Positions 1 to 58,410 of a stretch of 58,410 bases of DNA are shown here, in pieces. Origin of the DNA: Candidatus Cloacimonadales bacterium (GTDB taxonomy: Bacteria > Cloacimonadota > Cloacimonadia > Cloacimonadales > JAFGVF01); the NCBI GenBank assembly GCA_041672585.1, contig JBAYZI010000002.1, forward strand, positions 1-58,410, in the 5' to 3' direction. A program made the translations under genes and the position numbers. Each line of letters starts with the position of its first letter. Within the stretch, counting starts at the first letter, position 1. The notes under the pieces were generated by a model, which worked only from the letters and a program-made list of their open reading frames with translations, was not told where the DNA came from and did no database searches.

Positions 1-554
1 CTCATAATAGGTGGTTGAATCACCGGAACCAACGCCATATAGGAATAGGCGGCAATAGCAATGGCGCCGAGTAAATGCGGAGCTAATTTAGACGATATAT
101 AAATCGAAGTTGGACCGTCTGCGCCTCCAATAATCCCGATTGAAGCAGCTTCCATCACATTGAATCCTAAGAGGAGTGAACCGATAAAGGTAATAAAGAT
201 ACCCGCCTGGGCTGCAGCTCCGATTAAGATTAGTTTGGGGTTAGCAATTAACGTTGAGAAGTCTGTCATGGCACCAATACCAAGGAAGATTAGAGGGGGG
301 TAATATCCCTTACTAACTCCCAGATAGAGATAGTATAAAACAGAACCTTCGTCATAGACGCCTTGTCCTTGCAATGCAACTCCGGGAATGTTTCCTATTA
401 AGATACCAAATCCGATAGGAACTAAGAGGAGTGGTTCATGTCCTTTAGCAATTCCTAGATAAAGGAATCCCAAGCCTATGATTATCATCCCAATATAGCC
501 CCAACTAAGATTATAAAATGCTGTAGTTTGGAAGAAGTTTATAAATTCTGCCAT
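1..554 (-). CDS. Na+-translocating decarboxylase beta (membrane) subunit, MmdB/OadB/GcdB family; N-terminal part only, 3' end runs off the window
   Basis: Absent from the ORF track because it is open at the window edge. Hand reverse-translation from ATG at 554-552 gives MAEFINFFQ... and then ...[21 protein letters not shown]..., matching the conserved N-terminal region of OadB/MmdB. It lies 2 nt downstream of the biotin carrier gene on the same strand. Confidence 0.8.
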
Positions 555-556
555 TC

Positions 557-1291
557 CTAATCTCCTAACAGAATAAGAGCTTCATCTTCTTGAACAGCTT
601 GACCTTTAGTAACTAATACTTTCGTAACTGTTCCGGAGTAAACCGAAGAAATTTCAGATTCCATTTTCATAGCTTCTAAAATGAGTACCGGTTGGTCAGC
701 AGTGATCTTATCGCCCACTTTTACTAAGATATCAAAGACAGTTCCGGGAATAGGAGCAACTACACTTTTAGTGCCTGCAGGAGCAGGAGTAGCAGTAGGT
801 GCTGCTTGTGGTATTGGAGTAGATCTTTTTGGCTCTTTAATTTTAGTTTTAGGAGCAGGAGCTACTGCAACTTGATCGAATTTGACCTTAAATAAAGGAT
901 CATTCTCTTGAACTGCTGCTCTCTCTTTAACAAAGATCTCTTCAATAACTCCGGCTTCAGGAGTTTCAATATCAGATTCCATTTTCATTGCTTCCAAAAC
1001 AACGACAGTCTCGCCTTTTTCAACCCTATCTCCAACTTTTTTCTTGATGGAAAAGATGACACCCGGGATGGGAGCTTTTACTGAACCATCACCAAAATCA
1101 ACAAATAACTGAGGAGCGTCAGGAGACTCTTTAACAGTTCTTGTGATTTTAGGAACCGGATTATGAGAATCTTCTTCAAATTCTACCAAGAAAACATTGC
1201 CATTGACTTCGACTTTGGCATGTTCTGCATCAAAGGTGATTATTTTCGCATCATAATTCTCACCGTTTATTTTCATTTTATAACTTTTCAT
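557..1291 (-). CDS. Biotin carboxyl carrier subunit of the Na+-pumping decarboxylase, with two tandem biotinyl domains
   Basis: 244 aa. It has two biotin-attachment motifs ([13 protein letters not shown] and [13 protein letters not shown]) separated by a Pro/Ala-rich linker (APAPKTK...PTATPAPAG). The start overlaps the upstream gene stop (ATGA at 1291). Confidence 0.9.
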
Positions 1292-2010
1292 TATTTCTTC
1301 CTCTCTATATTTTTGTTATAGATTTTATTAGGCATATCCAACTTTGCTGAAGCACTCCACATATTTACCGGAGTGCGACTGAAGGTCATTTGAATTTTAA
1401 CTCTCTCTTCAACTAATGATATATGCTTATGTAGAGCTGTAACCACAGCTACAATGGCATTAGAGCTTATCGATCCTGAGGGAGCGGTTATCTTACCAAT
1501 CGGTGAATCTACTGTTGTTGTTGCAGGTTTCTTTTTTTCAGATTTCGTAACTTTAACAACTTTTGCTCTATCAAGATGTCGTAGTTGTTCAATTATAAAG
1601 CTGATTAACAACAAACTAAAGAACACAACCAAAGTGCCTACTAAAGTGATACTTCCGCCGAATTTCATAGTTTTGCCTACAAATTCTGAGAATTTTTCAA
1701 CTATTGTAACTGGCTCAATATTAAGTTCTTTTAGGGGTATTAAGTCCCAAACACGACTCTGTGTCGGATGGATTCCAAATTCAGGGTGTGCTTCGCTATA
1801 TGCAGTTAATTCAGAAGCTAACATTGCCTTTAGGTTTTTTATGGGCATACTTATACTGTCAGCCACAGCTCTGATTGTGTAATTATCAGTAATCGTGAGT
1901 TGATTATCTTTGCCTGATTGATGATAGATTATTTTGGCATCTTCAAAAGCAAAGATATTTCCCATTACTAAAAGTAGAAGCAGTACTAATAACGTTTTAT
2001 TTTTTATCAT
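1291..2010 (-). CDS. Membrane-anchor small subunit of the decarboxylase (OadG/MmdD-like), unusually long
   Basis: 239 aa. It has an N-terminal signal/anchor (LLVLLLLLVMGNIFA) and a central hydrophobic helix followed by a basic stretch (GGSITLVGTLVVFFSLLLISFIIEQLRHLDRAK), as in OadG. The C-terminal AIVAVVTALHKH segment is typical of this subunit. Its operon position lies between the carboxyltransferase and the biotin carrier. Confidence 0.55.
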   Translation of the reverse strand: MIKNKTLLVLLLLLVMGNIFAFEDAKIIYHQSGKDNQLTITDNYTIRAVADSISMPIKNLKAMLASELTAYSEAHPEFGIHPTQSRVWDLIPLKELNIEPVTIVEKFSEFVGKTMKFGGSITLVGTLVVFFSLLLISFIIEQLRHLDRAKVVKVTKSEKKKPATTTVDSPIGKITAPSGSISSNAIVAVVTALHKHISLVEERVKIQMTFSRTPVNMWSASAKLDMPNKIYNKNIERKK

Positions 2011-2019
2011 TGTACTCTC

Positions 2020-3570
2020 CTATAAAGGAATGTTTCCATGCTTGCGAGGCGGATTTGAATCTTTCTTGTTGGCACACATTTCAAAAGCTCTGATAATCCT
2101 GAAGCGAGTTCGGCTCGGTTCAATGATATCATCAATATATCCTTTTTTGGCTGCATTATAAGGATTAGCAAACATCTCTCTATATTCATCTTCTTTCTGC
2201 TTTAAAGCAGCTTTAGGATCATCAGATTCCATTGCTTCTTTACGGAATATAACTTCCACAGCACCACCTGGTCCCATCACAGCAATCTCTGCTGAAGGCC
2301 AAGCATAAACCATGTCCGCTCTCATATGACGACTATTCATCACACAATAAGCTCCACCATAGGCTTTTCTCAAGATAACAGTGATTCTGGGAACTGTAGC
2401 TTCAGCAAAAGCATAAAGCAACTTAGCACCGTTTCTAATAATACCATTATGCTCTTGACTTGGTCCGGGTAAGAAGCCGGGAACATCTTCTAAGACTAAG
2501 ATAGGAATGTTGAAAGCATCGCAGAATCTGACAAATCTAGCTGCTTTAGTAGAAGCATTAATATCTAAGGTTCCGGCGAGAACTTTTGGCTGATTTGCTA
2601 CAACACCAACAGAATAGCCGTTGAAGCGACAAAAGCCGATAATTATGTTCTGAGCAAAGTTACGGGAAACTTCTAAAAACTCGTTCTCATCTGCTAACTC
2701 TTGAATAACATCTAACATATCGTAAGGCTTGTTAGCATTTGCAGGAATAAGATCGTTAAGTTTATCACATGCTCTATCTATTGGGTCAGCATTTGGGAAA
2801 TAAGGAGGTTCATCCATATTGTTAGAAGGAATATAACTTAATAACTTCTTGATTAATAATAAAGTCTCTTCTTCATTCTCTGTAACGAAATGAGTAACAC
2901 CACTCTTGGTTGCATGAGTCATTGCTCCACCAAGCTGTTCGGTTGTAACATCTTGATTAAGAACAGACTTCACAACTTTAGGTCCGGTTACAAACATATA
3001 GCTGTTCTTCTTGTCCATCATCACAAAGTCTGTTATAGCAGGTGAATAAACAGCTCCACCAGCACAAGGTCCTAAGATTGCTGAAATCTGAGGAACGACT
3101 CCGGAAGCCATTACGTTTCTGTAGAATATCTCGGCATAGCCGGCAAGAGCATCAACGCCCTCTTGAATTCTTGCTCCACCTGAGTCATTTAAGCCAATGA
3201 CAGGAGCACCCATTTTAATAGCCATATCCATAATTTTACAGATTTTCTCTGCATAAGTTTTTGATAAAGAACCACCTAAGACCGTAAAGTCTTGGGAGAA
3301 AATATAGACTAATCGACCATTAATAGTGCCACACCCTGTGATGACTCCATCACCGGGATGAATGCTATCTTGCATGTTGAAATCATGGCAATTATGCTCG
3401 ACGAACATGTCAAACTCTTCAAAACTTTTGGGGTCTAGAAGGTTATTGACTCTTTCGCGAGCAGTTAGTTTTCCCTTAGCGTGTTGGGTATCAATTCTTT
3501 TTTGCCCACCACCTTGTTCAGCCTCGGTTCGTTTAAGTCGCAATTCAGTAATTTGTTTTTCTGTGCTCAT
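2020..3570 (-). CDS. mmdA: Methylmalonyl-CoA decarboxylase alpha subunit / acyl-CoA carboxyltransferase (PccB/MmdA family)
   Basis: 516 aa, the typical length for the family. Family-typical blocks are present (GKLTARERV, GVITGxGxINGR, [24 protein letters not shown]..LAGxL). It is the first gene of an operon with the biotin carrier and beta subunit. Substrate specificity is inferred. Confidence 0.85.
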
Positions 3571-3740
3571 TAATCCTCCGGGATTATCTTTTTTTAATTA
3601 TTTTGTTTAATAAATTATCCATTTTCATATCTAATATTCTACTGCCTAATATAATAACTTTAAAATTTTGTAAATAAAAAACTTTACTTATTCTGTTAAT
3701 CTAGAAATTATGGATTAACTATGTCTTAAGTGGAGTATTT

Positions 3741-4643
3741 ATGCCTGCCTATTTTGTCAAGATTATACCTGTATTAATTATGTTTTGTTTAGGATTTATC
3801 AGTAAAAAACTGAAAGTATTCACTAGTAAAGATGCAGATAGGTTTCTACAACTTGTTCTTAATGTTACTCTTCCGGCACTTACCATCGTCTCACTTACTA
3901 ATTTAAAATTAGATTTAAATTTACTCTATTTAATTTTATTTCCTCTGGCTATAGTTTTGATTACATTCATACCAGCAAATTATATTACAAATAAACTAAA
4001 AGTTTCAACAAAAACTAAAGGTAGTTTCCTAATTGGTTCTTTAATTATAAATACAGGTTTCGTCTCCACTTTCATTTATGCTTTCTATGGAGAAGCTGCT
4101 TTTGGCTATTATTCTCTGTTTGATTTGGGAAACTCCTTCATGATTTACATCTTTGCCTACTTTCAGGCAATCAGGTTTAGTTGTAAAGGAAAATCTCAAC
4201 TTCCTTTGTTAAAGATGCTCTCCTTGCCTCCACTCTGGGGTATTGGCATCGGATTAATTATTAATATGTTATCGTTGGAACTGAATCCTTTAATGCTCGA
4301 AACCTTAAATTATATCGGAATGCCTACGATGCCTTTGATGATATTTTCCCTGGGAATCTACTTTCAGCCGCGAATTGCTAACTTTAAATTAACACTTGGA
4401 GTGCTCTCTTTGAGAATGTTGTTGGGATTTGGTTTAGGAATGCTGATTGTTGAGTTGTTTAAGTTAGAACAGCCAATTTCTGATATTGTTATTCTCTGTT
4501 CAGCTGCTCCGGTTGGTTTTAATACCCTTATCTTTTCTGAATTAGAAGAGTTGGATAAAGAATTTGCCGCGACGATAGTTTCTTTTTCAATTCTTATCTC
4601 GCTTATCTTTATTTTTGGATATTCCTGTTTTAGGTTGGGATAA
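3741..4643 (+). CDS. AEC (auxin efflux carrier) family permease
   Basis: 300 aa and almost entirely hydrophobic, with about 9-10 helices. The two-halves architecture and the C-terminal CSAAPVGFNTLIF block are typical of the AEC family. Confidence 0.65.
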   Translation: MPAYFVKIIPVLIMFCLGFISKKLKVFTSKDADRFLQLVLNVTLPALTIVSLTNLKLDLNLLYLILFPLAIVLITFIPANYITNKLKVSTKTKGSFLIGSLIINTGFVSTFIYAFYGEAAFGYYSLFDLGNSFMIYIFAYFQAIRFSCKGKSQLPLLKMLSLPPLWGIGIGLIINMLSLELNPLMLETLNYIGMPTMPLMIFSLGIYFQPRIANFKLTLGVLSLRMLLGFGLGMLIVELFKLEQPISDIVILCSAAPVGFNTLIFSELEELDKEFAATIVSFSILISLIFIFGYSCFRLG

Positions 4644-4678
4644 AAGTCATAATAGTGGAAGATTTGCAAGGCAAAAAA

Positions 4679-4816
4679 TATTGACATAAACAATAACCGG
4701 GATGCTTGGGTTGGCAAGTGAAGTTGCACTTCTGCAACCTAATGGAGGAAGCGTTAGCGACCAATTCTCCAAAACTATTCACTTAGGGAGCATACTCAAT
4801 TATTGTTATGTCAATA
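4679..4816. repeat. 138-bp element bounded by 17/18-bp terminal inverted repeats (MITE-like or structured RNA)
   Basis: tattgacataaacaataa (4679-4696) pairs with ttattgttatgtcaata (4800-4816). The ~100-bp interior is GC-richer than its surroundings and contains the hairpin gttgcaCTTCtgcaac. Confidence 0.55.
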
Positions 4817-5156
4817 CATGTTTAAATTATCTTCAACAATTTTTCTACAAGCTATATAGAATGCTCTCCAGTTGATATATTACATTACCAAATCTCGGTT
4901 TGACAAGAGAAAAGATTTAGTCAGAGAGCATTGTAAATAATCCAGTTATTCAAAAATCTTACACTTTCTATAATTGCATTGTTAGTTCCATAATTTATTA
5001 TTTTGTCTAAACATAGTTTGAGTTGCTTCTAAAGAACTATGAATAGCATAGATATAAGCTTGAAAAACATCATGAGAAAAGAAAATGAAACTAATGAACT
5101 AGTATGATACAGCATGTCGGTGTAAACGAATTTTACACGTGTAAACAGCTAGTTTA

Positions 5157-6026
5157 TTAGCGAAAGTTGGGAGTCCACTCAGAAGATGGATTTAGCTCCT
5201 GTAGATAATAGTTGGTGAAGCCTAATTGTTCCAGAGCTTTGACAGCTGTTTGGTATTCAGCGGAAGTGATAGGACGGTTTATCTCGGGGAACTCATTGCT
5301 TCTGAAGGTAGGGTAATACTGGGCTAATAAACTAATGGTAATACCTAATCCCAAGTTATCAGCCAACCATGTTAAAATCGCTTCTGCTCCTGTAATATCA
5401 TTAGGTAGAACTAAGATTCTGATTAAGCTTCCCATCCACGCCAAATCATCTTCTACCTTAAGAGAACCTACTTGCCTAAACATCTCTTTAATAGCAGCTG
5501 AAGCTACTTCTCTATAAGAGCCTATCTGAGAATATTTCAAGGCATTAGCATTGTCCCAATAACGGAAATCAGCAAGATAAATATCGACTAATCCTTCCAG
5601 CTTTTTTAGGGTCTCAACTGATTCATAGGAGTTCGTATTCCACACTATAGGCAAGTCTAAACCTTCTTTCTTAACCTGTTCTAAGACAGGAATAAGCATG
5701 TCTGAATAGGGCGTAGGGGAGACTAGATTAATGTTAACAGCTCCTTGTTCTTTTAGTGAGAAGAAGATATCTCTTAACTCTTCAGGGGTGATTAGAGAGC
5801 CACTTCCCAGAGCTGATATCTTGTAGTTTTGGCAATAACAGCAGTGTAAATTACAGTGGGAAAAGAAGACGGTTCCGCTGCCTTTAGCACCTACCAAGAT
5901 AGGTTCTTCACCAAAATGAAGTTGGGCTAAATTAATCTTTAATTCTGCCGGTGCCTGACAAATTCCTATAGTGTCAATTCTGTTGACACCACATTTGTGC
6001 GGACAAACGAAGCATAGTTTGTTCAT
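5157..6026 (-). CDS. Radical SAM protein, PflX-like (pyruvate formate-lyase activase homologue, COG1313 type)
   Basis: It has the CNLHCCYCQN radical-SAM CxxxCxxC motif plus an N-terminal Cys cluster (CFVCPHKCG). The ORF track starts at 6038, but the second Met (6026) is preceded by GGAG with 6-nt spacing and the first Met has no RBS. Confidence 0.75.
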   Translation of the reverse strand: MNKLCFVCPHKCGVNRIDTIGICQAPAELKINLAQLHFGEEPILVGAKGSGTVFFSHCNLHCCYCQNYKISALGSGSLITPEELRDIFFSLKEQGAVNINLVSPTPYSDMLIPVLEQVKKEGLDLPIVWNTNSYESVETLKKLEGLVDIYLADFRYWDNANALKYSQIGSYREVASAAIKEMFRQVGSLKVEDDLAWMGSLIRILVLPNDITGAEAILTWLADNLGLGITISLLAQYYPTFRSNEFPEINRPITSAEYQTAVKALEQLGFTNYYLQELNPSSEWTPNFR

Positions 6027-6042
6027 AAATATCTCCATTTAA

Positions 6043-6077
6043 CAATTAGTAATTAGCAATTAGCAATGAGCAATTAG
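6043..6077. repeat. Heptanucleotide tandem repeat (C/T)AATTAG x5 (one unit degenerate)
   Basis: caattag taattag caattag caatgag caattag lies immediately upstream (minus-strand sense) of the RBS of the radical SAM gene. Confidence 0.85.
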
Positions 6078-6220
6078 AAGAAAAAAGGTGGATGCCGATT
6101 TTTCGGCGGGGTGAGGTCTTAAATCCCGAAGGGATGGAATATACTAGCAAGGGGTGTAAACCCCTTGATGATAAAAAATCAGACAATAACCCTGAAAGGG
6201 TGACATATAATCCATTCTCT

Positions 6221-6254
6221 GAAAAAGCAAGGAGATGTCAAGCGACATCTCCTT
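6221..6254 (-). terminator. Rho-independent terminator of the RND efflux operon
   Basis: The minus strand reads aaggagatgt-cgcttg-acatctcctt followed by gcttttt, about 60 nt after the pump stop codon at 6314. Confidence 0.65.
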
Positions 6255-6313
6255 ATTATTACAAGATTACCTCTTATTTATAAGCATAATCTAGATATAT
6301 CTTATTATTCTGT

Positions 6314-9300
6314 TTAGAGAGTTTTATGTTTCTTCTTGGCAGCCAAGCTTATCATAGCCGGCAAGATGTAGAGAGTAAGCAACATTGAACTTACAACACC
6401 ACCGATAGTAACAAGTCCCATTCCTCTTCTCATTTCAGCACCGGAACTACCGATACCCATTGCCATTGGAAGCATACCAATCACAATTGAGAGAGAAGAC
6501 ATGATAATAGGTCTAAGTTTAGCAGTACATGCATCAACTAAGGCTGCTCTGATTCTCAGACCTTGTTTGCGTAGTTGATTATAGTAGTCAAGAATCAGAA
6601 TACCATTATTCACCACAATACCGATCAACATCATAATAGCCAATAGCGAAATAATATTGAAAGGAGTACCTGTAGCGAACATAATCAACGCAACACCAAT
6701 CAGACCCAGTGGAAGAGTAACAAGAATGAGCAATGGTTGAGCAAAGCTTTCTAAGATAGCGGCTAAGAGCATAAAGGTAAGTAAAATAGCAAGAAGCATA
6801 GCCTTACCCATATCTTTATTAGTGTCGCCCATCATTTGAGACATTCCACCCCATTTGAGAGTAACATTGCCTGTATCCATACCATCGATTATCTCTTCTA
6901 TTTGATTTTGCAGTCTTCCTGTGGTATAGCCCGGAGCGTTACCTGCACTGATTTGAATAGCTTGGAACTTATCTCTTCTTTGAAGTTGATTATAAGCATC
7001 TCTTTCAGCAATAGTAACAACTTGTCCTACTGTGAATTCAGCACCCCTGCCATTTGTAAGAGGAATACTCATAATATCACTGCTACTAGTAACATCTTTA
7101 TCATCCATAGTAACTAAGATATCATAATCTTGGTTATTTTCGGTTAATTCCGAGTTTCCCATACCTTCAACTGCATATCTTAAAGCGACTGCAATTTCGG
7201 CAGTAGTGATACCATAGTTAGAAAGTTGTTCACGATTAGGTTCAACTATAAACTCTTTTTTACCGGGTTTATAACTTGCTTCAACATTAATTAAGCCTTC
7301 AATTTTCTTCATTTCTTTTTGAATTTCATTACTTATCGGAATTAATTCGTCCATGCTCTGTCCTAACAAGTAGAATTCAATAGGTGCTCCACCTCTACCA
7401 CCACCCATACTAGAAGTGGTTTGAATGCTTACTTTAGCATTAGGAATAGAAGCACATTGACGCGTTAATACCTGAGCTACTTCTTCAGAAGATAACTCTC
7501 TCTCGTCTGTTTCACTAAGTGTAAGAGTGAGCTGAGCTAAGTTAAGTCCTGTATCTAAGCTACCAAGTGTGCCTAGTTTTACAGTTGTCATTTTCACATC
7601 ATCACGAGTCTTAACGATATCTAAAACATCATTGACTGTTTGTTTAGTTGAATCTAGATTGTAGCCTTGAGGCAGTTCAATATTTATTTGTAAATATCCT
7701 TCATCCATGGTTGGCATGAACTCCATACCAATTTTAGGGAAGAGCGAGACACTAAAAACTAACAATCCGGCTGTCAGTAATAAAATAAAAGTAGAGATTG
7801 ATTTCTTATCAATAATAGCATGGAGAGTTCTGCCATAATTTTTTTCCATTCTTGTCATCCAAGCTTCAACAATTGCGCCAAACTTAGATTTCTTAGGGTT
7901 TTCCGGAATAATCAGGGAGGCCAGCATAGGAGTAATAGTGAATGATGCTATAAGTGAGAATATTGTTGCATAGGTAACAGTTAGAGCAAATTGGATAAAG
8001 AATCTGCCTGCCATACCTGCCATATTAGCGATTGGTAAGAACACCATCACGTTAGTAAGTGTGGAAGCGACCACTGCTACAAATATCTCAGCAGAACCTT
8101 TATCTGCAGCGTCTTTTCTATTTTCACTCATATTCTTGTGTCTGAATATGTTTTCAATCACAATCACAGAGTTGGTAACAATAATACCCACTGAGGTTGA
8201 GAGAGCCATCAGTGTCATAATGTTCAAAGTGAAACCTGACAAATAGGCTACGCCAACGGTAGCAATAATAGAGAAAGGCATAGAGAGTCCAACGATGATT
8301 GTGGAACGCCAGTCATGCAAGAAGAAGAGAAGAATTAAGCCTGTAAAGAGTACACCCAACAAAATGTTCATCAAGGTATCTTTTACCGATGATTCAGTAA
8401 ATTCTGATTTATCTGTTGTTACGGTTAGGTTCATATTGGCAGGCAAATCTTTTTCTATTTCCGGAATTAACTGCTTAGCTAATTTAGCTATCTCAACAGC
8501 ATTTCCTTCTTTACTTTTAATTAAGGAAAGCTGTACCACATTATCACTAACTTCCTGCTTTTCAGCATCATAGAGCATAGCACTTTGATTAACTTTTAAG
8601 AAAGTATCTTCAATCCTGGCTATCTGACCTAGTTTTTTATACCCATGAGCGGTAGGAATCTCTATATTTTCAATCTCGGCAATACTATTAAATTTACTCT
8701 CAAATTTTACAGTGAAATTTTGGTTAGTATATTCAAAAGAACCTGAAGGCAAGTTAAAGTTATTGGCTGCTAAGATTTGACTCACTTGAGCTAACGATAT
8801 ATTATTAGCTTTCATCTCTTCTCTATTGAAGATTATCTGAATCTGTCTTTCATTACCACCAATAATATCTACCTTGGCAATACCTTTAAGTTGAGCAAAT
8901 CTATCTTTCAAAACATTGTCTGCATATTCAAAGAGCTCTATTCCGGAAGCACTTCCCGAAAGCACAATATCCATGATTGACTGAGCACTAATGTCAATCT
9001 TATCAATGATTGGATCATCAGCATCAGCCGGCAAATCATTCACAATAGCAGCTACTTTATCAGCAATTTCCTGCTTTGCAATCTCCACATCTTTAGTAAG
9101 ATTAAAGAAAACAATGATAATACTGGCATTATCTATCGAGTAGGTCTGCATATAATCTATTTCAGAAACGGTGCTAATCTCATCTTCAAGTTTTTTACTT
9201 ATCTGAGTCTCTACATCTTGAGGACCTGCTCCACTGTAAATAACTCGGACTGTAACTATGGGTATATCTACGGCAGGCATTAAGTCCAAAGACATACTTG

Positions 9301-9388
9301 TGTACCCAATGATACCTAATACTACAAATAAGAGTAGTATCATGGTCATCATGATAGGTCTATTTATTGATATTTTTGATAGGGACAT
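6314..9388 (-). CDS. RND efflux permease (AcrB/HAE1 family)
   Basis: 1024 aa. It shows the 12-TM two-fold repeat architecture with large periplasmic loops. It forms an operon with adaptor, outer-membrane factor and TetR genes. Confidence 0.9.
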   Translation of the reverse strand: MSLSKISINRPIMMTMILLLFVVLGIIGYTSMSLDLMPAVDIPIVTVRVIYSGAGPQDVETQISKKLEDEISTVSEIDYMQTYSIDNASIIIVFFNLTKDVEIAKQEIADKVAAIVNDLPADADDPIIDKIDISAQSIMDIVLSGSASGIELFEYADNVLKDRFAQLKGIAKVDIIGGNERQIQIIFNREEMKANNISLAQVSQILAANNFNLPSGSFEYTNQNFTVKFESKFNSIAEIENIEIPTAHGYKKLGQIARIEDTFLKVNQSAMLYDAEKQEVSDNVVQLSLIKSKEGNAVEIAKLAKQLIPEIEKDLPANMNLTVTTDKSEFTESSVKDTLMNILLGVLFTGLILLFFLHDWRSTIIVGLSMPFSIIATVGVAYLSGFTLNIMTLMALSTSVGIIVTNSVIVIENIFRHKNMSENRKDAADKGSAEIFVAVVASTLTNVMVFLPIANMAGMAGRFFIQFALTVTYATIFSLIASFTITPMLASLIIPENPKKSKFGAIVEAWMTRMEKNYGRTLHAIIDKKSISTFILLLTAGLLVFSVSLFPKIGMEFMPTMDEGYLQINIELPQGYNLDSTKQTVNDVLDIVKTRDDVKMTTVKLGTLGSLDTGLNLAQLTLTLSETDERELSSEEVAQVLTRQCASIPNAKVSIQTTSSMGGGRGGAPIEFYLLGQSMDELIPISNEIQKEMKKIEGLINVEASYKPGKKEFIVEPNREQLSNYGITTAEIAVALRYAVEGMGNSELTENNQDYDILVTMDDKDVTSSSDIMSIPLTNGRGAEFTVGQVVTIAERDAYNQLQRRDKFQAIQISAGNAPGYTTGRLQNQIEEIIDGMDTGNVTLKWGGMSQMMGDTNKDMGKAMLLAILLTFMLLAAILESFAQPLLILVTLPLGLIGVALIMFATGTPFNIISLLAIMMLIGIVVNNGILILDYYNQLRKQGLRIRAALVDACTAKLRPIIMSSLSIVIGMLPMAMGIGSSGAEMRRGMGLVTIGGVVSSMLLTLYILPAMISLAAKKKHKTL

Positions 9389-9400
9389 TTATATATTCTC

Positions 9401-10432
9401 CTATTTAATTATCTTGATTAATGAGTTATCTGACACATAATGTGCACCTTGAGTGATTAAGATATCTCCTTCGTTTACGCCACTTGCTATTTCTACTTTT
9501 CCATTAAGACTTCTAGCAATTTGAACCTCTTTCCTCTGTGCCTTATCTCCATTCTTTACGAAAACAAAGTCCTTGCCATTATCAGAGACAACATATTGGC
9601 TCTCTATAGCGATAGAATTGGTTGTATATACTTCAATTTTGATATCGGCAGTAACACCGATTTTTACATCTTCATGTTTATTGGAAAAGAGAATATCTAC
9701 GATAAAGGCGTTTGTATCAAGATCAATAGCAGAAGAAACTTTATCTACTTTACCGTTAAGCGTAATATCACTCCATTTGGCTGTAGCCTTCTGACCTTTT
9801 TTAATATTTCTAATCTGGCTTTCTGGAACATAGATTCTAGCCCTATAACAACTAGTATCAACTACTTGGAAAAGCTTCTGGCCGGGAGTAATTACATCGC
9901 CAACTTCAGAATACATAATGCTGATTATGCCACTAATAGGAGCTTCCACATTCAGAATCTTGTTAATAGTTCCTAAATTACTCTTAGCTACTTCATATTG
10001 AACTTTAACTTGGTCTAAATCTTGTTGGGAAATAGCACCTGATGCAAATAAATTCAGCATTCTATTATAGGTGCTTTCGGCTAAATCATGAGCTTCTTTG
10101 ACTTGAGCAAATTGACTGGCAGGAACATCAGTAGGAACAGTTATAACTACATCATCTGCTTTGACTTTAGCATTAACATCTTTAACGATTGATTCAATTC
10201 TGCCGGCGATGGAAGAGGTTACTGTACTCTCTTTTAACCCTTTTAACTTACCGGGGAAAGAGAGACTTTGAGAATAATTATCCTTTTGCAATGTTTCTAT
10301 TTTAACAGGAATACCTTCACGAGCATGAATCTGTTCCATATTTTCACTTTTCACTAGCTCTTTTTTGCCACCACAACCCACCATTGCTAACAGTGAGGTA
10401 CTTAATATTAGTAAAGTTAATCTTTTAACCAT
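9401..10432 (-). CDS. RND efflux periplasmic adaptor (membrane fusion protein), lipoprotein
   Basis: 343 aa. It has a lipobox (LLAMVGCGG) and a coiled-coil hairpin region (DLDQVKVQYEVAKSNL). It lies immediately upstream of the RND pump. Confidence 0.85.
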   Translation of the reverse strand: MVKRLTLLILSTSLLAMVGCGGKKELVKSENMEQIHAREGIPVKIETLQKDNYSQSLSFPGKLKGLKESTVTSSIAGRIESIVKDVNAKVKADDVVITVPTDVPASQFAQVKEAHDLAESTYNRMLNLFASGAISQQDLDQVKVQYEVAKSNLGTINKILNVEAPISGIISIMYSEVGDVITPGQKLFQVVDTSCYRARIYVPESQIRNIKKGQKATAKWSDITLNGKVDKVSSAIDLDTNAFIVDILFSNKHEDVKIGVTADIKIEVYTTNSIAIESQYVVSDNGKDFVFVKNGDKAQRKEVQIARSLNGKVEIASGVNEGDILITQGAHYVSDNSLIKIIK

Positions 10433-10441
10433 GATTTCTCC

Positions 10442-11722
10442 TTATGATCTAAAATCTACACCCATAGCTTTAAGTAAACCTTCATAAGATTCTGTTAAGC
10501 TATAGATGGCTGATATATAATTTAATTGTGCTTGATTATAACTAAGTTGTGCACCTTGAACTTCAAGATAAGTTCCCAGTTGATTAGCATATCTTTGTTC
10601 GGCGATATTCAATCCACGAGTTGCTAAAGCACGATTCTTCTTAGCTGTTTCTAAATTTTTATTATCTTTTTCTAAAGTAAGAAAGTAATTTCTAATCTCT
10701 AATTTAATATTATCCTGCAATTGAGAATTCTCTATTTGGGCAGAAGTAAGTTGATGCTTGTATTCACGCACTTTGTTAGTATTTTTAAAACCGGTGAAGA
10801 GAGGCATCTGGAAACCAATTCCGACTGAGAACTTATTGCCAAAATTATCTGCTTCTACTTCATAATCAGAAGTAACAGTGAAGTTGGTAATGCTTCCAGT
10901 TAAAGCAATATCCGGAACGAAGGTCATCTTTTGATTCTTATACTGAATGCCTAAAATGTCAGTTGATAATTGAGTAGCTTTTAATTCTAATCTATTCTCA
11001 ATACCTTGCTTAACTGCTTCTTCCAAGGTAATTACCTGCAATAAAGGTTCGGTTAATTCACCTTCAATATTGCTTACATCAACATCACCACCTAGATGGT
11101 TGCGTAGTGCTTGTAAAGACATTTGGTAATTATTAAGTGCATCTTGCAACTTTGGTTCTAATTCTGAAACCTGCAATTCTGCTCTTAATTTATCATATTC
11201 AGAAACTAAGCCTTGCTCAAACATACTGTTTATTCTTTCATACTGAGCATTAGCAATAACTATTGCTTCTTCATGAATCGCCACAACCTGCTTTGTAAGA
11301 AGGGCTGTTTTGAATAGTCTTCTTGTTTGGAAAATAACATTACGCGTGGTTACACCCAGCATTGTGTCGTTTATCTCATTATAGACCTTGGCTGCTTTCA
11401 AACCATTAAAAACATCACTTGATAACAAAATCTGATTCATAGATAAGACTGTATTAAGTGGCATCTCTTTTTCTGCCATGGCTCCGGGAGGTAAAATATC
11501 AGGAACATCTGTTTTAGTTATTCCATACGAGCCTTGTAAGGTAAATTGAGGGAAAAGGTTTCCCTTAATACTCTTGTAATTCGAGAAACTGCTTGATTTC
11601 TTCTCTTCAGCAATTTTGATCTCTTTGTTTTTGTCCAAGGCTATTGTTTCAGCCTCATCTAAAGTTATCCCTGATACGAAATAGGGAATCATTAGCATTA
11701 TGAATAATATGCTAAACCTCAT
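10442..11722 (-). CDS. TolC-family outer membrane efflux factor
   Basis: 426 aa with a signal peptide and two internally repeated coiled-coil/beta halves. It sits in the efflux operon. Confidence 0.8.
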   Translation of the reverse strand: MRFSILFIMLMIPYFVSGITLDEAETIALDKNKEIKIAEEKKSSSFSNYKSIKGNLFPQFTLQGSYGITKTDVPDILPPGAMAEKEMPLNTVLSMNQILLSSDVFNGLKAAKVYNEINDTMLGVTTRNVIFQTRRLFKTALLTKQVVAIHEEAIVIANAQYERINSMFEQGLVSEYDKLRAELQVSELEPKLQDALNNYQMSLQALRNHLGGDVDVSNIEGELTEPLLQVITLEEAVKQGIENRLELKATQLSTDILGIQYKNQKMTFVPDIALTGSITNFTVTSDYEVEADNFGNKFSVGIGFQMPLFTGFKNTNKVREYKHQLTSAQIENSQLQDNIKLEIRNYFLTLEKDNKNLETAKKNRALATRGLNIAEQRYANQLGTYLEVQGAQLSYNQAQLNYISAIYSLTESYEGLLKAMGVDFRS

Positions 11723-12330
11723 AAGTTCTCCTTTTGTAAATCAATTCTAAATATATAATCAAAATATTTTTCTCCGACACTGCATAGATCGAAGTTTTTC
11801 TCTTCTATTAACCATTTAATTACTAAACTGGTAAAAACTGCCTTATACAATTCTAAATAGCTTTCTATTGAAAGTAAATCTGAAATCTCTCTCGCATCAA
11901 TTGCTTCTTGAAATATCTTATTTATTTCAAACTCATCCTTAATATTATTGATGATTTCCTGTAAATCAGACATTCGTTCACGCCTAAGTTCTTTTAAAAA
12001 GAGAAGTAAGGCTTCTTGATAGGTTACATTGTTCTGCATGAGGTGAAGTAGGTTCTTATTAAACTTCCTAATCCGGGTAAGCGGAGACTCTGCATCACTT
12101 GCCAATATTTGAGCTTGCCCTGATATTTCTCTGGCTAAGAATTTAATCAACTCTTGATAGAGATCATGCTTATCTTTAAAGTGCCAATAAAGTGCACCCT
12201 TCGTCACATTAGCATTACCCGAAATCTCTGAAATATACGATGAATCATAGCCTTTCTCAGAAAAAACTGCTAATGCTGAATACAATATAGCATGCTTTGT
12301 ATCTTTTGCTTTGCTCTTATCAATATTCAT
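11719..12330 (-). CDS. TetR/AcrR family transcriptional regulator
   Basis: It has an N-terminal HTH (ISEISGNANVTKGALYWHFKDKHDLY). There is a 4-nt overlap with the TolC-like gene, and it is the first gene of the efflux operon. Confidence 0.85.
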   Translation of the reverse strand: MNIDKSKAKDTKHAILYSALAVFSEKGYDSSYISEISGNANVTKGALYWHFKDKHDLYQELIKFLAREISGQAQILASDAESPLTRIRKFNKNLLHLMQNNVTYQEALLLFLKELRRERMSDLQEIINNIKDEFEINKIFQEAIDAREISDLLSIESYLELYKAVFTSLVIKWLIEEKNFDLCSVGEKYFDYIFRIDLQKENL

Positions 12331-12733
12331 TTTCGCTTCCTTTTATTATTAATTATCAATAACATACTAAACGGTATGGATAGGCTTTTATGTCAAGTTA
12401 AATCTTCATTCGGTGAAAGATTTATTTTAGAGGGAGAGCTAAGTTGTTGTGAAGTAATACCGATAAATCAGCAATGAAAGGCAAAGATTGCTAATAAATA
12501 GGCAGGCTTGTGGCTGAGCAAAGAGTGGTTTTAGGGGGACCAGCTTGGGGGATCCGTTGTAAATACGAAAATGGTTTGGAGTAGGAGTTAGCGTTGCCCT
12601 TGGGAGAGGATTAGGGGAAGAGTAGGACACTTTCTGTTGGCTTGGGACCTCTCAAAATAGAATAAAGAAACCTGTTCTTTAATTTCGTGAGTTGCTTGAA
12701 ATTTTAATTAAAAGTCAATTGTAAATATAAATG

Positions 12734-15481
12734 TTAATTAACATTTCTAATGGCATATAAATCTCTTAATGACTGTTCAATAGAACTATATGAAGATTCA
12801 CTTATTTGGAAGGCCTTAATTATGGTCTTTTCAAAATGTAGCCTGTCAGGTGATGAAAGTTCTTCAAGTAAAGGTTTTCTATTTCTCTTAAGTAAAGGTG
12901 TAAATGATTTTAAAATATCTTTTTTTACTTTATCTGATAACAGATTTGGGTTTAAAATCTTAAAGTTATCTTTTATCTTATTTGAGTTTAAGTCTAATGC
13001 CCCTAACCCTCTGCCAAAGCCGGAACTTTCAATGAAGAACATACTAATTGTTGAGTTAAGTAAGGCTAATAACAGTAACTTATCCTTATCAGATGCATTA
13101 GATTTTAGAGAAAAGCCAATCATTCTTTGGTCGATTATTGCTTTTTCAGGTAAGTAGGCTATGAAAAGGCTATCAGCAAAGTTAATATTACAAACATAAT
13201 CTGCTGAATTACTAGGACTCATTTGGTACCAGTCTAAGCTGGAACTCTTCAAAACATCTCGGAGAAGTTCTCCGCTTCCATTGGTTGAATTATAAAATTT
13301 ATCAATCCAGGCGAGGGTGTGAATGAAGTTTCTGTTTTTTAGTTTCTCAATTGGTAAAGTGCAGCAAAATGCTATTTTATTAGGAATGCAAAGTAAGTTT
13401 TTTGTGTTTCTAAGGTTTTTTACTAAAGGCATTAAGTTTTCTGCTTCAATATTTGAGTTATCGTGAGGATAAAATAGTTCATTCCAACCTCTTCTTTCTC
13501 CCCTAAAAATACTAAACAGTTCATTAGCTTTTATCAATTTTGAGCTTAGTTCTTGATGCCAATCTAAATCAACAAAGAAGCTTGACCATGAAAATCCACA
13601 CTTTTCTAACTCTTTAATAGATGAAATATTTCTATTGATTATTTTCACTTCTCTGCAAGATTGGTTCAATAAGATCTTTTCAGATATCTGTTTTATATCA
13701 TCACAATCATTAATAGGGGTCATTAAAGCGCAAAAGCTTATGTTTTCAGTTTCAGGGCTAATTGCTACCGTCTCTTTTTTTGTTGCTACTATTATACTAG
13801 TAACAACATCAGCATTATAAAACCACCTACCATTTCCAGAAATAAATACAGAATCTAGTGTGTAGAATTGTTGCAAGAGTTCAACAAACTCTTTTCCATA
13901 TTCGGTACCTAGCCAAGCATTAGACAAGATTAATCCAATTCTTCCATTTTTAGATAAAAGTTTATGCAAAATAAAGGGAATATAAACAAAAAAATCAGAT
14001 CTTTTATTGAAAATAAACTCTTTTTTTAAAGTCTCAGAAATGTATTCTTCAGTTTTTATTATGTTGTGTTTATAGCTCCTCAAATTGCTACTATCAATAA
14101 AAGGCAAATTTGAGATAATATAATCAATTTTAGGTAATGATTTGGCAATAATATTTCCATTATATGGATTTCTAAAATCAATAGAATTATTTGTCTCAAG
14201 ATCAAAAACATCGCAAGTGTGAATGTTTAAAACATGTCCATAGTGGTCTAGATTAGTCAAAGATAATGTACTTAATTGAATGGGGAAGGAGTGCTTGTCA
14301 GAAGCCCAAGAGCTTTCAATTATCTTACTTTCACTAATATCATATTCTCTTTTAATATTCATAACTTCTTTAACAATAGTTCCGGTTCCACAACATGGGT
14401 CCATCGCGATTAAGTTTTTATCAGTCATTGTAACCCTAATTAATAACTCGGCAAGTTTGTTGGGAGTAGTAAATTGACCTAAAACTTTTCTTTTACTGAC
14501 CTGAATTGAATCTTCTAACAGTGATTTAATTACCTTTGAATCAATACTTTTTACATTAATTGAACTTAGAAAAGAATTCAATTGTTTTAATTTACACCAT
14601 GACTCTTCATCAATCAGTAATTGAGCAAAATGAGGTTTAAAGATATTCCAAAAGTTACAATTATTAGAGATGTCTATCACTATTTGTAGTGCTTCATTAA
14701 TGCTTGTCCCTTCATTAATAGTCTCAATCTTTAAGGCATCATTATGATATCTTTTAATCATATTAGCAAAGATTATCTTAATCACCCAGTCTGTCAGAAT
14801 AATCTTACTTAATGAGTTAAGTTTATCTTCAAAATTATCGAATTTAAAGCCATATTCAGTAGCAGTGTTTCTCCACCAAGCATTAATTTCAGCTTCTAAA
14901 ACATTGTTCTTTTTAATGTTTTGCTTGAGGATTAGTTTAGTCTCAAAAGCATTGTTTAATACGATATCAAATACCTGATCAATAGAGAAAAAACTGTCGT
15001 TTTGTTTACTGTCAATGTTTGCTAAAAAGTAGTTATTTAGATATTCAATAATCTCGTGTAATAGTTTTTTCCAAAGATCTCCTTTAGTCTGCACATCATT
15101 TCTTGATTTTATTCCACTTAATTCCCATGTTTTAACAACTTTGAAATCATCATTTTCTTTGACATAAAGTTTAGAAATTGTAACGTTCCAAAGAAGAAAA
15201 CTGTTCTTTCCTAAGATAGTAGCTTTTAGCTTTGCATTATGAATGAATTCTTTGTCGTCGATTGAAGTGTCAGGCATTTTCAGTTCCCAGCCATGGAGAA
15301 TGCAACTTTTATTTTTATCTTTAAATAGTAACAAGTCTGGAAATAGTGTCCTTTTATCAAAACTAAGTGAGTTTTCTCCTCCTGCAGCAGAAATAGTCCA
15401 AGATTTATTACTCAAAAACCTGTTTACTTCACTAATTACATCAATTGCCCAACTTCTTTCGTTTATATTTAATTTACTCAA
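12734..15481 (-). CDS. Type IIG (Eco57I/MmeI-like) fused restriction endonuclease / N6-adenine DNA methyltransferase
   Basis: 915 aa. An N-terminal PD-(D/E)xK candidate is present (FPD49 ... E66-L-K68, nt 15278-15337). Gamma-class methyltransferase motifs occur in the order X (GQFTTP, aa 335-340), I (DPCCGTGT, aa 361-368) and IV (NLPF, aa 458-461). A ~450-aa C-terminal region could serve as the target recognition domain. Confidence 0.75.
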   Translation of the reverse strand: MSKLNINERSWAIDVISEVNRFLSNKSWTISAAGGENSLSFDKRTLFPDLLLFKDKNKSCILHGWELKMPDTSIDDKEFIHNAKLKATILGKNSFLLWNVTISKLYVKENDDFKVVKTWELSGIKSRNDVQTKGDLWKKLLHEIIEYLNNYFLANIDSKQNDSFFSIDQVFDIVLNNAFETKLILKQNIKKNNVLEAEINAWWRNTATEYGFKFDNFEDKLNSLSKIILTDWVIKIIFANMIKRYHNDALKIETINEGTSINEALQIVIDISNNCNFWNIFKPHFAQLLIDEESWCKLKQLNSFLSSINVKSIDSKVIKSLLEDSIQVSKRKVLGQFTTPNKLAELLIRVTMTDKNLIAMDPCCGTGTIVKEVMNIKREYDISESKIIESSWASDKHSFPIQLSTLSLTNLDHYGHVLNIHTCDVFDLETNNSIDFRNPYNGNIIAKSLPKIDYIISNLPFIDSSNLRSYKHNIIKTEEYISETLKKEFIFNKRSDFFVYIPFILHKLLSKNGRIGLILSNAWLGTEYGKEFVELLQQFYTLDSVFISGNGRWFYNADVVTSIIVATKKETVAISPETENISFCALMTPINDCDDIKQISEKILLNQSCREVKIINRNISSIKELEKCGFSWSSFFVDLDWHQELSSKLIKANELFSIFRGERRGWNELFYPHDNSNIEAENLMPLVKNLRNTKNLLCIPNKIAFCCTLPIEKLKNRNFIHTLAWIDKFYNSTNGSGELLRDVLKSSSLDWYQMSPSNSADYVCNINFADSLFIAYLPEKAIIDQRMIGFSLKSNASDKDKLLLLALLNSTISMFFIESSGFGRGLGALDLNSNKIKDNFKILNPNLLSDKVKKDILKSFTPLLKRNRKPLLEELSSPDRLHFEKTIIKAFQISESSYSSIEQSLRDLYAIRNVN

Positions 15482-15483
15482 AA

Positions 15484-16383
15484 CTAATCCTCAATGTTCT
15501 TTCTAATGACATGATATTTTGATATTGGTTCAGAAAAGAAGTTGATGTTCATCTGTTCATATTCTTTGTTTCGTAATGTTTCATCAATTCTATCAGTACA
15601 AACTTTAATGTAATCAGTTTTTTTAATTTTATGCAGTAATACATCTTCATTTTTTTCAATTCCAATAAAGTTTCTTCCTTCAATCATGGCTGATATTAAA
15701 AAGCTTCCACTGCCACAAGCGTTATCCAACACAATATCTCCCGGTTTTGTGAATGTTCTGACCAGGTATCTTCCTAATTCAACCGGTTTTTGGGTTGGAT
15801 GATAAACTTTACCTTCAGCTTCTGCAGTTTTGCAATATATATAATCATCAAGCAAGCATTCATCAAATATATTAATAACATCTATAGGATAGCGTTCACC
15901 GTTACTCTTTACATGTCTTGGTTTAAAGTCCCCATAGCTCCCGGTATATTGATCTTTTCTAACCCCTTTGTCGTAAGCAGTAGAATATTCCATTTGAGGG
16001 TTGTAAGTTGGCTGTTTCTTATAAAAAATGCAAATGTCCTCATGCTTTCTTAAAGGTTGAATTTTAGCATTTAAGAAATTTGTAGCTTTTGATTTTATCC
16101 ACACAATTTTATATTTAAAATCTTTTTCATTACTTAATATTAATTTAGCAGTAAAAAGACCTTGAGCCGTTAATACTATAGCTCCATTATTTTTTACTAT
16201 TCTATTATATTGAGACCATAACTCCTGTAAATTAATTACTGAATCCCACTTATTCTGTGTTGTTCCATAAGGTAAATCACATAGAACCATATCTATACTA
16301 TTGTCTGGTAATAATTTCATCACCTCTAAACAATCACCTTGAATCACTTTATTATTGAATTTATTAATATCAGAAATTTTCAT
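15484..16383 (-). CDS. Stand-alone beta-class DNA methyltransferase (N6-A or N4-C), companion of the Type IIG enzyme
   Basis: 299 aa. Motif IV (DLPY, aa 36-39) precedes motif I (VLDNACGSGSF), which is the beta-class order. Its stop lies 2 nt before the start of the 915-aa gene. Confidence 0.85.
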   Translation of the reverse strand: MKISDINKFNNKVIQGDCLEVMKLLPDNSIDMVLCDLPYGTTQNKWDSVINLQELWSQYNRIVKNNGAIVLTAQGLFTAKLILSNEKDFKYKIVWIKSKATNFLNAKIQPLRKHEDICIFYKKQPTYNPQMEYSTAYDKGVRKDQYTGSYGDFKPRHVKSNGERYPIDVINIFDECLLDDYIYCKTAEAEGKVYHPTQKPVELGRYLVRTFTKPGDIVLDNACGSGSFLISAMIEGRNFIGIEKNEDVLLHKIKKTDYIKVCTDRIDETLRNKEYEQMNINFFSEPISKYHVIRKNIED

Positions 16384-16405
16384 TGATGGTCCTTTCTTTT
16401 TGTTT

Positions 16406-16436
16406 ATTATATGGATATCAGGGTGAATTTTGTCAA
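16406..16436 (-). promoter_or_regulatory. Candidate sigma70-type promoter of the methylase / Type IIG operon
   Basis: On the minus strand, TTGACA (16436-16431) is followed by a 19-nt spacer and TATAAT (16411-16406), about 20 nt upstream of the methylase ATG. The spacer is longer than optimal. Confidence 0.35.
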
Positions 16437-16450
16437 GATGAATGTTTAAA

Positions 16451-16471
16451 TAATTAGCAATTAGTAATTAG
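16451..16471. repeat. The same heptanucleotide repeat, x3
   Basis: taattag caattag taattag is followed by cagaag, as at 6078. It lies just upstream of the -35 of the methylase promoter candidate. Confidence 0.8.
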
Positions 16472-16655
16472 CAGAAGACCTCAGCCCGTCATTTTTCGAA
16501 CGCAATCCCAGTGAAGAGGGTGATCCCCCCTACAAAATCTGTTTTAATCTGTCTCATCAGCGTCATCTGTGTTCTATCTTTCTTCAATTATAAAAATCCC
16601 CTTGACAAAATATTAAAGAGCAAACAATCTTACAAAAAAGAATAATTTAGGAGAA

Positions 16656-17507
16656 ATGATGAATTTCCAAGATATAATATTAACTTTACAGAGCTATTGG
16701 GCTAAGCAGGGCTGCAACATAGTGCAACCTTACGATGTAGAGATGGGAGCAGGGACTTTCCACCCCGAGACCTTCTTTGGTTCACTTGGTAGCAAAGAGA
16801 CAAGGGTGGCTTATGCTCAACCGTGTCGTCGTCCTAAAGATGGACGCTACGGTGAAAACCCCAACAGGCTTCAGCACTATTATCAATTTCAGGTAATCAT
16901 AAAGCCTTCACCGGAGAATATCCAGAAGCTATATTTGATGAGTTTGCAGGCAATTGGTGTGGAGATTGAAAAGCATGATATCAGATTTGTGGAAGATGAT
17001 TGGGAATCACCAACTTTAGGTGCGTGGGGACTTGGCTGGGAAGTGTGGTTAGATGGTATGGAAATCAGTCAATTCACTTATTTTCAACAGGTTGGCGGTT
17101 TAGATGTCTTTCCTATAAGCGTGGAGCTTACCTATGGTTTGGAGCGATTAGCCATGTATATTCAAGGTGTGGAAGATTATCGTGAACTAAAATGGAATGA
17201 CACAACTACCTATGGCGATTTGTTTTATCGTAGAGAATTTGAGTATTCCAACTTTAACTTCAATGCTGCCAATGTCGAAACTCTGTTCAAGAGCTTTACT
17301 GAATATGAAGCAGAATGTCATAGATTAGTAGGAAAAGAGTTAGTTTTCCCTGCTTATGATTTCCTCTTGAAGTGTTCTCATAGCTTTAATTTATTAGATG
17401 CTCGCGGAGTAATCTCGGTTACAGAACGCGCCAATTATATCGGTAAAATAAGAAGAATGGCGAAAGCTTGTGCTGAACAATATCTAAAGTTAAGTGAGGA
17501 TAAATAA
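16656..17507 (+). CDS. glyQ: Glycine--tRNA ligase alpha subunit
   Basis: 283 aa with highly conserved GlyQ blocks ([52 protein letters not shown]). Confidence 0.95.
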
Positions 17508-17508
17508 T

Positions 17509-18351
17509 ATGTTTGATGCATTTTTTCAATTCACCTTTGCCACCCCTTTGATGCTTACAGCTATTCATGCCGGACACGATATCAGAGAAGAACTAGTTGA
17601 TAATTTATTCATCAGTGAAGAAGATATGATGAGAGAAGAAGACACTTTTACAGAGTATATAACTGATGGGTTTACCGATAAAATCATTGTAGAAACTTCT
17701 CGTTTTGAGGTTGAACTAAATCGTCCCAGAGAACGCGCAATCTATAAAACCCCGGAAGATTGTTGGGGACTTAAAGTATGGAAGAAGCCACTAACAAAAA
17801 AGGAAATTAATGAGTCATTACAAAAGTATGATGAGTTTTATAGAAGACTAAAACTGATTGTTCAAGAGATGATTGATACTTTTGGGTATGCTATTGTGTT
17901 GGATATTCACTCTTATAATCATAATCGTTTGGGAGATGGTCAACCTTTTGATAGTGTTGAAGAGAATCCGCAGATTATCTTGGGAACCAGTAATATGCCT
18001 CGCAAGTATTTCAAGGCAGTTGAGTTAATTCAAGAGTTATTTAAACAGAATATGTATCAAGGTGCTCCTTTAGATTGTAGGATAGATGTTAAATATCCCG
18101 GCGGGACATTACCCAGGTTTCTTCATGAAACTTTTCCAGATAAGGTGTTTTGCTTAGCCATAGAGTTTAAAAAGAGCTTCATGAATGAATGGACAGGGGA
18201 GTTGTATGAAGATAAGTTTGAAGAGTTGATTGAAGCTTTTCGTAAAGTAGCTCCTGTGGTAGATTTAATAGTAGATCCTCTCATGCAAATAGTTAATAAA
18301 GAGATTTCCGGTAAAGCTCTGCTATCCAAAAGTAAGCCTAATAAAAAATGA
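17509..18351 (+). CDS. N-formylglutamate amidohydrolase (FGase) family protein
   Basis: About 280 aa. The AIHAGH, VLDIHSYNH and GTLPRF blocks resemble the FGase family. The ATG at 17509 is preferred because GAGGA lies 8 nt upstream; the ORF track start at 17494 is a GTG inside glyQ. Confidence 0.55.
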   Translation: MFDAFFQFTFATPLMLTAIHAGHDIREELVDNLFISEEDMMREEDTFTEYITDGFTDKIIVETSRFEVELNRPRERAIYKTPEDCWGLKVWKKPLTKKEINESLQKYDEFYRRLKLIVQEMIDTFGYAIVLDIHSYNHNRLGDGQPFDSVEENPQIILGTSNMPRKYFKAVELIQELFKQNMYQGAPLDCRIDVKYPGGTLPRFLHETFPDKVFCLAIEFKKSFMNEWTGELYEDKFEELIEAFRKVAPVVDLIVDPLMQIVNKEISGKALLSKSKPNKK

Positions 18352-18416
18352 TGCTCCATGTTTATTAAAAAAAGAGATGTTGAGTTTGTCAGCAATCTGT
18401 AAGTATATATTCCTGA

Positions 18417-19016
18417 CTACTGGTGGGGAGGTAATTTAAGATTTTTCCAATAAGTAGCTAAGGGTTTTATAATCTGAGCAGGTACTAAATCAGCAATAGA
18501 TTCATCTTTATCTAATAAGTTTCTAATCTCGGTGGAAGAAATATCATAGGGTTCTATTTCAATAACATTAAAACGGCTATCAATCTGCTTGCTCTGATCA
18601 GATAAATCACTACTTCGCGAGACAACAGTAAAGTTCACATTGTTTAATAACCATTCAGGTTCATACCATTTTGAGAAGTTAAGAGCATTATCATAACCAA
18701 TAAGAAAGGTAAATTGTTCTAATAAGTAGTATTTGCTTAAGCGTTGGATTAAATCATAAGTGTAGTTGATACCATGCTCAGGGGAATCAAAATTACTGAC
18801 GGAGAAGTTGGTATTATGCTTGATTGCCAAGGCTATTAATTCATATCTTGCTTGGTAGGAGAGGAGTTTAGTTGTTGTTTTTAACGGATGATTACCATTA
18901 GGCATAAAGACGACTTTCTCAGCAATATTGCGGGCTATAATCTCTTCTGCTATATAAAGATGTCCATTATGGATGGGGTTAAATGCCCCACCCAAAATAG
19001 CAAAGTCGTACATCAT
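18417..19016 (-). CDS. nadD: Nicotinate-nucleotide adenylyltransferase
   Basis: 199 aa with the N-terminal GGAFNPIHNGH nucleotidyltransferase signature and a C-terminal ISSTEIR motif. Confidence 0.9.
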   Translation of the reverse strand: MMYDFAILGGAFNPIHNGHLYIAEEIIARNIAEKVVFMPNGNHPLKTTTKLLSYQARYELIALAIKHNTNFSVSNFDSPEHGINYTYDLIQRLSKYYLLEQFTFLIGYDNALNFSKWYEPEWLLNNVNFTVVSRSSDLSDQSKQIDSRFNVIEIEPYDISSTEIRNLLDKDESIADLVPAQIIKPLATYWKNLKLPPHQ

Positions 19017-19735
19017 TTCAGCTTCTTGCTTATCTTTTTAGTTAGTTTGGCATCCGGATAAGAGAGTTGCATATATTGCTTAAAGGAGTCGGTTCTCTCA
19101 AAATTCTTCTGTTCATAGAAAATAATAGCACAGTAGTAAGCACTTTTCAGATCTATTTCGCTTTTAGTACCTTCAGCTAGGACTTCATCAAAATAGAGCA
19201 GAGCAGCCGGGTAATCTGAAAGCATGAAATAGGTGTAACCGTTTAAATAGGTCTTCTCTAAAAGCTTTTCTTCTGCTTTTTTTATAATCGCATTAGCTTC
19301 AAGTCGATACTGACCTGTAGGATATCTGACTAAATACTCTTCCATAGCACTGATTGCTGCTTCTGTTTCATCTTGAGTATAACCGGCAGGTTCTGAAGTC
19401 TTCCAGAAACACTCCCCGATTCTGAAATAGGCTATTTCCAAATCTTTTAGACTGGATGAGTAGCGCATTAAGAATTGATATTCCAGACGGGCATTTTCAT
19501 ATTGTCCCATTAAATAATAACTTTCAGCAAGCTTGGCTTGGGCATCAGATGTGATACCGGAAGTTTTGTAGCTTACTATAGATTCATAAATAGGTATAGC
19601 GCGTTTATACTTACCTTTGTCGAAGTAGTTGTTGGCTATCTTATACCTTTCAGTGTCAGGTAATTTCTCGTATAGATTGTTGCTACAACCTATTAAGGCT
19701 AGTAGGGTTACAAGTAATAAAACTAATTTTTTCAT
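19013..19735 (-). CDS. TPR lipoprotein, BamD/YfiO-like outer membrane assembly factor
   Basis: 240 aa with a lipobox (LALIGCSN) and TPR-like repeats throughout. There is a 4-nt overlap with nadD. Confidence 0.55.
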   Translation of the reverse strand: MKKLVLLLVTLLALIGCSNNLYEKLPDTERYKIANNYFDKGKYKRAIPIYESIVSYKTSGITSDAQAKLAESYYLMGQYENARLEYQFLMRYSSSLKDLEIAYFRIGECFWKTSEPAGYTQDETEAAISAMEEYLVRYPTGQYRLEANAIIKKAEEKLLEKTYLNGYTYFMLSDYPAALLYFDEVLAEGTKSEIDLKSAYYCAIIFYEQKNFERTDSFKQYMQLSYPDAKLTKKISKKLK

Positions 19736-19792
19736 TTAATCCTCTGTTATATTCATCGGTTATTTATTATTCTTTTTCTTCTTCTTTTCTGT

Positions 19793-19895
19793 TTATCCCG
19801 CTTGGAATAAACGGGTTCGGTAGGCATTCTTACCCGGGGGCAATTCTGCAAGCAGAATGAGACCCCGGGCTAAACTATGTAATCCCTTTGGGATT
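19793..19895 (-). repeat. Inverted copy of the first ~110 bp of the 178-bp repeat found at 57499 and 57914
   Basis: tacccgggggcaattctgcaagcagaatgagaccccgggcta here is the reverse complement of tagcccggtggtctcattctgcttgcagaattgaccccgggta at 57521-57563, with few changes. The flanking hairpins are conserved in position. Confidence 0.85.
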
Positions 19896-19924
19896 TAAGA
19901 CCAAGCTACCCCCCTGTTGGGAGT

Positions 19925-20043
19925 ATGTAGAGACGCAATATTTTGCGTCTTCTTGATTTAAGAACCACCCCGCCGGAGTACCGGCATCCACCTTCGCTAA
20001 AGCTTCGGAGGATAGACTCCCTCCTTAGAGGGGAATTAAAGAC
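19925..20043. repeat. Copy 1 of a ~118-bp direct repeat made of hairpin modules
   Basis: atgtagagacgcaatattttgcgtcttcttgatttaagaaccaccccgccggagtaccggcatccaccttcgctaaagcttcggaggatagactccctcc...ggggaattaaagac is repeated 206 bp downstream with about 7 differences by eye. Confidence 0.9.
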
Positions 20044-20130
20044 CACACCCCGTCAGCAAAGCTGCCACCCCTCTCCAGAACTTTGCTTCGCAAAGGAAGA
20101 GGGGAATTAAGAACCACCCCGCTAGGGAAT

Positions 20131-20248
20131 ATGTAGAAACGCAACATTTTGCGTCTTCTTAATTTAAGAACCACTCCGCCGGAGTACCGGCATCCACCTT
20201 CGCTAAAGCTTCGGAGGATAGACTCCCTCCACAGAGGGGAATTAAGAC
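20131..20248. repeat. Copy 2 of the ~118-bp direct repeat
   Basis: See copy 1. It contains the same hairpins (agaaacgcaaCATTttgcgtct, ccggAGTAccgg). Confidence 0.9.
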
Positions 20249-20423
20249 TTACATTGCTTCCGCAATGATGCACTCAGGGATACATCGTACGAAGCTTTTA
20301 GCGAAGTAGGATGAGTGCGTTCCCAGTGAAGAGGCTTCGTATTCATCTTAATCTTTCTTCTTCTTTCTTCTTTGTGAAATCTGTGAAATCCGTGGATAAA
20401 GTTCTTTTCTTAATTCTTAATTA

Positions 20424-20915
20424 CTATTCTATCGACCATAGGGAGTAAATCAATGTCCCAGCCACCAGCGAAATTAAGATAGATTTCCACAAGACAATCC
20501 CGCCATCCTGAATAGGCTCTTCTACCAGCTGTGAATAATTCATAGTAGCTTGAACTTGTGATGTCCTGTTATCTACTATTTCGGCTGTAGCTGTGTAAGT
20601 TTCCTGCATTATTTGACGTGAGAAAAGAAAAGAGCGGTGCTTGATTATCTGCACATCTTTTGCGATATTAGGTTGAATAGATTTGGTAGCAAGTGTTTGC
20701 TCCATTCTCAGATCAACGCTGTTATTTCCCAGTGCGTGAATAATATAGGTATCAAATTTACTATTTCCGGAATTGATCAAGTAATAACTTTCAGCACTTT
20801 CTACACTATCTAAAATGAGAGAAAGAAGAGAATCTGCTGCTTCCTGTTGGAAAAAAGATTGAGCAACCAAAAGTGGGGCAGCGAGTAAGAAGATAAGTAC
20901 TAATACTTTGCTCAT
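20424..20915 (-). CDS. Hypothetical exported protein with C-terminal membrane anchor
   Basis: 163 aa with a signal peptide (VLVLIFLLAAPLLVAQS) and a C-terminal hydrophobic helix (ILISLVAGTLIYSLW). No recognisable family. Confidence 0.5.
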   Translation of the reverse strand: MSKVLVLIFLLAAPLLVAQSFFQQEAADSLLSLILDSVESAESYYLINSGNSKFDTYIIHALGNNSVDLRMEQTLATKSIQPNIAKDVQIIKHRSFLFSRQIMQETYTATAEIVDNRTSQVQATMNYSQLVEEPIQDGGIVLWKSILISLVAGTLIYSLWSIE

Positions 20916-20971
20916 TAATTTATTCCTCTTCTAAAAGTTTTTACTTCATCAATACTTTTCATAGAAATATT

Positions 20972-21011
20972 ATCAAAAATACCAGGTGGCAGAATTACTC
21001 CTACCACCCGG
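20972..21011 (-). terminator. Rho-independent terminator candidate downstream of the aminopeptidase gene
   Basis: The minus strand reads ccgggtgg-(14 nt)-ccacctgg followed by tattttt. The arms are at 21004-21011 and 20982-20989. Confidence 0.55.
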
Positions 21012-21021
21012 AATATATATT

Positions 21022-22440
21022 TTAAGCTTTTAACATGAATGCTTTATAGCCTTTGTAGGTACTAAAAACATCAGCTTTGCTTGTTACTTCATAAAGTGAG
21101 TGCATGCCCAAAACACTTGGACCGCAATCGATTACTTCTGCACCAAATTGAGCTAAGAACTTAGCAATAGTTCCTCCGCCACCCTCATCCACTTTGCCTA
21201 AGGTTCCGGTTTGCCAGAATACTTTCTTTTCATTAAAGATTCTGATAACTTCAGCATTGAATTCGGCATTAGCATCACTGGTTCCACCCTTTCCACCGGC
21301 ACCGGTGTATTTTAAAAGAGTTACACCAAAGCCAAGAACAGGAGCGTTTTGCTTTTCATGCACGCTTGGCCAGTTAGGATTAATCGGAGCATTAACATCA
21401 GCAGATAAAACTTTGCTTTTCATTAATGTTTTTCTTAAATTATAGCTACCACAATCTTCACCATTTTGTTTGAGCAGATCACCGATAAAATCAGTAATAA
21501 AGATGGAACTAGCACCGGTATTACCGTCTGAACCAACTTCTTCTTTATCACTAAAATAAACAACAGCAGTTCTTTCTAAATCTTTAGCGTTAATATCAAG
21601 AAGAGCTTTTAAACCTGTGTAAGCACAAACTCTGTCATCTTGACCATAACCCATAATCATTGATCTGTCTAGACCCATTTCTCTAGCTTTACCTGCAGGA
21701 ACTAATTCTAATTCTGCAGAAAGGAAGTCCTCTTCATCAATCCCATATTTCTCATTAAGAAGTTGTAAAACATGAGCTTTAAGTGCTTCTTTCTCATCTT
21801 TATCAGCCACGGGAATGGAACTTATGACTAAGTTTAAGTGGTCTGCAGTAATTGCTTCAGCAAGAGGCTTAGTACTTTGAACTTTTCTGGCAAGGTGAGG
21901 AAGTAAATCAGGGATGATAAAGATTGGATCGTTATCATCTTCACCAATTGTAATATTGATGACTTCACCTGCTTTATTAATCACAATACCATGAATTGCT
22001 AAGGGAGTAGAAACCCATTGATACTTCTTTATACCTCCGTAATAGTGAGTTTTAGCCATACCTAAAGAGCTAGCGCTATCTTCATAAATAGGGTTTTGCT
22101 TTAAGTCAATTTTGGGTGTATCAACATGAGCTGCAACCATATTTACGCCTTCTGATACAGGCTTCTTACCGATAATAGCAAACGCCATTGTTTTGTTCCT
22201 AAAAATAGAGTAAACTTTTTTACCTGCTTTATTAGTGAACATTTCTTTGAAGCCATTAGCTTTTAATGTCTCTTCTGTAACGTTAATAGTCTCTCTTACA
22301 TTTTTACAGTTGTTCAAGAAATTGATATAGTCAGCGGAAAATTCATGAGCAGCTGCAACATCTTTCTTGTCTGCTTCTGTCCAGAAATTCTTACGACTAT
22401 AGGCAAATTTCTTTGTCTCTTTTTTCTCTTTTGTTCCCAT
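21022..22440 (-). CDS. M18 family aminopeptidase
   Basis: 472 aa. The blocks AAHVDTPKIDLK, GYGQDDRVCAY, DKEEVGSDGNTGA and GPSVLGMHS are typical of M18/M42-clan aminopeptidases. Confidence 0.8.
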   Translation of the reverse strand: MGTKEKKETKKFAYSRKNFWTEADKKDVAAAHEFSADYINFLNNCKNVRETINVTEETLKANGFKEMFTNKAGKKVYSIFRNKTMAFAIIGKKPVSEGVNMVAAHVDTPKIDLKQNPIYEDSASSLGMAKTHYYGGIKKYQWVSTPLAIHGIVINKAGEVINITIGEDDNDPIFIIPDLLPHLARKVQSTKPLAEAITADHLNLVISSIPVADKDEKEALKAHVLQLLNEKYGIDEEDFLSAELELVPAGKAREMGLDRSMIMGYGQDDRVCAYTGLKALLDINAKDLERTAVVYFSDKEEVGSDGNTGASSIFITDFIGDLLKQNGEDCGSYNLRKTLMKSKVLSADVNAPINPNWPSVHEKQNAPVLGFGVTLLKYTGAGGKGGTSDANAEFNAEVIRIFNEKKVFWQTGTLGKVDEGGGGTIAKFLAQFGAEVIDCGPSVLGMHSLYEVTSKADVFSTYKGYKAFMLKA

Positions 22441-22467
22441 GTTTACCTCATTATTCTTTCTTTTATC

Positions 22468-22935
22468 TTATTTTATATTTAATATTTTAAATCTTCGTTC
22501 GCCCTTAGGTGCTTTTACTAAAGCGATATCGCCTATGCTTTTGCCAATGAAGCCCTTGCCGATAGGCGATTCTACAGATATTTTGGTAACACCATCTTCA
22601 AAATAGTTCACTTCATCACTTCCTACTAAATAATAGGTAACAATCTCTTCAAAGCCAACTTCTTGTGCTTCAACTACGGCTCCAAATCTGATTTTATCTT
22701 TAGCAATTTTGTCCGGATCTAAAACTTGAACTTTCGAACTTCTTAACTTCAAGTGAGTTACTTCATTATCTATTTCGCGTTGTCGTTCTTTAGCTGATTT
22801 ATACTCAGCATTCTCACTCAAATCACCCATCTCACGGGCTATCGAAATAGCTTTGAGGATCGAGGGGCGTTCAGTTAATAATTCATTAATTCTCTTTTGT
22901 ATTTGGTTCATTCCATAAGGGGTTACGTACTTCAT
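22468..22935 (-). CDS. greA: Transcription elongation factor GreA
   Basis: 155 aa with the GDLSENAEYKSAKERQ coiled-coil signature and a C-terminal FKBP-like domain (SPIGKGFIGK). Confidence 0.9.
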   Translation of the reverse strand: MKYVTPYGMNQIQKRINELLTERPSILKAISIAREMGDLSENAEYKSAKERQREIDNEVTHLKLRSSKVQVLDPDKIAKDKIRFGAVVEAQEVGFEEIVTYYLVGSDEVNYFEDGVTKISVESPIGKGFIGKSIGDIALVKAPKGERRFKILNIK

Positions 22936-23756
22936 TTCTTTCCTTTATTCTTAAGTCTGAGAAGGTTTTTATAGGCGGTAACAGCACATTTCTTAAGACG
23001 TGCATTACCACTTTTAGTCCACTCTTCTACAATCTTATCTATATTTTTATCATAAAAGCTGATACTTCCGGTAAGAATCTCTATAATATCAGGATCGCGA
23101 CTATTATCGTAAAAGTCAAAAGTATCTAAATAGAGTTCTTTATCAATTTTAGCTATCTCTTTAAAGAAAAGAGACAGGCTTTTAATCATCTCCGGCGTGG
23201 CATTAATCCATCTGTTTTCCAGATGTCTAAGCACAGGTTTAGCGTATTCAGGTCTTGATTTGATGAATTTAGTCAGGGTCTTGAAAATGATCAATTGAAG
23301 CTCTAGATCATCTTCAGAAATCCATTTATAAGCAGTTGCGAGGTATTTATCCGGATATTTCTTTAAGAGCGGAAAGAATATTTTATCCACAAGCAATGCT
23401 TTATCTCTTTCGTCTTTAGCATCGTTGATGAATTCCTTCATTTTAGCAAAATATCTTGCTTTATCTTTAGCATAGATTTTATTTATTATTATGCATAAAA
23501 TAAACTTGCCGTTGTCCTGACCTTCATGCCATAAATAATTCAAAAAGTCTTGGTGAAGCTCATGTTCTTTTTCAATATACACAGCAAGTTCTTTTGCTAC
23601 AAGAGTAAGAACTTCATTAGGGATATCATTGTTTGCATCCCTTACCGGATAAGCGTTATAAATCACATCAAAACGATAATTCTGTTTCGGTAGGTTAATC
23701 TTAAAGAACTCTTCGGCATCTTTAATCAATCTTTCTTTCCAATCTAATGATATCAC
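22932..23756 (-). CDS. Hypothetical all-helical protein (HEAT/ARM-like repeats?)
   Basis: 274 aa with no signal peptide and helix-rich composition. It has a 4-nt overlap with greA and lies 14 nt downstream of the S8 protease gene. Function is not recognisable. Confidence 0.45.
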   Translation of the reverse strand: MISLDWKERLIKDAEEFFKINLPKQNYRFDVIYNAYPVRDANNDIPNEVLTLVAKELAVYIEKEHELHQDFLNYLWHEGQDNGKFILCIIINKIYAKDKARYFAKMKEFINDAKDERDKALLVDKIFFPLLKKYPDKYLATAYKWISEDDLELQLIIFKTLTKFIKSRPEYAKPVLRHLENRWINATPEMIKSLSLFFKEIAKIDKELYLDTFDFYDNSRDPDIIEILTGSISFYDKNIDKIVEEWTKSGNARLKKCAVTAYKNLLRLKNKGKK

Positions 23757-23770
23757 TATAATCTCCTTAT

Positions 23771-26700
23771 CTAATGTAAAATAGCTATTTTCCCTTTAGT
23801 GTTTGAACTGCCCATGTTGATCACATAGAAGTAAACTCCTGAAGAGACTCTTTGTCCACTGTTGTTATTAAGATTCCAACTGAAATCATCATTACCGTAA
23901 AACGGTCCTACTTTTTTAGAAAAGACAAGGTCTCCGGCTTTGTTATAAATTGAGATATTACCTTTGGAGTTTAAAGGGAAATTTGTGAATCTAATCTCAT
24001 TTTTGCCAGTCCTAAGATATTTAGGATTTGGATATACTACCAACTTTGACAAATCGGTAATATCTGTCAAGTTGAAATAGATAGTACTAAGTTGAGGTAA
24101 TATCTGATTTGCATTACTATCTATAATATTATTAATTATAATTTTGTAGGGTTGATTACTATATTGCAGTTCATGAGAGAAATTAACCAGAACTTCATTA
24201 TTGTCATGCACAATACTCTTTAAGGTGGTAGAGATATCATTTGCGGGGTTTTTCAATCTAAAGTTGTCTATCGTAACCGGTTGAAAATCTTCAGAATAGA
24301 TATTTTCCGAGAAGATGAGCTTAACTTGCTGTTTGTTAATTATCTCAATTAATTCAACCACGGGAGCAATTACATCTTCAAGATTGGTAAAGTCAGCTGT
24401 TAACTCTTCTGCTATAATCTCATTTCGCGAAATTACTTGTGAGCAGGTTAGAGTGTATTCCGGTTCGGTAAGTCCTTCTCTAAGTCTGAGAATAGCTCGC
24501 TTAAAATGACTATCTAAGATGACAGAGTGAGGGTTGCCGATTCCTTGATCAATAGAATAATGTCCTATTTGAATCATTTCGTTGGCAAGCGAAACATTGA
24601 ATTTAACTTCAAGATAGTAATCACTAATCTTTTTGACATTTATGATCTGCGGTTGTTCGTTAGGGGTAACACTTTTCCAAACAGTCAGGAAGCTTTCAGG
24701 GTTAGTGAAACTAGCGTTAAAGGTGCTAACTGCATACTTATACTCTTCATTAGTTACTAAATTTTCATCCAGGAATTCACCGCTTGAAGTTTGGAAAATA
24801 ACCTCTTGAATATCATTATAGAGACGGTAAATCTTGTATTGAGAAACGCCATCAGCATCCCAAGTTAGCTTGGCGGTATGTTCATCACGTGGAACAGCAT
24901 GGAAGTTATTCGGAACTTCCGGTTCGTTGGCAAAGTCGCGAGCAGAGAGATAAACAGTCTGTATTTCTCCATCTATAAGTTGATTACAGAGAATTAGTGG
25001 CTGAGAATTATTTTCCTCTTGATAGATACTAATTTGGAAAGAGTCGCGTGAATTATGCACAGCAGTGGGGGTTAGTTTCCCGTCAAGATATTCAAGCTTA
25101 TAAAGATAGGGGGTAAGAGAAAGATAGATTTCATCTTTACCATCATTATCACTATCAAAAATCACCAGAGAGTTGTTCTTGCCAACACTGTCAAAAGAGA
25201 TCGTATCGAGTATTTGATAGCTGTTATTGGCATCAGATTTAAACAAGAAAAATTTAAAATAGGTGCTATTCATATTCTCAAGGTTTTCGGTATAACCACC
25301 AACAATGAATTCATTCCTGCCATCACCTGTAATATCCCCATAATCTAGATAATAAGCATTGCGGACATCAAGTCTATAACTCCAGCTCAAGTGATTTTCA
25401 ACTGCCGGATTCATTTCATAGATCATGACGTCGCCATCAGTATCAGCAGTTAAGATATCCGGGAAATTATCACCATCAAGGTCAGCACATTTTATCCACG
25501 GTACAAAAGTATTACGGGCGAAAGTTGGGGAGGTGTTGAGTAGTCTTCCTTTTTCAGTAAAGCCTTGAGATTGTCTTTGTAGCAGTTGAATCACAGATTG
25601 AGCAGGTTCATTAACTACGCAAATAAGATCATCTCTGCCATTATTATTGTAGTCGGCAAATATTCCTCCGGAACCATTAGCAATAGATTGAATATAGGAG
25701 TCGTGAGGATAATTACTCTCTGCATAAGTTTCATAAATATAGAGAGTTTCTAATCTCAATCCCAGAATTTCGTTACCAAAAGTGTTGGTGTTGCCGATGT
25801 CTAAGGGGCGAAACTGGTCTTTAAAAGTGTGCTTGATAATTAACTCAGTTCCATTCTTCTCATAAATATTAACCTCTCCGAAGCTACCTTCTTCAATGGT
25901 CATAGCGATGAATTCATTCTTTCCATTACCGTCAAAGTCTAGATATTTCTTGGTTGGAATGGTATTTGTGGAGATGAAAGGAGTAACATCAAACTTATTT
26001 ATAGGTGTGGAATTATAGTTTACGGAACCGATTTCTGTTAATAATCCGGAGTTGTAGATTAAACCACTTCTGTTCCGAGCTTCAATTTCGACATCAATCA
26101 GTCCGTTGCTCATAGTGTTAGGAAGTGCCACAAAGAGAACAGAATCTGGGACATTACTAAAAGCGTGAAACAGTTGATTATTGCTATCATAAATCTTAGC
26201 TGTTACATCAACGTTTTCATTAAAATGGCATTTCAAATAATGAGCTTTGCTAGTGGATTTATAACGTGTTACAAGCTCAAAATCTTTGGTTGGATTTGGT
26301 AAGGATTTGTCGATATAAACATTCCTTAAGATATTAAATACTTTTCCACTACTATTCTGAACTGATAATCTGATTCTGTAGTTGCCATCTTGGAACTCAG
26401 GATAGACATTAAAATTATGCAACACTCCATCTTCAGGAAGAACTTTTACATATTCAGGAATGTTTCTATGAGTTTGGCAATCTAGCCAGACTAAATTCCC
26501 TGTTTCATTTCCGGGGGAATAGGTAACCGAGTAGCGGAAGAAGTCGTCAATAGTAATACTTCCTTTGATTGGGAAGGAAGAGCTTTGTCCCATCTCTTCA
26601 TAAGGGTAAGAAATGGAAATATCAGGGGCTGAATAGGTACTAAGAAGATTATAAGCGTTGATCAAGCCATAACCATACTTTTCATTAAAGCCGGTTTCAA

Positions 26701-27940
26701 TGCTATTAAGAGGCAGGTGTTCTGCAGTAGAATAGAGCAAAGCCTTTACTTCTTCAAAGGTGATACCGGGGCGTTGAGCAAGGAGAAGTCCTATAATTCC
26801 CGCAGCATATGGCGAGGACATAGAAGTGCCGGACATTTGGGTATAACCTGTGTTATCTCCTTCCATACTATAGGTACTTAAAATATCAGAACCGGGAGCT
26901 ACGATGTCTAATTCAGGACCGTAACTGGAGAAGCTGGAGAGGGTTTTAAACTCATTGATAGAACCGACAGAAATAACAGTTGATAATTTGGCTGGATAAC
27001 TGATAAAAGGTCCCGGATCATTACCTGCTGAAGCTACTAAAATCACTCCTCTATCATAGGCATATTGACAAGCATCAGCAATGATAGGAGAGTATTGAGG
27101 TGAACCCCAGCTCATATTAATAATGTTAGCTCCCATATCAGTGGCGTAAATAATAGCTGCAGAGACGTCATCATCTTGCAGGTAACCACCACCCGAAGCT
27201 GTTCTAAACCCTGCCCTAACAGGCAAGATTCTCACGTTCCAAAGAACACCTGCTATGCCAATTCCATTATTTACTTCAGCACCAATAATTCCGCTCACAT
27301 GAGTGCCGTGGAAATTCTCATCAGAAGCATCATTATCTCTTACTGTATAATCACCTAAAGCAATGTTGTGAAGAGTAGGAGCATCTGTGAAATCCCACCC
27401 GCGATAATCATCTATGTAGCCGTTATTATCATCATCTACACCGGAATTAGGGACTTCATTCTCATTCTTAAAGATAACATTCATCAAATCCGGATGATCA
27501 TATAAGATTCCGGAGTCAACTACTGCTATAATAATATCCTCATCACCGGTAGTATAAACCCATGCTTCTGCAATCTCGCAAAGCTTATGTCGTTGCTGAT
27601 TGAATAAAGGGTCGTTAACAGTACCATGTTGTTCATTGAGATAGTTAGGTTGAATATATTCAATTTGAGAGAAGGAGTTTCTTTTGGACTCTATTTCAGC
27701 TAAAGGTATCTCTTGATCAGTCTCAATTACATAGAATTGATTAGCACTTTTACTGGTTACAGGTGTGATTTTACTGATTCCATACTCACTTAACCAACTG
27801 TTCAAAGCAGGGATCATTTGCAAATCTAAGGCTGCCCGCGAACTGTTTAATTTAACAATAACTTCTCGTGGAGAAAAAGCCACACCGCAAAGTGTAAGAA
27901 TTCCTAAAATTGCAATTAGTACCAGAATTACCTTTTTCAT
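23771..27940 (-). CDS. Secreted subtilisin-like (S8) serine protease with FG-GAP/VCBS-type repeats, Fn3-like region and T9SS-type C-terminal sorting domain
   Basis: 1389 aa with a signal peptide. The catalytic triad blocks are AVVDSGI (Asp), HGTHVSGIIGA (His) and GTSMSSPYAAG (Ser). Repeated Ca-binding-like loops occur (DFDGNGKNEF, DLDGDNFPDIL, DITGDGRNEFIV, DSDNDGKDEIY). The C-terminal 89 aa read VYPNP...IYNKAGDLV...SGVYFYVI...KIAILH. Confidence 0.9.
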   Translation of the reverse strand: MKKVILVLIAILGILTLCGVAFSPREVIVKLNSSRAALDLQMIPALNSWLSEYGISKITPVTSKSANQFYVIETDQEIPLAEIESKRNSFSQIEYIQPNYLNEQHGTVNDPLFNQQRHKLCEIAEAWVYTTGDEDIIIAVVDSGILYDHPDLMNVIFKNENEVPNSGVDDDNNGYIDDYRGWDFTDAPTLHNIALGDYTVRDNDASDENFHGTHVSGIIGAEVNNGIGIAGVLWNVRILPVRAGFRTASGGGYLQDDDVSAAIIYATDMGANIINMSWGSPQYSPIIADACQYAYDRGVILVASAGNDPGPFISYPAKLSTVISVGSINEFKTLSSFSSYGPELDIVAPGSDILSTYSMEGDNTGYTQMSGTSMSSPYAAGIIGLLLAQRPGITFEEVKALLYSTAEHLPLNSIETGFNEKYGYGLINAYNLLSTYSAPDISISYPYEEMGQSSSFPIKGSITIDDFFRYSVTYSPGNETGNLVWLDCQTHRNIPEYVKVLPEDGVLHNFNVYPEFQDGNYRIRLSVQNSSGKVFNILRNVYIDKSLPNPTKDFELVTRYKSTSKAHYLKCHFNENVDVTAKIYDSNNQLFHAFSNVPDSVLFVALPNTMSNGLIDVEIEARNRSGLIYNSGLLTEIGSVNYNSTPINKFDVTPFISTNTIPTKKYLDFDGNGKNEFIAMTIEEGSFGEVNIYEKNGTELIIKHTFKDQFRPLDIGNTNTFGNEILGLRLETLYIYETYAESNYPHDSYIQSIANGSGGIFADYNNNGRDDLICVVNEPAQSVIQLLQRQSQGFTEKGRLLNTSPTFARNTFVPWIKCADLDGDNFPDILTADTDGDVMIYEMNPAVENHLSWSYRLDVRNAYYLDYGDITGDGRNEFIVGGYTENLENMNSTYFKFFLFKSDANNSYQILDTISFDSVGKNNSLVIFDSDNDGKDEIYLSLTPYLYKLEYLDGKLTPTAVHNSRDSFQISIYQEENNSQPLILCNQLIDGEIQTVYLSARDFANEPEVPNNFHAVPRDEHTAKLTWDADGVSQYKIYRLYNDIQEVIFQTSSGEFLDENLVTNEEYKYAVSTFNASFTNPESFLTVWKSVTPNEQPQIINVKKISDYYLEVKFNVSLANEMIQIGHYSIDQGIGNPHSVILDSHFKRAILRLREGLTEPEYTLTCSQVISRNEIIAEELTADFTNLEDVIAPVVELIEIINKQQVKLIFSENIYSEDFQPVTIDNFRLKNPANDISTTLKSIVHDNNEVLVNFSHELQYSNQPYKIIINNIIDSNANQILPQLSTIYFNLTDITDLSKLVVYPNPKYLRTGKNEIRFTNFPLNSKGNISIYNKAGDLVFSKKVGPFYGNDDFSWNLNNNSGQRVSSGVYFYVINMGSSNTKGKIAILH

Positions 27941-27955
27941 AACTAAAATATTTCC

Positions 27956-28861
27956 TTAGAATTTGTATGAGAGACTTATTTTATGGACATTATCAAAATC
28001 ATTAGTCATTTGCAAATAAGCATAATCAACATTGAAAGAATCATAATCAATACCTATGCCGAAACTTAAATCGTTGGTATCATTATTTATTTTGTAACCG
28101 CCTCTGAGATAGAGAATCTCAAATGTTTTAACTTGGAAACCAAAGTTGTAGGCGACATCTGTATCTAAAGATTTATGCACTTTAGCATCAAAAGCCAAAT
28201 CATAATGGGCAAGGAAAAGTTCTTTAAGAACCCCAACCTCATAATTCACAGGTAGGTCAATCTTCTCTTTATCCATTTTGCCGGTACTGCCCAGGTTCTT
28301 TACAGCACTATAAAGCTTTAAATCTTTTAACGGGGTTGCCCAAGCATAACCTAAATCGGCTGAAAATCCAATACTTGAAGCAGTGTGTATCTTCTCATAT
28401 AGCATTTTGGTGTTGATCCCAAAGTAGTGAGTTGCTCCTAATCTGTAACCATAGTTAATAGTACCAATGAAATCAACCGGATGGAATTCACCCACAATTT
28501 CACCTGTCTCTGTTCTCTGTTCCATCTTGCCATAGCTGAGCTGTTGAAAACCAAAGCCCCAATGGTACTTTCTTTTATTAAGAGAATAGCCACCACTTAT
28601 GATATTTATATCTGAAAGCCAAAAGTTTTGCGAAACAGTTATTATTCTGCTTCTATTAAACAATCCGGCGACAGGATTATTCATAAAGCTCAGACCGTCA
28701 TCAGTAGCTAATGCTCCTGTGTCACCCATACCTGACATACTTGGACTGGAGTTGATCTCTAAGATTTGAAAGCCATATTCTAAGGCATTATCGTGTTGCG
28801 CATATAGTGAACAAGCAATAACAATAAATGTTATTAGTAGGACAAATTTTATCTTTTTCAT
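27956..28861 (-). CDS. Outer-membrane beta-barrel protein, PorV/PorQ-like (T9SS shuttle family)
   Basis: 301 aa with a signal peptide. The N-terminal block FQILEINSSPSMSGMGDTGALATDDGLSFMNNPVAGL resembles the PorV/PorQ family signature. The sequence has an alternating beta-strand pattern and a terminal aromatic residue (SLSYKF). Confidence 0.5.
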   Translation of the reverse strand: MKKIKFVLLITFIVIACSLYAQHDNALEYGFQILEINSSPSMSGMGDTGALATDDGLSFMNNPVAGLFNRSRIITVSQNFWLSDINIISGGYSLNKRKYHWGFGFQQLSYGKMEQRTETGEIVGEFHPVDFIGTINYGYRLGATHYFGINTKMLYEKIHTASSIGFSADLGYAWATPLKDLKLYSAVKNLGSTGKMDKEKIDLPVNYEVGVLKELFLAHYDLAFDAKVHKSLDTDVAYNFGFQVKTFEILYLRGGYKINNDTNDLSFGIGIDYDSFNVDYAYLQMTNDFDNVHKISLSYKF

Positions 28862-28875
28862 ATATTATTTCCTCT

Positions 28876-31800
28876 CTATTTTTCTAAAGCAAACTTTAAT
28901 TCTTTATATTTTCCTTCTGCTTTCAGACGGGCAATATAAACACCTGATTCCATTTTGGTATAAGGAATATTAAATTTATTCAAGTTTCCCAAGTAGGGGT
29001 CTAAATCTTTTGTTTCTGTATATATCTTCTTTCCGGCAACATTATAAATCTCTAATTTAGCTTCACAACTTCTAGAGACCATAGCCCTAAGAGTTAGGCT
29101 TCTGTTGATAGTGGAATTAAACGGATTAGGATAAATATATACCTCGCCACTAACAAAGATATCATCTGTTTTAAGAATATTAGGCAGAGTCTTATTCTCC
29201 TCTACTGCATTTCTGTGATAGCTATTATACTCCGTGTACCAATTAGTTAGGATATTATCTAAGTTATAATCAGCATTTACTGTTTGTAAGAAAACACGAT
29301 TGATATTAGCCTTGTCCACTGTTGTATAAAGATATAGTTCGTTATTCTCTAAATGCAAGCAAGGGTATGATCTACCATTGTTGTTATTGGCTGTGGGGAA
29401 TCCCGGTAAAGTTCTACCGCGTGAATCCCACATAGCTGTTCTATTGCGGGAGAATGTTCCGGCAAACTTATAATCCCCGGAGCTATCATAATCAACAGCA
29501 AAAGCTCCACCATAAACAATCAACGAATCATTAGGAGTAGAGGCAACTGTAAATTTGTTATTATCCAGTAATTCACCATTATAAGTGATGATTTTAACTC
29601 CATCTTTATAGCCTAAAACTAAATCCCAAGTACCATTCTTGTCAAAATCAACTAATGAGGGTACTGCTTTAGATTTAACAGAGGACTCAATGTAGTTAAC
29701 AAAAGAGTAGTCTGTGCCGGTGAAAACATAGAACCCATAATCACCTTGTACTACAAGCTCAAACGCTTCATGCTGAGGACTAAAGTCAAAGAAAAGAGTG
29801 TTAGTAATCGTAGAGTCGGCAGGTATTTCTAAAGGCAACTTAGTTACTGTTGCATCTTCTTCATCAATAAGATTAAGGAAGTACCCATCACCTTTAGTAA
29901 TCACCATTAATTGGTCAGCATAGATAAGATTTGATTTCATTTTATCATCTAGAGGAATATCAACCAAATTAACCAAATTACTATCTAGAATTTTGATTAC
30001 CCCATGAAAATCAGTTAAGTTATTCATGGCACAATAATATTTGTAAGAGTTATCATCTTCTTGTTTGTGAATTATTACCGGAGATGTCCAGGCATGTCCA
30101 AATTGAGAGAAAGCAGTAGCCACTTGGGTGCCATCATAATAGTTTAAGACAGATAAGGCAGTTGGGGCAACTCTCAGGGTAGGAATTAGCAATTGTTCTG
30201 CCAGTTCGTCATAACTATATTGCTTAGAGATATTATAATCTAAAGTAAATTCATTAGTAATTTCATCATTCTCGAAGATAGTCAGCTTATTCCCACTCGG
30301 TAAAATGATTCTATTAACTCTGCTGTGGTCATCAGCTTTCATATTCACTGATAAAGCAGAAAAGCGATTAATCCCTTGGTAATCTGCAGAGAGATTCCAT
30401 TTAAAAACCACATTAAAAGACATCTGGTTATTTGCTTCTGAAATATCAAATATCTCAAAGGGAACTCCTCCATAATGACTTTCTGAACTTGGTAAATGCA
30501 GAAGACCATTGAATGTGTCAAACCCTAAATAAGTGTTTAGCGGAGCGCGGTAAGCATCTTCAGGACTTCCATAAGAGTAGATACTTAGATTAGGGTTAGC
30601 ATCTAAGTGCTGAATCCCATCTGCTTCTTTTAAATCAACACCTTTATGGCTAGCATCACCATTAACACGGCTTAAGCCAATGTCAGGATTAAAGTTCTCT
30701 TCTATCACAAATTCATCAATGTGCCAAATTAAAAGGCCGGAACCATCAACAGGTAGGTAGCCAAAACCGGAATAACCCGGAAGGTAGAAATCCCATTCAC
30801 AACCTTTTAATCTGTTGGTCATAAAATCAAATTTGGGCACCATTTCCCATTGTCCTGCAAAAGGTGGATAATAAACTTGCTCATCTTCAGGAAGAAGGGG
30901 GAACGTAAAGCTGGCTTGACCGTTTAAAGTAGAGTTGTCAGGGTTTTGGGCACGATTCTCAATAAGATAATACTCTTTTTCCGACATATTTATCTTATAC
31001 ACTTGGGGGGCTGTGGGGCTTGTATCTAAAAGAAAATCTACTTGCAGATTATAGGTATCTGCAGTAACTTCCACAGGAGTTTCCCAGCCAAGGTAATAAC
31101 GTGACCAAGCACAAGGTAGGGCAGGGATATAGCCGTCAGCGTTCCAAGCTCCCGAACCCATAATACCCCAATAGCCGATTCCGGCAGAGGTGCCGTTTTC
31201 TGATACATTATCACTCAAATTGGGTAAGCCAAGAGCATAGCCAAAACCGGACGCTAGTACGCCCAAGTTTCCGTACGGTGCCATTGATCCATCTTGAGGA
31301 AAATAGTCCTGCCATTGATATTCAGGGACTATCACAAAGTCGGTAACGAATGTTCCGTCAGCCGGAATCCCTTGATAATCATCATTTTCAGGATCTATAC
31401 CCAGTTGGAGATTTCTGCGGGAAAGAAAAGTACTCCAGAGAAGCTCAGGTCTAATTTTCTTAGTATCAGTTTCCTGACCTGCTCCAGCATGGAATATTAT
31501 AAAGGTATCAAACTCATTAAAGTCTATATCGGCATCAGATTTTTGCACCACTTCTTGGGCAAATTCAGCAATTCTTTGGCGTGTATTGGTATCAGAACCA
31601 TAATAAGCCATGTTTTTATCTAAAGTTATTATATCAGGATAGAATTGGTAATTTAACAAATATTGTTGATGAGAAGCATCATAAAGATAATCAGTTAATT
31701 GAAGCATGTATCTGTTAAAGAATTCTTGATTATGTACTAAAGAATCCGGGTAGGTTGGTTCAGCTACTATTTTGACATCAGCAAATTGCACCATGAAAGC

Positions 31801-31974
31801 GAGTACTTTATCCGGAAGTTCTTTCTCTCCACTTCGTGTTACTCTAGGGAATTTATCTGAAGGCATTGCATTATTATATGATACCGGTGCTTTCATCATG
31901 GGATGAGGTACTACCTCGGCTACTAAAGTTATTGCTAATAGAAGCAATAAGGCTATAGTTGAAACTTTCTTCAT
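28876..31974 (-). CDS. M6 (immune inhibitor A)-like secreted protein lacking the HExxH zinc site, with T9SS-type C-terminal sorting domain
   Basis: 1032 aa with a signal peptide. M6-typical blocks are present (FHAGAGQE...LLWS and GIGYWGIMGSGAWN...LGW). At the position of HEFGHxLGLPD the sequence reads SGFGYALGLPN (aa 242-252). The C-terminal 88 aa read IYPNPFNSTI...IYNVAGKKI...SGVYIARL. Confidence 0.7.
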   Translation of the reverse strand: MKKVSTIALLLLLAITLVAEVVPHPMMKAPVSYNNAMPSDKFPRVTRSGEKELPDKVLAFMVQFADVKIVAEPTYPDSLVHNQEFFNRYMLQLTDYLYDASHQQYLLNYQFYPDIITLDKNMAYYGSDTNTRQRIAEFAQEVVQKSDADIDFNEFDTFIIFHAGAGQETDTKKIRPELLWSTFLSRRNLQLGIDPENDDYQGIPADGTFVTDFVIVPEYQWQDYFPQDGSMAPYGNLGVLASGFGYALGLPNLSDNVSENGTSAGIGYWGIMGSGAWNADGYIPALPCAWSRYYLGWETPVEVTADTYNLQVDFLLDTSPTAPQVYKINMSEKEYYLIENRAQNPDNSTLNGQASFTFPLLPEDEQVYYPPFAGQWEMVPKFDFMTNRLKGCEWDFYLPGYSGFGYLPVDGSGLLIWHIDEFVIEENFNPDIGLSRVNGDASHKGVDLKEADGIQHLDANPNLSIYSYGSPEDAYRAPLNTYLGFDTFNGLLHLPSSESHYGGVPFEIFDISEANNQMSFNVVFKWNLSADYQGINRFSALSVNMKADDHSRVNRIILPSGNKLTIFENDEITNEFTLDYNISKQYSYDELAEQLLIPTLRVAPTALSVLNYYDGTQVATAFSQFGHAWTSPVIIHKQEDDNSYKYYCAMNNLTDFHGVIKILDSNLVNLVDIPLDDKMKSNLIYADQLMVITKGDGYFLNLIDEEDATVTKLPLEIPADSTITNTLFFDFSPQHEAFELVVQGDYGFYVFTGTDYSFVNYIESSVKSKAVPSLVDFDKNGTWDLVLGYKDGVKIITYNGELLDNNKFTVASTPNDSLIVYGGAFAVDYDSSGDYKFAGTFSRNRTAMWDSRGRTLPGFPTANNNNGRSYPCLHLENNELYLYTTVDKANINRVFLQTVNADYNLDNILTNWYTEYNSYHRNAVEENKTLPNILKTDDIFVSGEVYIYPNPFNSTINRSLTLRAMVSRSCEAKLEIYNVAGKKIYTETKDLDPYLGNLNKFNIPYTKMESGVYIARLKAEGKYKELKFALEK

Positions 31975-32157
31975 CTTTTCTCCTGTTTATTTCTCTTTAA
32001 CGGGACTTCCCCTTTAAAAACAACTCTTACCGGGTATCAATTATTCAATACTTATCTCCTCTAATCACATTGTTTTTCCCCTTAAAGCTAACAATACTAA
32101 GAGGGGGAAATTAGTCAATTATTTTCTGCATCAAATTGCTTTATTTATAGGTTGAAG

Positions 32158-33000
32158 TTAGAATGCCTCTTTATGAGTAGCAAGAAAGTTTAATCTCTCT
32201 AAATTAAAGTGGTGCATCTTTTCCACCCAAAACTTATTTCCGGCAGTTTTGGGATAGCAATCAGTGAGCTGAATTTCAGACTTCTCACAGGCAAGATGTC
32301 CTATTTTAGAATGGAGTAGCATAATATTATGCAGATAGATAAGGTCATTGCCGATTTTGTTATAATCACAAGTGTTACCATGCCCCGGGATAATTAATGG
32401 AGTTTTCTTTTTATGCAAATCCAACAGTTCCAGATAGAGTTTATTAGGATCGCCCCAGTAGAAGTAGGGGATAGCAATTCGTTCATCATCAGAGTTGAGA
32501 ACATTATCACCTGTCCAATAAATATCAAATTCATGCGAATAGATTCTGGTTGAATCATAAGAGTGTCCCGGAGCGTGCGTAATGGTCAGATCAAATTCAG
32601 GCAGATGCAGAGATTTAGAGAAGGTTATATGGGGTTTTCTAAGTAGTTTCTTATTAACTATATTTGGTCTGTGTGGTGAAATAATATTTTTCTCACTTTC
32701 AATAGTATGTAAATAAGACTCATGAGCAATTATCGTAGGTTTATAGCAATCAAAGAATCTGTTTCCATAACAATGGTCGCTATGCCAATGGGTATTTATG
32801 ATATATTTGACAGGCTTCAGCTTAGCTTCGCAGAACTCTAATAACTCTTTAGAATCTTTAGGCAACAGTAAAGTATCAATGATGAGTAGCGATGTTTCAT
32901 TCTCAATTACAGTTGCATTTAGCAATGAAGCTTTAGTTTGAAGTTGAGTAATTTGCTTATTAATAGGGAATATTTTATTCATTTTTACTTCCTGAACCAT
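32158..33000 (-). CDS. Metallo-beta-lactamase fold hydrolase
   Basis: 280 aa with the HWHSDH (HxHxDH) motif plus downstream His/Asp ligand blocks (HAPGHS, IPGHG). An alternative start is at 32982. Confidence 0.8.
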   Translation of the reverse strand: MVQEVKMNKIFPINKQITQLQTKASLLNATVIENETSLLIIDTLLLPKDSKELLEFCEAKLKPVKYIINTHWHSDHCYGNRFFDCYKPTIIAHESYLHTIESEKNIISPHRPNIVNKKLLRKPHITFSKSLHLPEFDLTITHAPGHSYDSTRIYSHEFDIYWTGDNVLNSDDERIAIPYFYWGDPNKLYLELLDLHKKKTPLIIPGHGNTCDYNKIGNDLIYLHNIMLLHSKIGHLACEKSEIQLTDCYPKTAGNKFWVEKMHHFNLERLNFLATHKEAF

Positions 33001-33601
33001 AATGAATTAGGTCAATAATCTTATGAACCATAGCACGTAGGTCGAACTCTTTTCCTTTAAGAATCCATTGAGTTAAGACAAAGTCCATAGCGCCAATTAC
33101 AGTAAGCGAAAAGGCATCAGCCGAAACTTCTCTGAATTTGTCTTCGCCCACTCCTTCTAGAAATATCTCTTTCATATATTCCCGATATTCATCAAAGATA
33201 GAGAAGTTAGGGTATTTAGTATAATAATTCTTGATCTGTCTGATATCTTCCACTATAAATTTAGCAATGTGTGGATTTTGGGTAAAGATAATTGCGTGGA
33301 TATCAAAGAACTTCAAGATTTTAGCTCTGACATCCGGTTCTTGAATGGATATCCTCTTTACCTCTAACAACTTATTGTGCAGAGTTTCGGTGAGAGCATT
33401 CATCATCAAATCTTCTTTAGAAGTGAAATATGTATAAATAGTGCCGTCTGCGACTCCTGCCTTGGTTGCTATATCTTTCATCTTAGTGTTCGCATAACCG
33501 TTTTCAGAGAGTAATTTAATGGCAACGCTAATTATGGTCTCTCGCTTTTTTTTCTTCTTTTCTACTATATGACTACTTGGTTTTGTTACTTTTTGTTGCA
33601 T
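32975..33601 (-). CDS. TetR family transcriptional regulator
   Basis: 208 aa with an HTH (TKMKDIATKAGVADGTIYTYFTSKEDL). It overlaps the MBL-fold gene start, so the two probably form a two-gene operon. Confidence 0.85.
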   Translation of the reverse strand: MQQKVTKPSSHIVEKKKKKRETIISVAIKLLSENGYANTKMKDIATKAGVADGTIYTYFTSKEDLMMNALTETLHNKLLEVKRISIQEPDVRAKILKFFDIHAIIFTQNPHIAKFIVEDIRQIKNYYTKYPNFSIFDEYREYMKEIFLEGVGEDKFREVSADAFSLTVIGAMDFVLTQWILKGKEFDLRAMVHKIIDLIHYGSGSKNE

Positions 33602-33619
33602 TATAATATCCTAAGGGGT

Positions 33620-33649
33620 AAAATAAAAAATAGGGGCTAACGCCCCTAT
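33620..33649 (-). terminator. Hairpin plus T-tract (minus strand) just upstream of the TetR gene
   Basis: The minus strand reads ataggggcgttagcccctat followed by tttttatttt. It may insulate the tetR-MBL unit from read-through from the C25 gene. Confidence 0.5.
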
Positions 33650-33920
33650 CAACGCAGTACACAGTTACTGCTTAGAAAATCCGTAAATCAGCTTACAATT
33701 TTGGATGATATAGAGGCTGGATGAACTAATTATTTTAATCTCTATACTTAAGTACTAAAAGGTTGTAGTAAACAATTACTGTCAAGTTAAATATCGCACC
33801 ATTACAATTTAAATTAAAAAAACAAAGGTTTATTGAGTTTAAGGGGAATAATACAAGGGTATATAATGAATTGAATAAGAGACTTTTATCAGCAACTTAG
33901 ATCTCTTTTACTCCAGTAGT

Positions 33921-33957
33921 TGATAAAATAAAAGAGCCCCGATTTACCGAGGCTCTC
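33921..33957 (-). terminator. Rho-independent terminator candidate of the C25 protease gene
   Basis: The minus strand reads agagcctcg-gtaaat-cggggctct (8 bp with 1 mismatch) followed by tttattttat, about 45 nt after the stop at 34000. Confidence 0.6.
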
Positions 33958-33999
33958 TTCAATTATTCATTATTAATTGTTAATTGTTAATTAACAATC

Positions 34000-36900
34000 C
34001 TATTTCATAAGAATCATCTTGGCGGTTTTAGAATATTGTTCAGTGGACATTCTATAAAAATAAACACCTGACGCAACATTCTGACCATTATCATCTTTAC
34101 CATTCCACACTATATTATGATTACCTGCAGCCTTGAACTCTTTAAGGAGAGTCTTGACTTTCTGACCTAAAAGGTTATACACTAAAATCTCAACATTCCC
34201 GGCACTCTTCATACCGAAAGATATGTTAGTTTCAGGGTTAAAAGGATTAGGATAATTACCATTTAGAGAAGTAATTGCCGGCACCACAGAATCATCATCA
34301 TTAGATACAGGTTGGGCAATACCTGACAAGTAGATTATTATCTCACTTAGTCCAGGGTTGTCAGTAACAATAAGTGCTTCAGAACTATAATTTTGAGCTC
34401 TATTAGGAGCAAATAGGAGAGTATATTCTAGATCTTGTCCTGCATCTAAGGCGAAGCTCATGGTATTAAGTAACTCGTCGTTAGTACCTACTAGGTAGAA
34501 AGGAGCTGTGATTGTTATTTGAGCAATACCGGAACCATCACCTGTATTAGTGAAAGTCATTGGTAACTCAGCCATTTCACCGACTAACACAGTACCAAAA
34601 TCGAATTCTGTATTATCTACAGCTATGCTTGGTGTGCCCTGAACTACCTCGGCAAAAGCAGGGAAAGTTACATAATCAAGGTAGAAGCAGTCATCATTAG
34701 CACTTGCCATCCAATCTTTTGTGTATATCCATTTGAAGGTATTAGTGCCGGGACTAACAGTATAAGCGTAATTAACCCAACCGGTATCACCACTTAAATT
34801 AAGCCACACCTGATTATTGATATAGAACTTTACAAAGTCGTAATTGTTTTCAGTTGAGACATGCATCCAGAAGCTTACTTCTCCGACTTCAGTTGATTCG
34901 TATGAAATCTCAAGAGTAGTGGATGTATTATGACCGATTGTAGCTGATTTTAAGCTATAATTGCCTTCATAAGCATGGTCTGAGAAAGTATAATTATCAT
35001 TAGTTTCCCAACCAAAAATTTCTAAGGATTGAGATTCAAAATCTTCGACTGATAAACCAACAAAGGTTGAATAGTTTGTAGTTTCAGTAAAGCTACCGTA
35101 GAAGGCATTAATATGAAATTCTAACTCTTGACCTGTAGGTATTTGACTACTTAGAATTACTTCAAAGGAGACCTCTTCATTTTCGCCTGACTGGATGTCT
35201 GCAATTTGTTGGTTACCTGTATTAGAAACAACAAGACCGACCGGATAACTAATTACCAAATTAACTAATTGGGCTTCATAACCGCCGGTATTAGTTACAG
35301 GAATTGTTAAGAGGAAAGTCTCTCCGGCATCCATTCTCTGATTCCCATTGCCAAGAACTTCAGTTGCTACAATTGCACCAAGAGTAATCTTAGGAGCTTT
35401 GTTGATTAAGAAAATAGGATAGCTCCATGAGTTGGCTCCGTCATCTGCTGTGATATTAGCAGTGAAAGGAATCATATAGTTATTAGCTATATTAGTAGGA
35501 ATGTTTATAGAAAAAGCATCTTCAGGTAAGACGATCACTTCATCTGCAGCAATATTGGCTACAGTTTCTTGACTATCTGAAATCATCACACCCGGTTCTG
35601 TAGAAGCGAGAGTAATAGTTAAATCTGATGATGTTTCAACACCCACATTCTTAATATTAAAGGTAAAGTTACCATTGTATCCGATATGGGTTGTATTATT
35701 AGGTATTGCATCAATAACAACAAAAGAACCTTCAGCAGGAGTGAGCATAATAGGCTCAACAACTGTAACTTTGTTAAAACCGGAAACAGTTAAGGTTAAG
35801 TCTTCAGGATTAAGAGGCATGTTCTCTAAAGTTAAATTAGCGTTTCCTGTAATATCTGTGTAGGCACTGCCAAGCAATTCACCATTATAAGAAACAGCAA
35901 CCAATGAACCTTCTTCTCCAGTACTAACGCTATATTCATCTGTTCCAATGAAAATAATACCTGTATGGTTTAGAGTAAGTTCTTCAGGGATATCAGTTCT
36001 GATTTGTAAAGAAGCATCACCAAAGATGTGCCAGGTTTTGAACATATTAACACCATCGGAACTATAATTATCCATCATATTACATGAACCACTATAAAAT
36101 AAAGCTCCCAGAACTGAGGTCTGTTCAGCAACAAGCAGGTCAATTATTTCGTCTTGTCCTCTCATTGGGGAAGCCCAAGATTGATTAATGGTTGAAGCAT
36201 AAATAGAAATTGCCCCGGTAGGGTTGCCATTACTGGTTGCTCTTAGCCAAGCTTCAGCAAAGCAGGTCATGTTTACGAAGTTACCGTTAACACAAGCAAC
36301 TGAAACAATGAAAGGTAATTTGCCTACATTGGTTAAGTTGTTTACATGGCTGTTAGAGAATCCGGTAGTTGACCAAGATGTGTTAGAACCATGTCCTACA
36401 TAATTAATAAAGCCTCTTCCTTCTTCGTTAAGAGAAGTGGCTATGTGAGTTGTACTTGCGCTTGGGGCGTAGGTTTGGTCAACAGTTTCATAATTATAAG
36501 CAAGCAGTTTATTTCTGATTATGTTCATGTGTTGAATATCGGTTTCGCCATTATCACCCTGACTTCCACCTTCCGAAGAAGCAATACCGATAGCTTTATT
36601 TATGAAAGTAGCAGAGCTATTTAAATCTCTTTCATAGTTGATAGTTCTTTCTACTTGAGTAAGAAGTTCGTTAGTGTTCTCAGCTGAGAATCTTCCGATA
36701 AAGATATCAGGATAGTTATCATTTCCTGCTACTAAAGAGTACATAGGGTCAGCGCCACCACCACCTGATGAAAGTGTCGCTACTTGAGGAGCATCACCGG
36801 CTATTTGCACAAAAGCAAAGTCGTCGTGAGTGTTGTAGTAATTTTGGATAAAAGTTTTGATGCTGTTACCATTGTTACCAATAGTTGCTACATCGACCAT

Positions 36901-37686
36901 TTCAGTTTTGATACCTTTCTGGTTCTTCCAATCAACATATGGCTGCATTGTGGAAAAGTAGTTTTGAGGAGCGATAACTAAGATCGAACCTTGATCAATA
37001 AGTGGTTCGTATCTATTAGTTTCATAGTTTAAAAAGTGGTTTTTATAGATCTGTTCAAAAGCATTAACACTTTTTACACTTCTGGTTAAAATGTTTTCTC
37101 CGGTTTCAAAACTATTGGCAACAGCAACTTTGATAGAGGTATAAACTCTCAAAACATTAGTTACCGGATTGTATTGGAACGGATTAAAACTTACAGCCAC
37201 ACCACGATGATTTCTCATAATGTAAGCAGAACCAAGAGTTGTAATTTCACCTGGGTAAAAGTTATCTTGGTTATAAACATCACTAAATTCATAAGGAACA
37301 GTTGCAGGATCAACATCTCTGTAGAGAATTCCCTTAGAAGGGGCTACAGCCATCTCAAAATCTACATAAGCAGAATCAATAAGACGCATTACAGGTTTAG
37401 ATCTACCATCAATAATGATACTTCTTGTCAGAGTAGGAACTTCAGGAGCTCCCTTCTCATAGGTTTCTGCTGCTTTTTCTAATCTAATATGATTAAACGT
37501 TTCACCATCTATAATCACTTGGTCTCTATTAAAACTAGCTAAAGTCATTTCTATAACAGTTTCATTGCTGTTAGATTCTATTAAGTTAACACCATTGTTA
37601 TTCGAGCTATTAACATAGATTGTTTCAGCATTTAGTCCGATAATAATAGTTAACATTAATACAACTATTAATAAGCCTTTCTTCAT
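34000..37686 (-). CDS. Gingipain-like C25 cysteine peptidase with T9SS-type C-terminal sorting domain
   Basis: 1228 aa with a signal peptide and an N-terminal propeptide-like region. The catalytic His block is YVGHGSNTSW and the Cys block is IVSVACVNGNF, as in the C25 family. Ig-like/CARDB-like middle domains are present. The C-terminal 86 aa read NYPNPFNPETNISF...VYNLLGQKV...SGVYFYRM. Confidence 0.8.
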   Translation of the reverse strand: MKKGLLIVVLMLTIIIGLNAETIYVNSSNNNGVNLIESNSNETVIEMTLASFNRDQVIIDGETFNHIRLEKAAETYEKGAPEVPTLTRSIIIDGRSKPVMRLIDSAYVDFEMAVAPSKGILYRDVDPATVPYEFSDVYNQDNFYPGEITTLGSAYIMRNHRGVAVSFNPFQYNPVTNVLRVYTSIKVAVANSFETGENILTRSVKSVNAFEQIYKNHFLNYETNRYEPLIDQGSILVIAPQNYFSTMQPYVDWKNQKGIKTEMVDVATIGNNGNSIKTFIQNYYNTHDDFAFVQIAGDAPQVATLSSGGGGADPMYSLVAGNDNYPDIFIGRFSAENTNELLTQVERTINYERDLNSSATFINKAIGIASSEGGSQGDNGETDIQHMNIIRNKLLAYNYETVDQTYAPSASTTHIATSLNEEGRGFINYVGHGSNTSWSTTGFSNSHVNNLTNVGKLPFIVSVACVNGNFVNMTCFAEAWLRATSNGNPTGAISIYASTINQSWASPMRGQDEIIDLLVAEQTSVLGALFYSGSCNMMDNYSSDGVNMFKTWHIFGDASLQIRTDIPEELTLNHTGIIFIGTDEYSVSTGEEGSLVAVSYNGELLGSAYTDITGNANLTLENMPLNPEDLTLTVSGFNKVTVVEPIMLTPAEGSFVVIDAIPNNTTHIGYNGNFTFNIKNVGVETSSDLTITLASTEPGVMISDSQETVANIAADEVIVLPEDAFSINIPTNIANNYMIPFTANITADDGANSWSYPIFLINKAPKITLGAIVATEVLGNGNQRMDAGETFLLTIPVTNTGGYEAQLVNLVISYPVGLVVSNTGNQQIADIQSGENEEVSFEVILSSQIPTGQELEFHINAFYGSFTETTNYSTFVGLSVEDFESQSLEIFGWETNDNYTFSDHAYEGNYSLKSATIGHNTSTTLEISYESTEVGEVSFWMHVSTENNYDFVKFYINNQVWLNLSGDTGWVNYAYTVSPGTNTFKWIYTKDWMASANDDCFYLDYVTFPAFAEVVQGTPSIAVDNTEFDFGTVLVGEMAELPMTFTNTGDGSGIAQITITAPFYLVGTNDELLNTMSFALDAGQDLEYTLLFAPNRAQNYSSEALIVTDNPGLSEIIIYLSGIAQPVSNDDDSVVPAITSLNGNYPNPFNPETNISFGMKSAGNVEILVYNLLGQKVKTLLKEFKAAGNHNIVWNGKDDNGQNVASGVYFYRMSTEQYSKTAKMILMK

Positions 37687-37781
37687 TCTTCCTCCATTTA
37701 TCTTGAATCACATTTTTTTATCTATAATATAATATATGCAATATTTATACCAAAGGCAAAATAATTAATAATAATTGATGA

Positions 37782-37824
37782 GTTGAATGGTTGATTTGTT
37801 TAATTGTTTAATTGTTTAATCGAT
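37782..37824 (+). repeat. AT-rich word element gttgaatggttgat-(ttgtttaa)x3-tcgat
   Basis: It has an 8-bp unit repeated exactly three times in tandem (37796-37819). The reverse complement of the whole element recurs at 50868-50902 with one unit fewer. Confidence 0.8.
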
Positions 37825-38042
37825 GGCGAGAATGGCTTCGTAGGCTCTTCAAATCTCCTACTCTCTTTGTATTATTAATTACCTTTGTGTTTTTGTGGTA
37901 TTTTGTGTTTTAGTGTTAAAATCCCTAATTCCGGAAATTAAATCCAAATTAAAAAGAATTATTTCTCAACTGCTAACCCACTGTAAATCAGCCATTAATC
38001 GTCAATGAGGAATCTTAAAAGTAAAAATAATTAAAAAAAGAT

Positions 38043-38076
38043 TTGACACGAAACAGTAATCAGGTATTGTAGTACC
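38043..38076 (+). promoter_or_regulatory. Candidate promoter (TTGACA-16 nt-TATTGT) overlapped by the 16-bp operator candidate CAGGTATTGTAGTACC, upstream of the Rrf2 gene
   Basis: TTGACA lies at 38043-38048. The motif caggtattgtagtacc lies at 38061-38076 and covers the -10 region. An identical 16-mer recurs at 38528-38543. Confidence 0.5.
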
Positions 38077-38109
38077 AGAATCAATGAATAAAAGATAAAA
38101 GAGGAAAAG

Positions 38110-38511
38110 ATGAGTAAGATATTGAATTTATCGGAAGCTTCATACTTAGCATTACACGGCTTAGTGCATATTGCATCTAAAACTCCCGATAGGATAAGTG
38201 TGAAAGAGATAGCAAGTGTTTTACATGCATCAGAAGCTCATCTATCCAAGATATTTCAAAAGTTAACCCGCGTAGGGATAGTTAATTCAATAAGAGGACC
38301 ACAGGGCGGATTTGAATTAAGCCGCTCTCCTAAGCACGTCTCTTTCTTAGAAATAATAGAGATATTTGAAGGGGAGATCGAGGTTACAGGTTGTCCTTTT
38401 GGTAAGAAGAATTGTGTTTTTAATAAGTGTATTATAGATAAAGAAGTTGGCGAAGCGACTAAAGTAATTTATGATAGATTCAAAAATATGTATCTTTCAG
38501 ACTTTCTTTAG
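38110..38511 (+). CDS. Rrf2 family transcriptional regulator with three-Cys Fe-S ligand motif (NsrR/IscR-like)
   Basis: 133 aa. The N-terminal winged HTH is (SVKEIASVLHASEAHLSKIFQKLTRVGIVNSIRGPQGGFEL). The Cys motif is CPFGKKNCVFNKC (C-x6-C-x4-C). Confidence 0.9.
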   Translation: MSKILNLSEASYLALHGLVHIASKTPDRISVKEIASVLHASEAHLSKIFQKLTRVGIVNSIRGPQGGFELSRSPKHVSFLEIIEIFEGEIEVTGCPFGKKNCVFNKCIIDKEVGEATKVIYDRFKNMYLSDFL

Positions 38512-38527
38512 TTTTTTTAAAATTTAA

Positions 38528-38557
38528 CAGGTATTGTAGTACCTAAATACTTATAAT
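38528..38557 (+). promoter_or_regulatory. Second copy of the 16-bp operator candidate followed by a perfect TATAAT, upstream of the cupin-to-hcp gene string
   Basis: caggtattgtagtacc lies at 38528-38543, TATAAT at 38552-38557, and GGAG plus ATG at 38570. The operator occupies the -35 position. Confidence 0.5.
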
Positions 38558-38569
38558 GGAGCAGATATT

Positions 38570-38911
38570 ATGAAGATTTCAAATTACAAAGGTAATGAAG
38601 AGTACAAGACAGCTCATGGCGTTGATGTGAAACAGGTGTATAACACAGAATTTGCGCAAATTAATCATATTCTCTTACAACCGGGCGAGGCCTTAAAGCC
38701 TCATATAACTCCGGTAGATGCTCTTTTCTATATTTTAGAAGGCACACCCACCATCTTAATTGGCGAAGAGAGAGTCCAAGTCAAGCAAGATGATGTTATC
38801 GAATCCCCTAAAGAGATAGTCCATTGTGTTTATAACGAGTCCGACAAGGTCGTTAGATTTTTAGTATCCAAATTACCCAGACCGGTAACAGCTTCTAAAT
38901 TCATCAAATAG
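38570..38911 (+). CDS. Cupin domain protein
   Basis: 113 aa, the size of a single beta-barrel. It shows the cupin-like pattern (LLQPGEALKPHITPVDALFYILEG ... VHCVYN). Confidence 0.65.
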   Translation: MKISNYKGNEEYKTAHGVDVKQVYNTEFAQINHILLQPGEALKPHITPVDALFYILEGTPTILIGEERVQVKQDDVIESPKEIVHCVYNESDKVVRFLVSKLPRPVTASKFIK

Positions 38912-38924
38912 GTAGGAAACAGTC

Positions 38925-40148
38925 ATGCAATATTTTAATAGCGAAGATTCTCTCTTATCAATAGTAGAGAGATATCCTGAAACAGAACCGGTTTTTACTT
39001 CTAACGGCTTCCCTCAGATGGATGACAAAGCTAAGAGAGAACAGTTTGCCAAGTCGATTAGCCTCAAGATGGCGTTGACCCTAAAGCAGATAGATTTTGA
39101 GACTTTTAGTAATCTTTTAGTCGATGCAATTGAGAGAGATGACAGTGAAGTTGATGCTTCTTTGAATAGCAAAGCATTAAGTGGAAGCGAGAAAGCTATA
39201 AAAGTTATTGGTGCTTTGCCATGCCCTGTCAGGATTCCGCTATTAGAAAAGTTTAATTCTTTTACCAAACAGCTTAAAGAAGAGTTGGGAACCGAAATAG
39301 AGTCTGAATTAAAAGCAGCGTCTATGGGTTTAGATTGGGTAGAAGAGCATGTTAAAGAAGTAACAGATGCTCAGAAGCTCCCTGATATCTTTATCTCAGC
39401 CGGATTTGATATGTTTTTTGATAAAGCGATGTTTGGTAAGTTCAAGGAGCAGGGCGTCTTTGCAGATTACTCTCCGATTCAGAACTACAACCATCTCTTT
39501 GCTGACATAGATCTCAAAGATCCCAAGCAGCATTTCTCTCTACTTGGCGTGGTGCCTGCAGTCTTCTTAATTAACACTCAAGAGCTTGGTGATTTACCTT
39601 TGCCTACATCATGGGCAGATATTATGAAGCCTGAGTTTGAGAAAAAAGTCTCTTTACCTGTTGGTGATTTCGATCTTTTCAATGCTATTCTTCTCTCTAT
39701 TTATAAGAAGTATGGCGATGATGGGGTGGAGAAGTTAGGCAAATCACTCTTGGAATCTCTTCATCCTTCCCAAATGGTGAAGAGTGCTAAGAAGCGTGAT
39801 AACAGGCCGATAGTAACCATTATGCCCTATTTCTTTACTAAGATGGTGAAGGAAGGCGGGACAATGAAAGCTGTTTGGCCTTCCGATGGTGCAATTATTA
39901 GTCCTATCTTTATGCTTACTAAAGCAGATAAACAAGCTGAACTTCAGCCAATAGTAGATTTCTTCGCTTCTCAACAAGTAGGGGAAATCTTGGCTCATAG
40001 CGGACTTTTCCCTAGTGTTCATCCTAATGTGGATAATAGAATAGCAGAGAATAATAAGTTTATGTGGTTAGGTTGGGATTATATCTATTCTCATGATATC
40101 TCAGCAACCATCAAACATTGTGAACAGCTTTTTCAAAGCTCAATTTAA
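38925..40148 (+). CDS. Cytoplasmic fusion protein: DUF1858-like N-terminal domain plus periplasmic-binding-protein-like (ABC SBP fold) body, no signal peptide
   Basis: 407 aa. The N-terminal ~70 aa (LLSIVERYPETEPVF...) resemble the hybrid-cluster-protein-associated DUF1858 domain. The remainder resembles type-2 solute-binding proteins. The N terminus is hydrophilic, so the protein is not exported. Confidence 0.45.
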   Translation: MQYFNSEDSLLSIVERYPETEPVFTSNGFPQMDDKAKREQFAKSISLKMALTLKQIDFETFSNLLVDAIERDDSEVDASLNSKALSGSEKAIKVIGALPCPVRIPLLEKFNSFTKQLKEELGTEIESELKAASMGLDWVEEHVKEVTDAQKLPDIFISAGFDMFFDKAMFGKFKEQGVFADYSPIQNYNHLFADIDLKDPKQHFSLLGVVPAVFLINTQELGDLPLPTSWADIMKPEFEKKVSLPVGDFDLFNAILLSIYKKYGDDGVEKLGKSLLESLHPSQMVKSAKKRDNRPIVTIMPYFFTKMVKEGGTMKAVWPSDGAIISPIFMLTKADKQAELQPIVDFFASQQVGEILAHSGLFPSVHPNVDNRIAENNKFMWLGWDYIYSHDISATIKHCEQLFQSSI

Positions 40149-40157
40149 GGAGGAAGA

Positions 40158-40850
40158 ATGAATTTAATAACAGTTTCCGGACCGCCCTCATCAGGCAAGA
40201 CTTCTGTGATTCTCAAGACCATAGAATCTCTGCATAAAAGAAATCTCAAAGTGGCAGTCGCTAAGTTTGATTGTCTCTACACTGATGACGATGTTCTGTA
40301 TAGAAACGCAGGTATTCCTGTGAAAAAAGGGCTTTCCGGTGCTTTATGTCCGGACCACTATTTTGTCAGTAATGTAGAAGAGATAACCAAATGGGGTTAT
40401 GAAGCCGGAATGGATATTTTGATAAGTGAATCTGCAGGTTTGTGCAACCGCTGTTCCCCTTATATTAAGGGAATCAAGGCTATTTGTGTTATTGATAATC
40501 TCAGTGGGATTAACACTCCCAAGAAGATAGGACCTATGCTAAAATCTGCTGATATCGTGGTGATTACTAAGGGCGATATTGTCTCTCAAGCCGAGCGTGA
40601 AGTCTTTGCTTCCCGCGTGAATAGTGTCAATCCCAAGGCGATAATTATGCATATTAACGGTCTTACCGGACAAGGTAGTTTTGAGTTATCCACCCTAATT
40701 TATGATGAAAAAGATAATATAAGTTCTTTAAAAGGTCGGGAATTACGCTTCCCTATGCCGTCAGCCCTCTGTTCTTACTGTCTTGGTGAAACCAGAATTG
40801 GTGAGAGTTATCAGATGGGAAATGTGCGTAAGATTAATTTAGAGGATTAG
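40158..40850 (+). CDS. HypB/UreG-like (G3E family) P-loop GTPase, putative metallochaperone
   Basis: 230 aa. Walker A is GPPSSGKTS. The ESAGLCNRCSP block aligns with HypB ENVGNLVCPA. An NKxD-like ITKGD is present, plus a C-terminal CSYC motif. Confidence 0.6.
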   Translation: MNLITVSGPPSSGKTSVILKTIESLHKRNLKVAVAKFDCLYTDDDVLYRNAGIPVKKGLSGALCPDHYFVSNVEEITKWGYEAGMDILISESAGLCNRCSPYIKGIKAICVIDNLSGINTPKKIGPMLKSADIVVITKGDIVSQAEREVFASRVNSVNPKAIIMHINGLTGQGSFELSTLIYDEKDNISSLKGRELRFPMPSALCSYCLGETRIGESYQMGNVRKINLED

Positions 40851-40853
40851 AAG

Positions 40854-41870
40854 ATGTTAATTAATATTAAAACAGTGCCAAACTTATATATAGAAGATTT
40901 AATTCAAGAATATCCGTTTTTAGATTCCTTTTTTGCTACTAATAATGTAGATTTTGCCGGAAAAGGTAATATCTCTCTGGCTACTTATTTTGACCTTTTA
41001 GGTGAAGAACATAGAGAAGATATGGCGATTGATCCTGACCTCTTTTATCAGCAACTTGTGGAATATATTCAACAAATGATGGCGTTTCTGGGTAAAGATG
41101 CAGAGGTAGTGGAGATGGTTACCATTCTTCCCGGCACTAACAAGAGTGGGGAAGTGGAATGCTTCGAGAGATTAGATATTCATAAAGGCGAAATAGTAAG
41201 CATCGTAGGACCAACCGGCTCAGGCAAGAGCAGACTTTTAGGTGATATCGAATGGGTAGCTCAGGCTGATACGCCAACCAGTAGGACTATTCTCATCAAT
41301 AATAGCAAGCCTGATGTTAAGTGGAGATTCTCTACTTCTGATAAGCTGGTTGCGCAATTATCCCAAAATATGAACTTCGTGATGGATTTAACAGTTCATC
41401 AATTTGTAGAGCTTCATGCCGAGAGCAGATTAGTCGAGAATAAAACTGATATTATCGAAAAGATTATCAACAAAGCTAATGATCTTGCCGGCGAGAAGTT
41501 TTCTCCGCAAACCCCGATTACCAGCTTAAGTGGTGGTCAATCCAGGGCTTTAATGATTGCTGACACTGCTATTCTGAGCAAATCTCCCATTATTCTGATT
41601 GATGAAATAGAAAATGCCGGAATAGACAGAAAGCGTGCCTTAAATTTACTTCTCTCAGAGAATAAAATAGTACTAATGGCAACCCACGATCCGATTCTGG
41701 CTTTAATGGCTGATAAAAGAATTATAATCAAGAACGGTGGGATTGTTAAGGTGATAGAAACTACTCGTGAAGAGCGTCAAATCTTAACCACTTTAGAAGA
41801 ATTAGATAACACTATTCTTGGCTACAGAACTAAGTTAAGAAATGGCGAAAAACTAATAGAGAATTTTTAG
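40854..41870 (+). CDS. ABC-type ATPase with an N-terminal DUF1858-like extension; no cognate permease in the cluster
   Basis: 338 aa. Walker A is GPTGSGKSRL, the signature is LSGGQSRAL, Walker B is ILIDEIENAG and the H-loop is MATHD. The N-terminal ~80 aa include LIQEYPFLDSFF, similar to the N terminus of the 407-aa protein. Confidence 0.7.
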   Translation: MLINIKTVPNLYIEDLIQEYPFLDSFFATNNVDFAGKGNISLATYFDLLGEEHREDMAIDPDLFYQQLVEYIQQMMAFLGKDAEVVEMVTILPGTNKSGEVECFERLDIHKGEIVSIVGPTGSGKSRLLGDIEWVAQADTPTSRTILINNSKPDVKWRFSTSDKLVAQLSQNMNFVMDLTVHQFVELHAESRLVENKTDIIEKIINKANDLAGEKFSPQTPITSLSGGQSRALMIADTAILSKSPIILIDEIENAGIDRKRALNLLLSENKIVLMATHDPILALMADKRIIIKNGGIVKVIETTREERQILTTLEELDNTILGYRTKLRNGEKLIENF

Positions 41871-41898
41871 TTGCAAATGAATAATAAGGAGATATATT

Positions 41899-42141
41899 AT
41901 GCATGAAGGCTGTAACAGTAACTTCAAGAATGGACAGGAAGTAGTTGATAAAGTCCGACAAATGGGCTTTTCCGAACAGTATATGCCAATGCCGTTGGAT
42001 ATAATTTGCGAAGAGTGTGGGGATAAATTTGAGATGGAAACATTCGAAAGCGTCTGCCCTAAATGTAATATGGTTTATGGGGTAACACCTTGCCATGCCT
42101 TTGATTCTGAGAATGTCAAGGCTGCCGGAATTAAATATTAA
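41899..42141 (+). CDS. Small zinc-ribbon protein
   Basis: 80 aa with CEEC-x15-CPKC, typical of a four-Cys zinc ribbon. It lies in the same-strand string between the ABC ATPase and hcp. Confidence 0.5.
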   Translation: MHEGCNSNFKNGQEVVDKVRQMGFSEQYMPMPLDIICEECGDKFEMETFESVCPKCNMVYGVTPCHAFDSENVKAAGIKY

Positions 42142-42262
42142 AGAGAATAATAATATAAGAATGATAACTTCAAAATCAAAATTAATTACCACTGAATTAG
42201 TCGGGATTAATAACGAATTAATAACACTTTAAATATTATCAATAATGATGAATAGGAGAAAA

Positions 42263-43867
42263 ATGATGAGTATGTTTTGTTACCAATGTCAAGAAACAAT
42301 GCAGAATATTGGCTGTAGATTTAATAAGGGTGCTTGTGGAAAACCTGCAAAAACAGCAGCTTTACAAGATGCTTTAGTCTATGCTTTAAAAGGCTTAGCT
42401 ATTGCTTCAGAAAAAAATTATAAGAAAGAAAATGGCTTATTTATAGCCCAAAGTTTATTTGCTACTATCACCAATGCAAACTGGGATGATGCCAAATTCG
42501 TAGAATTCATCAAAGAAGCTTTAAAAAGAAGAGATGCTCTTAAATGCACTTGTACTTGTGATGAAATCACTTGGACAGGCAAAACTGAAGATGATTTTGT
42601 TAAAATTGGCGAAAAACATGGCGTTCTTTCAACCAAAAATGAAGATACTCGTTCATTAAGAGAACTCCTTGTTTATGGTCTAAAAGGTATTGCCGCCTAT
42701 GCAGAACATGCAGCTGTGCTCGGACAAGAGAATGACGATATATACAAATTCTTAATGGAAGCTCTTGCTTCTACAACTAAAGACCTTTCTCTCGACGAAA
42801 TGGTTGGCTTAGTCTTAAAAGCCGGCGAAAACGCTGTAGCAGCTATGGCTCTTCTTGATGGAGCAAACACTTCAACTTATGGTAACCCTGAAATCACAGA
42901 AGTTAACATCGGTGTTGGCAAAAATCCTGGCATCCTTATCTCCGGTCATGACTTAAGAGATATGGAACAACTTCTTGAACAAACAGTTGGCACAGGTGTT
43001 GATGTTTATACTCACTCCGAAATGCTTCCTGCAAACTACTACCCAGCTTTCAAAAAGTATGACCACTTTATAGGAAACTACGGTAATGCTTGGTGGAAAC
43101 AAGATACAGAATTCATAACTTTTAACGGTCCTATCTTAATGACTACTAACTGTATCACTCCTGTAAAAGAAGAATATGCCAAGAGAATCTTTACCACAGG
43201 TATGGCTGGATATCCTAACGTTCCTCATATTGAAGCAGTTGATGGCAAAAAAGATTTCTCTAAGATTATTGAATTAGCTAAAACATGTAAAGCTCCTATC
43301 GAAATCGAAAAAGGCTCAATAGTTGGTGGATTCGCTCATAACCAAGTATTCGCTCTTGCCGATAAAGTGGTCGCTGCTGTTAAATCAGGCGCAATTAAAA
43401 GATTCGTCGTTATGGCAGGTTGCGATGGCAGACACACAACCCGTAGCTACTTTACCGAAGTTGCAGAACAGTTACCAAAAGATACTGTTATCTTAACAGC
43501 CGGTTGTGCTAAATATCGCTATAACAAGCTTCAACTTGGCGATATCGGTGGAATCCCACGCGTCTTAGATGCTGGTCAATGTAACGATTCCTACTCTTTA
43601 GCTCTTATTGCTCTCAAACTTCAAGAAGTATTTGAGCTTAATGATATTAATGATCTACCAATCTCATTTGATATTGCTTGGTACGAACAAAAAGCTGTGG
43701 CAGTTCTCCTTGCCTTGTTATTCCTCGGTGTAAAAGGCATCCGTTTAGGACCTACACTCCCAGCGTTCTTATCTCCAAATGTAGCTAAGGTTTTAGTGGA
43801 AAACTTTAACATTAAAGCTGTTGGTGAAGTTAAAGCTGATATCGAAGCTATGATGGCTGGTAATTAA
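42263..43867 (+). CDS. hcp: Hybrid cluster protein / hydroxylamine reductase
   Basis: The N-terminal Cys motif is MFCYQCQET...GC...GACGK, and the conserved Hcp blocks ISGHDL, NYGNAWW, MAGCDG and GQCND are present. The ORF track starts at 42245. I prefer 42263, which follows AGGAG at 42254-42258; 42266 and 42272 are also possible. Confidence 0.95.
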
Positions 43868-43924
43868 TTAACTAACAAAACTAGACTTGCGAAGTAACTT
43901 AAATATTCGCACTAAATAATAAGT

Positions 43925-43960
43925 AAAGGGCAGAATTTAACTCTGCCCTTTCTTCTTTAT
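43925..43960 (+). terminator. Rho-independent terminator of hcp
   Basis: aaagggcag-aatttaact-ctgcccttt is followed by cttctttat, about 60 nt after the hcp stop. Confidence 0.7.
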
Positions 43961-44187
43961 AGCCACTTTAGGGGAACCTTCTTAGGTAAATCGATTAGTT
44001 AACGAAAACACTACGAGATAGCTACTTATGACCCACTGGAACACGACTTTGTAGGGATGTTTCTTGTGGGGGATTTCTTGTTTTAGCCACGGGTTTCACG
44101 GATAAATTGCCTGCTGAACTGTCGAAATGAAGAATCGTTGAATTGTTGAATCGATAAAGACAACCAACTAAAACTGATTTCGCAAGC

Positions 44188-44268
44188 TCTTCCACTGGGA
44201 TTGCGGACACTCTGTCCGTATTAAATCTCTCCCTTTCAGAGGGATAGAGAAACTTTGCTTCGCAAAGA
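44188..44268 (+). repeat. Copy of an ~80-bp hairpin-module repeat (cactgggattgcggac...gtccgtattaaatct...agggatag...ttgcttcgcaaag)
   Basis: It aligns along its length with 57701-57783. The internal stems are preserved with different loop sequences. Confidence 0.85.
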
Positions 44269-44551
44269 AATAAAAAGATTCATATCAACAAATGTCTCTT
44301 TATTTCCACATTTCCATTTCGAATGTAGCTACAAAGATACAGCTCCTACGGAGCAAAGAAAATAAGAAGAGAAGGCTTTAAGTCTAAACTACGAAAAACC
44401 ACGAAAACACAAAGAAAAAGAGCTTTCACACGAAGTAATACAAATAATTACGAAAGAAACGCTGAGAACACAAAAAGAAGATTCTGATTATTATGAAAGA
44501 GTTGCAATACTTCTTAAATCCATAAAGAGTGATGGGTAAGCATACAATTTA

Positions 44552-46204
44552 TTAAACGTCTATCGTAAAAATCTCATCCTTAAATATCAGTGCTTGCTTA
44601 TCATTATCTAAAATATCCTGAGAGAATTGTTCAGTAGAAGCCACATAAAAAGCACAAATAGTCAAAGCTTTAACTTTTGCTCCTAATAGATTCTCCCAAA
44701 ATTGAAACTTATCGCTTCTCAAATCAGAGAAAACTGCTTTCCTAAAAACAACAATTTCTTCCCGTTGCAAGAAAGCCGGTAGATTATCTTTGCGCGTGAA
44801 AGTAAGCCAATCCCAGCTGAGATAATCATCTAACACAGCTTTCTCTAACTGAGGTAAATCGCTTAATAAAAACCTTCTAAAGGTAGAGAAAATAGCCTGC
44901 CAATTCTTCTTATCCAATGACTCTTCACTTCCCAAGAAATCAACAAAGCTAATAAACAGGTCAACAGGTCGTGGGTAATAACTTCTTAATAATTTGAGAG
45001 TATGCGTGAAGCGTGAAGCATTGAAAATCAGTTCAAAGGTATCTTCTAAAACATAGAAATACTTCATATCAGCGAAAGAAACCCATTTAGTTTGTAGCAC
45101 CTGATAAGGCGGATCCACATCATAAATTAATTCATACTCTTCTGTTTTCTCGTGCATTTCTGTGCCGGGAAGTACTTTCAGAAAACCCAACTGAATAACA
45201 TCAGGCTCTAATAAAAGCAGATCATTAAGAGAATTGAGAAAAGAAGCTTTATCCTCATAAGGCAAACCGATAATTAAATCAAGGTGAGTATGAATATTCT
45301 TAAAAGTCAGAAGCTTTTGTAAATTATCTTTAAATGCCCCGAATTGATGTGTACGATGAATTTCTCTTAATGTCTGTTCATTAGTAGATTGAATGCCAAT
45401 CTCAAGCTGAATTCGCTCTTGGGGAGTCTCTTGGAAAATAGTAAAATCTTCTTCACTTAATAATCCAGGATGCACTTCAAAATGAAACTTGGTCTTGGTC
45501 TCCAAAGAATTTATATAGTTCCAAACAGCACGCGAAACTTTTCTATCAGCATTAAAACTTCTATCTACAAATTTAATTATGTTAGATTCTGATACCAGCA
45601 TGAAGTCCAATTCCTCTTTTATCTGCTCAAAACTCTTAAACTCCAATTGCTGATCCATGCGTGAGGAAATACAAAATGAACAGTTAAACGGACAACCCCG
45701 CGAGGATTCATAATAGATATACCTGTTTTCTAAATTGGCAAAATCAGTTTTGTGATAAGGAAGTGGAATTTGCGAGAATGGTTTATTTTTCAGCTGAATT
45801 ACCTTCTCTTGTAAGTCAAACTTATTCAAACATAAATGTCTCCAACCTGCTTCACCACCACCGACTATTATGTAATCCGGTGCATTAGCTAAGCTTAACC
45901 AATAACGGTGATTATAGCCTGCTTCGGGTCCACCTAATACCACCTTAATTTCGGGGTATAATCTCTTAATCGAGCTTACAATAAATTTCACTAAATCCCT
46001 ATTCCAAATATAGACAGAGATTGCTAAAATATCAGGTTCGCTCTCTAGTATCGACGACAGTATTTTAAACTTATCTTGATTTATGTTCTCTTCTAAAATG
46101 ACAGTTTTATAATCTAAATCAATTATTGATTCTCGAATATATAAAAGAGCTAAATTAGAATGAGTAAATCTTGCATTTATTCCTAAAAGTGTTATGTTTT
46201 TCAT
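44552..46204 (-). CDS. B12-binding-domain radical SAM protein (DUF4080-type C terminus)
   Basis: 550 aa. The N-terminal region resembles a Rossmann-like B12-binding fold. The radical SAM motif is SSRGCPFNCSFC. A long C-terminal helical extension follows. Confidence 0.75.
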   Translation of the reverse strand: MKNITLLGINARFTHSNLALLYIRESIIDLDYKTVILEENINQDKFKILSSILESEPDILAISVYIWNRDLVKFIVSSIKRLYPEIKVVLGGPEAGYNHRYWLSLANAPDYIIVGGGEAGWRHLCLNKFDLQEKVIQLKNKPFSQIPLPYHKTDFANLENRYIYYESSRGCPFNCSFCISSRMDQQLEFKSFEQIKEELDFMLVSESNIIKFVDRSFNADRKVSRAVWNYINSLETKTKFHFEVHPGLLSEEDFTIFQETPQERIQLEIGIQSTNEQTLREIHRTHQFGAFKDNLQKLLTFKNIHTHLDLIIGLPYEDKASFLNSLNDLLLLEPDVIQLGFLKVLPGTEMHEKTEEYELIYDVDPPYQVLQTKWVSFADMKYFYVLEDTFELIFNASRFTHTLKLLRSYYPRPVDLFISFVDFLGSEESLDKKNWQAIFSTFRRFLLSDLPQLEKAVLDDYLSWDWLTFTRKDNLPAFLQREEIVVFRKAVFSDLRSDKFQFWENLLGAKVKALTICAFYVASTEQFSQDILDNDKQALIFKDEIFTIDV

Positions 46205-46348
46205 AGTGCTAATTTATCAAGTATAGATAAAGTGTCTATAAAAATAATTAAAATAAATAAAAAAGTATTGACACTATTTTGCAGTTATGATAATGGTGAA
46301 CTATAGAAATATGAGAATAAAAATAAGTTTGAATAAAAGGAGTTTCTA

Positions 46349-47059
46349 ATGAAAAACTTTTTCCTTGTAATATTATTAATTGCATCAGTAGCTTTGAGTG
46401 CTACTACGATTTATGACATTCAGTACACTACCAATCCCGGTAGTGATGGTACATATCCTTCTCCGTTAGCTGAGCAAGTTGTTACTGTCCAAGGTGTAGT
46501 AACTGGTAACCGTGCTAATACTAACGGTGAAATTGGTAAGTTCTTTATCTCTCAACCTGAAGGCGGAGCTTGGAAAGGTATTTATGTCTTCCATTGGACT
46601 GCACCGGTTCAAGTTGGTGATATGGTAGAAGTTACCGGTAAAGTAACTGAATATTTTGGTTTTACAGAAATAACATTCTGTACTGTTACTATCCTTAGTT
46701 CAGGTAATCCTGTTCCTAATCCTAGTATTGTTACTACCGCTCAAATGGCTGGTGGATTAGTTGCAGAATCTTACGAAGGTTGTTTAGTTAAAGTTATGAA
46801 TGTAACAACAACTCAAGTAGCTGATTCTCACGGTCAATGGGCTGTTACTGACGGCACAGGACCATGTTTCATAGATGACCTTTACTATGTTCAGCCAGGT
46901 GCTGCAATGGGTGATACCTTCACTTCTATTATTGGTCATGTTAACTACAACTTTGACGAATATACTGTCAACCCAAGAACTCTTGCAGATGTTCAAGCAG
47001 GTACTCCTGTTAGTAACACAAGAAAATCTTGGGGAAAAATCAAATCTATCTATAAATAA
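46349..47059 (+). CDS. Secreted protein with two OB-fold-like modules resembling the N-terminal part of ExeM/NucH-type extracellular nucleases, but no catalytic domain
   Basis: 236 aa with a signal peptide (FLVILLIASVALSA). The IYDIQYT...VTVQGVVTG...GFFIS...GDMVEVTGKVTEYFGFTEI pattern is the one I associate with those nuclease N termini. Confidence 0.45.
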   Translation: MKNFFLVILLIASVALSATTIYDIQYTTNPGSDGTYPSPLAEQVVTVQGVVTGNRANTNGEIGKFFISQPEGGAWKGIYVFHWTAPVQVGDMVEVTGKVTEYFGFTEITFCTVTILSSGNPVPNPSIVTTAQMAGGLVAESYEGCLVKVMNVTTTQVADSHGQWAVTDGTGPCFIDDLYYVQPGAAMGDTFTSIIGHVNYNFDEYTVNPRTLADVQAGTPVSNTRKSWGKIKSIYK

Positions 47060-47096
47060 TAGATTAATAGTTTAACCAAACTTAAAAGGAGTAGAA

Positions 47097-47510
47097 ATGG
47101 CTAAATTTTATAAGAAAATGATTTGGGCAGGTGCAATATCCGCAGTTGGATTCGTCGGCTTTAAGATGTATCAACGCATTTCTGCTATTGCCAAACTTAG
47201 TAAATCATTACCTGAATTTTTAAATAATGTTTACGGAGAAAAACCAAAGATTAATATTAATATGGTGCTTACTTCTGTAACCATTAGTGTTGGATTTAAT
47301 CAAGATATCATTGAAAGTAACGAAGATATTCAATCTACAGTTATTGAATATATTGAAGATTTCTATCCTGCTTTAAGTAAAATTAAATTAAATATTGATG
47401 TATTCCCTGTTCAAGTTTCCGAGACAAAACCCCAACAAGATGATTGTTGTGATGGAGATTGTGGCGACGACTGTGAATGTGAAGCTGAAAAAGAAATAGA
47501 AAAAGATTAA
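47097..47510 (+). CDS. Hypothetical membrane-anchored protein with acidic Cys-rich C-terminal tail
   Basis: 137 aa with an N-terminal TM helix (MIWAGAISAVGFVGF). The C-terminal tail is QQDDCCDGDCGDDCECEAEKE. An RBS (AGGAG) lies upstream. Confidence 0.45.
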   Translation: MAKFYKKMIWAGAISAVGFVGFKMYQRISAIAKLSKSLPEFLNNVYGEKPKININMVLTSVTISVGFNQDIIESNEDIQSTVIEYIEDFYPALSKIKLNIDVFPVQVSETKPQQDDCCDGDCGDDCECEAEKEIEKD

Positions 47511-47537
47511 TTGTTAAAATTAATTACTAATAAATTG

Positions 47538-47564
47538 AGCCTGAGAATTTCTTGGGCTTTTTTT
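47538..47564 (+). terminator. Rho-independent terminator
   Basis: agcctgag-aattt-cttgggct (8 bp including 2 G-U pairs) is followed by a run of 7 T. Confidence 0.6.
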
Positions 47565-47746
47565 ATTCTTAGTTGTTTTTAAAGATAATCATAACTTTAA
47601 ATTATGGCATTTTATAGCTGAAAGATATATCTGATTTTAAAAGAAATAGTTAAAGAGAAAAAATATCTTGACGGTTACTTACATTTTTTAAAAAATGTTA
47701 TCATTAAAATAGTATAAATATTATTTATATAGAATAAGGAGTTAAT

Positions 47747-48037
47747 ATGGTAAAGCTAAGATTGACTAGAATGGGTTCTAAGAATAATCCTTTCTACAGA
47801 ATCGTTGCGATTGATTCTCGTAAACAGAGAGATGGAGAGTATATTGAGAGTGTAGGTTACTACAATCCGGTGCCTGAAGTGGCTGATATAAAGGTTGATA
47901 CAGAAAAAGCTTTAAAATGGCTTAACGTCGGTGCACAACCTTCTGAAACTGTACGCTCTATTTTTAAAAAAGCAGGTATTTTAGAATTAAGACATGATGC
48001 TAAGAAAAAAGAGATCGCCGCAGCTAAACAAAGCTAA
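47747..48037 (+). CDS. rpsP: 30S ribosomal protein S16
   Basis: [30 protein letters not shown] is a canonical S16 N terminus. An AAGGAG RBS is present. Confidence 0.95.
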
Positions 48038-48054
48038 GGCACTTAGGAGTAAGA

Positions 48055-48285
48055 ATGAAAGATTTAATAGAGTTCGTAGTTAAAGCTCTTGTGGATGATC
48101 CCAGTGAAGTTAAAATCACTGAGATTAATGGTGATAAAATCACCCTTTTTGAACTTAGAGTATCTAAAGATGATATCGGAAAAGTTATTGGCAAGAAAGG
48201 AAAAACTGCCGGTGCAATTCGTACTATTCTTAATGCTGTAAGTACTAAACAAGGAAAAAGAGCAGAACTCGAAATTATCGAATAA
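48055..48285 (+). CDS. KH-domain RNA-binding protein (YlqC/UPF0109 family)
   Basis: 76 aa with the GKVIGKKGKTAGAIRTIL KH GxxG motif. It occupies the conserved position between rpsP and rimM. Confidence 0.85.
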   Translation: MKDLIEFVVKALVDDPSEVKITEINGDKITLFELRVSKDDIGKVIGKKGKTAGAIRTILNAVSTKQGKRAELEIIE

Positions 48286-48290
48286 AGTAG

Positions 48291-48809
48291 ATGATTAAAA
48301 AAGAATTTATTATAATTGGCAGATTGGGGAATCTTACAAATGATGACGAGGATTTCCAATTCCTTCCTAATGAAAATTTTCCATCTGCAGCCTTTACAAA
48401 AGTTGAAAAACTTTACTTGATCTTTACAGAACATAGAGTGTTTTTTGTGGAAGTTAAAAAATTTTCCAAGCAAAATTCTAAATACTGGATTTCTTTCCAA
48501 GATGACGGTGTAAAAGAAGAGTTTGATGTTAGAAAGTCTGCTAAGCTGGCTATTCCCAAAAATAGTTATCACGCTGTTGAACAGGGTGATGAATTTGTAG
48601 ATATTACTAATTTCAAAGCTTATGAAGATGATCTATTCTTAGGAAATATAATAGACTTTATTTATACTCCGGGACATAGAATAATAGTGATTGTTGATGA
48701 TAACGACAAAGAGCTACTTATTCCGGAGGTTGATTATTACTTGCTTGAATCTGATCAAGATAAGAAAGTTGCTTATTTTCAAAACACAAAGAGCTTGAGA
48801 GAGTTATGA
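48291..48809 (+). CDS. rimM: 16S rRNA processing protein RimM
   Basis: 172 aa with the N-terminal IIGRLG block and a PRC-barrel-like C terminus (LGNIIDFIYTPGHRIIVI...ELLIPEV). It shows rpsP-rimM-trmD synteny. Confidence 0.75.
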   Translation: MIKKEFIIIGRLGNLTNDDEDFQFLPNENFPSAAFTKVEKLYLIFTEHRVFFVEVKKFSKQNSKYWISFQDDGVKEEFDVRKSAKLAIPKNSYHAVEQGDEFVDITNFKAYEDDLFLGNIIDFIYTPGHRIIVIVDDNDKELLIPEVDYYLLESDQDKKVAYFQNTKSLREL

Positions 48810-49480
48810 TAATTGATGTTGTTTCTCTCTTTCCCGGAATGTTTGAGAATGTGCTTTCAACAAGTATTATTGCTAAAGCCCTGACTAAAAAGGCATTGCT
48901 AATAAACTTAATTGATCTCAGAGACTTTGCCTTCAACAAGAACAGGCAAGTCGATGATTACCCATATGGAGGTGATTCAGGAATGATAATAAAACCTGAG
49001 CCTCTTTTTGAAGTGAGTGATTTTCTGAACTGGAAGGACATTCCTGTGATTTATTTTACACCACAGGGAAGAGTTCTTAATCAAAATATTATAAAAGAGT
49101 ATCTTGATAAACCAAGAATTGCTATTATTTGTGGTCATTATAAAGAGTTAGATCAGAGAGTCAGAGATAATATTGTTACTGATGAAATATCAATCGGCGA
49201 TTACATCCTTTCGGGTGGAGAATTACCGGCAATGGTTTTCATTGATGCTTTAGCTCGACTTCAAGATGGAGTGATTAATGATATCACTTCAGCCTTGCAA
49301 GATTCATTTGAAGACGGGTTGTTAGGTGTACCACAATATACCAGACCTGCCGAGTATCGCGGATTTAAAGTACCCGAAGTGCTGTTGCAAGGTAACCTCA
49401 AAGAGATAAATAAATGGCAAGAAAATCAATCTTATCAACTTACCAAGAAAATGAGACCGGACTTACTTGATGAAGAATAA
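48806..49480 (+). CDS. trmD: tRNA (guanine37-N1)-methyltransferase
   Basis: 224 aa with FPGMFE, DDYPYGGDSGM, IICGHYKELDQR and SIGDYILSGGELPAM, which are conserved TrmD blocks. Confidence 0.95.
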   Translation: MIIDVVSLFPGMFENVLSTSIIAKALTKKALLINLIDLRDFAFNKNRQVDDYPYGGDSGMIIKPEPLFEVSDFLNWKDIPVIYFTPQGRVLNQNIIKEYLDKPRIAIICGHYKELDQRVRDNIVTDEISIGDYILSGGELPAMVFIDALARLQDGVINDITSALQDSFEDGLLGVPQYTRPAEYRGFKVPEVLLQGNLKEINKWQENQSYQLTKKMRPDLLDEE

Positions 49481-50030
49481 CCTCTATTTAGGATTAGTAC
49501 ACTATCCTGTTTATAATAAATTTGGTGAGGCAGTACAAACCTCAATTACCAATTTAGACTTACATGATATTGCGAGAAGTTGCTTAACATTTGGCATAAA
49601 AAAGTACTATGTCATTCACCCGTTAGATTCTATGAAAGAAATCGTTACACGAATCATGGGATTTTGGGAGAGTGATATAGCCAAGATATATAACAAAGAT
49701 AGGGTTGAAGCTCTTAATATTTTAGAGCACTCCTATTCAATAGATGAAACTATAAAATCAATAGTAAACCAGGAACAAGTTGCTCCTATAGTAATAACTA
49801 CTACTGCTAAGAGATTTGAAGAAAGCTTGGCTTTTTCTGAACTCTCTTCAACTATTCCTGCAGATCGTCCTATACTATTACTTTTTGGTACAGGAAACGG
49901 ACTGCATGAAGGGGTAATTAAAGCTTCTGACTATGTGTTAGAACCCATATTGGGTTCATATAAATATAACCATTTATCAGTTAGAAGTGCAGTAGCAATT
50001 ATTCTGGATAGACTTAATTCCGAGGAATAA
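49467..50030 (+). CDS. Predicted SPOUT-type RNA methyltransferase-like protein (Methyltrn_RNA_4-like)
   Basis: 187 aa. It reads [14 protein letters not shown]...[10 protein letters not shown], with a C-terminal LLFGTGNGL...[15 protein letters not shown] typical of a trefoil-knot SAM site. It is inserted between trmD and rplS. Confidence 0.5.
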
Positions 50031-50041
50031 AGGGAGGAATA

Positions 50042-50395
50042 ATGGATATTATTCAAATTATAACTAAAGAACAGGTGAGAACAGATTTACCGGAATTCAG
50101 AGTTGGTGATACAGTACAAGTTCACTATAAAATTAAAGAAGGGGCTAAGGAAAGAATTCAAGTCTTCCAAGGCATAGTACTTCAAATTAAAGGTGTGGGA
50201 GTTTCTAAAACATTTACCGTTAGAAAAGTTAGTAACGGTGTTGGTGTTGAAAGAATTTTCCCGCTTAACACTCCGCTTATTGCAAAACTTGAAGTTGTGC
50301 GTTACGGACATGTTAGAAGAGCTAAGCTATATTACCTTAGAACTGCTAAAGGTAAATCAGCAAGAATTAAAGAAAAAAGAAGAGTTAGTAAATAA
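50042..50395 (+). CDS. rplS: 50S ribosomal protein L19
   Basis: 117 aa with [28 protein letters not shown] and [15 protein letters not shown], which are canonical L19 blocks. Confidence 0.95.
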
Positions 50396-50400
50396 AAAAT

Positions 50401-50424
50401 GGGGAGCTTCTGCTCCCTTTTTTT
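50401..50424 (+). terminator. Rho-independent terminator after rplS
   Basis: gggagc-ttct-gctccc is followed by ttttttt. Confidence 0.75.
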
Positions 50425-50443
50425 ATTCAATTAGGATAGACTT

Positions 50444-50818
50444 ATGATATTTGGTATAGGTAATGACATCATAGAAGTAGCAAGAGTGAAGAAAGCTCTA
50501 GAGAGAGATAATGGCTTTAGAGAGAAGATCTTTTCTCCACGTGAGATAGAACTATGTGAAAGTAAAAGTAATAAATATCAATCTTATGCTGCCAGATTTG
50601 CAGCGAAAGAAGCTTTCATGAAAGCTCTTAAAACAGGTTGGGCTGAAGGAATCACCTGGAATGAAATAGAAGTGCTTAATTCAGAATCAGGTGCTCCCTA
50701 TTTAAATCTTCTTAATGAAACTCAGAAATTCATCGGCAAACATAATATTAAACATCTACACATTTCTTTAAGTCATCTAAAAGAGTATGCTATGGCAGAG
50801 GTAATTCTCGAAATTTGA
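50444..50818 (+). CDS. acpS: Holo-[acyl-carrier-protein] synthase
   Basis: 124 aa with GIGNDIIEVARV and FAAKEAFMKAL blocks. Confidence 0.9.
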   Translation: MIFGIGNDIIEVARVKKALERDNGFREKIFSPREIELCESKSNKYQSYAARFAAKEAFMKALKTGWAEGITWNEIEVLNSESGAPYLNLLNETQKFIGKHNIKHLHISLSHLKEYAMAEVILEI

Positions 50819-50867
50819 ACTACTTGTTCCCAAGGGGATTTATTAAAAGGTTGCTAAAATATCATCA

Positions 50868-50902
50868 ATCGATTGAACAATTAAACAAATCAACGATTCA
50901 AC
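50868..50902 (-). repeat. Inverted copy of the 37782-37824 element
   Basis: atcgattgaacaattaaacaaatcaacgattcaac is the reverse complement of the 37.8-kb element with 2 substitutions and one 8-mer deleted. Related words also occur at 44128-44160. Confidence 0.75.
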
Positions 50903-51018
50903 AATTCATTTAATTATTAAAATTTAGATATAACTTGACTATTTATAGATAGTTCAATTCAAATGTTTATTAGATTAATTTATTATATAAAAAATAAATA
51001 AATGAGGTATAGATTATT

Positions 51019-51663
51019 ATGAATATTGTATTATTCGGTATTCAGGGAAGCGGTAAAGGCACACAAGCCATGATGCTTTCGGAGAAATTAGCATTGAAGC
51101 ATATAAACCTTGGTGAATTATTTCGCCAAGAGATTAAAGCTGAAACCGAGATCGGTAAGATTGCTAAAGTTTATATTGACAAAGGTAATTTCGTGCCTGA
51201 TGAGTATGTCTATCACATGGTTGATAATTATGTGGGATTGGGCAGAAAAGGTTTAATCTTTGATGGATTTCCACGCAATGAGAATCAAGCAGATTATTTA
51301 GTGAAGCATTACGATATTGATTTTGTTATCTATTTAGATCTTACTGATGAGACAGCCAAGAAAAGAATTTCGGCACGGGCGAGATGTAAGGATTGCCATA
51401 AAGACTACAATCTTTTAACTACAGCACCGTTGAAATCCGGCGTGTGTGATGATTGTGGTGGAGTAGTAGCTTCTCGAGATGATGATAAACCCGGAGCTAT
51501 TGATCAGAGATTGGCAAGATTTCATCAAGAAACAAAAGCTCTGATTAATTATTTTGAAGAACAAAATCTATTATATATAATTGATGCAGACGAGGATGTT
51601 GAAGTTGTTAATGAGAAAATCTTAGTAGCAATTGAAAAGAATGGAAAAAGAATCCTCAAATAG
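51019..51663 (+). CDS. adk: Adenylate kinase (zinc-lid type)
   Basis: It has the P-loop GIQGSGKGTQA, the GNFVPDE block and the four-Cys lid CKDC...CDDC. Confidence 0.95.
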   Translation: MNIVLFGIQGSGKGTQAMMLSEKLALKHINLGELFRQEIKAETEIGKIAKVYIDKGNFVPDEYVYHMVDNYVGLGRKGLIFDGFPRNENQADYLVKHYDIDFVIYLDLTDETAKKRISARARCKDCHKDYNLLTTAPLKSGVCDDCGGVVASRDDDKPGAIDQRLARFHQETKALINYFEEQNLLYIIDADEDVEVVNEKILVAIEKNGKRILK

Positions 51664-53335
51664 ATTATTAGACTTTTTAAATAGTGCTATCAATGCCTTA
51701 GCAATAATGAATTTGATAGTACTATTTGTCTCTCCTTATTTACAAAAGGGAGTAGATCCAAGCCTGGCGCTAATTATATATTCAGGCTTAAACATACTTT
51801 CTTACTTGACGATAAGTATTGCTGATTTACTCATCAAGGGCTTTAAGGACTTCAAGTTACCTAAGCTATTGCCTTTTGCTGTTATTGCGTTTGGTATTTA
51901 TTTACTGTTCAAGAGTCCTGAGTATTTTCTCATCTTTATTACCCTTAAGCAGTTTGTAATTCTCTTCAAGAAGTTCCTGCTCTATGCTTTTGAAGGTCAG
52001 TTGTGGCATTTTATTATTAATAATCCGGCTATCTCATTAATGAGTAGCTTTCTATTGGTAATTACCGTAGGCGCTTTTTTATTAATGTTGCCAATTTCCA
52101 CAACTACCAATCAGCCCATGAATTTTATTGATGCCATCTTTACTTCAACTTCTGCAACCTGTGTTACGGGATTAATAGTCGAAGATACGGGGAGCTACTT
52201 CACCCATTTCGGGCAAATTATTATTATTCTGCTTATTCAAATCGGTGGCTTAGGATTAATGACCATCTCTACAGCTTTTGCCCTAATATTTGGTCAGAGA
52301 CTTACTGCTAAAATGGAGTCGGTAATGCAAGATGTGATGGGTGAATCAAACCGCCTGAACCTCTTTCAATTGTTAAAGTACGTTATGGGAATAACCATAT
52401 TATTTGAATTTGTCGGAGCCGTTTTCTTGTTTTTCACTTTCAAGAATTTATATTCCAACGTCTATAAAGCCATCTATTATTCAATATTTCACTCAGTTTC
52501 TGCATTCTGTAATGCTGGATTTTCCCTCTTTTCCAACAACCTTGAACCCTTCGCCAACAACATAAATGTCAATCTTGTTGTCTCATTCTTAATTATCTTT
52601 GGAGGCTTAGGATTTGTTGTTATTATGGACATCAAGAAGAATCTTTTTCGCAAGGGTGGAATCAAAAAGTTAAGCCTTCATTCTAAGGTTGTGATAGCCT
52701 CTACAACGCTTTTGATAGTTTTCGGTTTAATAGGATTCTTCATTTCAGAATATAATAATACAATGGATGGACTAAGTTTTGGTAAGAGATTTTTAGCATC
52801 CTACTTCCAGTCAGTTACGTGCAGAACAGCCGGATTTAATACAATAAGTCAAACAAACTTATCATACAGCTCTATCTTATTATCTGTAATCTTGATGTTT
52901 ATCGGCGCCTCTCCAGGATCTACCGGTGGCGGTATCAAGACAACCACTTTTGCCATCATGGTTCTATCGATAGGCTCAATCTTGACTGGCAAGAAAAATG
53001 TCTCTGCTTATAAGAGAAAAATATCTATGGACAGTATTAAGGAAGCAGTAGGCTTAATCGGAATCTCTTTAGGTTTCTTGATGCTACTGTTATTTGCTCT
53101 TTTTGTTGTTACTGATGGCACTTTTCAAGAAATCACTTTTGAAGCATTCTCTGCGTTTGGAACAGTCGGACTCTCCATGGGTTTCACGAGCAGTCTAAAT
53201 ATTGCAGGGAAAATAATTATAATATTGCTAATGTATCTTGGTAGAATTGGACCTTTAACCATTCTTTATGCATTAGCACAACGGGTTGTTAAGAAAAGAG
53301 TTAATTACTTAGAAGAAAACATCTCAATAGGATAA
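51632..53335 (+). CDS. TrkH/KtrB family potassium uptake membrane subunit with ~125-aa N-terminal hydrophobic extension
   Basis: 567 aa with the selectivity-filter-like repeats TSATCVTGL, QIGGLGL, CNAGFS, RTAGFN and STGGGIKT. The start is uncertain (51632 or 51641) and overlaps the adk end. Confidence 0.85.
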   Translation: MKRMEKESSNRLLDFLNSAINALAIMNLIVLFVSPYLQKGVDPSLALIIYSGLNILSYLTISIADLLIKGFKDFKLPKLLPFAVIAFGIYLLFKSPEYFLIFITLKQFVILFKKFLLYAFEGQLWHFIINNPAISLMSSFLLVITVGAFLLMLPISTTTNQPMNFIDAIFTSTSATCVTGLIVEDTGSYFTHFGQIIIILLIQIGGLGLMTISTAFALIFGQRLTAKMESVMQDVMGESNRLNLFQLLKYVMGITILFEFVGAVFLFFTFKNLYSNVYKAIYYSIFHSVSAFCNAGFSLFSNNLEPFANNINVNLVVSFLIIFGGLGFVVIMDIKKNLFRKGGIKKLSLHSKVVIASTTLLIVFGLIGFFISEYNNTMDGLSFGKRFLASYFQSVTCRTAGFNTISQTNLSYSSILLSVILMFIGASPGSTGGGIKTTTFAIMVLSIGSILTGKKNVSAYKRKISMDSIKEAVGLIGISLGFLMLLLFALFVVTDGTFQEITFEAFSAFGTVGLSMGFTSSLNIAGKIIIILLMYLGRIGPLTILYALAQRVVKKRVNYLEENISIG

Positions 53336-53338
53336 AAT

Positions 53339-54040
53339 ATGGCACGATTTGTTATTATCGGAATGGGTAAATTTGGCGTAGCAGTAGCGACAACTCTAAT
53401 TTCTCACGAAGCAGAGGTTATAGGCATTGATAAGGATGAGGTTATTCTTAAAGAAATAAAAGATAAACTAACCGCAGCTTTATGTTTTGATGCTACAGAT
53501 GAAATAGCTCTGAAACAATCAGGTATTGAAGATGCTGATGCTGTTATCGTAGCTATCGGAAATAATATTCAAGCCAATATTATGACCTGTGCTTTACTTA
53601 AGAAGATAGGTATAGGCAAGATATATGCTAAGGTTGAAGATAATCTGCATAGAAGAATATTAATCTCTTTGGGAATTGATGATATTTATTTCCCGGAAGA
53701 AATTGTAGGACAGAATCTGGCTAAGCATCTTATTTTAGAAGAGATAGATCAGATTGTTGAATTATCTTCAGGACACTTCTTAGCTGAATTAGTAATTCCT
53801 AATGATTTTATCGGCAAGAAGCTTCAAGATTTGGATTTGCTGAAAAAATATGGACTTAACATTGTTACAATTAAAACCAAGGTTCTAAAGATCACGGAAG
53901 AAGGGGATAAGACAATTGAAGAGAAGATTAACTCTCTCCCCGGTGCTAATGATGTGCTAAATGAAGGTGATAGAATAATTCTCCTTGGCTTAAGATATAA
54001 TATTGATAAATTAATCAGCGATATAAAAAAGAAAGGTTAG
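53339..54040 (+). CDS. TrkA/KtrA potassium uptake regulatory subunit (RCK N and C domains)
   Basis: 233 aa with the Rossmann motif IIGMGKFGVAVA and a C-terminal TrkA_C-like region. Confidence 0.85.
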   Translation: MARFVIIGMGKFGVAVATTLISHEAEVIGIDKDEVILKEIKDKLTAALCFDATDEIALKQSGIEDADAVIVAIGNNIQANIMTCALLKKIGIGKIYAKVEDNLHRRILISLGIDDIYFPEEIVGQNLAKHLILEEIDQIVELSSGHFLAELVIPNDFIGKKLQDLDLLKKYGLNIVTIKTKVLKITEEGDKTIEEKINSLPGANDVLNEGDRIILLGLRYNIDKLISDIKKKG

Positions 54041-54042
54041 GT

Positions 54043-54837
54043 ATGCGACATAAATCATTTTATCGGGGTAGTAATATATCCTTACTACTTATTTTAGTTA
54101 TCTATATTTTGCAAGTTATCAGCCTGCTTTACCAATTTAGCAGTGGTAATCCCGTAGAGCAAATCATCAATGATTCGAAGAATATCCTTTTCAGTTTTCT
54201 GATTCTTTTTGTTATTTACTACATCTCTATAATGATTTACCATCCACTTAAAATGAGAAAATCAGTTAAACAAATAAAACATGTACTTGATGAATTTAGA
54301 AAAGGAAATTATGAATACGATTTAGATAATTTATATGAAAATATCGAAAAAGAGTTTATTCCTTTGGTAGATGCACTTAAAAGAATGTTGGCTAATATTA
54401 TTCAATTTGATAAACTAAAAGAGGCGAAGATCTTTTCTCATCACAGCAAATTAAAGGGGCTTACTGCTTTAACAAGTGATGGGGCTATGATTATTGAAAA
54501 GTCAGGCGAGATTCTCTATATAAATGAAGTGATGGTTTACAACTTTGGACATTTAGAATTAGATGAAGATACAAACTTCCTAGATACCTATTTCCCCGAT
54601 TCTTTTGAGAAAACTATTAAGAAATATGTAAAAGATGTCCTGATAAGCGGTGTTAAGAAAGAACCTTGCAGACTTCTTATCCAAGATATAGAAAAACAGG
54701 TAACTATTAAATCAGCTGTTTTTAAAAGTAGGGGTGGAGATTTCCTCGGAGGTATTTTCCTGATAACGGATCTCAAAGCTATTAATAAAAAAGAGAATGA
54801 AGAGCTAACGAATAAAGTTATTAAAAAGGTAGAATAG
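54043..54837 (+). CDS. Hypothetical membrane protein with HAMP-like linker and PAS-like module, no output domain
   Basis: 264 aa with two N-terminal TM helices. These are followed by a HAMP-like amphipathic segment (VKQIKHVLDEFRKGNYEYDL) and a PAS-sized C-terminal region. Confidence 0.45.
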   Translation: MRHKSFYRGSNISLLLILVIYILQVISLLYQFSSGNPVEQIINDSKNILFSFLILFVIYYISIMIYHPLKMRKSVKQIKHVLDEFRKGNYEYDLDNLYENIEKEFIPLVDALKRMLANIIQFDKLKEAKIFSHHSKLKGLTALTSDGAMIIEKSGEILYINEVMVYNFGHLELDEDTNFLDTYFPDSFEKTIKKYVKDVLISGVKKEPCRLLIQDIEKQVTIKSAVFKSRGGDFLGGIFLITDLKAINKKENEELTNKVIKKVE

Positions 54838-55826
54838 TGGGCAATATTATTCTTAATTTAACGTTTAAAGGTCTAGAGAGTATGAGGATAGATAAATATC
54901 TGGCAACTGTTAATTGTGAAGAACTCTATTCTCGTTCCTTAATTGAGAAAATAATAAACAGAAACGAAGTCAAAGTTAATGGCATGGTAGTGAAGAAGAA
55001 TTACCTGCTAGTGCTTAATGATTTAATTGAAATAGAGTTTCAAGAAGATAAACTAAAAGAAGCTGAGCCTGAAAATATCCCGCTTAATATTGTCTATGAA
55101 GATGAAGACTTGGCTGTTATTAATAAACCGGAAGGACTAGTTGTTCATCCCGGGCATGGAAACCTTACCGGCACTCTCGTGAATGGTTTAGTAAATCATT
55201 TTGGCGACAATCTTTCTAATGAAAGAGGGGTAGCCAGACAGGGAATCGTGCATAGAATAGATAAAGGAACTTCAGGGCTGTTGATTATAGCTAAGAATAA
55301 CCTAGTTCATGCACGCTTAGAAGAGATGTTTCGCAACAGAGAAATTAAGAAGATTTATAAAGCTATTTTGGTAGGATATCCCGAAACTGATTCCGGTACT
55401 ATCCAAACTTTTCTTAGGAGAAGCAAAAGTAATCCTCTCAAGATTGTCGTGAGTAATACAGGCAGAGATTCGATTACTCACTATGAAGTTGAGAAGTATT
55501 TTAAATATTTCTCCTTGGTTAATGCTGACCTAGAAACAGGTAGAACTCATCAAATTAGAGTCCACTTCGCTAACCAAAATAATCCTGTCTTAGGCGACAG
55601 ATTATATAGCAGCGTTAATGATGTGGCTACTCGAATTCCCTCAAACTATAAAAAGAGATTAATTAATCTCTACGATAATGTGTTGATAAATCAAGCCTTA
55701 CACGCTTATAAAATAGAATTTATGCACCCTATTACTAAGAAACTCATCACTGTGAAATCTGACCTACCCGACTATTTTAGAAAAGCCTTGGCTTGGTTAG
55801 AAACAAATTTCTCAATTGATGATTAA
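54837..55826 (+). CDS. rluD: 23S rRNA pseudouridine synthase, RluD family
   Basis: It has an S4 domain (MRIDKYLA...), the catalytic [11 protein letters not shown] block and GRTHQIRVH. The track start is a GTG at 54837; the ATG at 54882 (MRIDKYLA) is an equally plausible start. Confidence 0.9.
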
Positions 55827-57045
55827 CGGAGGAACTATGTCGTACAAATTTGCAACTATTAAAGAAGCAATTGCTGATGTTTCACAAGGAAAAATGATTA
55901 TTGTTGTTGATGATGAAGATCGCGAAAATGAAGGTGATCTTATCTGTGCTGCCGAGTTGATTACTCCCGAAGCTATTAATTTTATGATTACTAATGCTAA
56001 AGGATTAGTATGTGCTCCCATGACTAAAGAAGCTTCCCAAAGACTCGCGATCCCTCTAATGACAGAACATAATACAGATAAGATGGGAACTAAATTCACT
56101 ATTTCTGTTGATGGTGCAAGAGATACCACTACAGGAATCTCGGCACAAGATAGAACAAATACTATTCGCTCGCTTGTTAATCCGAATTCTACTAGCAATG
56201 ATTTTGTCAGACCCGGACATATTTTTCCTTTAATAGCTGAAACTGGCGGTGTCTTGGTTCGTGCCGGGCACACCGAAGCTGCTGTTGATTTAGCAAAATT
56301 AGCAAATCTCAAACCTATGGGAGTGATTTGCGAGATAATTAATGAAGATGGCTCCATGGCAAGGTTAAATGATTTAATGATTTATGCGGAAAAGTATAAT
56401 CTCAAAATAATAACTATTGCTGACCTGATTAAATACAGAAAAGCGACTGAAGAGCTTGTTAATTTAATCTCTAAAGCTAAGCTTCCCACACATTATGGCG
56501 ATTTTGATATCTATATCTTCGAAAGTAAAATCTCGCAAGAACAACATATTGCTCTAGTTAGAGGTGATATCGGAGATGGCAAAGATATTCTTGTGCGTGT
56601 CCATTCAGAATGCCTTACCGGCGATGCTCTCTTCTCAAGTCGCTGCGATTGTGGTCAGCAATTAGAATATGCTTTCCAGAAAGTAGCCGATGAAGGCCGC
56701 GGAATTATTCTCTATATGAATCAAGAAGGACGCGGAATTGGTATTGCTAACAAAATTAAAGCTTACCACTTGCAAGACCACGGAAGAGATACTGTAGAAG
56801 CTAATCTTGAGCTTGGTTTCCCTGAAGATTTAAGAGAATATGGAATTGGGGCTCAGATGCTCGCTTACTTAGGTGTGAAAGAGATGAGGCTTCTAACCAA
56901 TAACCCTAAAAAAGTTGTAGGGTTAAGTGGGTATGGACTTAATATCACCGAACGTGTACCTATTGAAATCGAAGCTATTGAAGAAAACCGCTTCTATCTT
57001 AAAACAAAGAAAGAGAAAATGGGACATATTTTAGAGAAGCTCTAA
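55816..57045 (+). CDS. ribBA: Bifunctional 3,4-dihydroxy-2-butanone-4-phosphate synthase / GTP cyclohydrolase II
   Basis: 409 aa with [11 protein letters not shown] (RibB) and [11 protein letters not shown]...CDCG (RibA zinc site) blocks. Confidence 0.95.
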
Positions 57046-57094
57046 GTAATTAATAATTAAGAATTAATAATGAATAATTGAAGAAAACATATAT

Positions 57095-57122
57095 AAGGGC
57101 GGAAATTTTCCGCCCTTCTTAA
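57095..57122 (+). terminator. Strong hairpin after ribBA (weak T-tract)
   Basis: aagggcggaaa-t-tttccgccctt forms an 11-bp stem. It is followed only by ctt before an A run, so intrinsic termination is uncertain. Confidence 0.45.
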
Positions 57123-57435
57123 AAAGAAGAGCTTTTACACGATTTTGCACGCATTAAGATGGCTTTCGACCTCTTCCACCGGGAACGCACTCATCCCTGA
57201 GTGCATCATTGCAAGAGCAATGAAAATCTTAATTCTTCCAGGATTTAGAAGCCTCAATCTTTTCCTTTATTTTTCACTTTTCATTTTACTTCCTTCTTAT
57301 CAGTCTTAATCTATCGAATTTATGTCATCTGTGTTCTATGTCTTTTCATTTCTTCTTCCCTCTTCAGTAGCTAAGAGGTTCATTTATCGCAAACTCATCA
57401 AGCTACAAGTGAGTGTGCAGATAAAGCACAGCTTA

Positions 57436-57480
57436 GTTTTACCAAAATCTCCATGCTGAAAACAACCTGCTCACTCAAAA
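57436..57480 (+). repeat. Solo copy of the 45-bp tail module of the 178-bp repeat
   Basis: ttttaccaaaatctccatgctgaaaacaacctgctcactcaaaaa matches the last ~45 bp of the copies ending at 57676 and 58091. Confidence 0.85.
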
Positions 57481-57498
57481 AAAAGTAGGGGAGTTCTT

Positions 57499-57676
57499 AA
57501 TCCCCAACGGGGATATATAATTTAGCCCGGTGGTCTCATTCTGCTTGCAGAATTGACCCCGGGTACAGGATACTCCCATCAACCAGTCTTAATCCGGCAG
57601 GAATAGGACAGTAGCCGGAAGCAATTCCCCGTTTTACCAAAACCTCCATGCTGAAAATAACCTGTTCACTCACAAA
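57499..57676 (+). repeat. Copy 1 of a 178-bp direct repeat upstream of the 16S rRNA gene
   Basis: It aligns end to end with 57914-58091 without indels and with roughly a dozen substitutions by eye. It contains the hairpins atccccAACggggat and cccggtggtctcattctgcTTgcagaattgaccccggg. Confidence 0.9.
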
Positions 57677-57700
57677 ATAAGCAGGGTGAGCTCTTTATTC

Positions 57701-57783
57701 CCCTCTTCACTGGGATTGCGGACGCCCACGTCCGTATTAAATCTATCCCTATCATAGGGATAGATAGGCCTTGCTTTTTGCAA
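57701..57783 (+). repeat. Second copy of the ~80-bp hairpin-module repeat seen at 44188-44268
   Basis: The sequence is cctcttcactgggattgcggacgcccacgtccgtattaaatctatccctatcatagggatagataggccttgctttttgcaag. Confidence 0.85.
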
Positions 57784-57810
57784 GTTAAGGACTCTTCTCC
57801 TTCGGAGGTG

Positions 57811-57847
57811 AGTGAATACGGACGGGTCGTCCGCAATCCCAGTTAAG
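57811..57847 (-). repeat. Inverted partial copy of the same module (arm of a ~37-bp long-range inverted repeat with 57704-57740)
   Basis: The reverse complement of gtgaatacggacgggtcgtccgcaatcccagttaagg is ccttaactgggattgcggacgacccgtccgtattcac. Confidence 0.8.
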
Positions 57848-57913
57848 GGATCTCGCACCAATCTAAATCTGTCTATAAACAAAAAGGACCCTGGATAAAA
57901 ATATCCAAAACTC

Positions 57914-58091
57914 GATCCCCAACGGGGATATATAGTTTAGCCCGGTGGTCTCATTCTGCTTGCAGAATTGACCCCGGGTACAGGATATCCCCATCAACCC
58001 GTCCTATTCCGGTAGGAATAGGACAGTAGCTAGAAGCAACTCCCCATTTTACCAAAATCTTCATGCTGAAAATAACCTGTTCACTCACAAA
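57914..58091 (+). repeat. Copy 2 of the 178-bp direct repeat upstream of the 16S rRNA gene
   Basis: See copy 1. Here the third hairpin is perfect (tcctattcc-ggta-ggaatagga). Confidence 0.9.
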
Positions 58092-58225
58092 AACGGCGAA
58101 TCAAAAACTAAAAGTAAAATAGTTTTAATAAATCTTTTACTCTCTAACCTATTCAAATTTGGTGTTTAATGAATTTTTAATGTCCCTTCTTGAATAATTA
58201 AAACTTAAAATATGTAAAAAAGATA

Positions 58226-58253
58226 TTGACAGAAAAACAGCTCTTAGTAAATT
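58226..58253 (+). promoter_or_regulatory. Candidate rRNA operon promoter
   Basis: TTGACA (58226-58231), a 16-nt spacer and TAAATT (58248-53) lie about 130 nt upstream of the 16S 5' end. An A/T-rich UP-like region precedes them. Confidence 0.4.
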
Positions 58254-58383
58254 AACAAAACCAATGCACGGAACGCGAAAGTGAAAGTGCGCTGGTTCGA
58301 TCTTTGAACTTAAAATTAATAAATAATTTATAGAGTGAAATGAATGAAGTAAACTTGCGAGAGACAGGAAAACGATTTATATA

Positions 58384-58410
58384 ATAATGGAGAGTTTGAT
58401 CCTGGCTCAG
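58384..58410 (+). rRNA. rrs: 16S ribosomal RNA, 5' end only (continues beyond the window)
   Basis: agagtttgatcctggctcag at 58391-58410 is the universal bacterial 16S 5' sequence (27F primer site). The exact mature 5' end is approximate. Confidence 0.9.

Follow-up and report, generated by a model that had tools for sequence, protein, structure and literature searches.

An Rrf2-type operon of a Cloacimonadales bacterium joins hcp to a four-protein module with a probable general role in metal-centre handling

Within the 58,410-nt stretch of DNA analysed here (the window), seven genes lie on the + strand in the order rrf2, cupin gene, genes for proteins of 407, 230, 338 and 80 aa, and hcp (Table 1). 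From the cupin gene to hcp the intergenic gaps measure 13, 9, 3, 28 and 103 nt, and the last would be about 124 nt with hcp starting at 42266, the likely true start, which agrees with the 533-aa length of homologues and with an AGGAGA at 42254-42259. An earlier note on this DNA had considered that transcripts might terminate before hcp; no terminator-like site was predicted in that gap or in any other gap of the operon, and a strong hairpin closes the string downstream of hcp. The genes from rrf2 through hcp form one operon, with the Rrf2 protein as its predicted repressor, and coordinates together with Pfam and NCBIfam assignments bore out the one-strand, Rrf2-led arrangement and the gaps described in that note. 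Because the same gene order was found again in 80 loci from at least six phyla, the arrangement is far beyond chance.

Table 1. Features of the rrf2-hcp operon and their positions in the window
Feature	Position	Strand	Evidence or remark
Promoter of rrf2, sigma-70-like, TTGACA-16-TATTGT	38043..38070	+	matches 10/12
Rrf2 operator 1 (predicted), palindrome TAATCAGGTATTGTAGTACCAGAATC	38057..38082	.	PWM 27.3 bits; overlaps -10 box
Rrf2-family regulator, 133 aa	38110..38511	+	Pfam Rrf2 91.2 bits
Rrf2 operator 2 (predicted), TTAACAGGTATTGTAGTACCTAAATA	38524..38549	.	PWM 26.9 bits; rrf2-cupin gap
Small cupin, 113 aa	38570..38911	+	Pfam Cupin_2; lineage-specific accessory
Cytoplasmic binding protein, 407 aa, N-terminal DUF1858 and FbpA-like cluster-D SBP fold	38925..40148	+	Pfam, AF2, Foldseek
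G3E-class GTPase (HypB/UreG-like), 230 aa	40158..40850	+	Pfam cobW/HypB/UreG 47.8 bits
Soluble ABC ATPase, 338 aa, N-terminal helical (remote DUF1858-like) domain and MacB/BceA-type NBD	40854..41870	+	ABC_tran
Zinc-ribbon protein, 80 aa (HypA-like), N-terminal MHEGC, two Cys pairs, PCH motif	41899..42141	+	alignment
Class-I hybrid cluster protein (hydroxylamine/NO reductase), hcp	42245..43867	+	Prismane, NCBIfam NF003658 810 bits
Intrinsic terminator, hairpin then T-run	43925..43951	+	operon end

The Rrf2 protein has three conserved cysteines (CP-x5-C-x4-C). It scored under the NCBIfam equivalog cut-offs of NsrR, IscR, RirA and CymR and could be assigned to none of the first three. Its putative operator is a conserved palindrome, TATTTAGGTATTnnnnTACCTAAATA, present in two copies before rrf2 and before the cupin gene, and a PWM scan of the 58-kb window at a threshold of at least 12 bits yielded no further sites. 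Across 1.04 Mb of related loci the matrix found 66 sites against none in shuffles, 20 of them independent of its training set, and all 66 were located at rrf2, cupin or SBP promoters of the 80 related loci. Specifically, sites equivalent to operator 1 were observed upstream of rrf2 in 43 loci; in 20 loci besides the window a second site precedes the cupin or SBP gene, and most related loci have a TTGACA box at equal distance from the operator. This organization resembles that of the NsrR-controlled genes of enterobacteria (hcp-hcr, ytfE/RIC, hmp) in the predicted three-Cys Rrf2 repressor over hcp and in a DUF1858-type domain, as is known from RIC/YtfE. However, the regulator is no NsrR equivalog, the operator is different, the locus encodes neither a hemerythrin di-iron domain nor Hcr, and the NsrR regulon has no counterpart of the accessory proteins.

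HMM searches of each ORF, a check proposed in the earlier note, recovered Rrf2, Cupin_2, DUF1858 with SBP_bac_6, cobW/HypB/UreG, ABC_tran and Prismane. In the 407-aa protein DUF1858 spans residues 7-61 (41.1 bits) and is accompanied by SBP_bac_6 (278 bits); the AF2 model (pLDDT 81.7) matches FbpA, AfuA, FutA and P5PA in Foldseek, a fold that also covers binders of sugar phosphates, polyamines, PLP and oxyanions. Its description as a binding-protein-like protein lacking a signal peptide agreed with Pfam and the model: neither signal peptide nor lipobox was found, and the N-terminus is the folded helical DUF1858 domain. The public annotation, 'ABC-type Fe3+ transport system substrate-binding protein', and the match to FbpA would suit an ordinary Fe3+-type importer with its permease encoded elsewhere. 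An adjoining ABC ATPase gene and a cluster-D binding protein are also common to FbpABC and FutABC. Such an importer is nevertheless highly improbable. Besides the missing export signal, no permease gene occurs in the operon or in any of the 80 related loci, and the protein stands in obligate synteny with a G3E GTPase. It further differs from the FbpABC/FutABC systems in that sequence identity is 11-16 % and that the Tyr-Tyr/His/Glu ligand set of FbpA is not evident, invariant Cys and His residues (C100, H280 and C399 in the family alignment) being present instead.

The 338-aa ABC ATPase also argues against import, since its NBD is of the MacB/BceA type (exporter/mechanotransmission) and not of the importer FbpC/PotA type. 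All its motifs (GPTGSGKS, LSGGQ, ILIDE, THD) are present in the translation, confirming the earlier picture of a complete ATPase with no permease gene beside it. In natural fusion proteins (P0290, P0291) the GTPase and the ABC ATPase are joined in one chain. The absence of signal peptides and permeases, which extends from the 80 close loci to the trio genes of 12 distant ones, supports, together with the NBD type and these fusions, the proposal of a cytoplasmic, NTP-driven machine that is not a transporter. The Fe-S scaffold SufBC2D likewise has a soluble ABC ATPase devoid of a membrane domain, which drives conformational change in cytoplasmic partners that act at a metal centre, as the window protein may do, and suf operons are under the Fe-S-sensing Rrf2-type regulator IscR. 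On the other hand, the window module has no SufB/SufD homologues, the partner of its ATPase has a periplasmic-binding-protein fold, the NBD is nearest to MacB/BceA and not to SufC, and a GTPase is added.

The suggestion that the 407-aa and 338-aa proteins begin with similar domains stood in part. ERYP and QEYP are present, hhalign gave a weak match in the same register, predicted secondary structure agrees, and DUF1858 was weakly hit in 6/24 relatives, but BLASTP found no similarity between the two N-terminal domains and Pfam did not detect DUF1858 at the N-terminus of the window 338-aa protein. We describe the ABC protein as only weakly DUF1858-like at its N-terminus, and it is speculation that these domains bring the SBP and the ABC protein into contact. 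DUF1858 is reportedly a relative of ScdA_N, a domain of RIC/YtfE. Published work links DUF1858 proteins with N-oxide regulons (PMC6710368, PMC6282519).

Both GPPSSGKTS and ESAGLCNRCSP, the motifs from which a HypB-like character had been proposed, occur in the translation of the 230-aa protein, which is of the HypB/UreG type by Pfam and has UreG and HypB as its best solved relatives. Its CPDH, GLCNRC and C-terminal CSYC motifs are invariant, and all five cysteines are kept down to 23-40 % identity. In alignment C64 falls on the cysteine of the UreG CPH and HypB CH motifs, while C96/C99 flank the second HypB ligand. These likenesses raise the question of a paralogous HypA/HypB-like nickel delivery system for a hydrogenase, CODH or Ni-cupin. 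As in HypA/HypB and UreG/UreE, a G3E GTPase has Cys/His ligands at its switch regions, and as with HypA, a small protein with an N-terminal MH[DE] and a CxxC...CxxC zinc ribbon is encoded in the same operon; its MH.GC N-terminus is invariant, relatives are auto-annotated as HypA in UniRef, and a cupin is co-encoded in Cloacimonadota. Yet the GTPase remains far under the NCBIfam equivalog cut-offs (HypB 48 versus 121, UreG 28.7 versus 204), belongs to a sharply separate clade, for which a limit of E<=1e-3 gives only 476 representatives, and carries the additional CNRC and CSYC motifs but lacks the N-terminal CxxCGC site of HypB. HypA is longer than the 80-aa protein, and homology of the two could not be demonstrated (Pfam 19.1 bits, under the cut-off; no HypA structure retrieved by the family profile). 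Hydrogenase, urease, CODH and hyp genes were found neither in the window nor in the flanks of the 80 loci, and the ABC ATPase and binding protein are obligatory extra partners. Nickel delivery is thus a rather unlikely function.

The SBP-GTPase-ABC-zinc ribbon core is syntenic in the 80 loci wherever the contig reaches far enough, its GTPase being 77-93 % identical across them. Among 60 informative loci, hcp directly follows the core in 24 and is not adjacent in 36, with linkage in 19/19 Cloacimonadota, 3/23 Spirochaetota and 0/15 loci of four other phyla (Bacteroidota, Fermentibacterota, Aminicenantes and Clostridia examples had none). The cupin gene occurs in 20/21 loci of Cloacimonadota and in 1/30 of Spirochaetota, and those of Bacteroidota, Fermentibacterota, Aminicenantes and Clostridia all lack it. 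Judged by conserved linkage to hcp in other genomes, as the earlier note had asked, the strong form of its Hcp reading fails, although within Cloacimonadota the linkage is complete.

This distribution bears on the central proposal of the earlier note, that the accessory proteins (here the four of the core) are dedicated to assembling or repairing the 4Fe-2S-2O hybrid cluster of Hcp. The three hcp-linked Spirochaetota loci occupy two separate tree positions, core-hcp gaps shrink to 15-44 nt with no terminators, and two loci (L010, L011) retain the linkage despite a changed gene order. There rrf2-hcp is a separate unit, preceded by an operator in L010 and recognized by gene order in L011, where no above-threshold operator was found before rrf2. 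Moreover, CODH belongs to the same superfamily as Hcp and its cluster depends on NTPase chaperones (PMC6006190, PMC6344411). The parallel with CooC/CooT/CooJ at the CODH C-cluster would comprise NTPase-driven insertion of metal into a member of the prismane/CODH superfamily and genes lying beside that of the enzyme; however, CooC is a MinD-type ATPase and not a G3E GTPase, CooT and CooJ are absent from the locus, the metal would go into an all-iron hybrid cluster, and linkage is confined to certain lineages. The window Hcp is, by its end-to-end alignment with D. vulgaris Hcp (1E2U, 818 bits), a standard class-I enzyme. An hcr-type reductase, as the note had observed, is missing (none among Pfam-annotated ORFs of at least 150 aa in the whole window), and class-I Hcp normally does without Hcr. 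Hcp is widespread, including E. coli and Desulfovibrio, whereas the core was found in 363 of about 185,000 species genomes. An insensitive metagenome scan found no operator directly before stand-alone hcp. With adjacent hcp missing from 36 loci and related trios in hcp-unrelated contexts, we consider a dedicated Hcp maturase improbable.

These related trios are short variants (GTPase-ABC-SBP, devoid of DUF1858) from other phyla, located beside metal or chelate importers. Eight of nine such loci adjoin FecCD/Peripla_BP_2, NMT1, TonB-receptor or ZnuA systems and DtxR-type regulators; further neighbours are complete chelate importers, UbiE-type methyltransferases, B12-binding/URO-D genes and NifH/NifDK homologues. 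Their binding proteins have no signal peptide and share the beta1-end cysteine and a WPxDG motif with the window 407-aa protein. The module could therefore process imported metal chelates or metallocofactors in the cytoplasm (metal extraction, exchange or hand-over), with siderophore-, corrinoid- or tetrapyrrole-like cargo and hcp merely as a co-regulated neighbour. We regard this reading, cargo included, as a minor possibility, given that the long variant of the window has no nearby importer in 80 loci, that its DUF1858 domains, zinc-ribbon protein and Rrf2 regulator indicate stress and Fe-S themes, and that short-variant contexts may not carry over to it. A Negativicutes version is flanked by a TOBE gene and Mo-enzyme genes, which, with the breadth of ligands of the SBP fold, means that the ligand need not be iron.

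Since the core lives without adjacent hcp in most lineages, its role probably lies in the handling of metal centres generally and not in dedicated maturation of Hcp. The four-protein module appears to have been undescribed so far. Our preferred reading, held with middling confidence, is an Rrf2-repressed stress operon that combines this general cytoplasmic machine with Hcp, an enzyme that detoxifies NO and hydroxylamine, and with a cupin. Gene content, synteny, operator sites, missing export and membrane parts and fusion proteins are observed at these loci; the metal, its clients, the sensed signal and the order of hand-over are what we infer. The machine would consist of the signal-peptide-less FbpA-like binding protein, the Cys-rich G3E GTPase, the membrane-less ABC ATPase and the HypA-like zinc-ribbon protein. 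The Rrf2 protein would use its three cysteines to carry an Fe-S cluster and would occupy both promoter-overlapping operators. Once NO, oxidants or a shortage of Fe-S caused the cluster to be lost or nitrosylated, repression would be lifted. The cleft of the binding protein (C100, H280 and acidic residues) would then take up a metal species, with iron the likeliest, while the protein is tethered to the ABC dimer by paired DUF1858-type domains that replace a permease. ATP-driven closure of the dimer may force the metal off the binding protein, to be accepted by a dimer of the GTPase, with its CPDH and CxxC sites, together with the HypA-like partner and inserted, under the control of GTP, into damaged or new metalloproteins. 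In Cloacimonadota, Hcp would be a partner induced along with the module and perhaps one of its clients, rather than its defining target.

The seven genes from rrf2 to hcp are co-directional, and the gaps between consecutive genes from the cupin gene to hcp measure 13, 9, 3, 28 and 103 nt, in agreement with the sizes given in an earlier note on this DNA. No intergenic gap of the operon contains a terminator-like element, an Rfam scan of the operon retrieved neither a riboswitch nor any other RNA, and an inverted-repeat scan of the hcp leader returned weak AT-rich repeats only. The true start of hcp is probably at 42266, to judge from an AGGAGA element at 42254-42259 and from close homologues, which are 533 aa long. 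Profile searches of each ORF matched the families listed in the table and, for the regulator, Rrf2.

Features of the rrf2-hcp operon and its flanking signals
Feature	Position	Strand	Basis or score
Promoter-like TTGACA-16-TATTGT	38043-38070		
Putative operator 1, before rrf2	38057-38082		27.3 bits
rrf2	38110-38511	+	ORF table
Putative operator 2, rrf2-cupin gap	38524-38549		26.9 bits
113-aa cupin	38570-38911	+	ORF table; Cupin_2 in profile search
407-aa binding protein	38925-40148	+	ORF table; DUF1858 + SBP_bac_6
230-aa GTPase	40158-40850	+	ORF table; cobW/HypB/UreG
338-aa ABC ATPase	40854-41870	+	ORF table; ABC_tran
80-aa zinc ribbon	41899-42141	+	ORF table; weak zinc-ribbon/HypA match
hcp	42245-43867	+	ORF table; Prismane / hydroxylamine reductase
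Strong hairpin with T-run (terminator-like)	43925-43951		

The remainder of the window is ordinary Cloacimonadota-like chromosome (T9SS-sorted peptidases, an RND efflux system, glyQ, Trk and ribBA), its closest relatives are Candidatus Cloacimonadales MAGs, and no hyp, ure, hydrogenase or CODH genes were found in the 58 kb. Just upstream of the operon, on the opposite strand, lie very large secreted peptidase genes with type IX secretion sorting domains (23771-37686; an S8 subtilase of 1389 aa, an M6-like peptidase of 1032 aa and a C25 gingipain-like peptidase of 1228 aa). An AT-rich non-coding spacer of ~420 nt (37687-38042) leads from the C25 peptidase gene to rrf2 and holds the short tandem motif TTAATTGTTTAATTGTTTAATCG at about 37800-37822. 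Downstream, ~680 nt of non-coding sequence with several short hairpins and no Rfam match (43868-44551) separate hcp from a convergent gene for a B12-binding radical SAM protein with a DUF4080 domain (44552-46204, minus strand). Elsewhere in the window, two adjacent DNA methyltransferase genes (12734-16383, minus strand) encode a 915-aa N6_Mtase-type protein and a 299-aa N6_N4_Mtase, which points to an island of restriction-modification or orphan methylase type.

Relatives of the 407-aa protein were detected in 363 species by a degenerate-pattern scan of one genome per species, and the best 80 loci were fetched. The gene order binding protein, GTPase, ABC ATPase, zinc ribbon was recovered by tblastn, with all seven operon proteins as queries, in every one of these loci, as far as the contig reaches, with identities to the window proteins of 77-93 % for the GTPase, 55-81 % for the binding protein, about 60-84 % for the ABC ATPase and 55-82 % for the zinc ribbon. 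This core occurs in Cloacimonadota, Spirochaetota, Fermentibacterota, Bacteroidota (Labilibaculum, Marinifilaceae), Clostridia, Aminicenantes and Marinimicrobia, and the cupin gene is essentially restricted to the related loci of Cloacimonadota. The conserved unit is four genes, not six. Among the 60 loci with enough flanking sequence to be informative, hcp directly follows the core in 24: all 19 from Cloacimonadota, two of three unassigned MAGs and three of 23 from Spirochaetota, the last at two separate positions in the tree of binding protein and GTPase. It does so in none of the loci from Bacteroidota (0/5), Fermentibacterota (0/7), Aminicenantes (0/2) and Clostridia (0/1). The conserved linkage of the accessory genes to hcp, which the earlier note had proposed to look for, is thus present in Cloacimonadota and does not extend to the loci overall. 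Where hcp is present, a median of 109 nt separates it from the zinc-ribbon gene (≤44 nt in seven loci), and no terminator-like hairpin occurs in any of these gaps.

Clustering of all flank ORFs from the 80 loci yielded no recurrent alternative client beside the core; sporadic flank genes encode RpiB/HPr, methyltransferase, HAD, PtsP, OsmC-like and ferric-reductase-like proteins. In two Cloacimonadota loci (L007:11356-11796 and L014), an OsmC-like gene of the peroxiredoxin family is inserted between the zinc-ribbon gene and hcp, and in a further locus (L036) a second cupin gene occupies the same position. In two Spirochaeta loci (L056:9135-10490 and L057), the gene after the zinc ribbon encodes a ferric-reductase-like membrane flavoprotein, which we assigned to the FRE/NOX type on visual inspection of its sequence. 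A class-I SAM methyltransferase of ~246 aa directly precedes the core in seven rrf2-less Fermentibacterota loci (L024, L030, L033, L037, L039, L041 and L042).

By its profile matches, Hcp is an ordinary class-I enzyme: it scored 810 bits against NF003658 (cut-off 367), aligned end to end with the Desulfovibrio vulgaris class-I Hcp 1E2U (818 bits, residues 3-532) and carries the N-terminal four-cysteine motif CxxC-x8-C-x6-C. The absence of an Hcr-type partner, pointed out in the earlier note, was confirmed both in the operon and among the Pfam-annotated ORFs of at least 150 aa in the window; it is unremarkable because, to our knowledge, class-I enzymes have no Hcr partner. The hemerythrin-like di-iron domain of RIC/YtfE was matched by none of the seven operon proteins. 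Since the core is autonomous in most lineages and Hcp is of the ordinary class-I type, the proposal that the cassette is a dedicated Hcp maturase was not supported.

The 407-aa protein combines an N-terminal DUF1858 domain (PF08984, residues 7-61; 41.1 bits, cut-off 32.2) with SBP_bac_6 (278 bits), and DUF1858 is annotated in nearly all of its homologues. In its structural model (pLDDT 81.7), a disordered linker joins a helical DUF1858 domain to a cluster-D binding-protein fold, the closest structural matches of which are FbpA, FutA, AfuA and P5PA at 11-16 % identity. C100, where beta-strand 1 ends, H280 and C399 are among the invariant residues, together with several Asp, Arg and Lys. Judged from the domain content and the model, in which the N-terminus consists of the DUF1858 helices, the protein has neither a signal peptide nor a lipobox. 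Published work independently supports a connection of DUF1858 with N-oxide biology: a Bradyrhizobium DUF1858 gene that is flanked by nnrR and hemN2 and located a few genes from nirK is strongly NnrR-dependent (PMC6710368), and DrpB of Thermus nitrate respiration is a DUF1858 protein (PMC6282519).

All catalytic motifs of the ABC ATPase are invariant among its homologues, as is the segment 156-179. In fold it most resembles BceA, MacB and 5xu1, whose nucleotide-binding domains are of type VII and not of an importer type. The first ~80 residues are modelled as a helical domain (pLDDT 82-90) with the same secondary-structure pattern as DUF1858. The earlier note had read this N-terminus and that of the 407-aa protein as similar, DUF1858-like domains, which holds for the latter and leaves the ABC protein as weakly DUF1858-like. 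Specifically, BLASTP produced no alignment between the two N-terminal domains, Pfam returned nothing for the isolated window ABC domain, and DUF1858 is annotated in none of 120 ABC homologues; hhalign against DUF1858 gave a probability of 13 % (E 0.002) in a consistent register, and weak DUF1858 matches were obtained in six of 24 ABC relatives (best E 0.023), with no other family matched more than twice. A SufBC2D-type scaffold would call for SufB/SufD partners and a SufC-type ATPase, which were not found at the operon: the Suf family was absent from the Pfam hits of the ABC protein and from the best 25 of its 142 NCBIfam hits, and there is no SufB/D-like neighbour.

The 230-aa protein is a predicted G3E P-loop GTPase of the CobW/HypB/UreG superfamily, with a cobW domain (PF02492, 47.8 bits, cut-off 20.7) and invariant GPPSSGKT (Walker A), ESAG (ExxG Walker B) and TKGD ([NT]KxD guanine motif) sequences. 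Although UreG (E 6e-5) and Methanocaldococcus jannaschii HypB are its closest relatives of solved structure, it fell far short of the cut-offs of both the HypB equivalog TIGR00073 (48 bits, cut-off 121.2) and the UreG equivalog (28.7 bits, cut-off 204.2). The cysteine of its invariant CPDH motif (C64), which aligns with the CPH motif of UreG, also aligns with the CH cysteine of M. jannaschii HypB, and C96/C99 of ESAGLCNRC flank the second HypB cysteine ligand by one to two positions in a 22-bit alignment. Unlike COG0523/CobW proteins with their GCxCC motif, it lacks CxCC and has CPDH, CNRC and CSYC instead. An exhaustive search of 1.84 billion representatives matched only 476 proteins at E≤1e-3, so the clade is small and distinct. 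The cysteines of CPDH, GLCxRC and a C-terminal CxxC persist even in members with identities as low as 23-40 %. The isolated C-terminal tail had no Pfam match.

The 80-aa protein starts with MHEGC, 8 nt downstream of an AAGGAG ribosome-binding site, and M1, H2, G4 and C5 are invariant in the family alignment, as are the cysteine pairs C37/C40 and C53/C56, which lie 12 residues apart, and P64-C65; H66 is nearly invariant. In several Cloacimonadales relatives the first pair is CxC (KCECG) as opposed to the CxxC (CEECG) of the window protein. HypA carries an MHE nickel site plus a zinc ribbon, and the 80-aa protein resembles it in its MHE N-terminus and two-pair ribbon. We use the term HypA-like as an analogy and not as shown homology, because the match to PF01155 covers the ribbon portion only, at 19.1 bits (cut-off 28.9), and a search of the family profile against the PDB retrieved generic ribbons and no HypA structure. 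TALE-repeat matches in the PDB sequence search were rejected as repeat-summing artefacts, no stretch of which passes alone.

The regulator has an Rrf2 winged-helix domain (PF02082, 91.2 bits, cut-off 30), and its three cysteines (CP-x5-C-x4-C, that is, C-x6-C-x4-C) are kept in 48 homologues. It missed the NCBIfam equivalog cut-offs of NsrR (41.7 bits, cut-off 182), IscR (57, cut-off 207.6), RirA (49.3, cut-off 193) and likewise CymR. When the sequences preceding rrf2 in 48 related loci were aligned, a conserved palindrome emerged with the consensus TATTTAGGTATTnnnnTACCTAAATA, which sits 10-14 nt downstream of the TTGACA box and overlaps the -10 hexamer. A symmetrised matrix of this palindrome found exactly two sites of at least 12 bits in the whole window, the putative operators of the table. 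Across 1.04 Mb of related loci it returned 66 sites of at least 16 bits, compared with none in shuffled sequence. All 66 precede an rrf2, cupin or binding-protein gene (three overlap the called start), and the 20 before a cupin or binding-protein gene had been kept out of matrix building; related loci without rrf2 had no site. From its conserved cysteines and sub-cut-off equivalog scores, we infer a local, autoregulated repressor that probably bears an Fe-S cluster.

The regulator gene is present in all 21 Cloacimonadota loci and in 23 of 30 Spirochaetota loci, and almost never in other lineages. In two loci (L010 and L011) the core is followed by rrf2-hcp; L010 has an operator before the cupin gene and another before rrf2, and in L011 only the cupin site passes the threshold. 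In L010, hcp would therefore be a member of the Rrf2 regulon in its own right. A metagenome scan for operators directly upstream of an hcp start gave one chance match, which was not hcp, a weak negative because the exact pattern used fits only about one in seven real operators.

Beyond the 80 loci, the GTPase family includes natural fusions with the ABC ATPase (representatives P0290, 509 aa, and P0291, 613 aa), which provide Rosetta-stone evidence that the two NTPases act together. The long form of the trio, with DUF1858 domains as in the window, occurs without a zinc-ribbon gene in Geovibrio, beside genes for a catalase and a Fur-family protein, and in Negativicutes. On two independent Negativicutes contigs (L084:6338-9735 and L085:576-3973), the long-form trio is directly preceded by a 67-aa TOBE (molbindin-type) gene, and a PsrABC-like molybdoenzyme and a ModE-like regulator are encoded nearby. 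This hints that the ligand in that lineage could be an oxyanion (Mo/W).

A short form consists of the GTPase, an ABC ATPase of ~250-280 aa and an SBP_bac_6 protein of ~280-320 aa without DUF1858. In eight of nine loci it stands beside complete metal or chelate import systems (FecCD/Peripla_BP_2/ABC, NMT1/BPD_transp/ABC, TonB-dependent receptors and ZnuA). The short binding proteins start at beta-strand 1 and have no signal peptides; most have the cysteine at the end of that strand and all a WPxDG-like motif. UbiE-type methyltransferases are often found near the short form and follow the trio in three Desulfobacterota loci (L081, L089 and L091), so that an association with methyltransferases recurs here and in the Fermentibacterota loci. 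Single loci contain NifH plus two NifD/K homologues, a DtxR-type repressor, or B12-binding/URO-D genes. In L086:1510-10226 (GCA_031548365.1, JAVBRD010000019.1), the short trio lies between a divergent CRP/FNR-type regulator and a FecCD/Peripla_BP_2/ABC importer, which is followed by NifH and the two NifD/K-like (Oxidored_nitro) genes, an order by which a nitrogenase-like enzyme may be linked to the trio. Both forms are found in a single organism, Desulfosarcina ovata (L081:1-16717, AP021879.1), where a region with the short trio and a second cobW-like gene also contains the beginning of a long-form gene for a binding protein with DUF1858, as well as TonB receptors, methyltransferases and DUF364/DUF4213 genes. 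From the distribution of forms, the module looks layered: a universal cytoplasmic trio, to which DUF1858, then the zinc ribbon, then Rrf2, and in Cloacimonadota the cupin and hcp, are added.

An FbpABC-like importer, suggested by the binding-protein fold, would differ from this operon in having an exported binding protein, a cognate permease and an importer-type nucleotide-binding domain. The earlier idea of a cytoplasmic, NTP-driven machine that is not a transporter gained support from the missing signal peptide, the non-importer ATPase domain and the lack of a permease conserved beside the core in any of the 80 loci. The G3E GTPase, its HypA-like partner, the FbpA-like fold, the Fe-S/metal-type regulators and the importer neighbourhoods of relatives support a metal-centre theme. 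We see a roughly even chance that this is a stress operon, derepressed through Rrf2, which co-induces Hcp and a general machine for the re-metallation or repair of metal centres, of which Hcp may be one client. The metal, with iron favoured and nickel, an oxyanion or a chelate as alternatives, is inferred, as are the clients and the signal of the operon.

A more specific reading, which we put forward tentatively and consider clearly less probable, is that the trio represents an unrecognised class of soluble ABC machines. The permease-less ABC ATPase would work on a cytoplasmic periplasmic-binding-protein fold as substrate holder, docked to it in the long form through paired DUF1858-type domains, and a metal or metal cluster would be passed to the Cys-rich G3E GTPase and then inserted into clients. 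In Cloacimonadota, the hybrid cluster of Hcp would be one such client, under an NO- or Fe-S-sensing Rrf2 switch. NTPase metallochaperones such as HypB, UreG, CobW and CooC are known; we know of no previous description of a machine made of a G3E GTPase, a membrane-less ABC ATPase and a cytoplasmic binding protein, and that it represents a new kind among soluble ABC machines is a realistic possibility. Literature searches on DUF1858 and Hcp, Hcp maturation, Cloacimonas Hcp, and cytoplasmic binding proteins with G3E GTPases found no description of the module, and papers on the genomic context of CODH/HCP describe other systems, with a permease-containing NitT/TauT system in the CODH context.

Public databases label the proteins of the module in generic or misleading terms ("ABC-type Fe3+ transport system substrate-binding protein", "GTP-binding protein", "hypothetical" or automatic "HypA", and "ABC transporter"), and our findings correct the Fe3+ transporter substrate-binding and HypA labels. 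The module is strongly conserved across anaerobic phyla, its long form alone occurring in at least 363 species genomes. It has a dedicated regulator and operator of its own and cultured carriers in Labilibaculum, Marinifilum, Ancylomarina and Oceanispirochaeta, which opens it to direct tests. The module could explain how metal centres are re-metallated or repaired in anaerobes exposed to nitrosative or oxidative stress, and could show a new use of the ABC and binding-protein folds.
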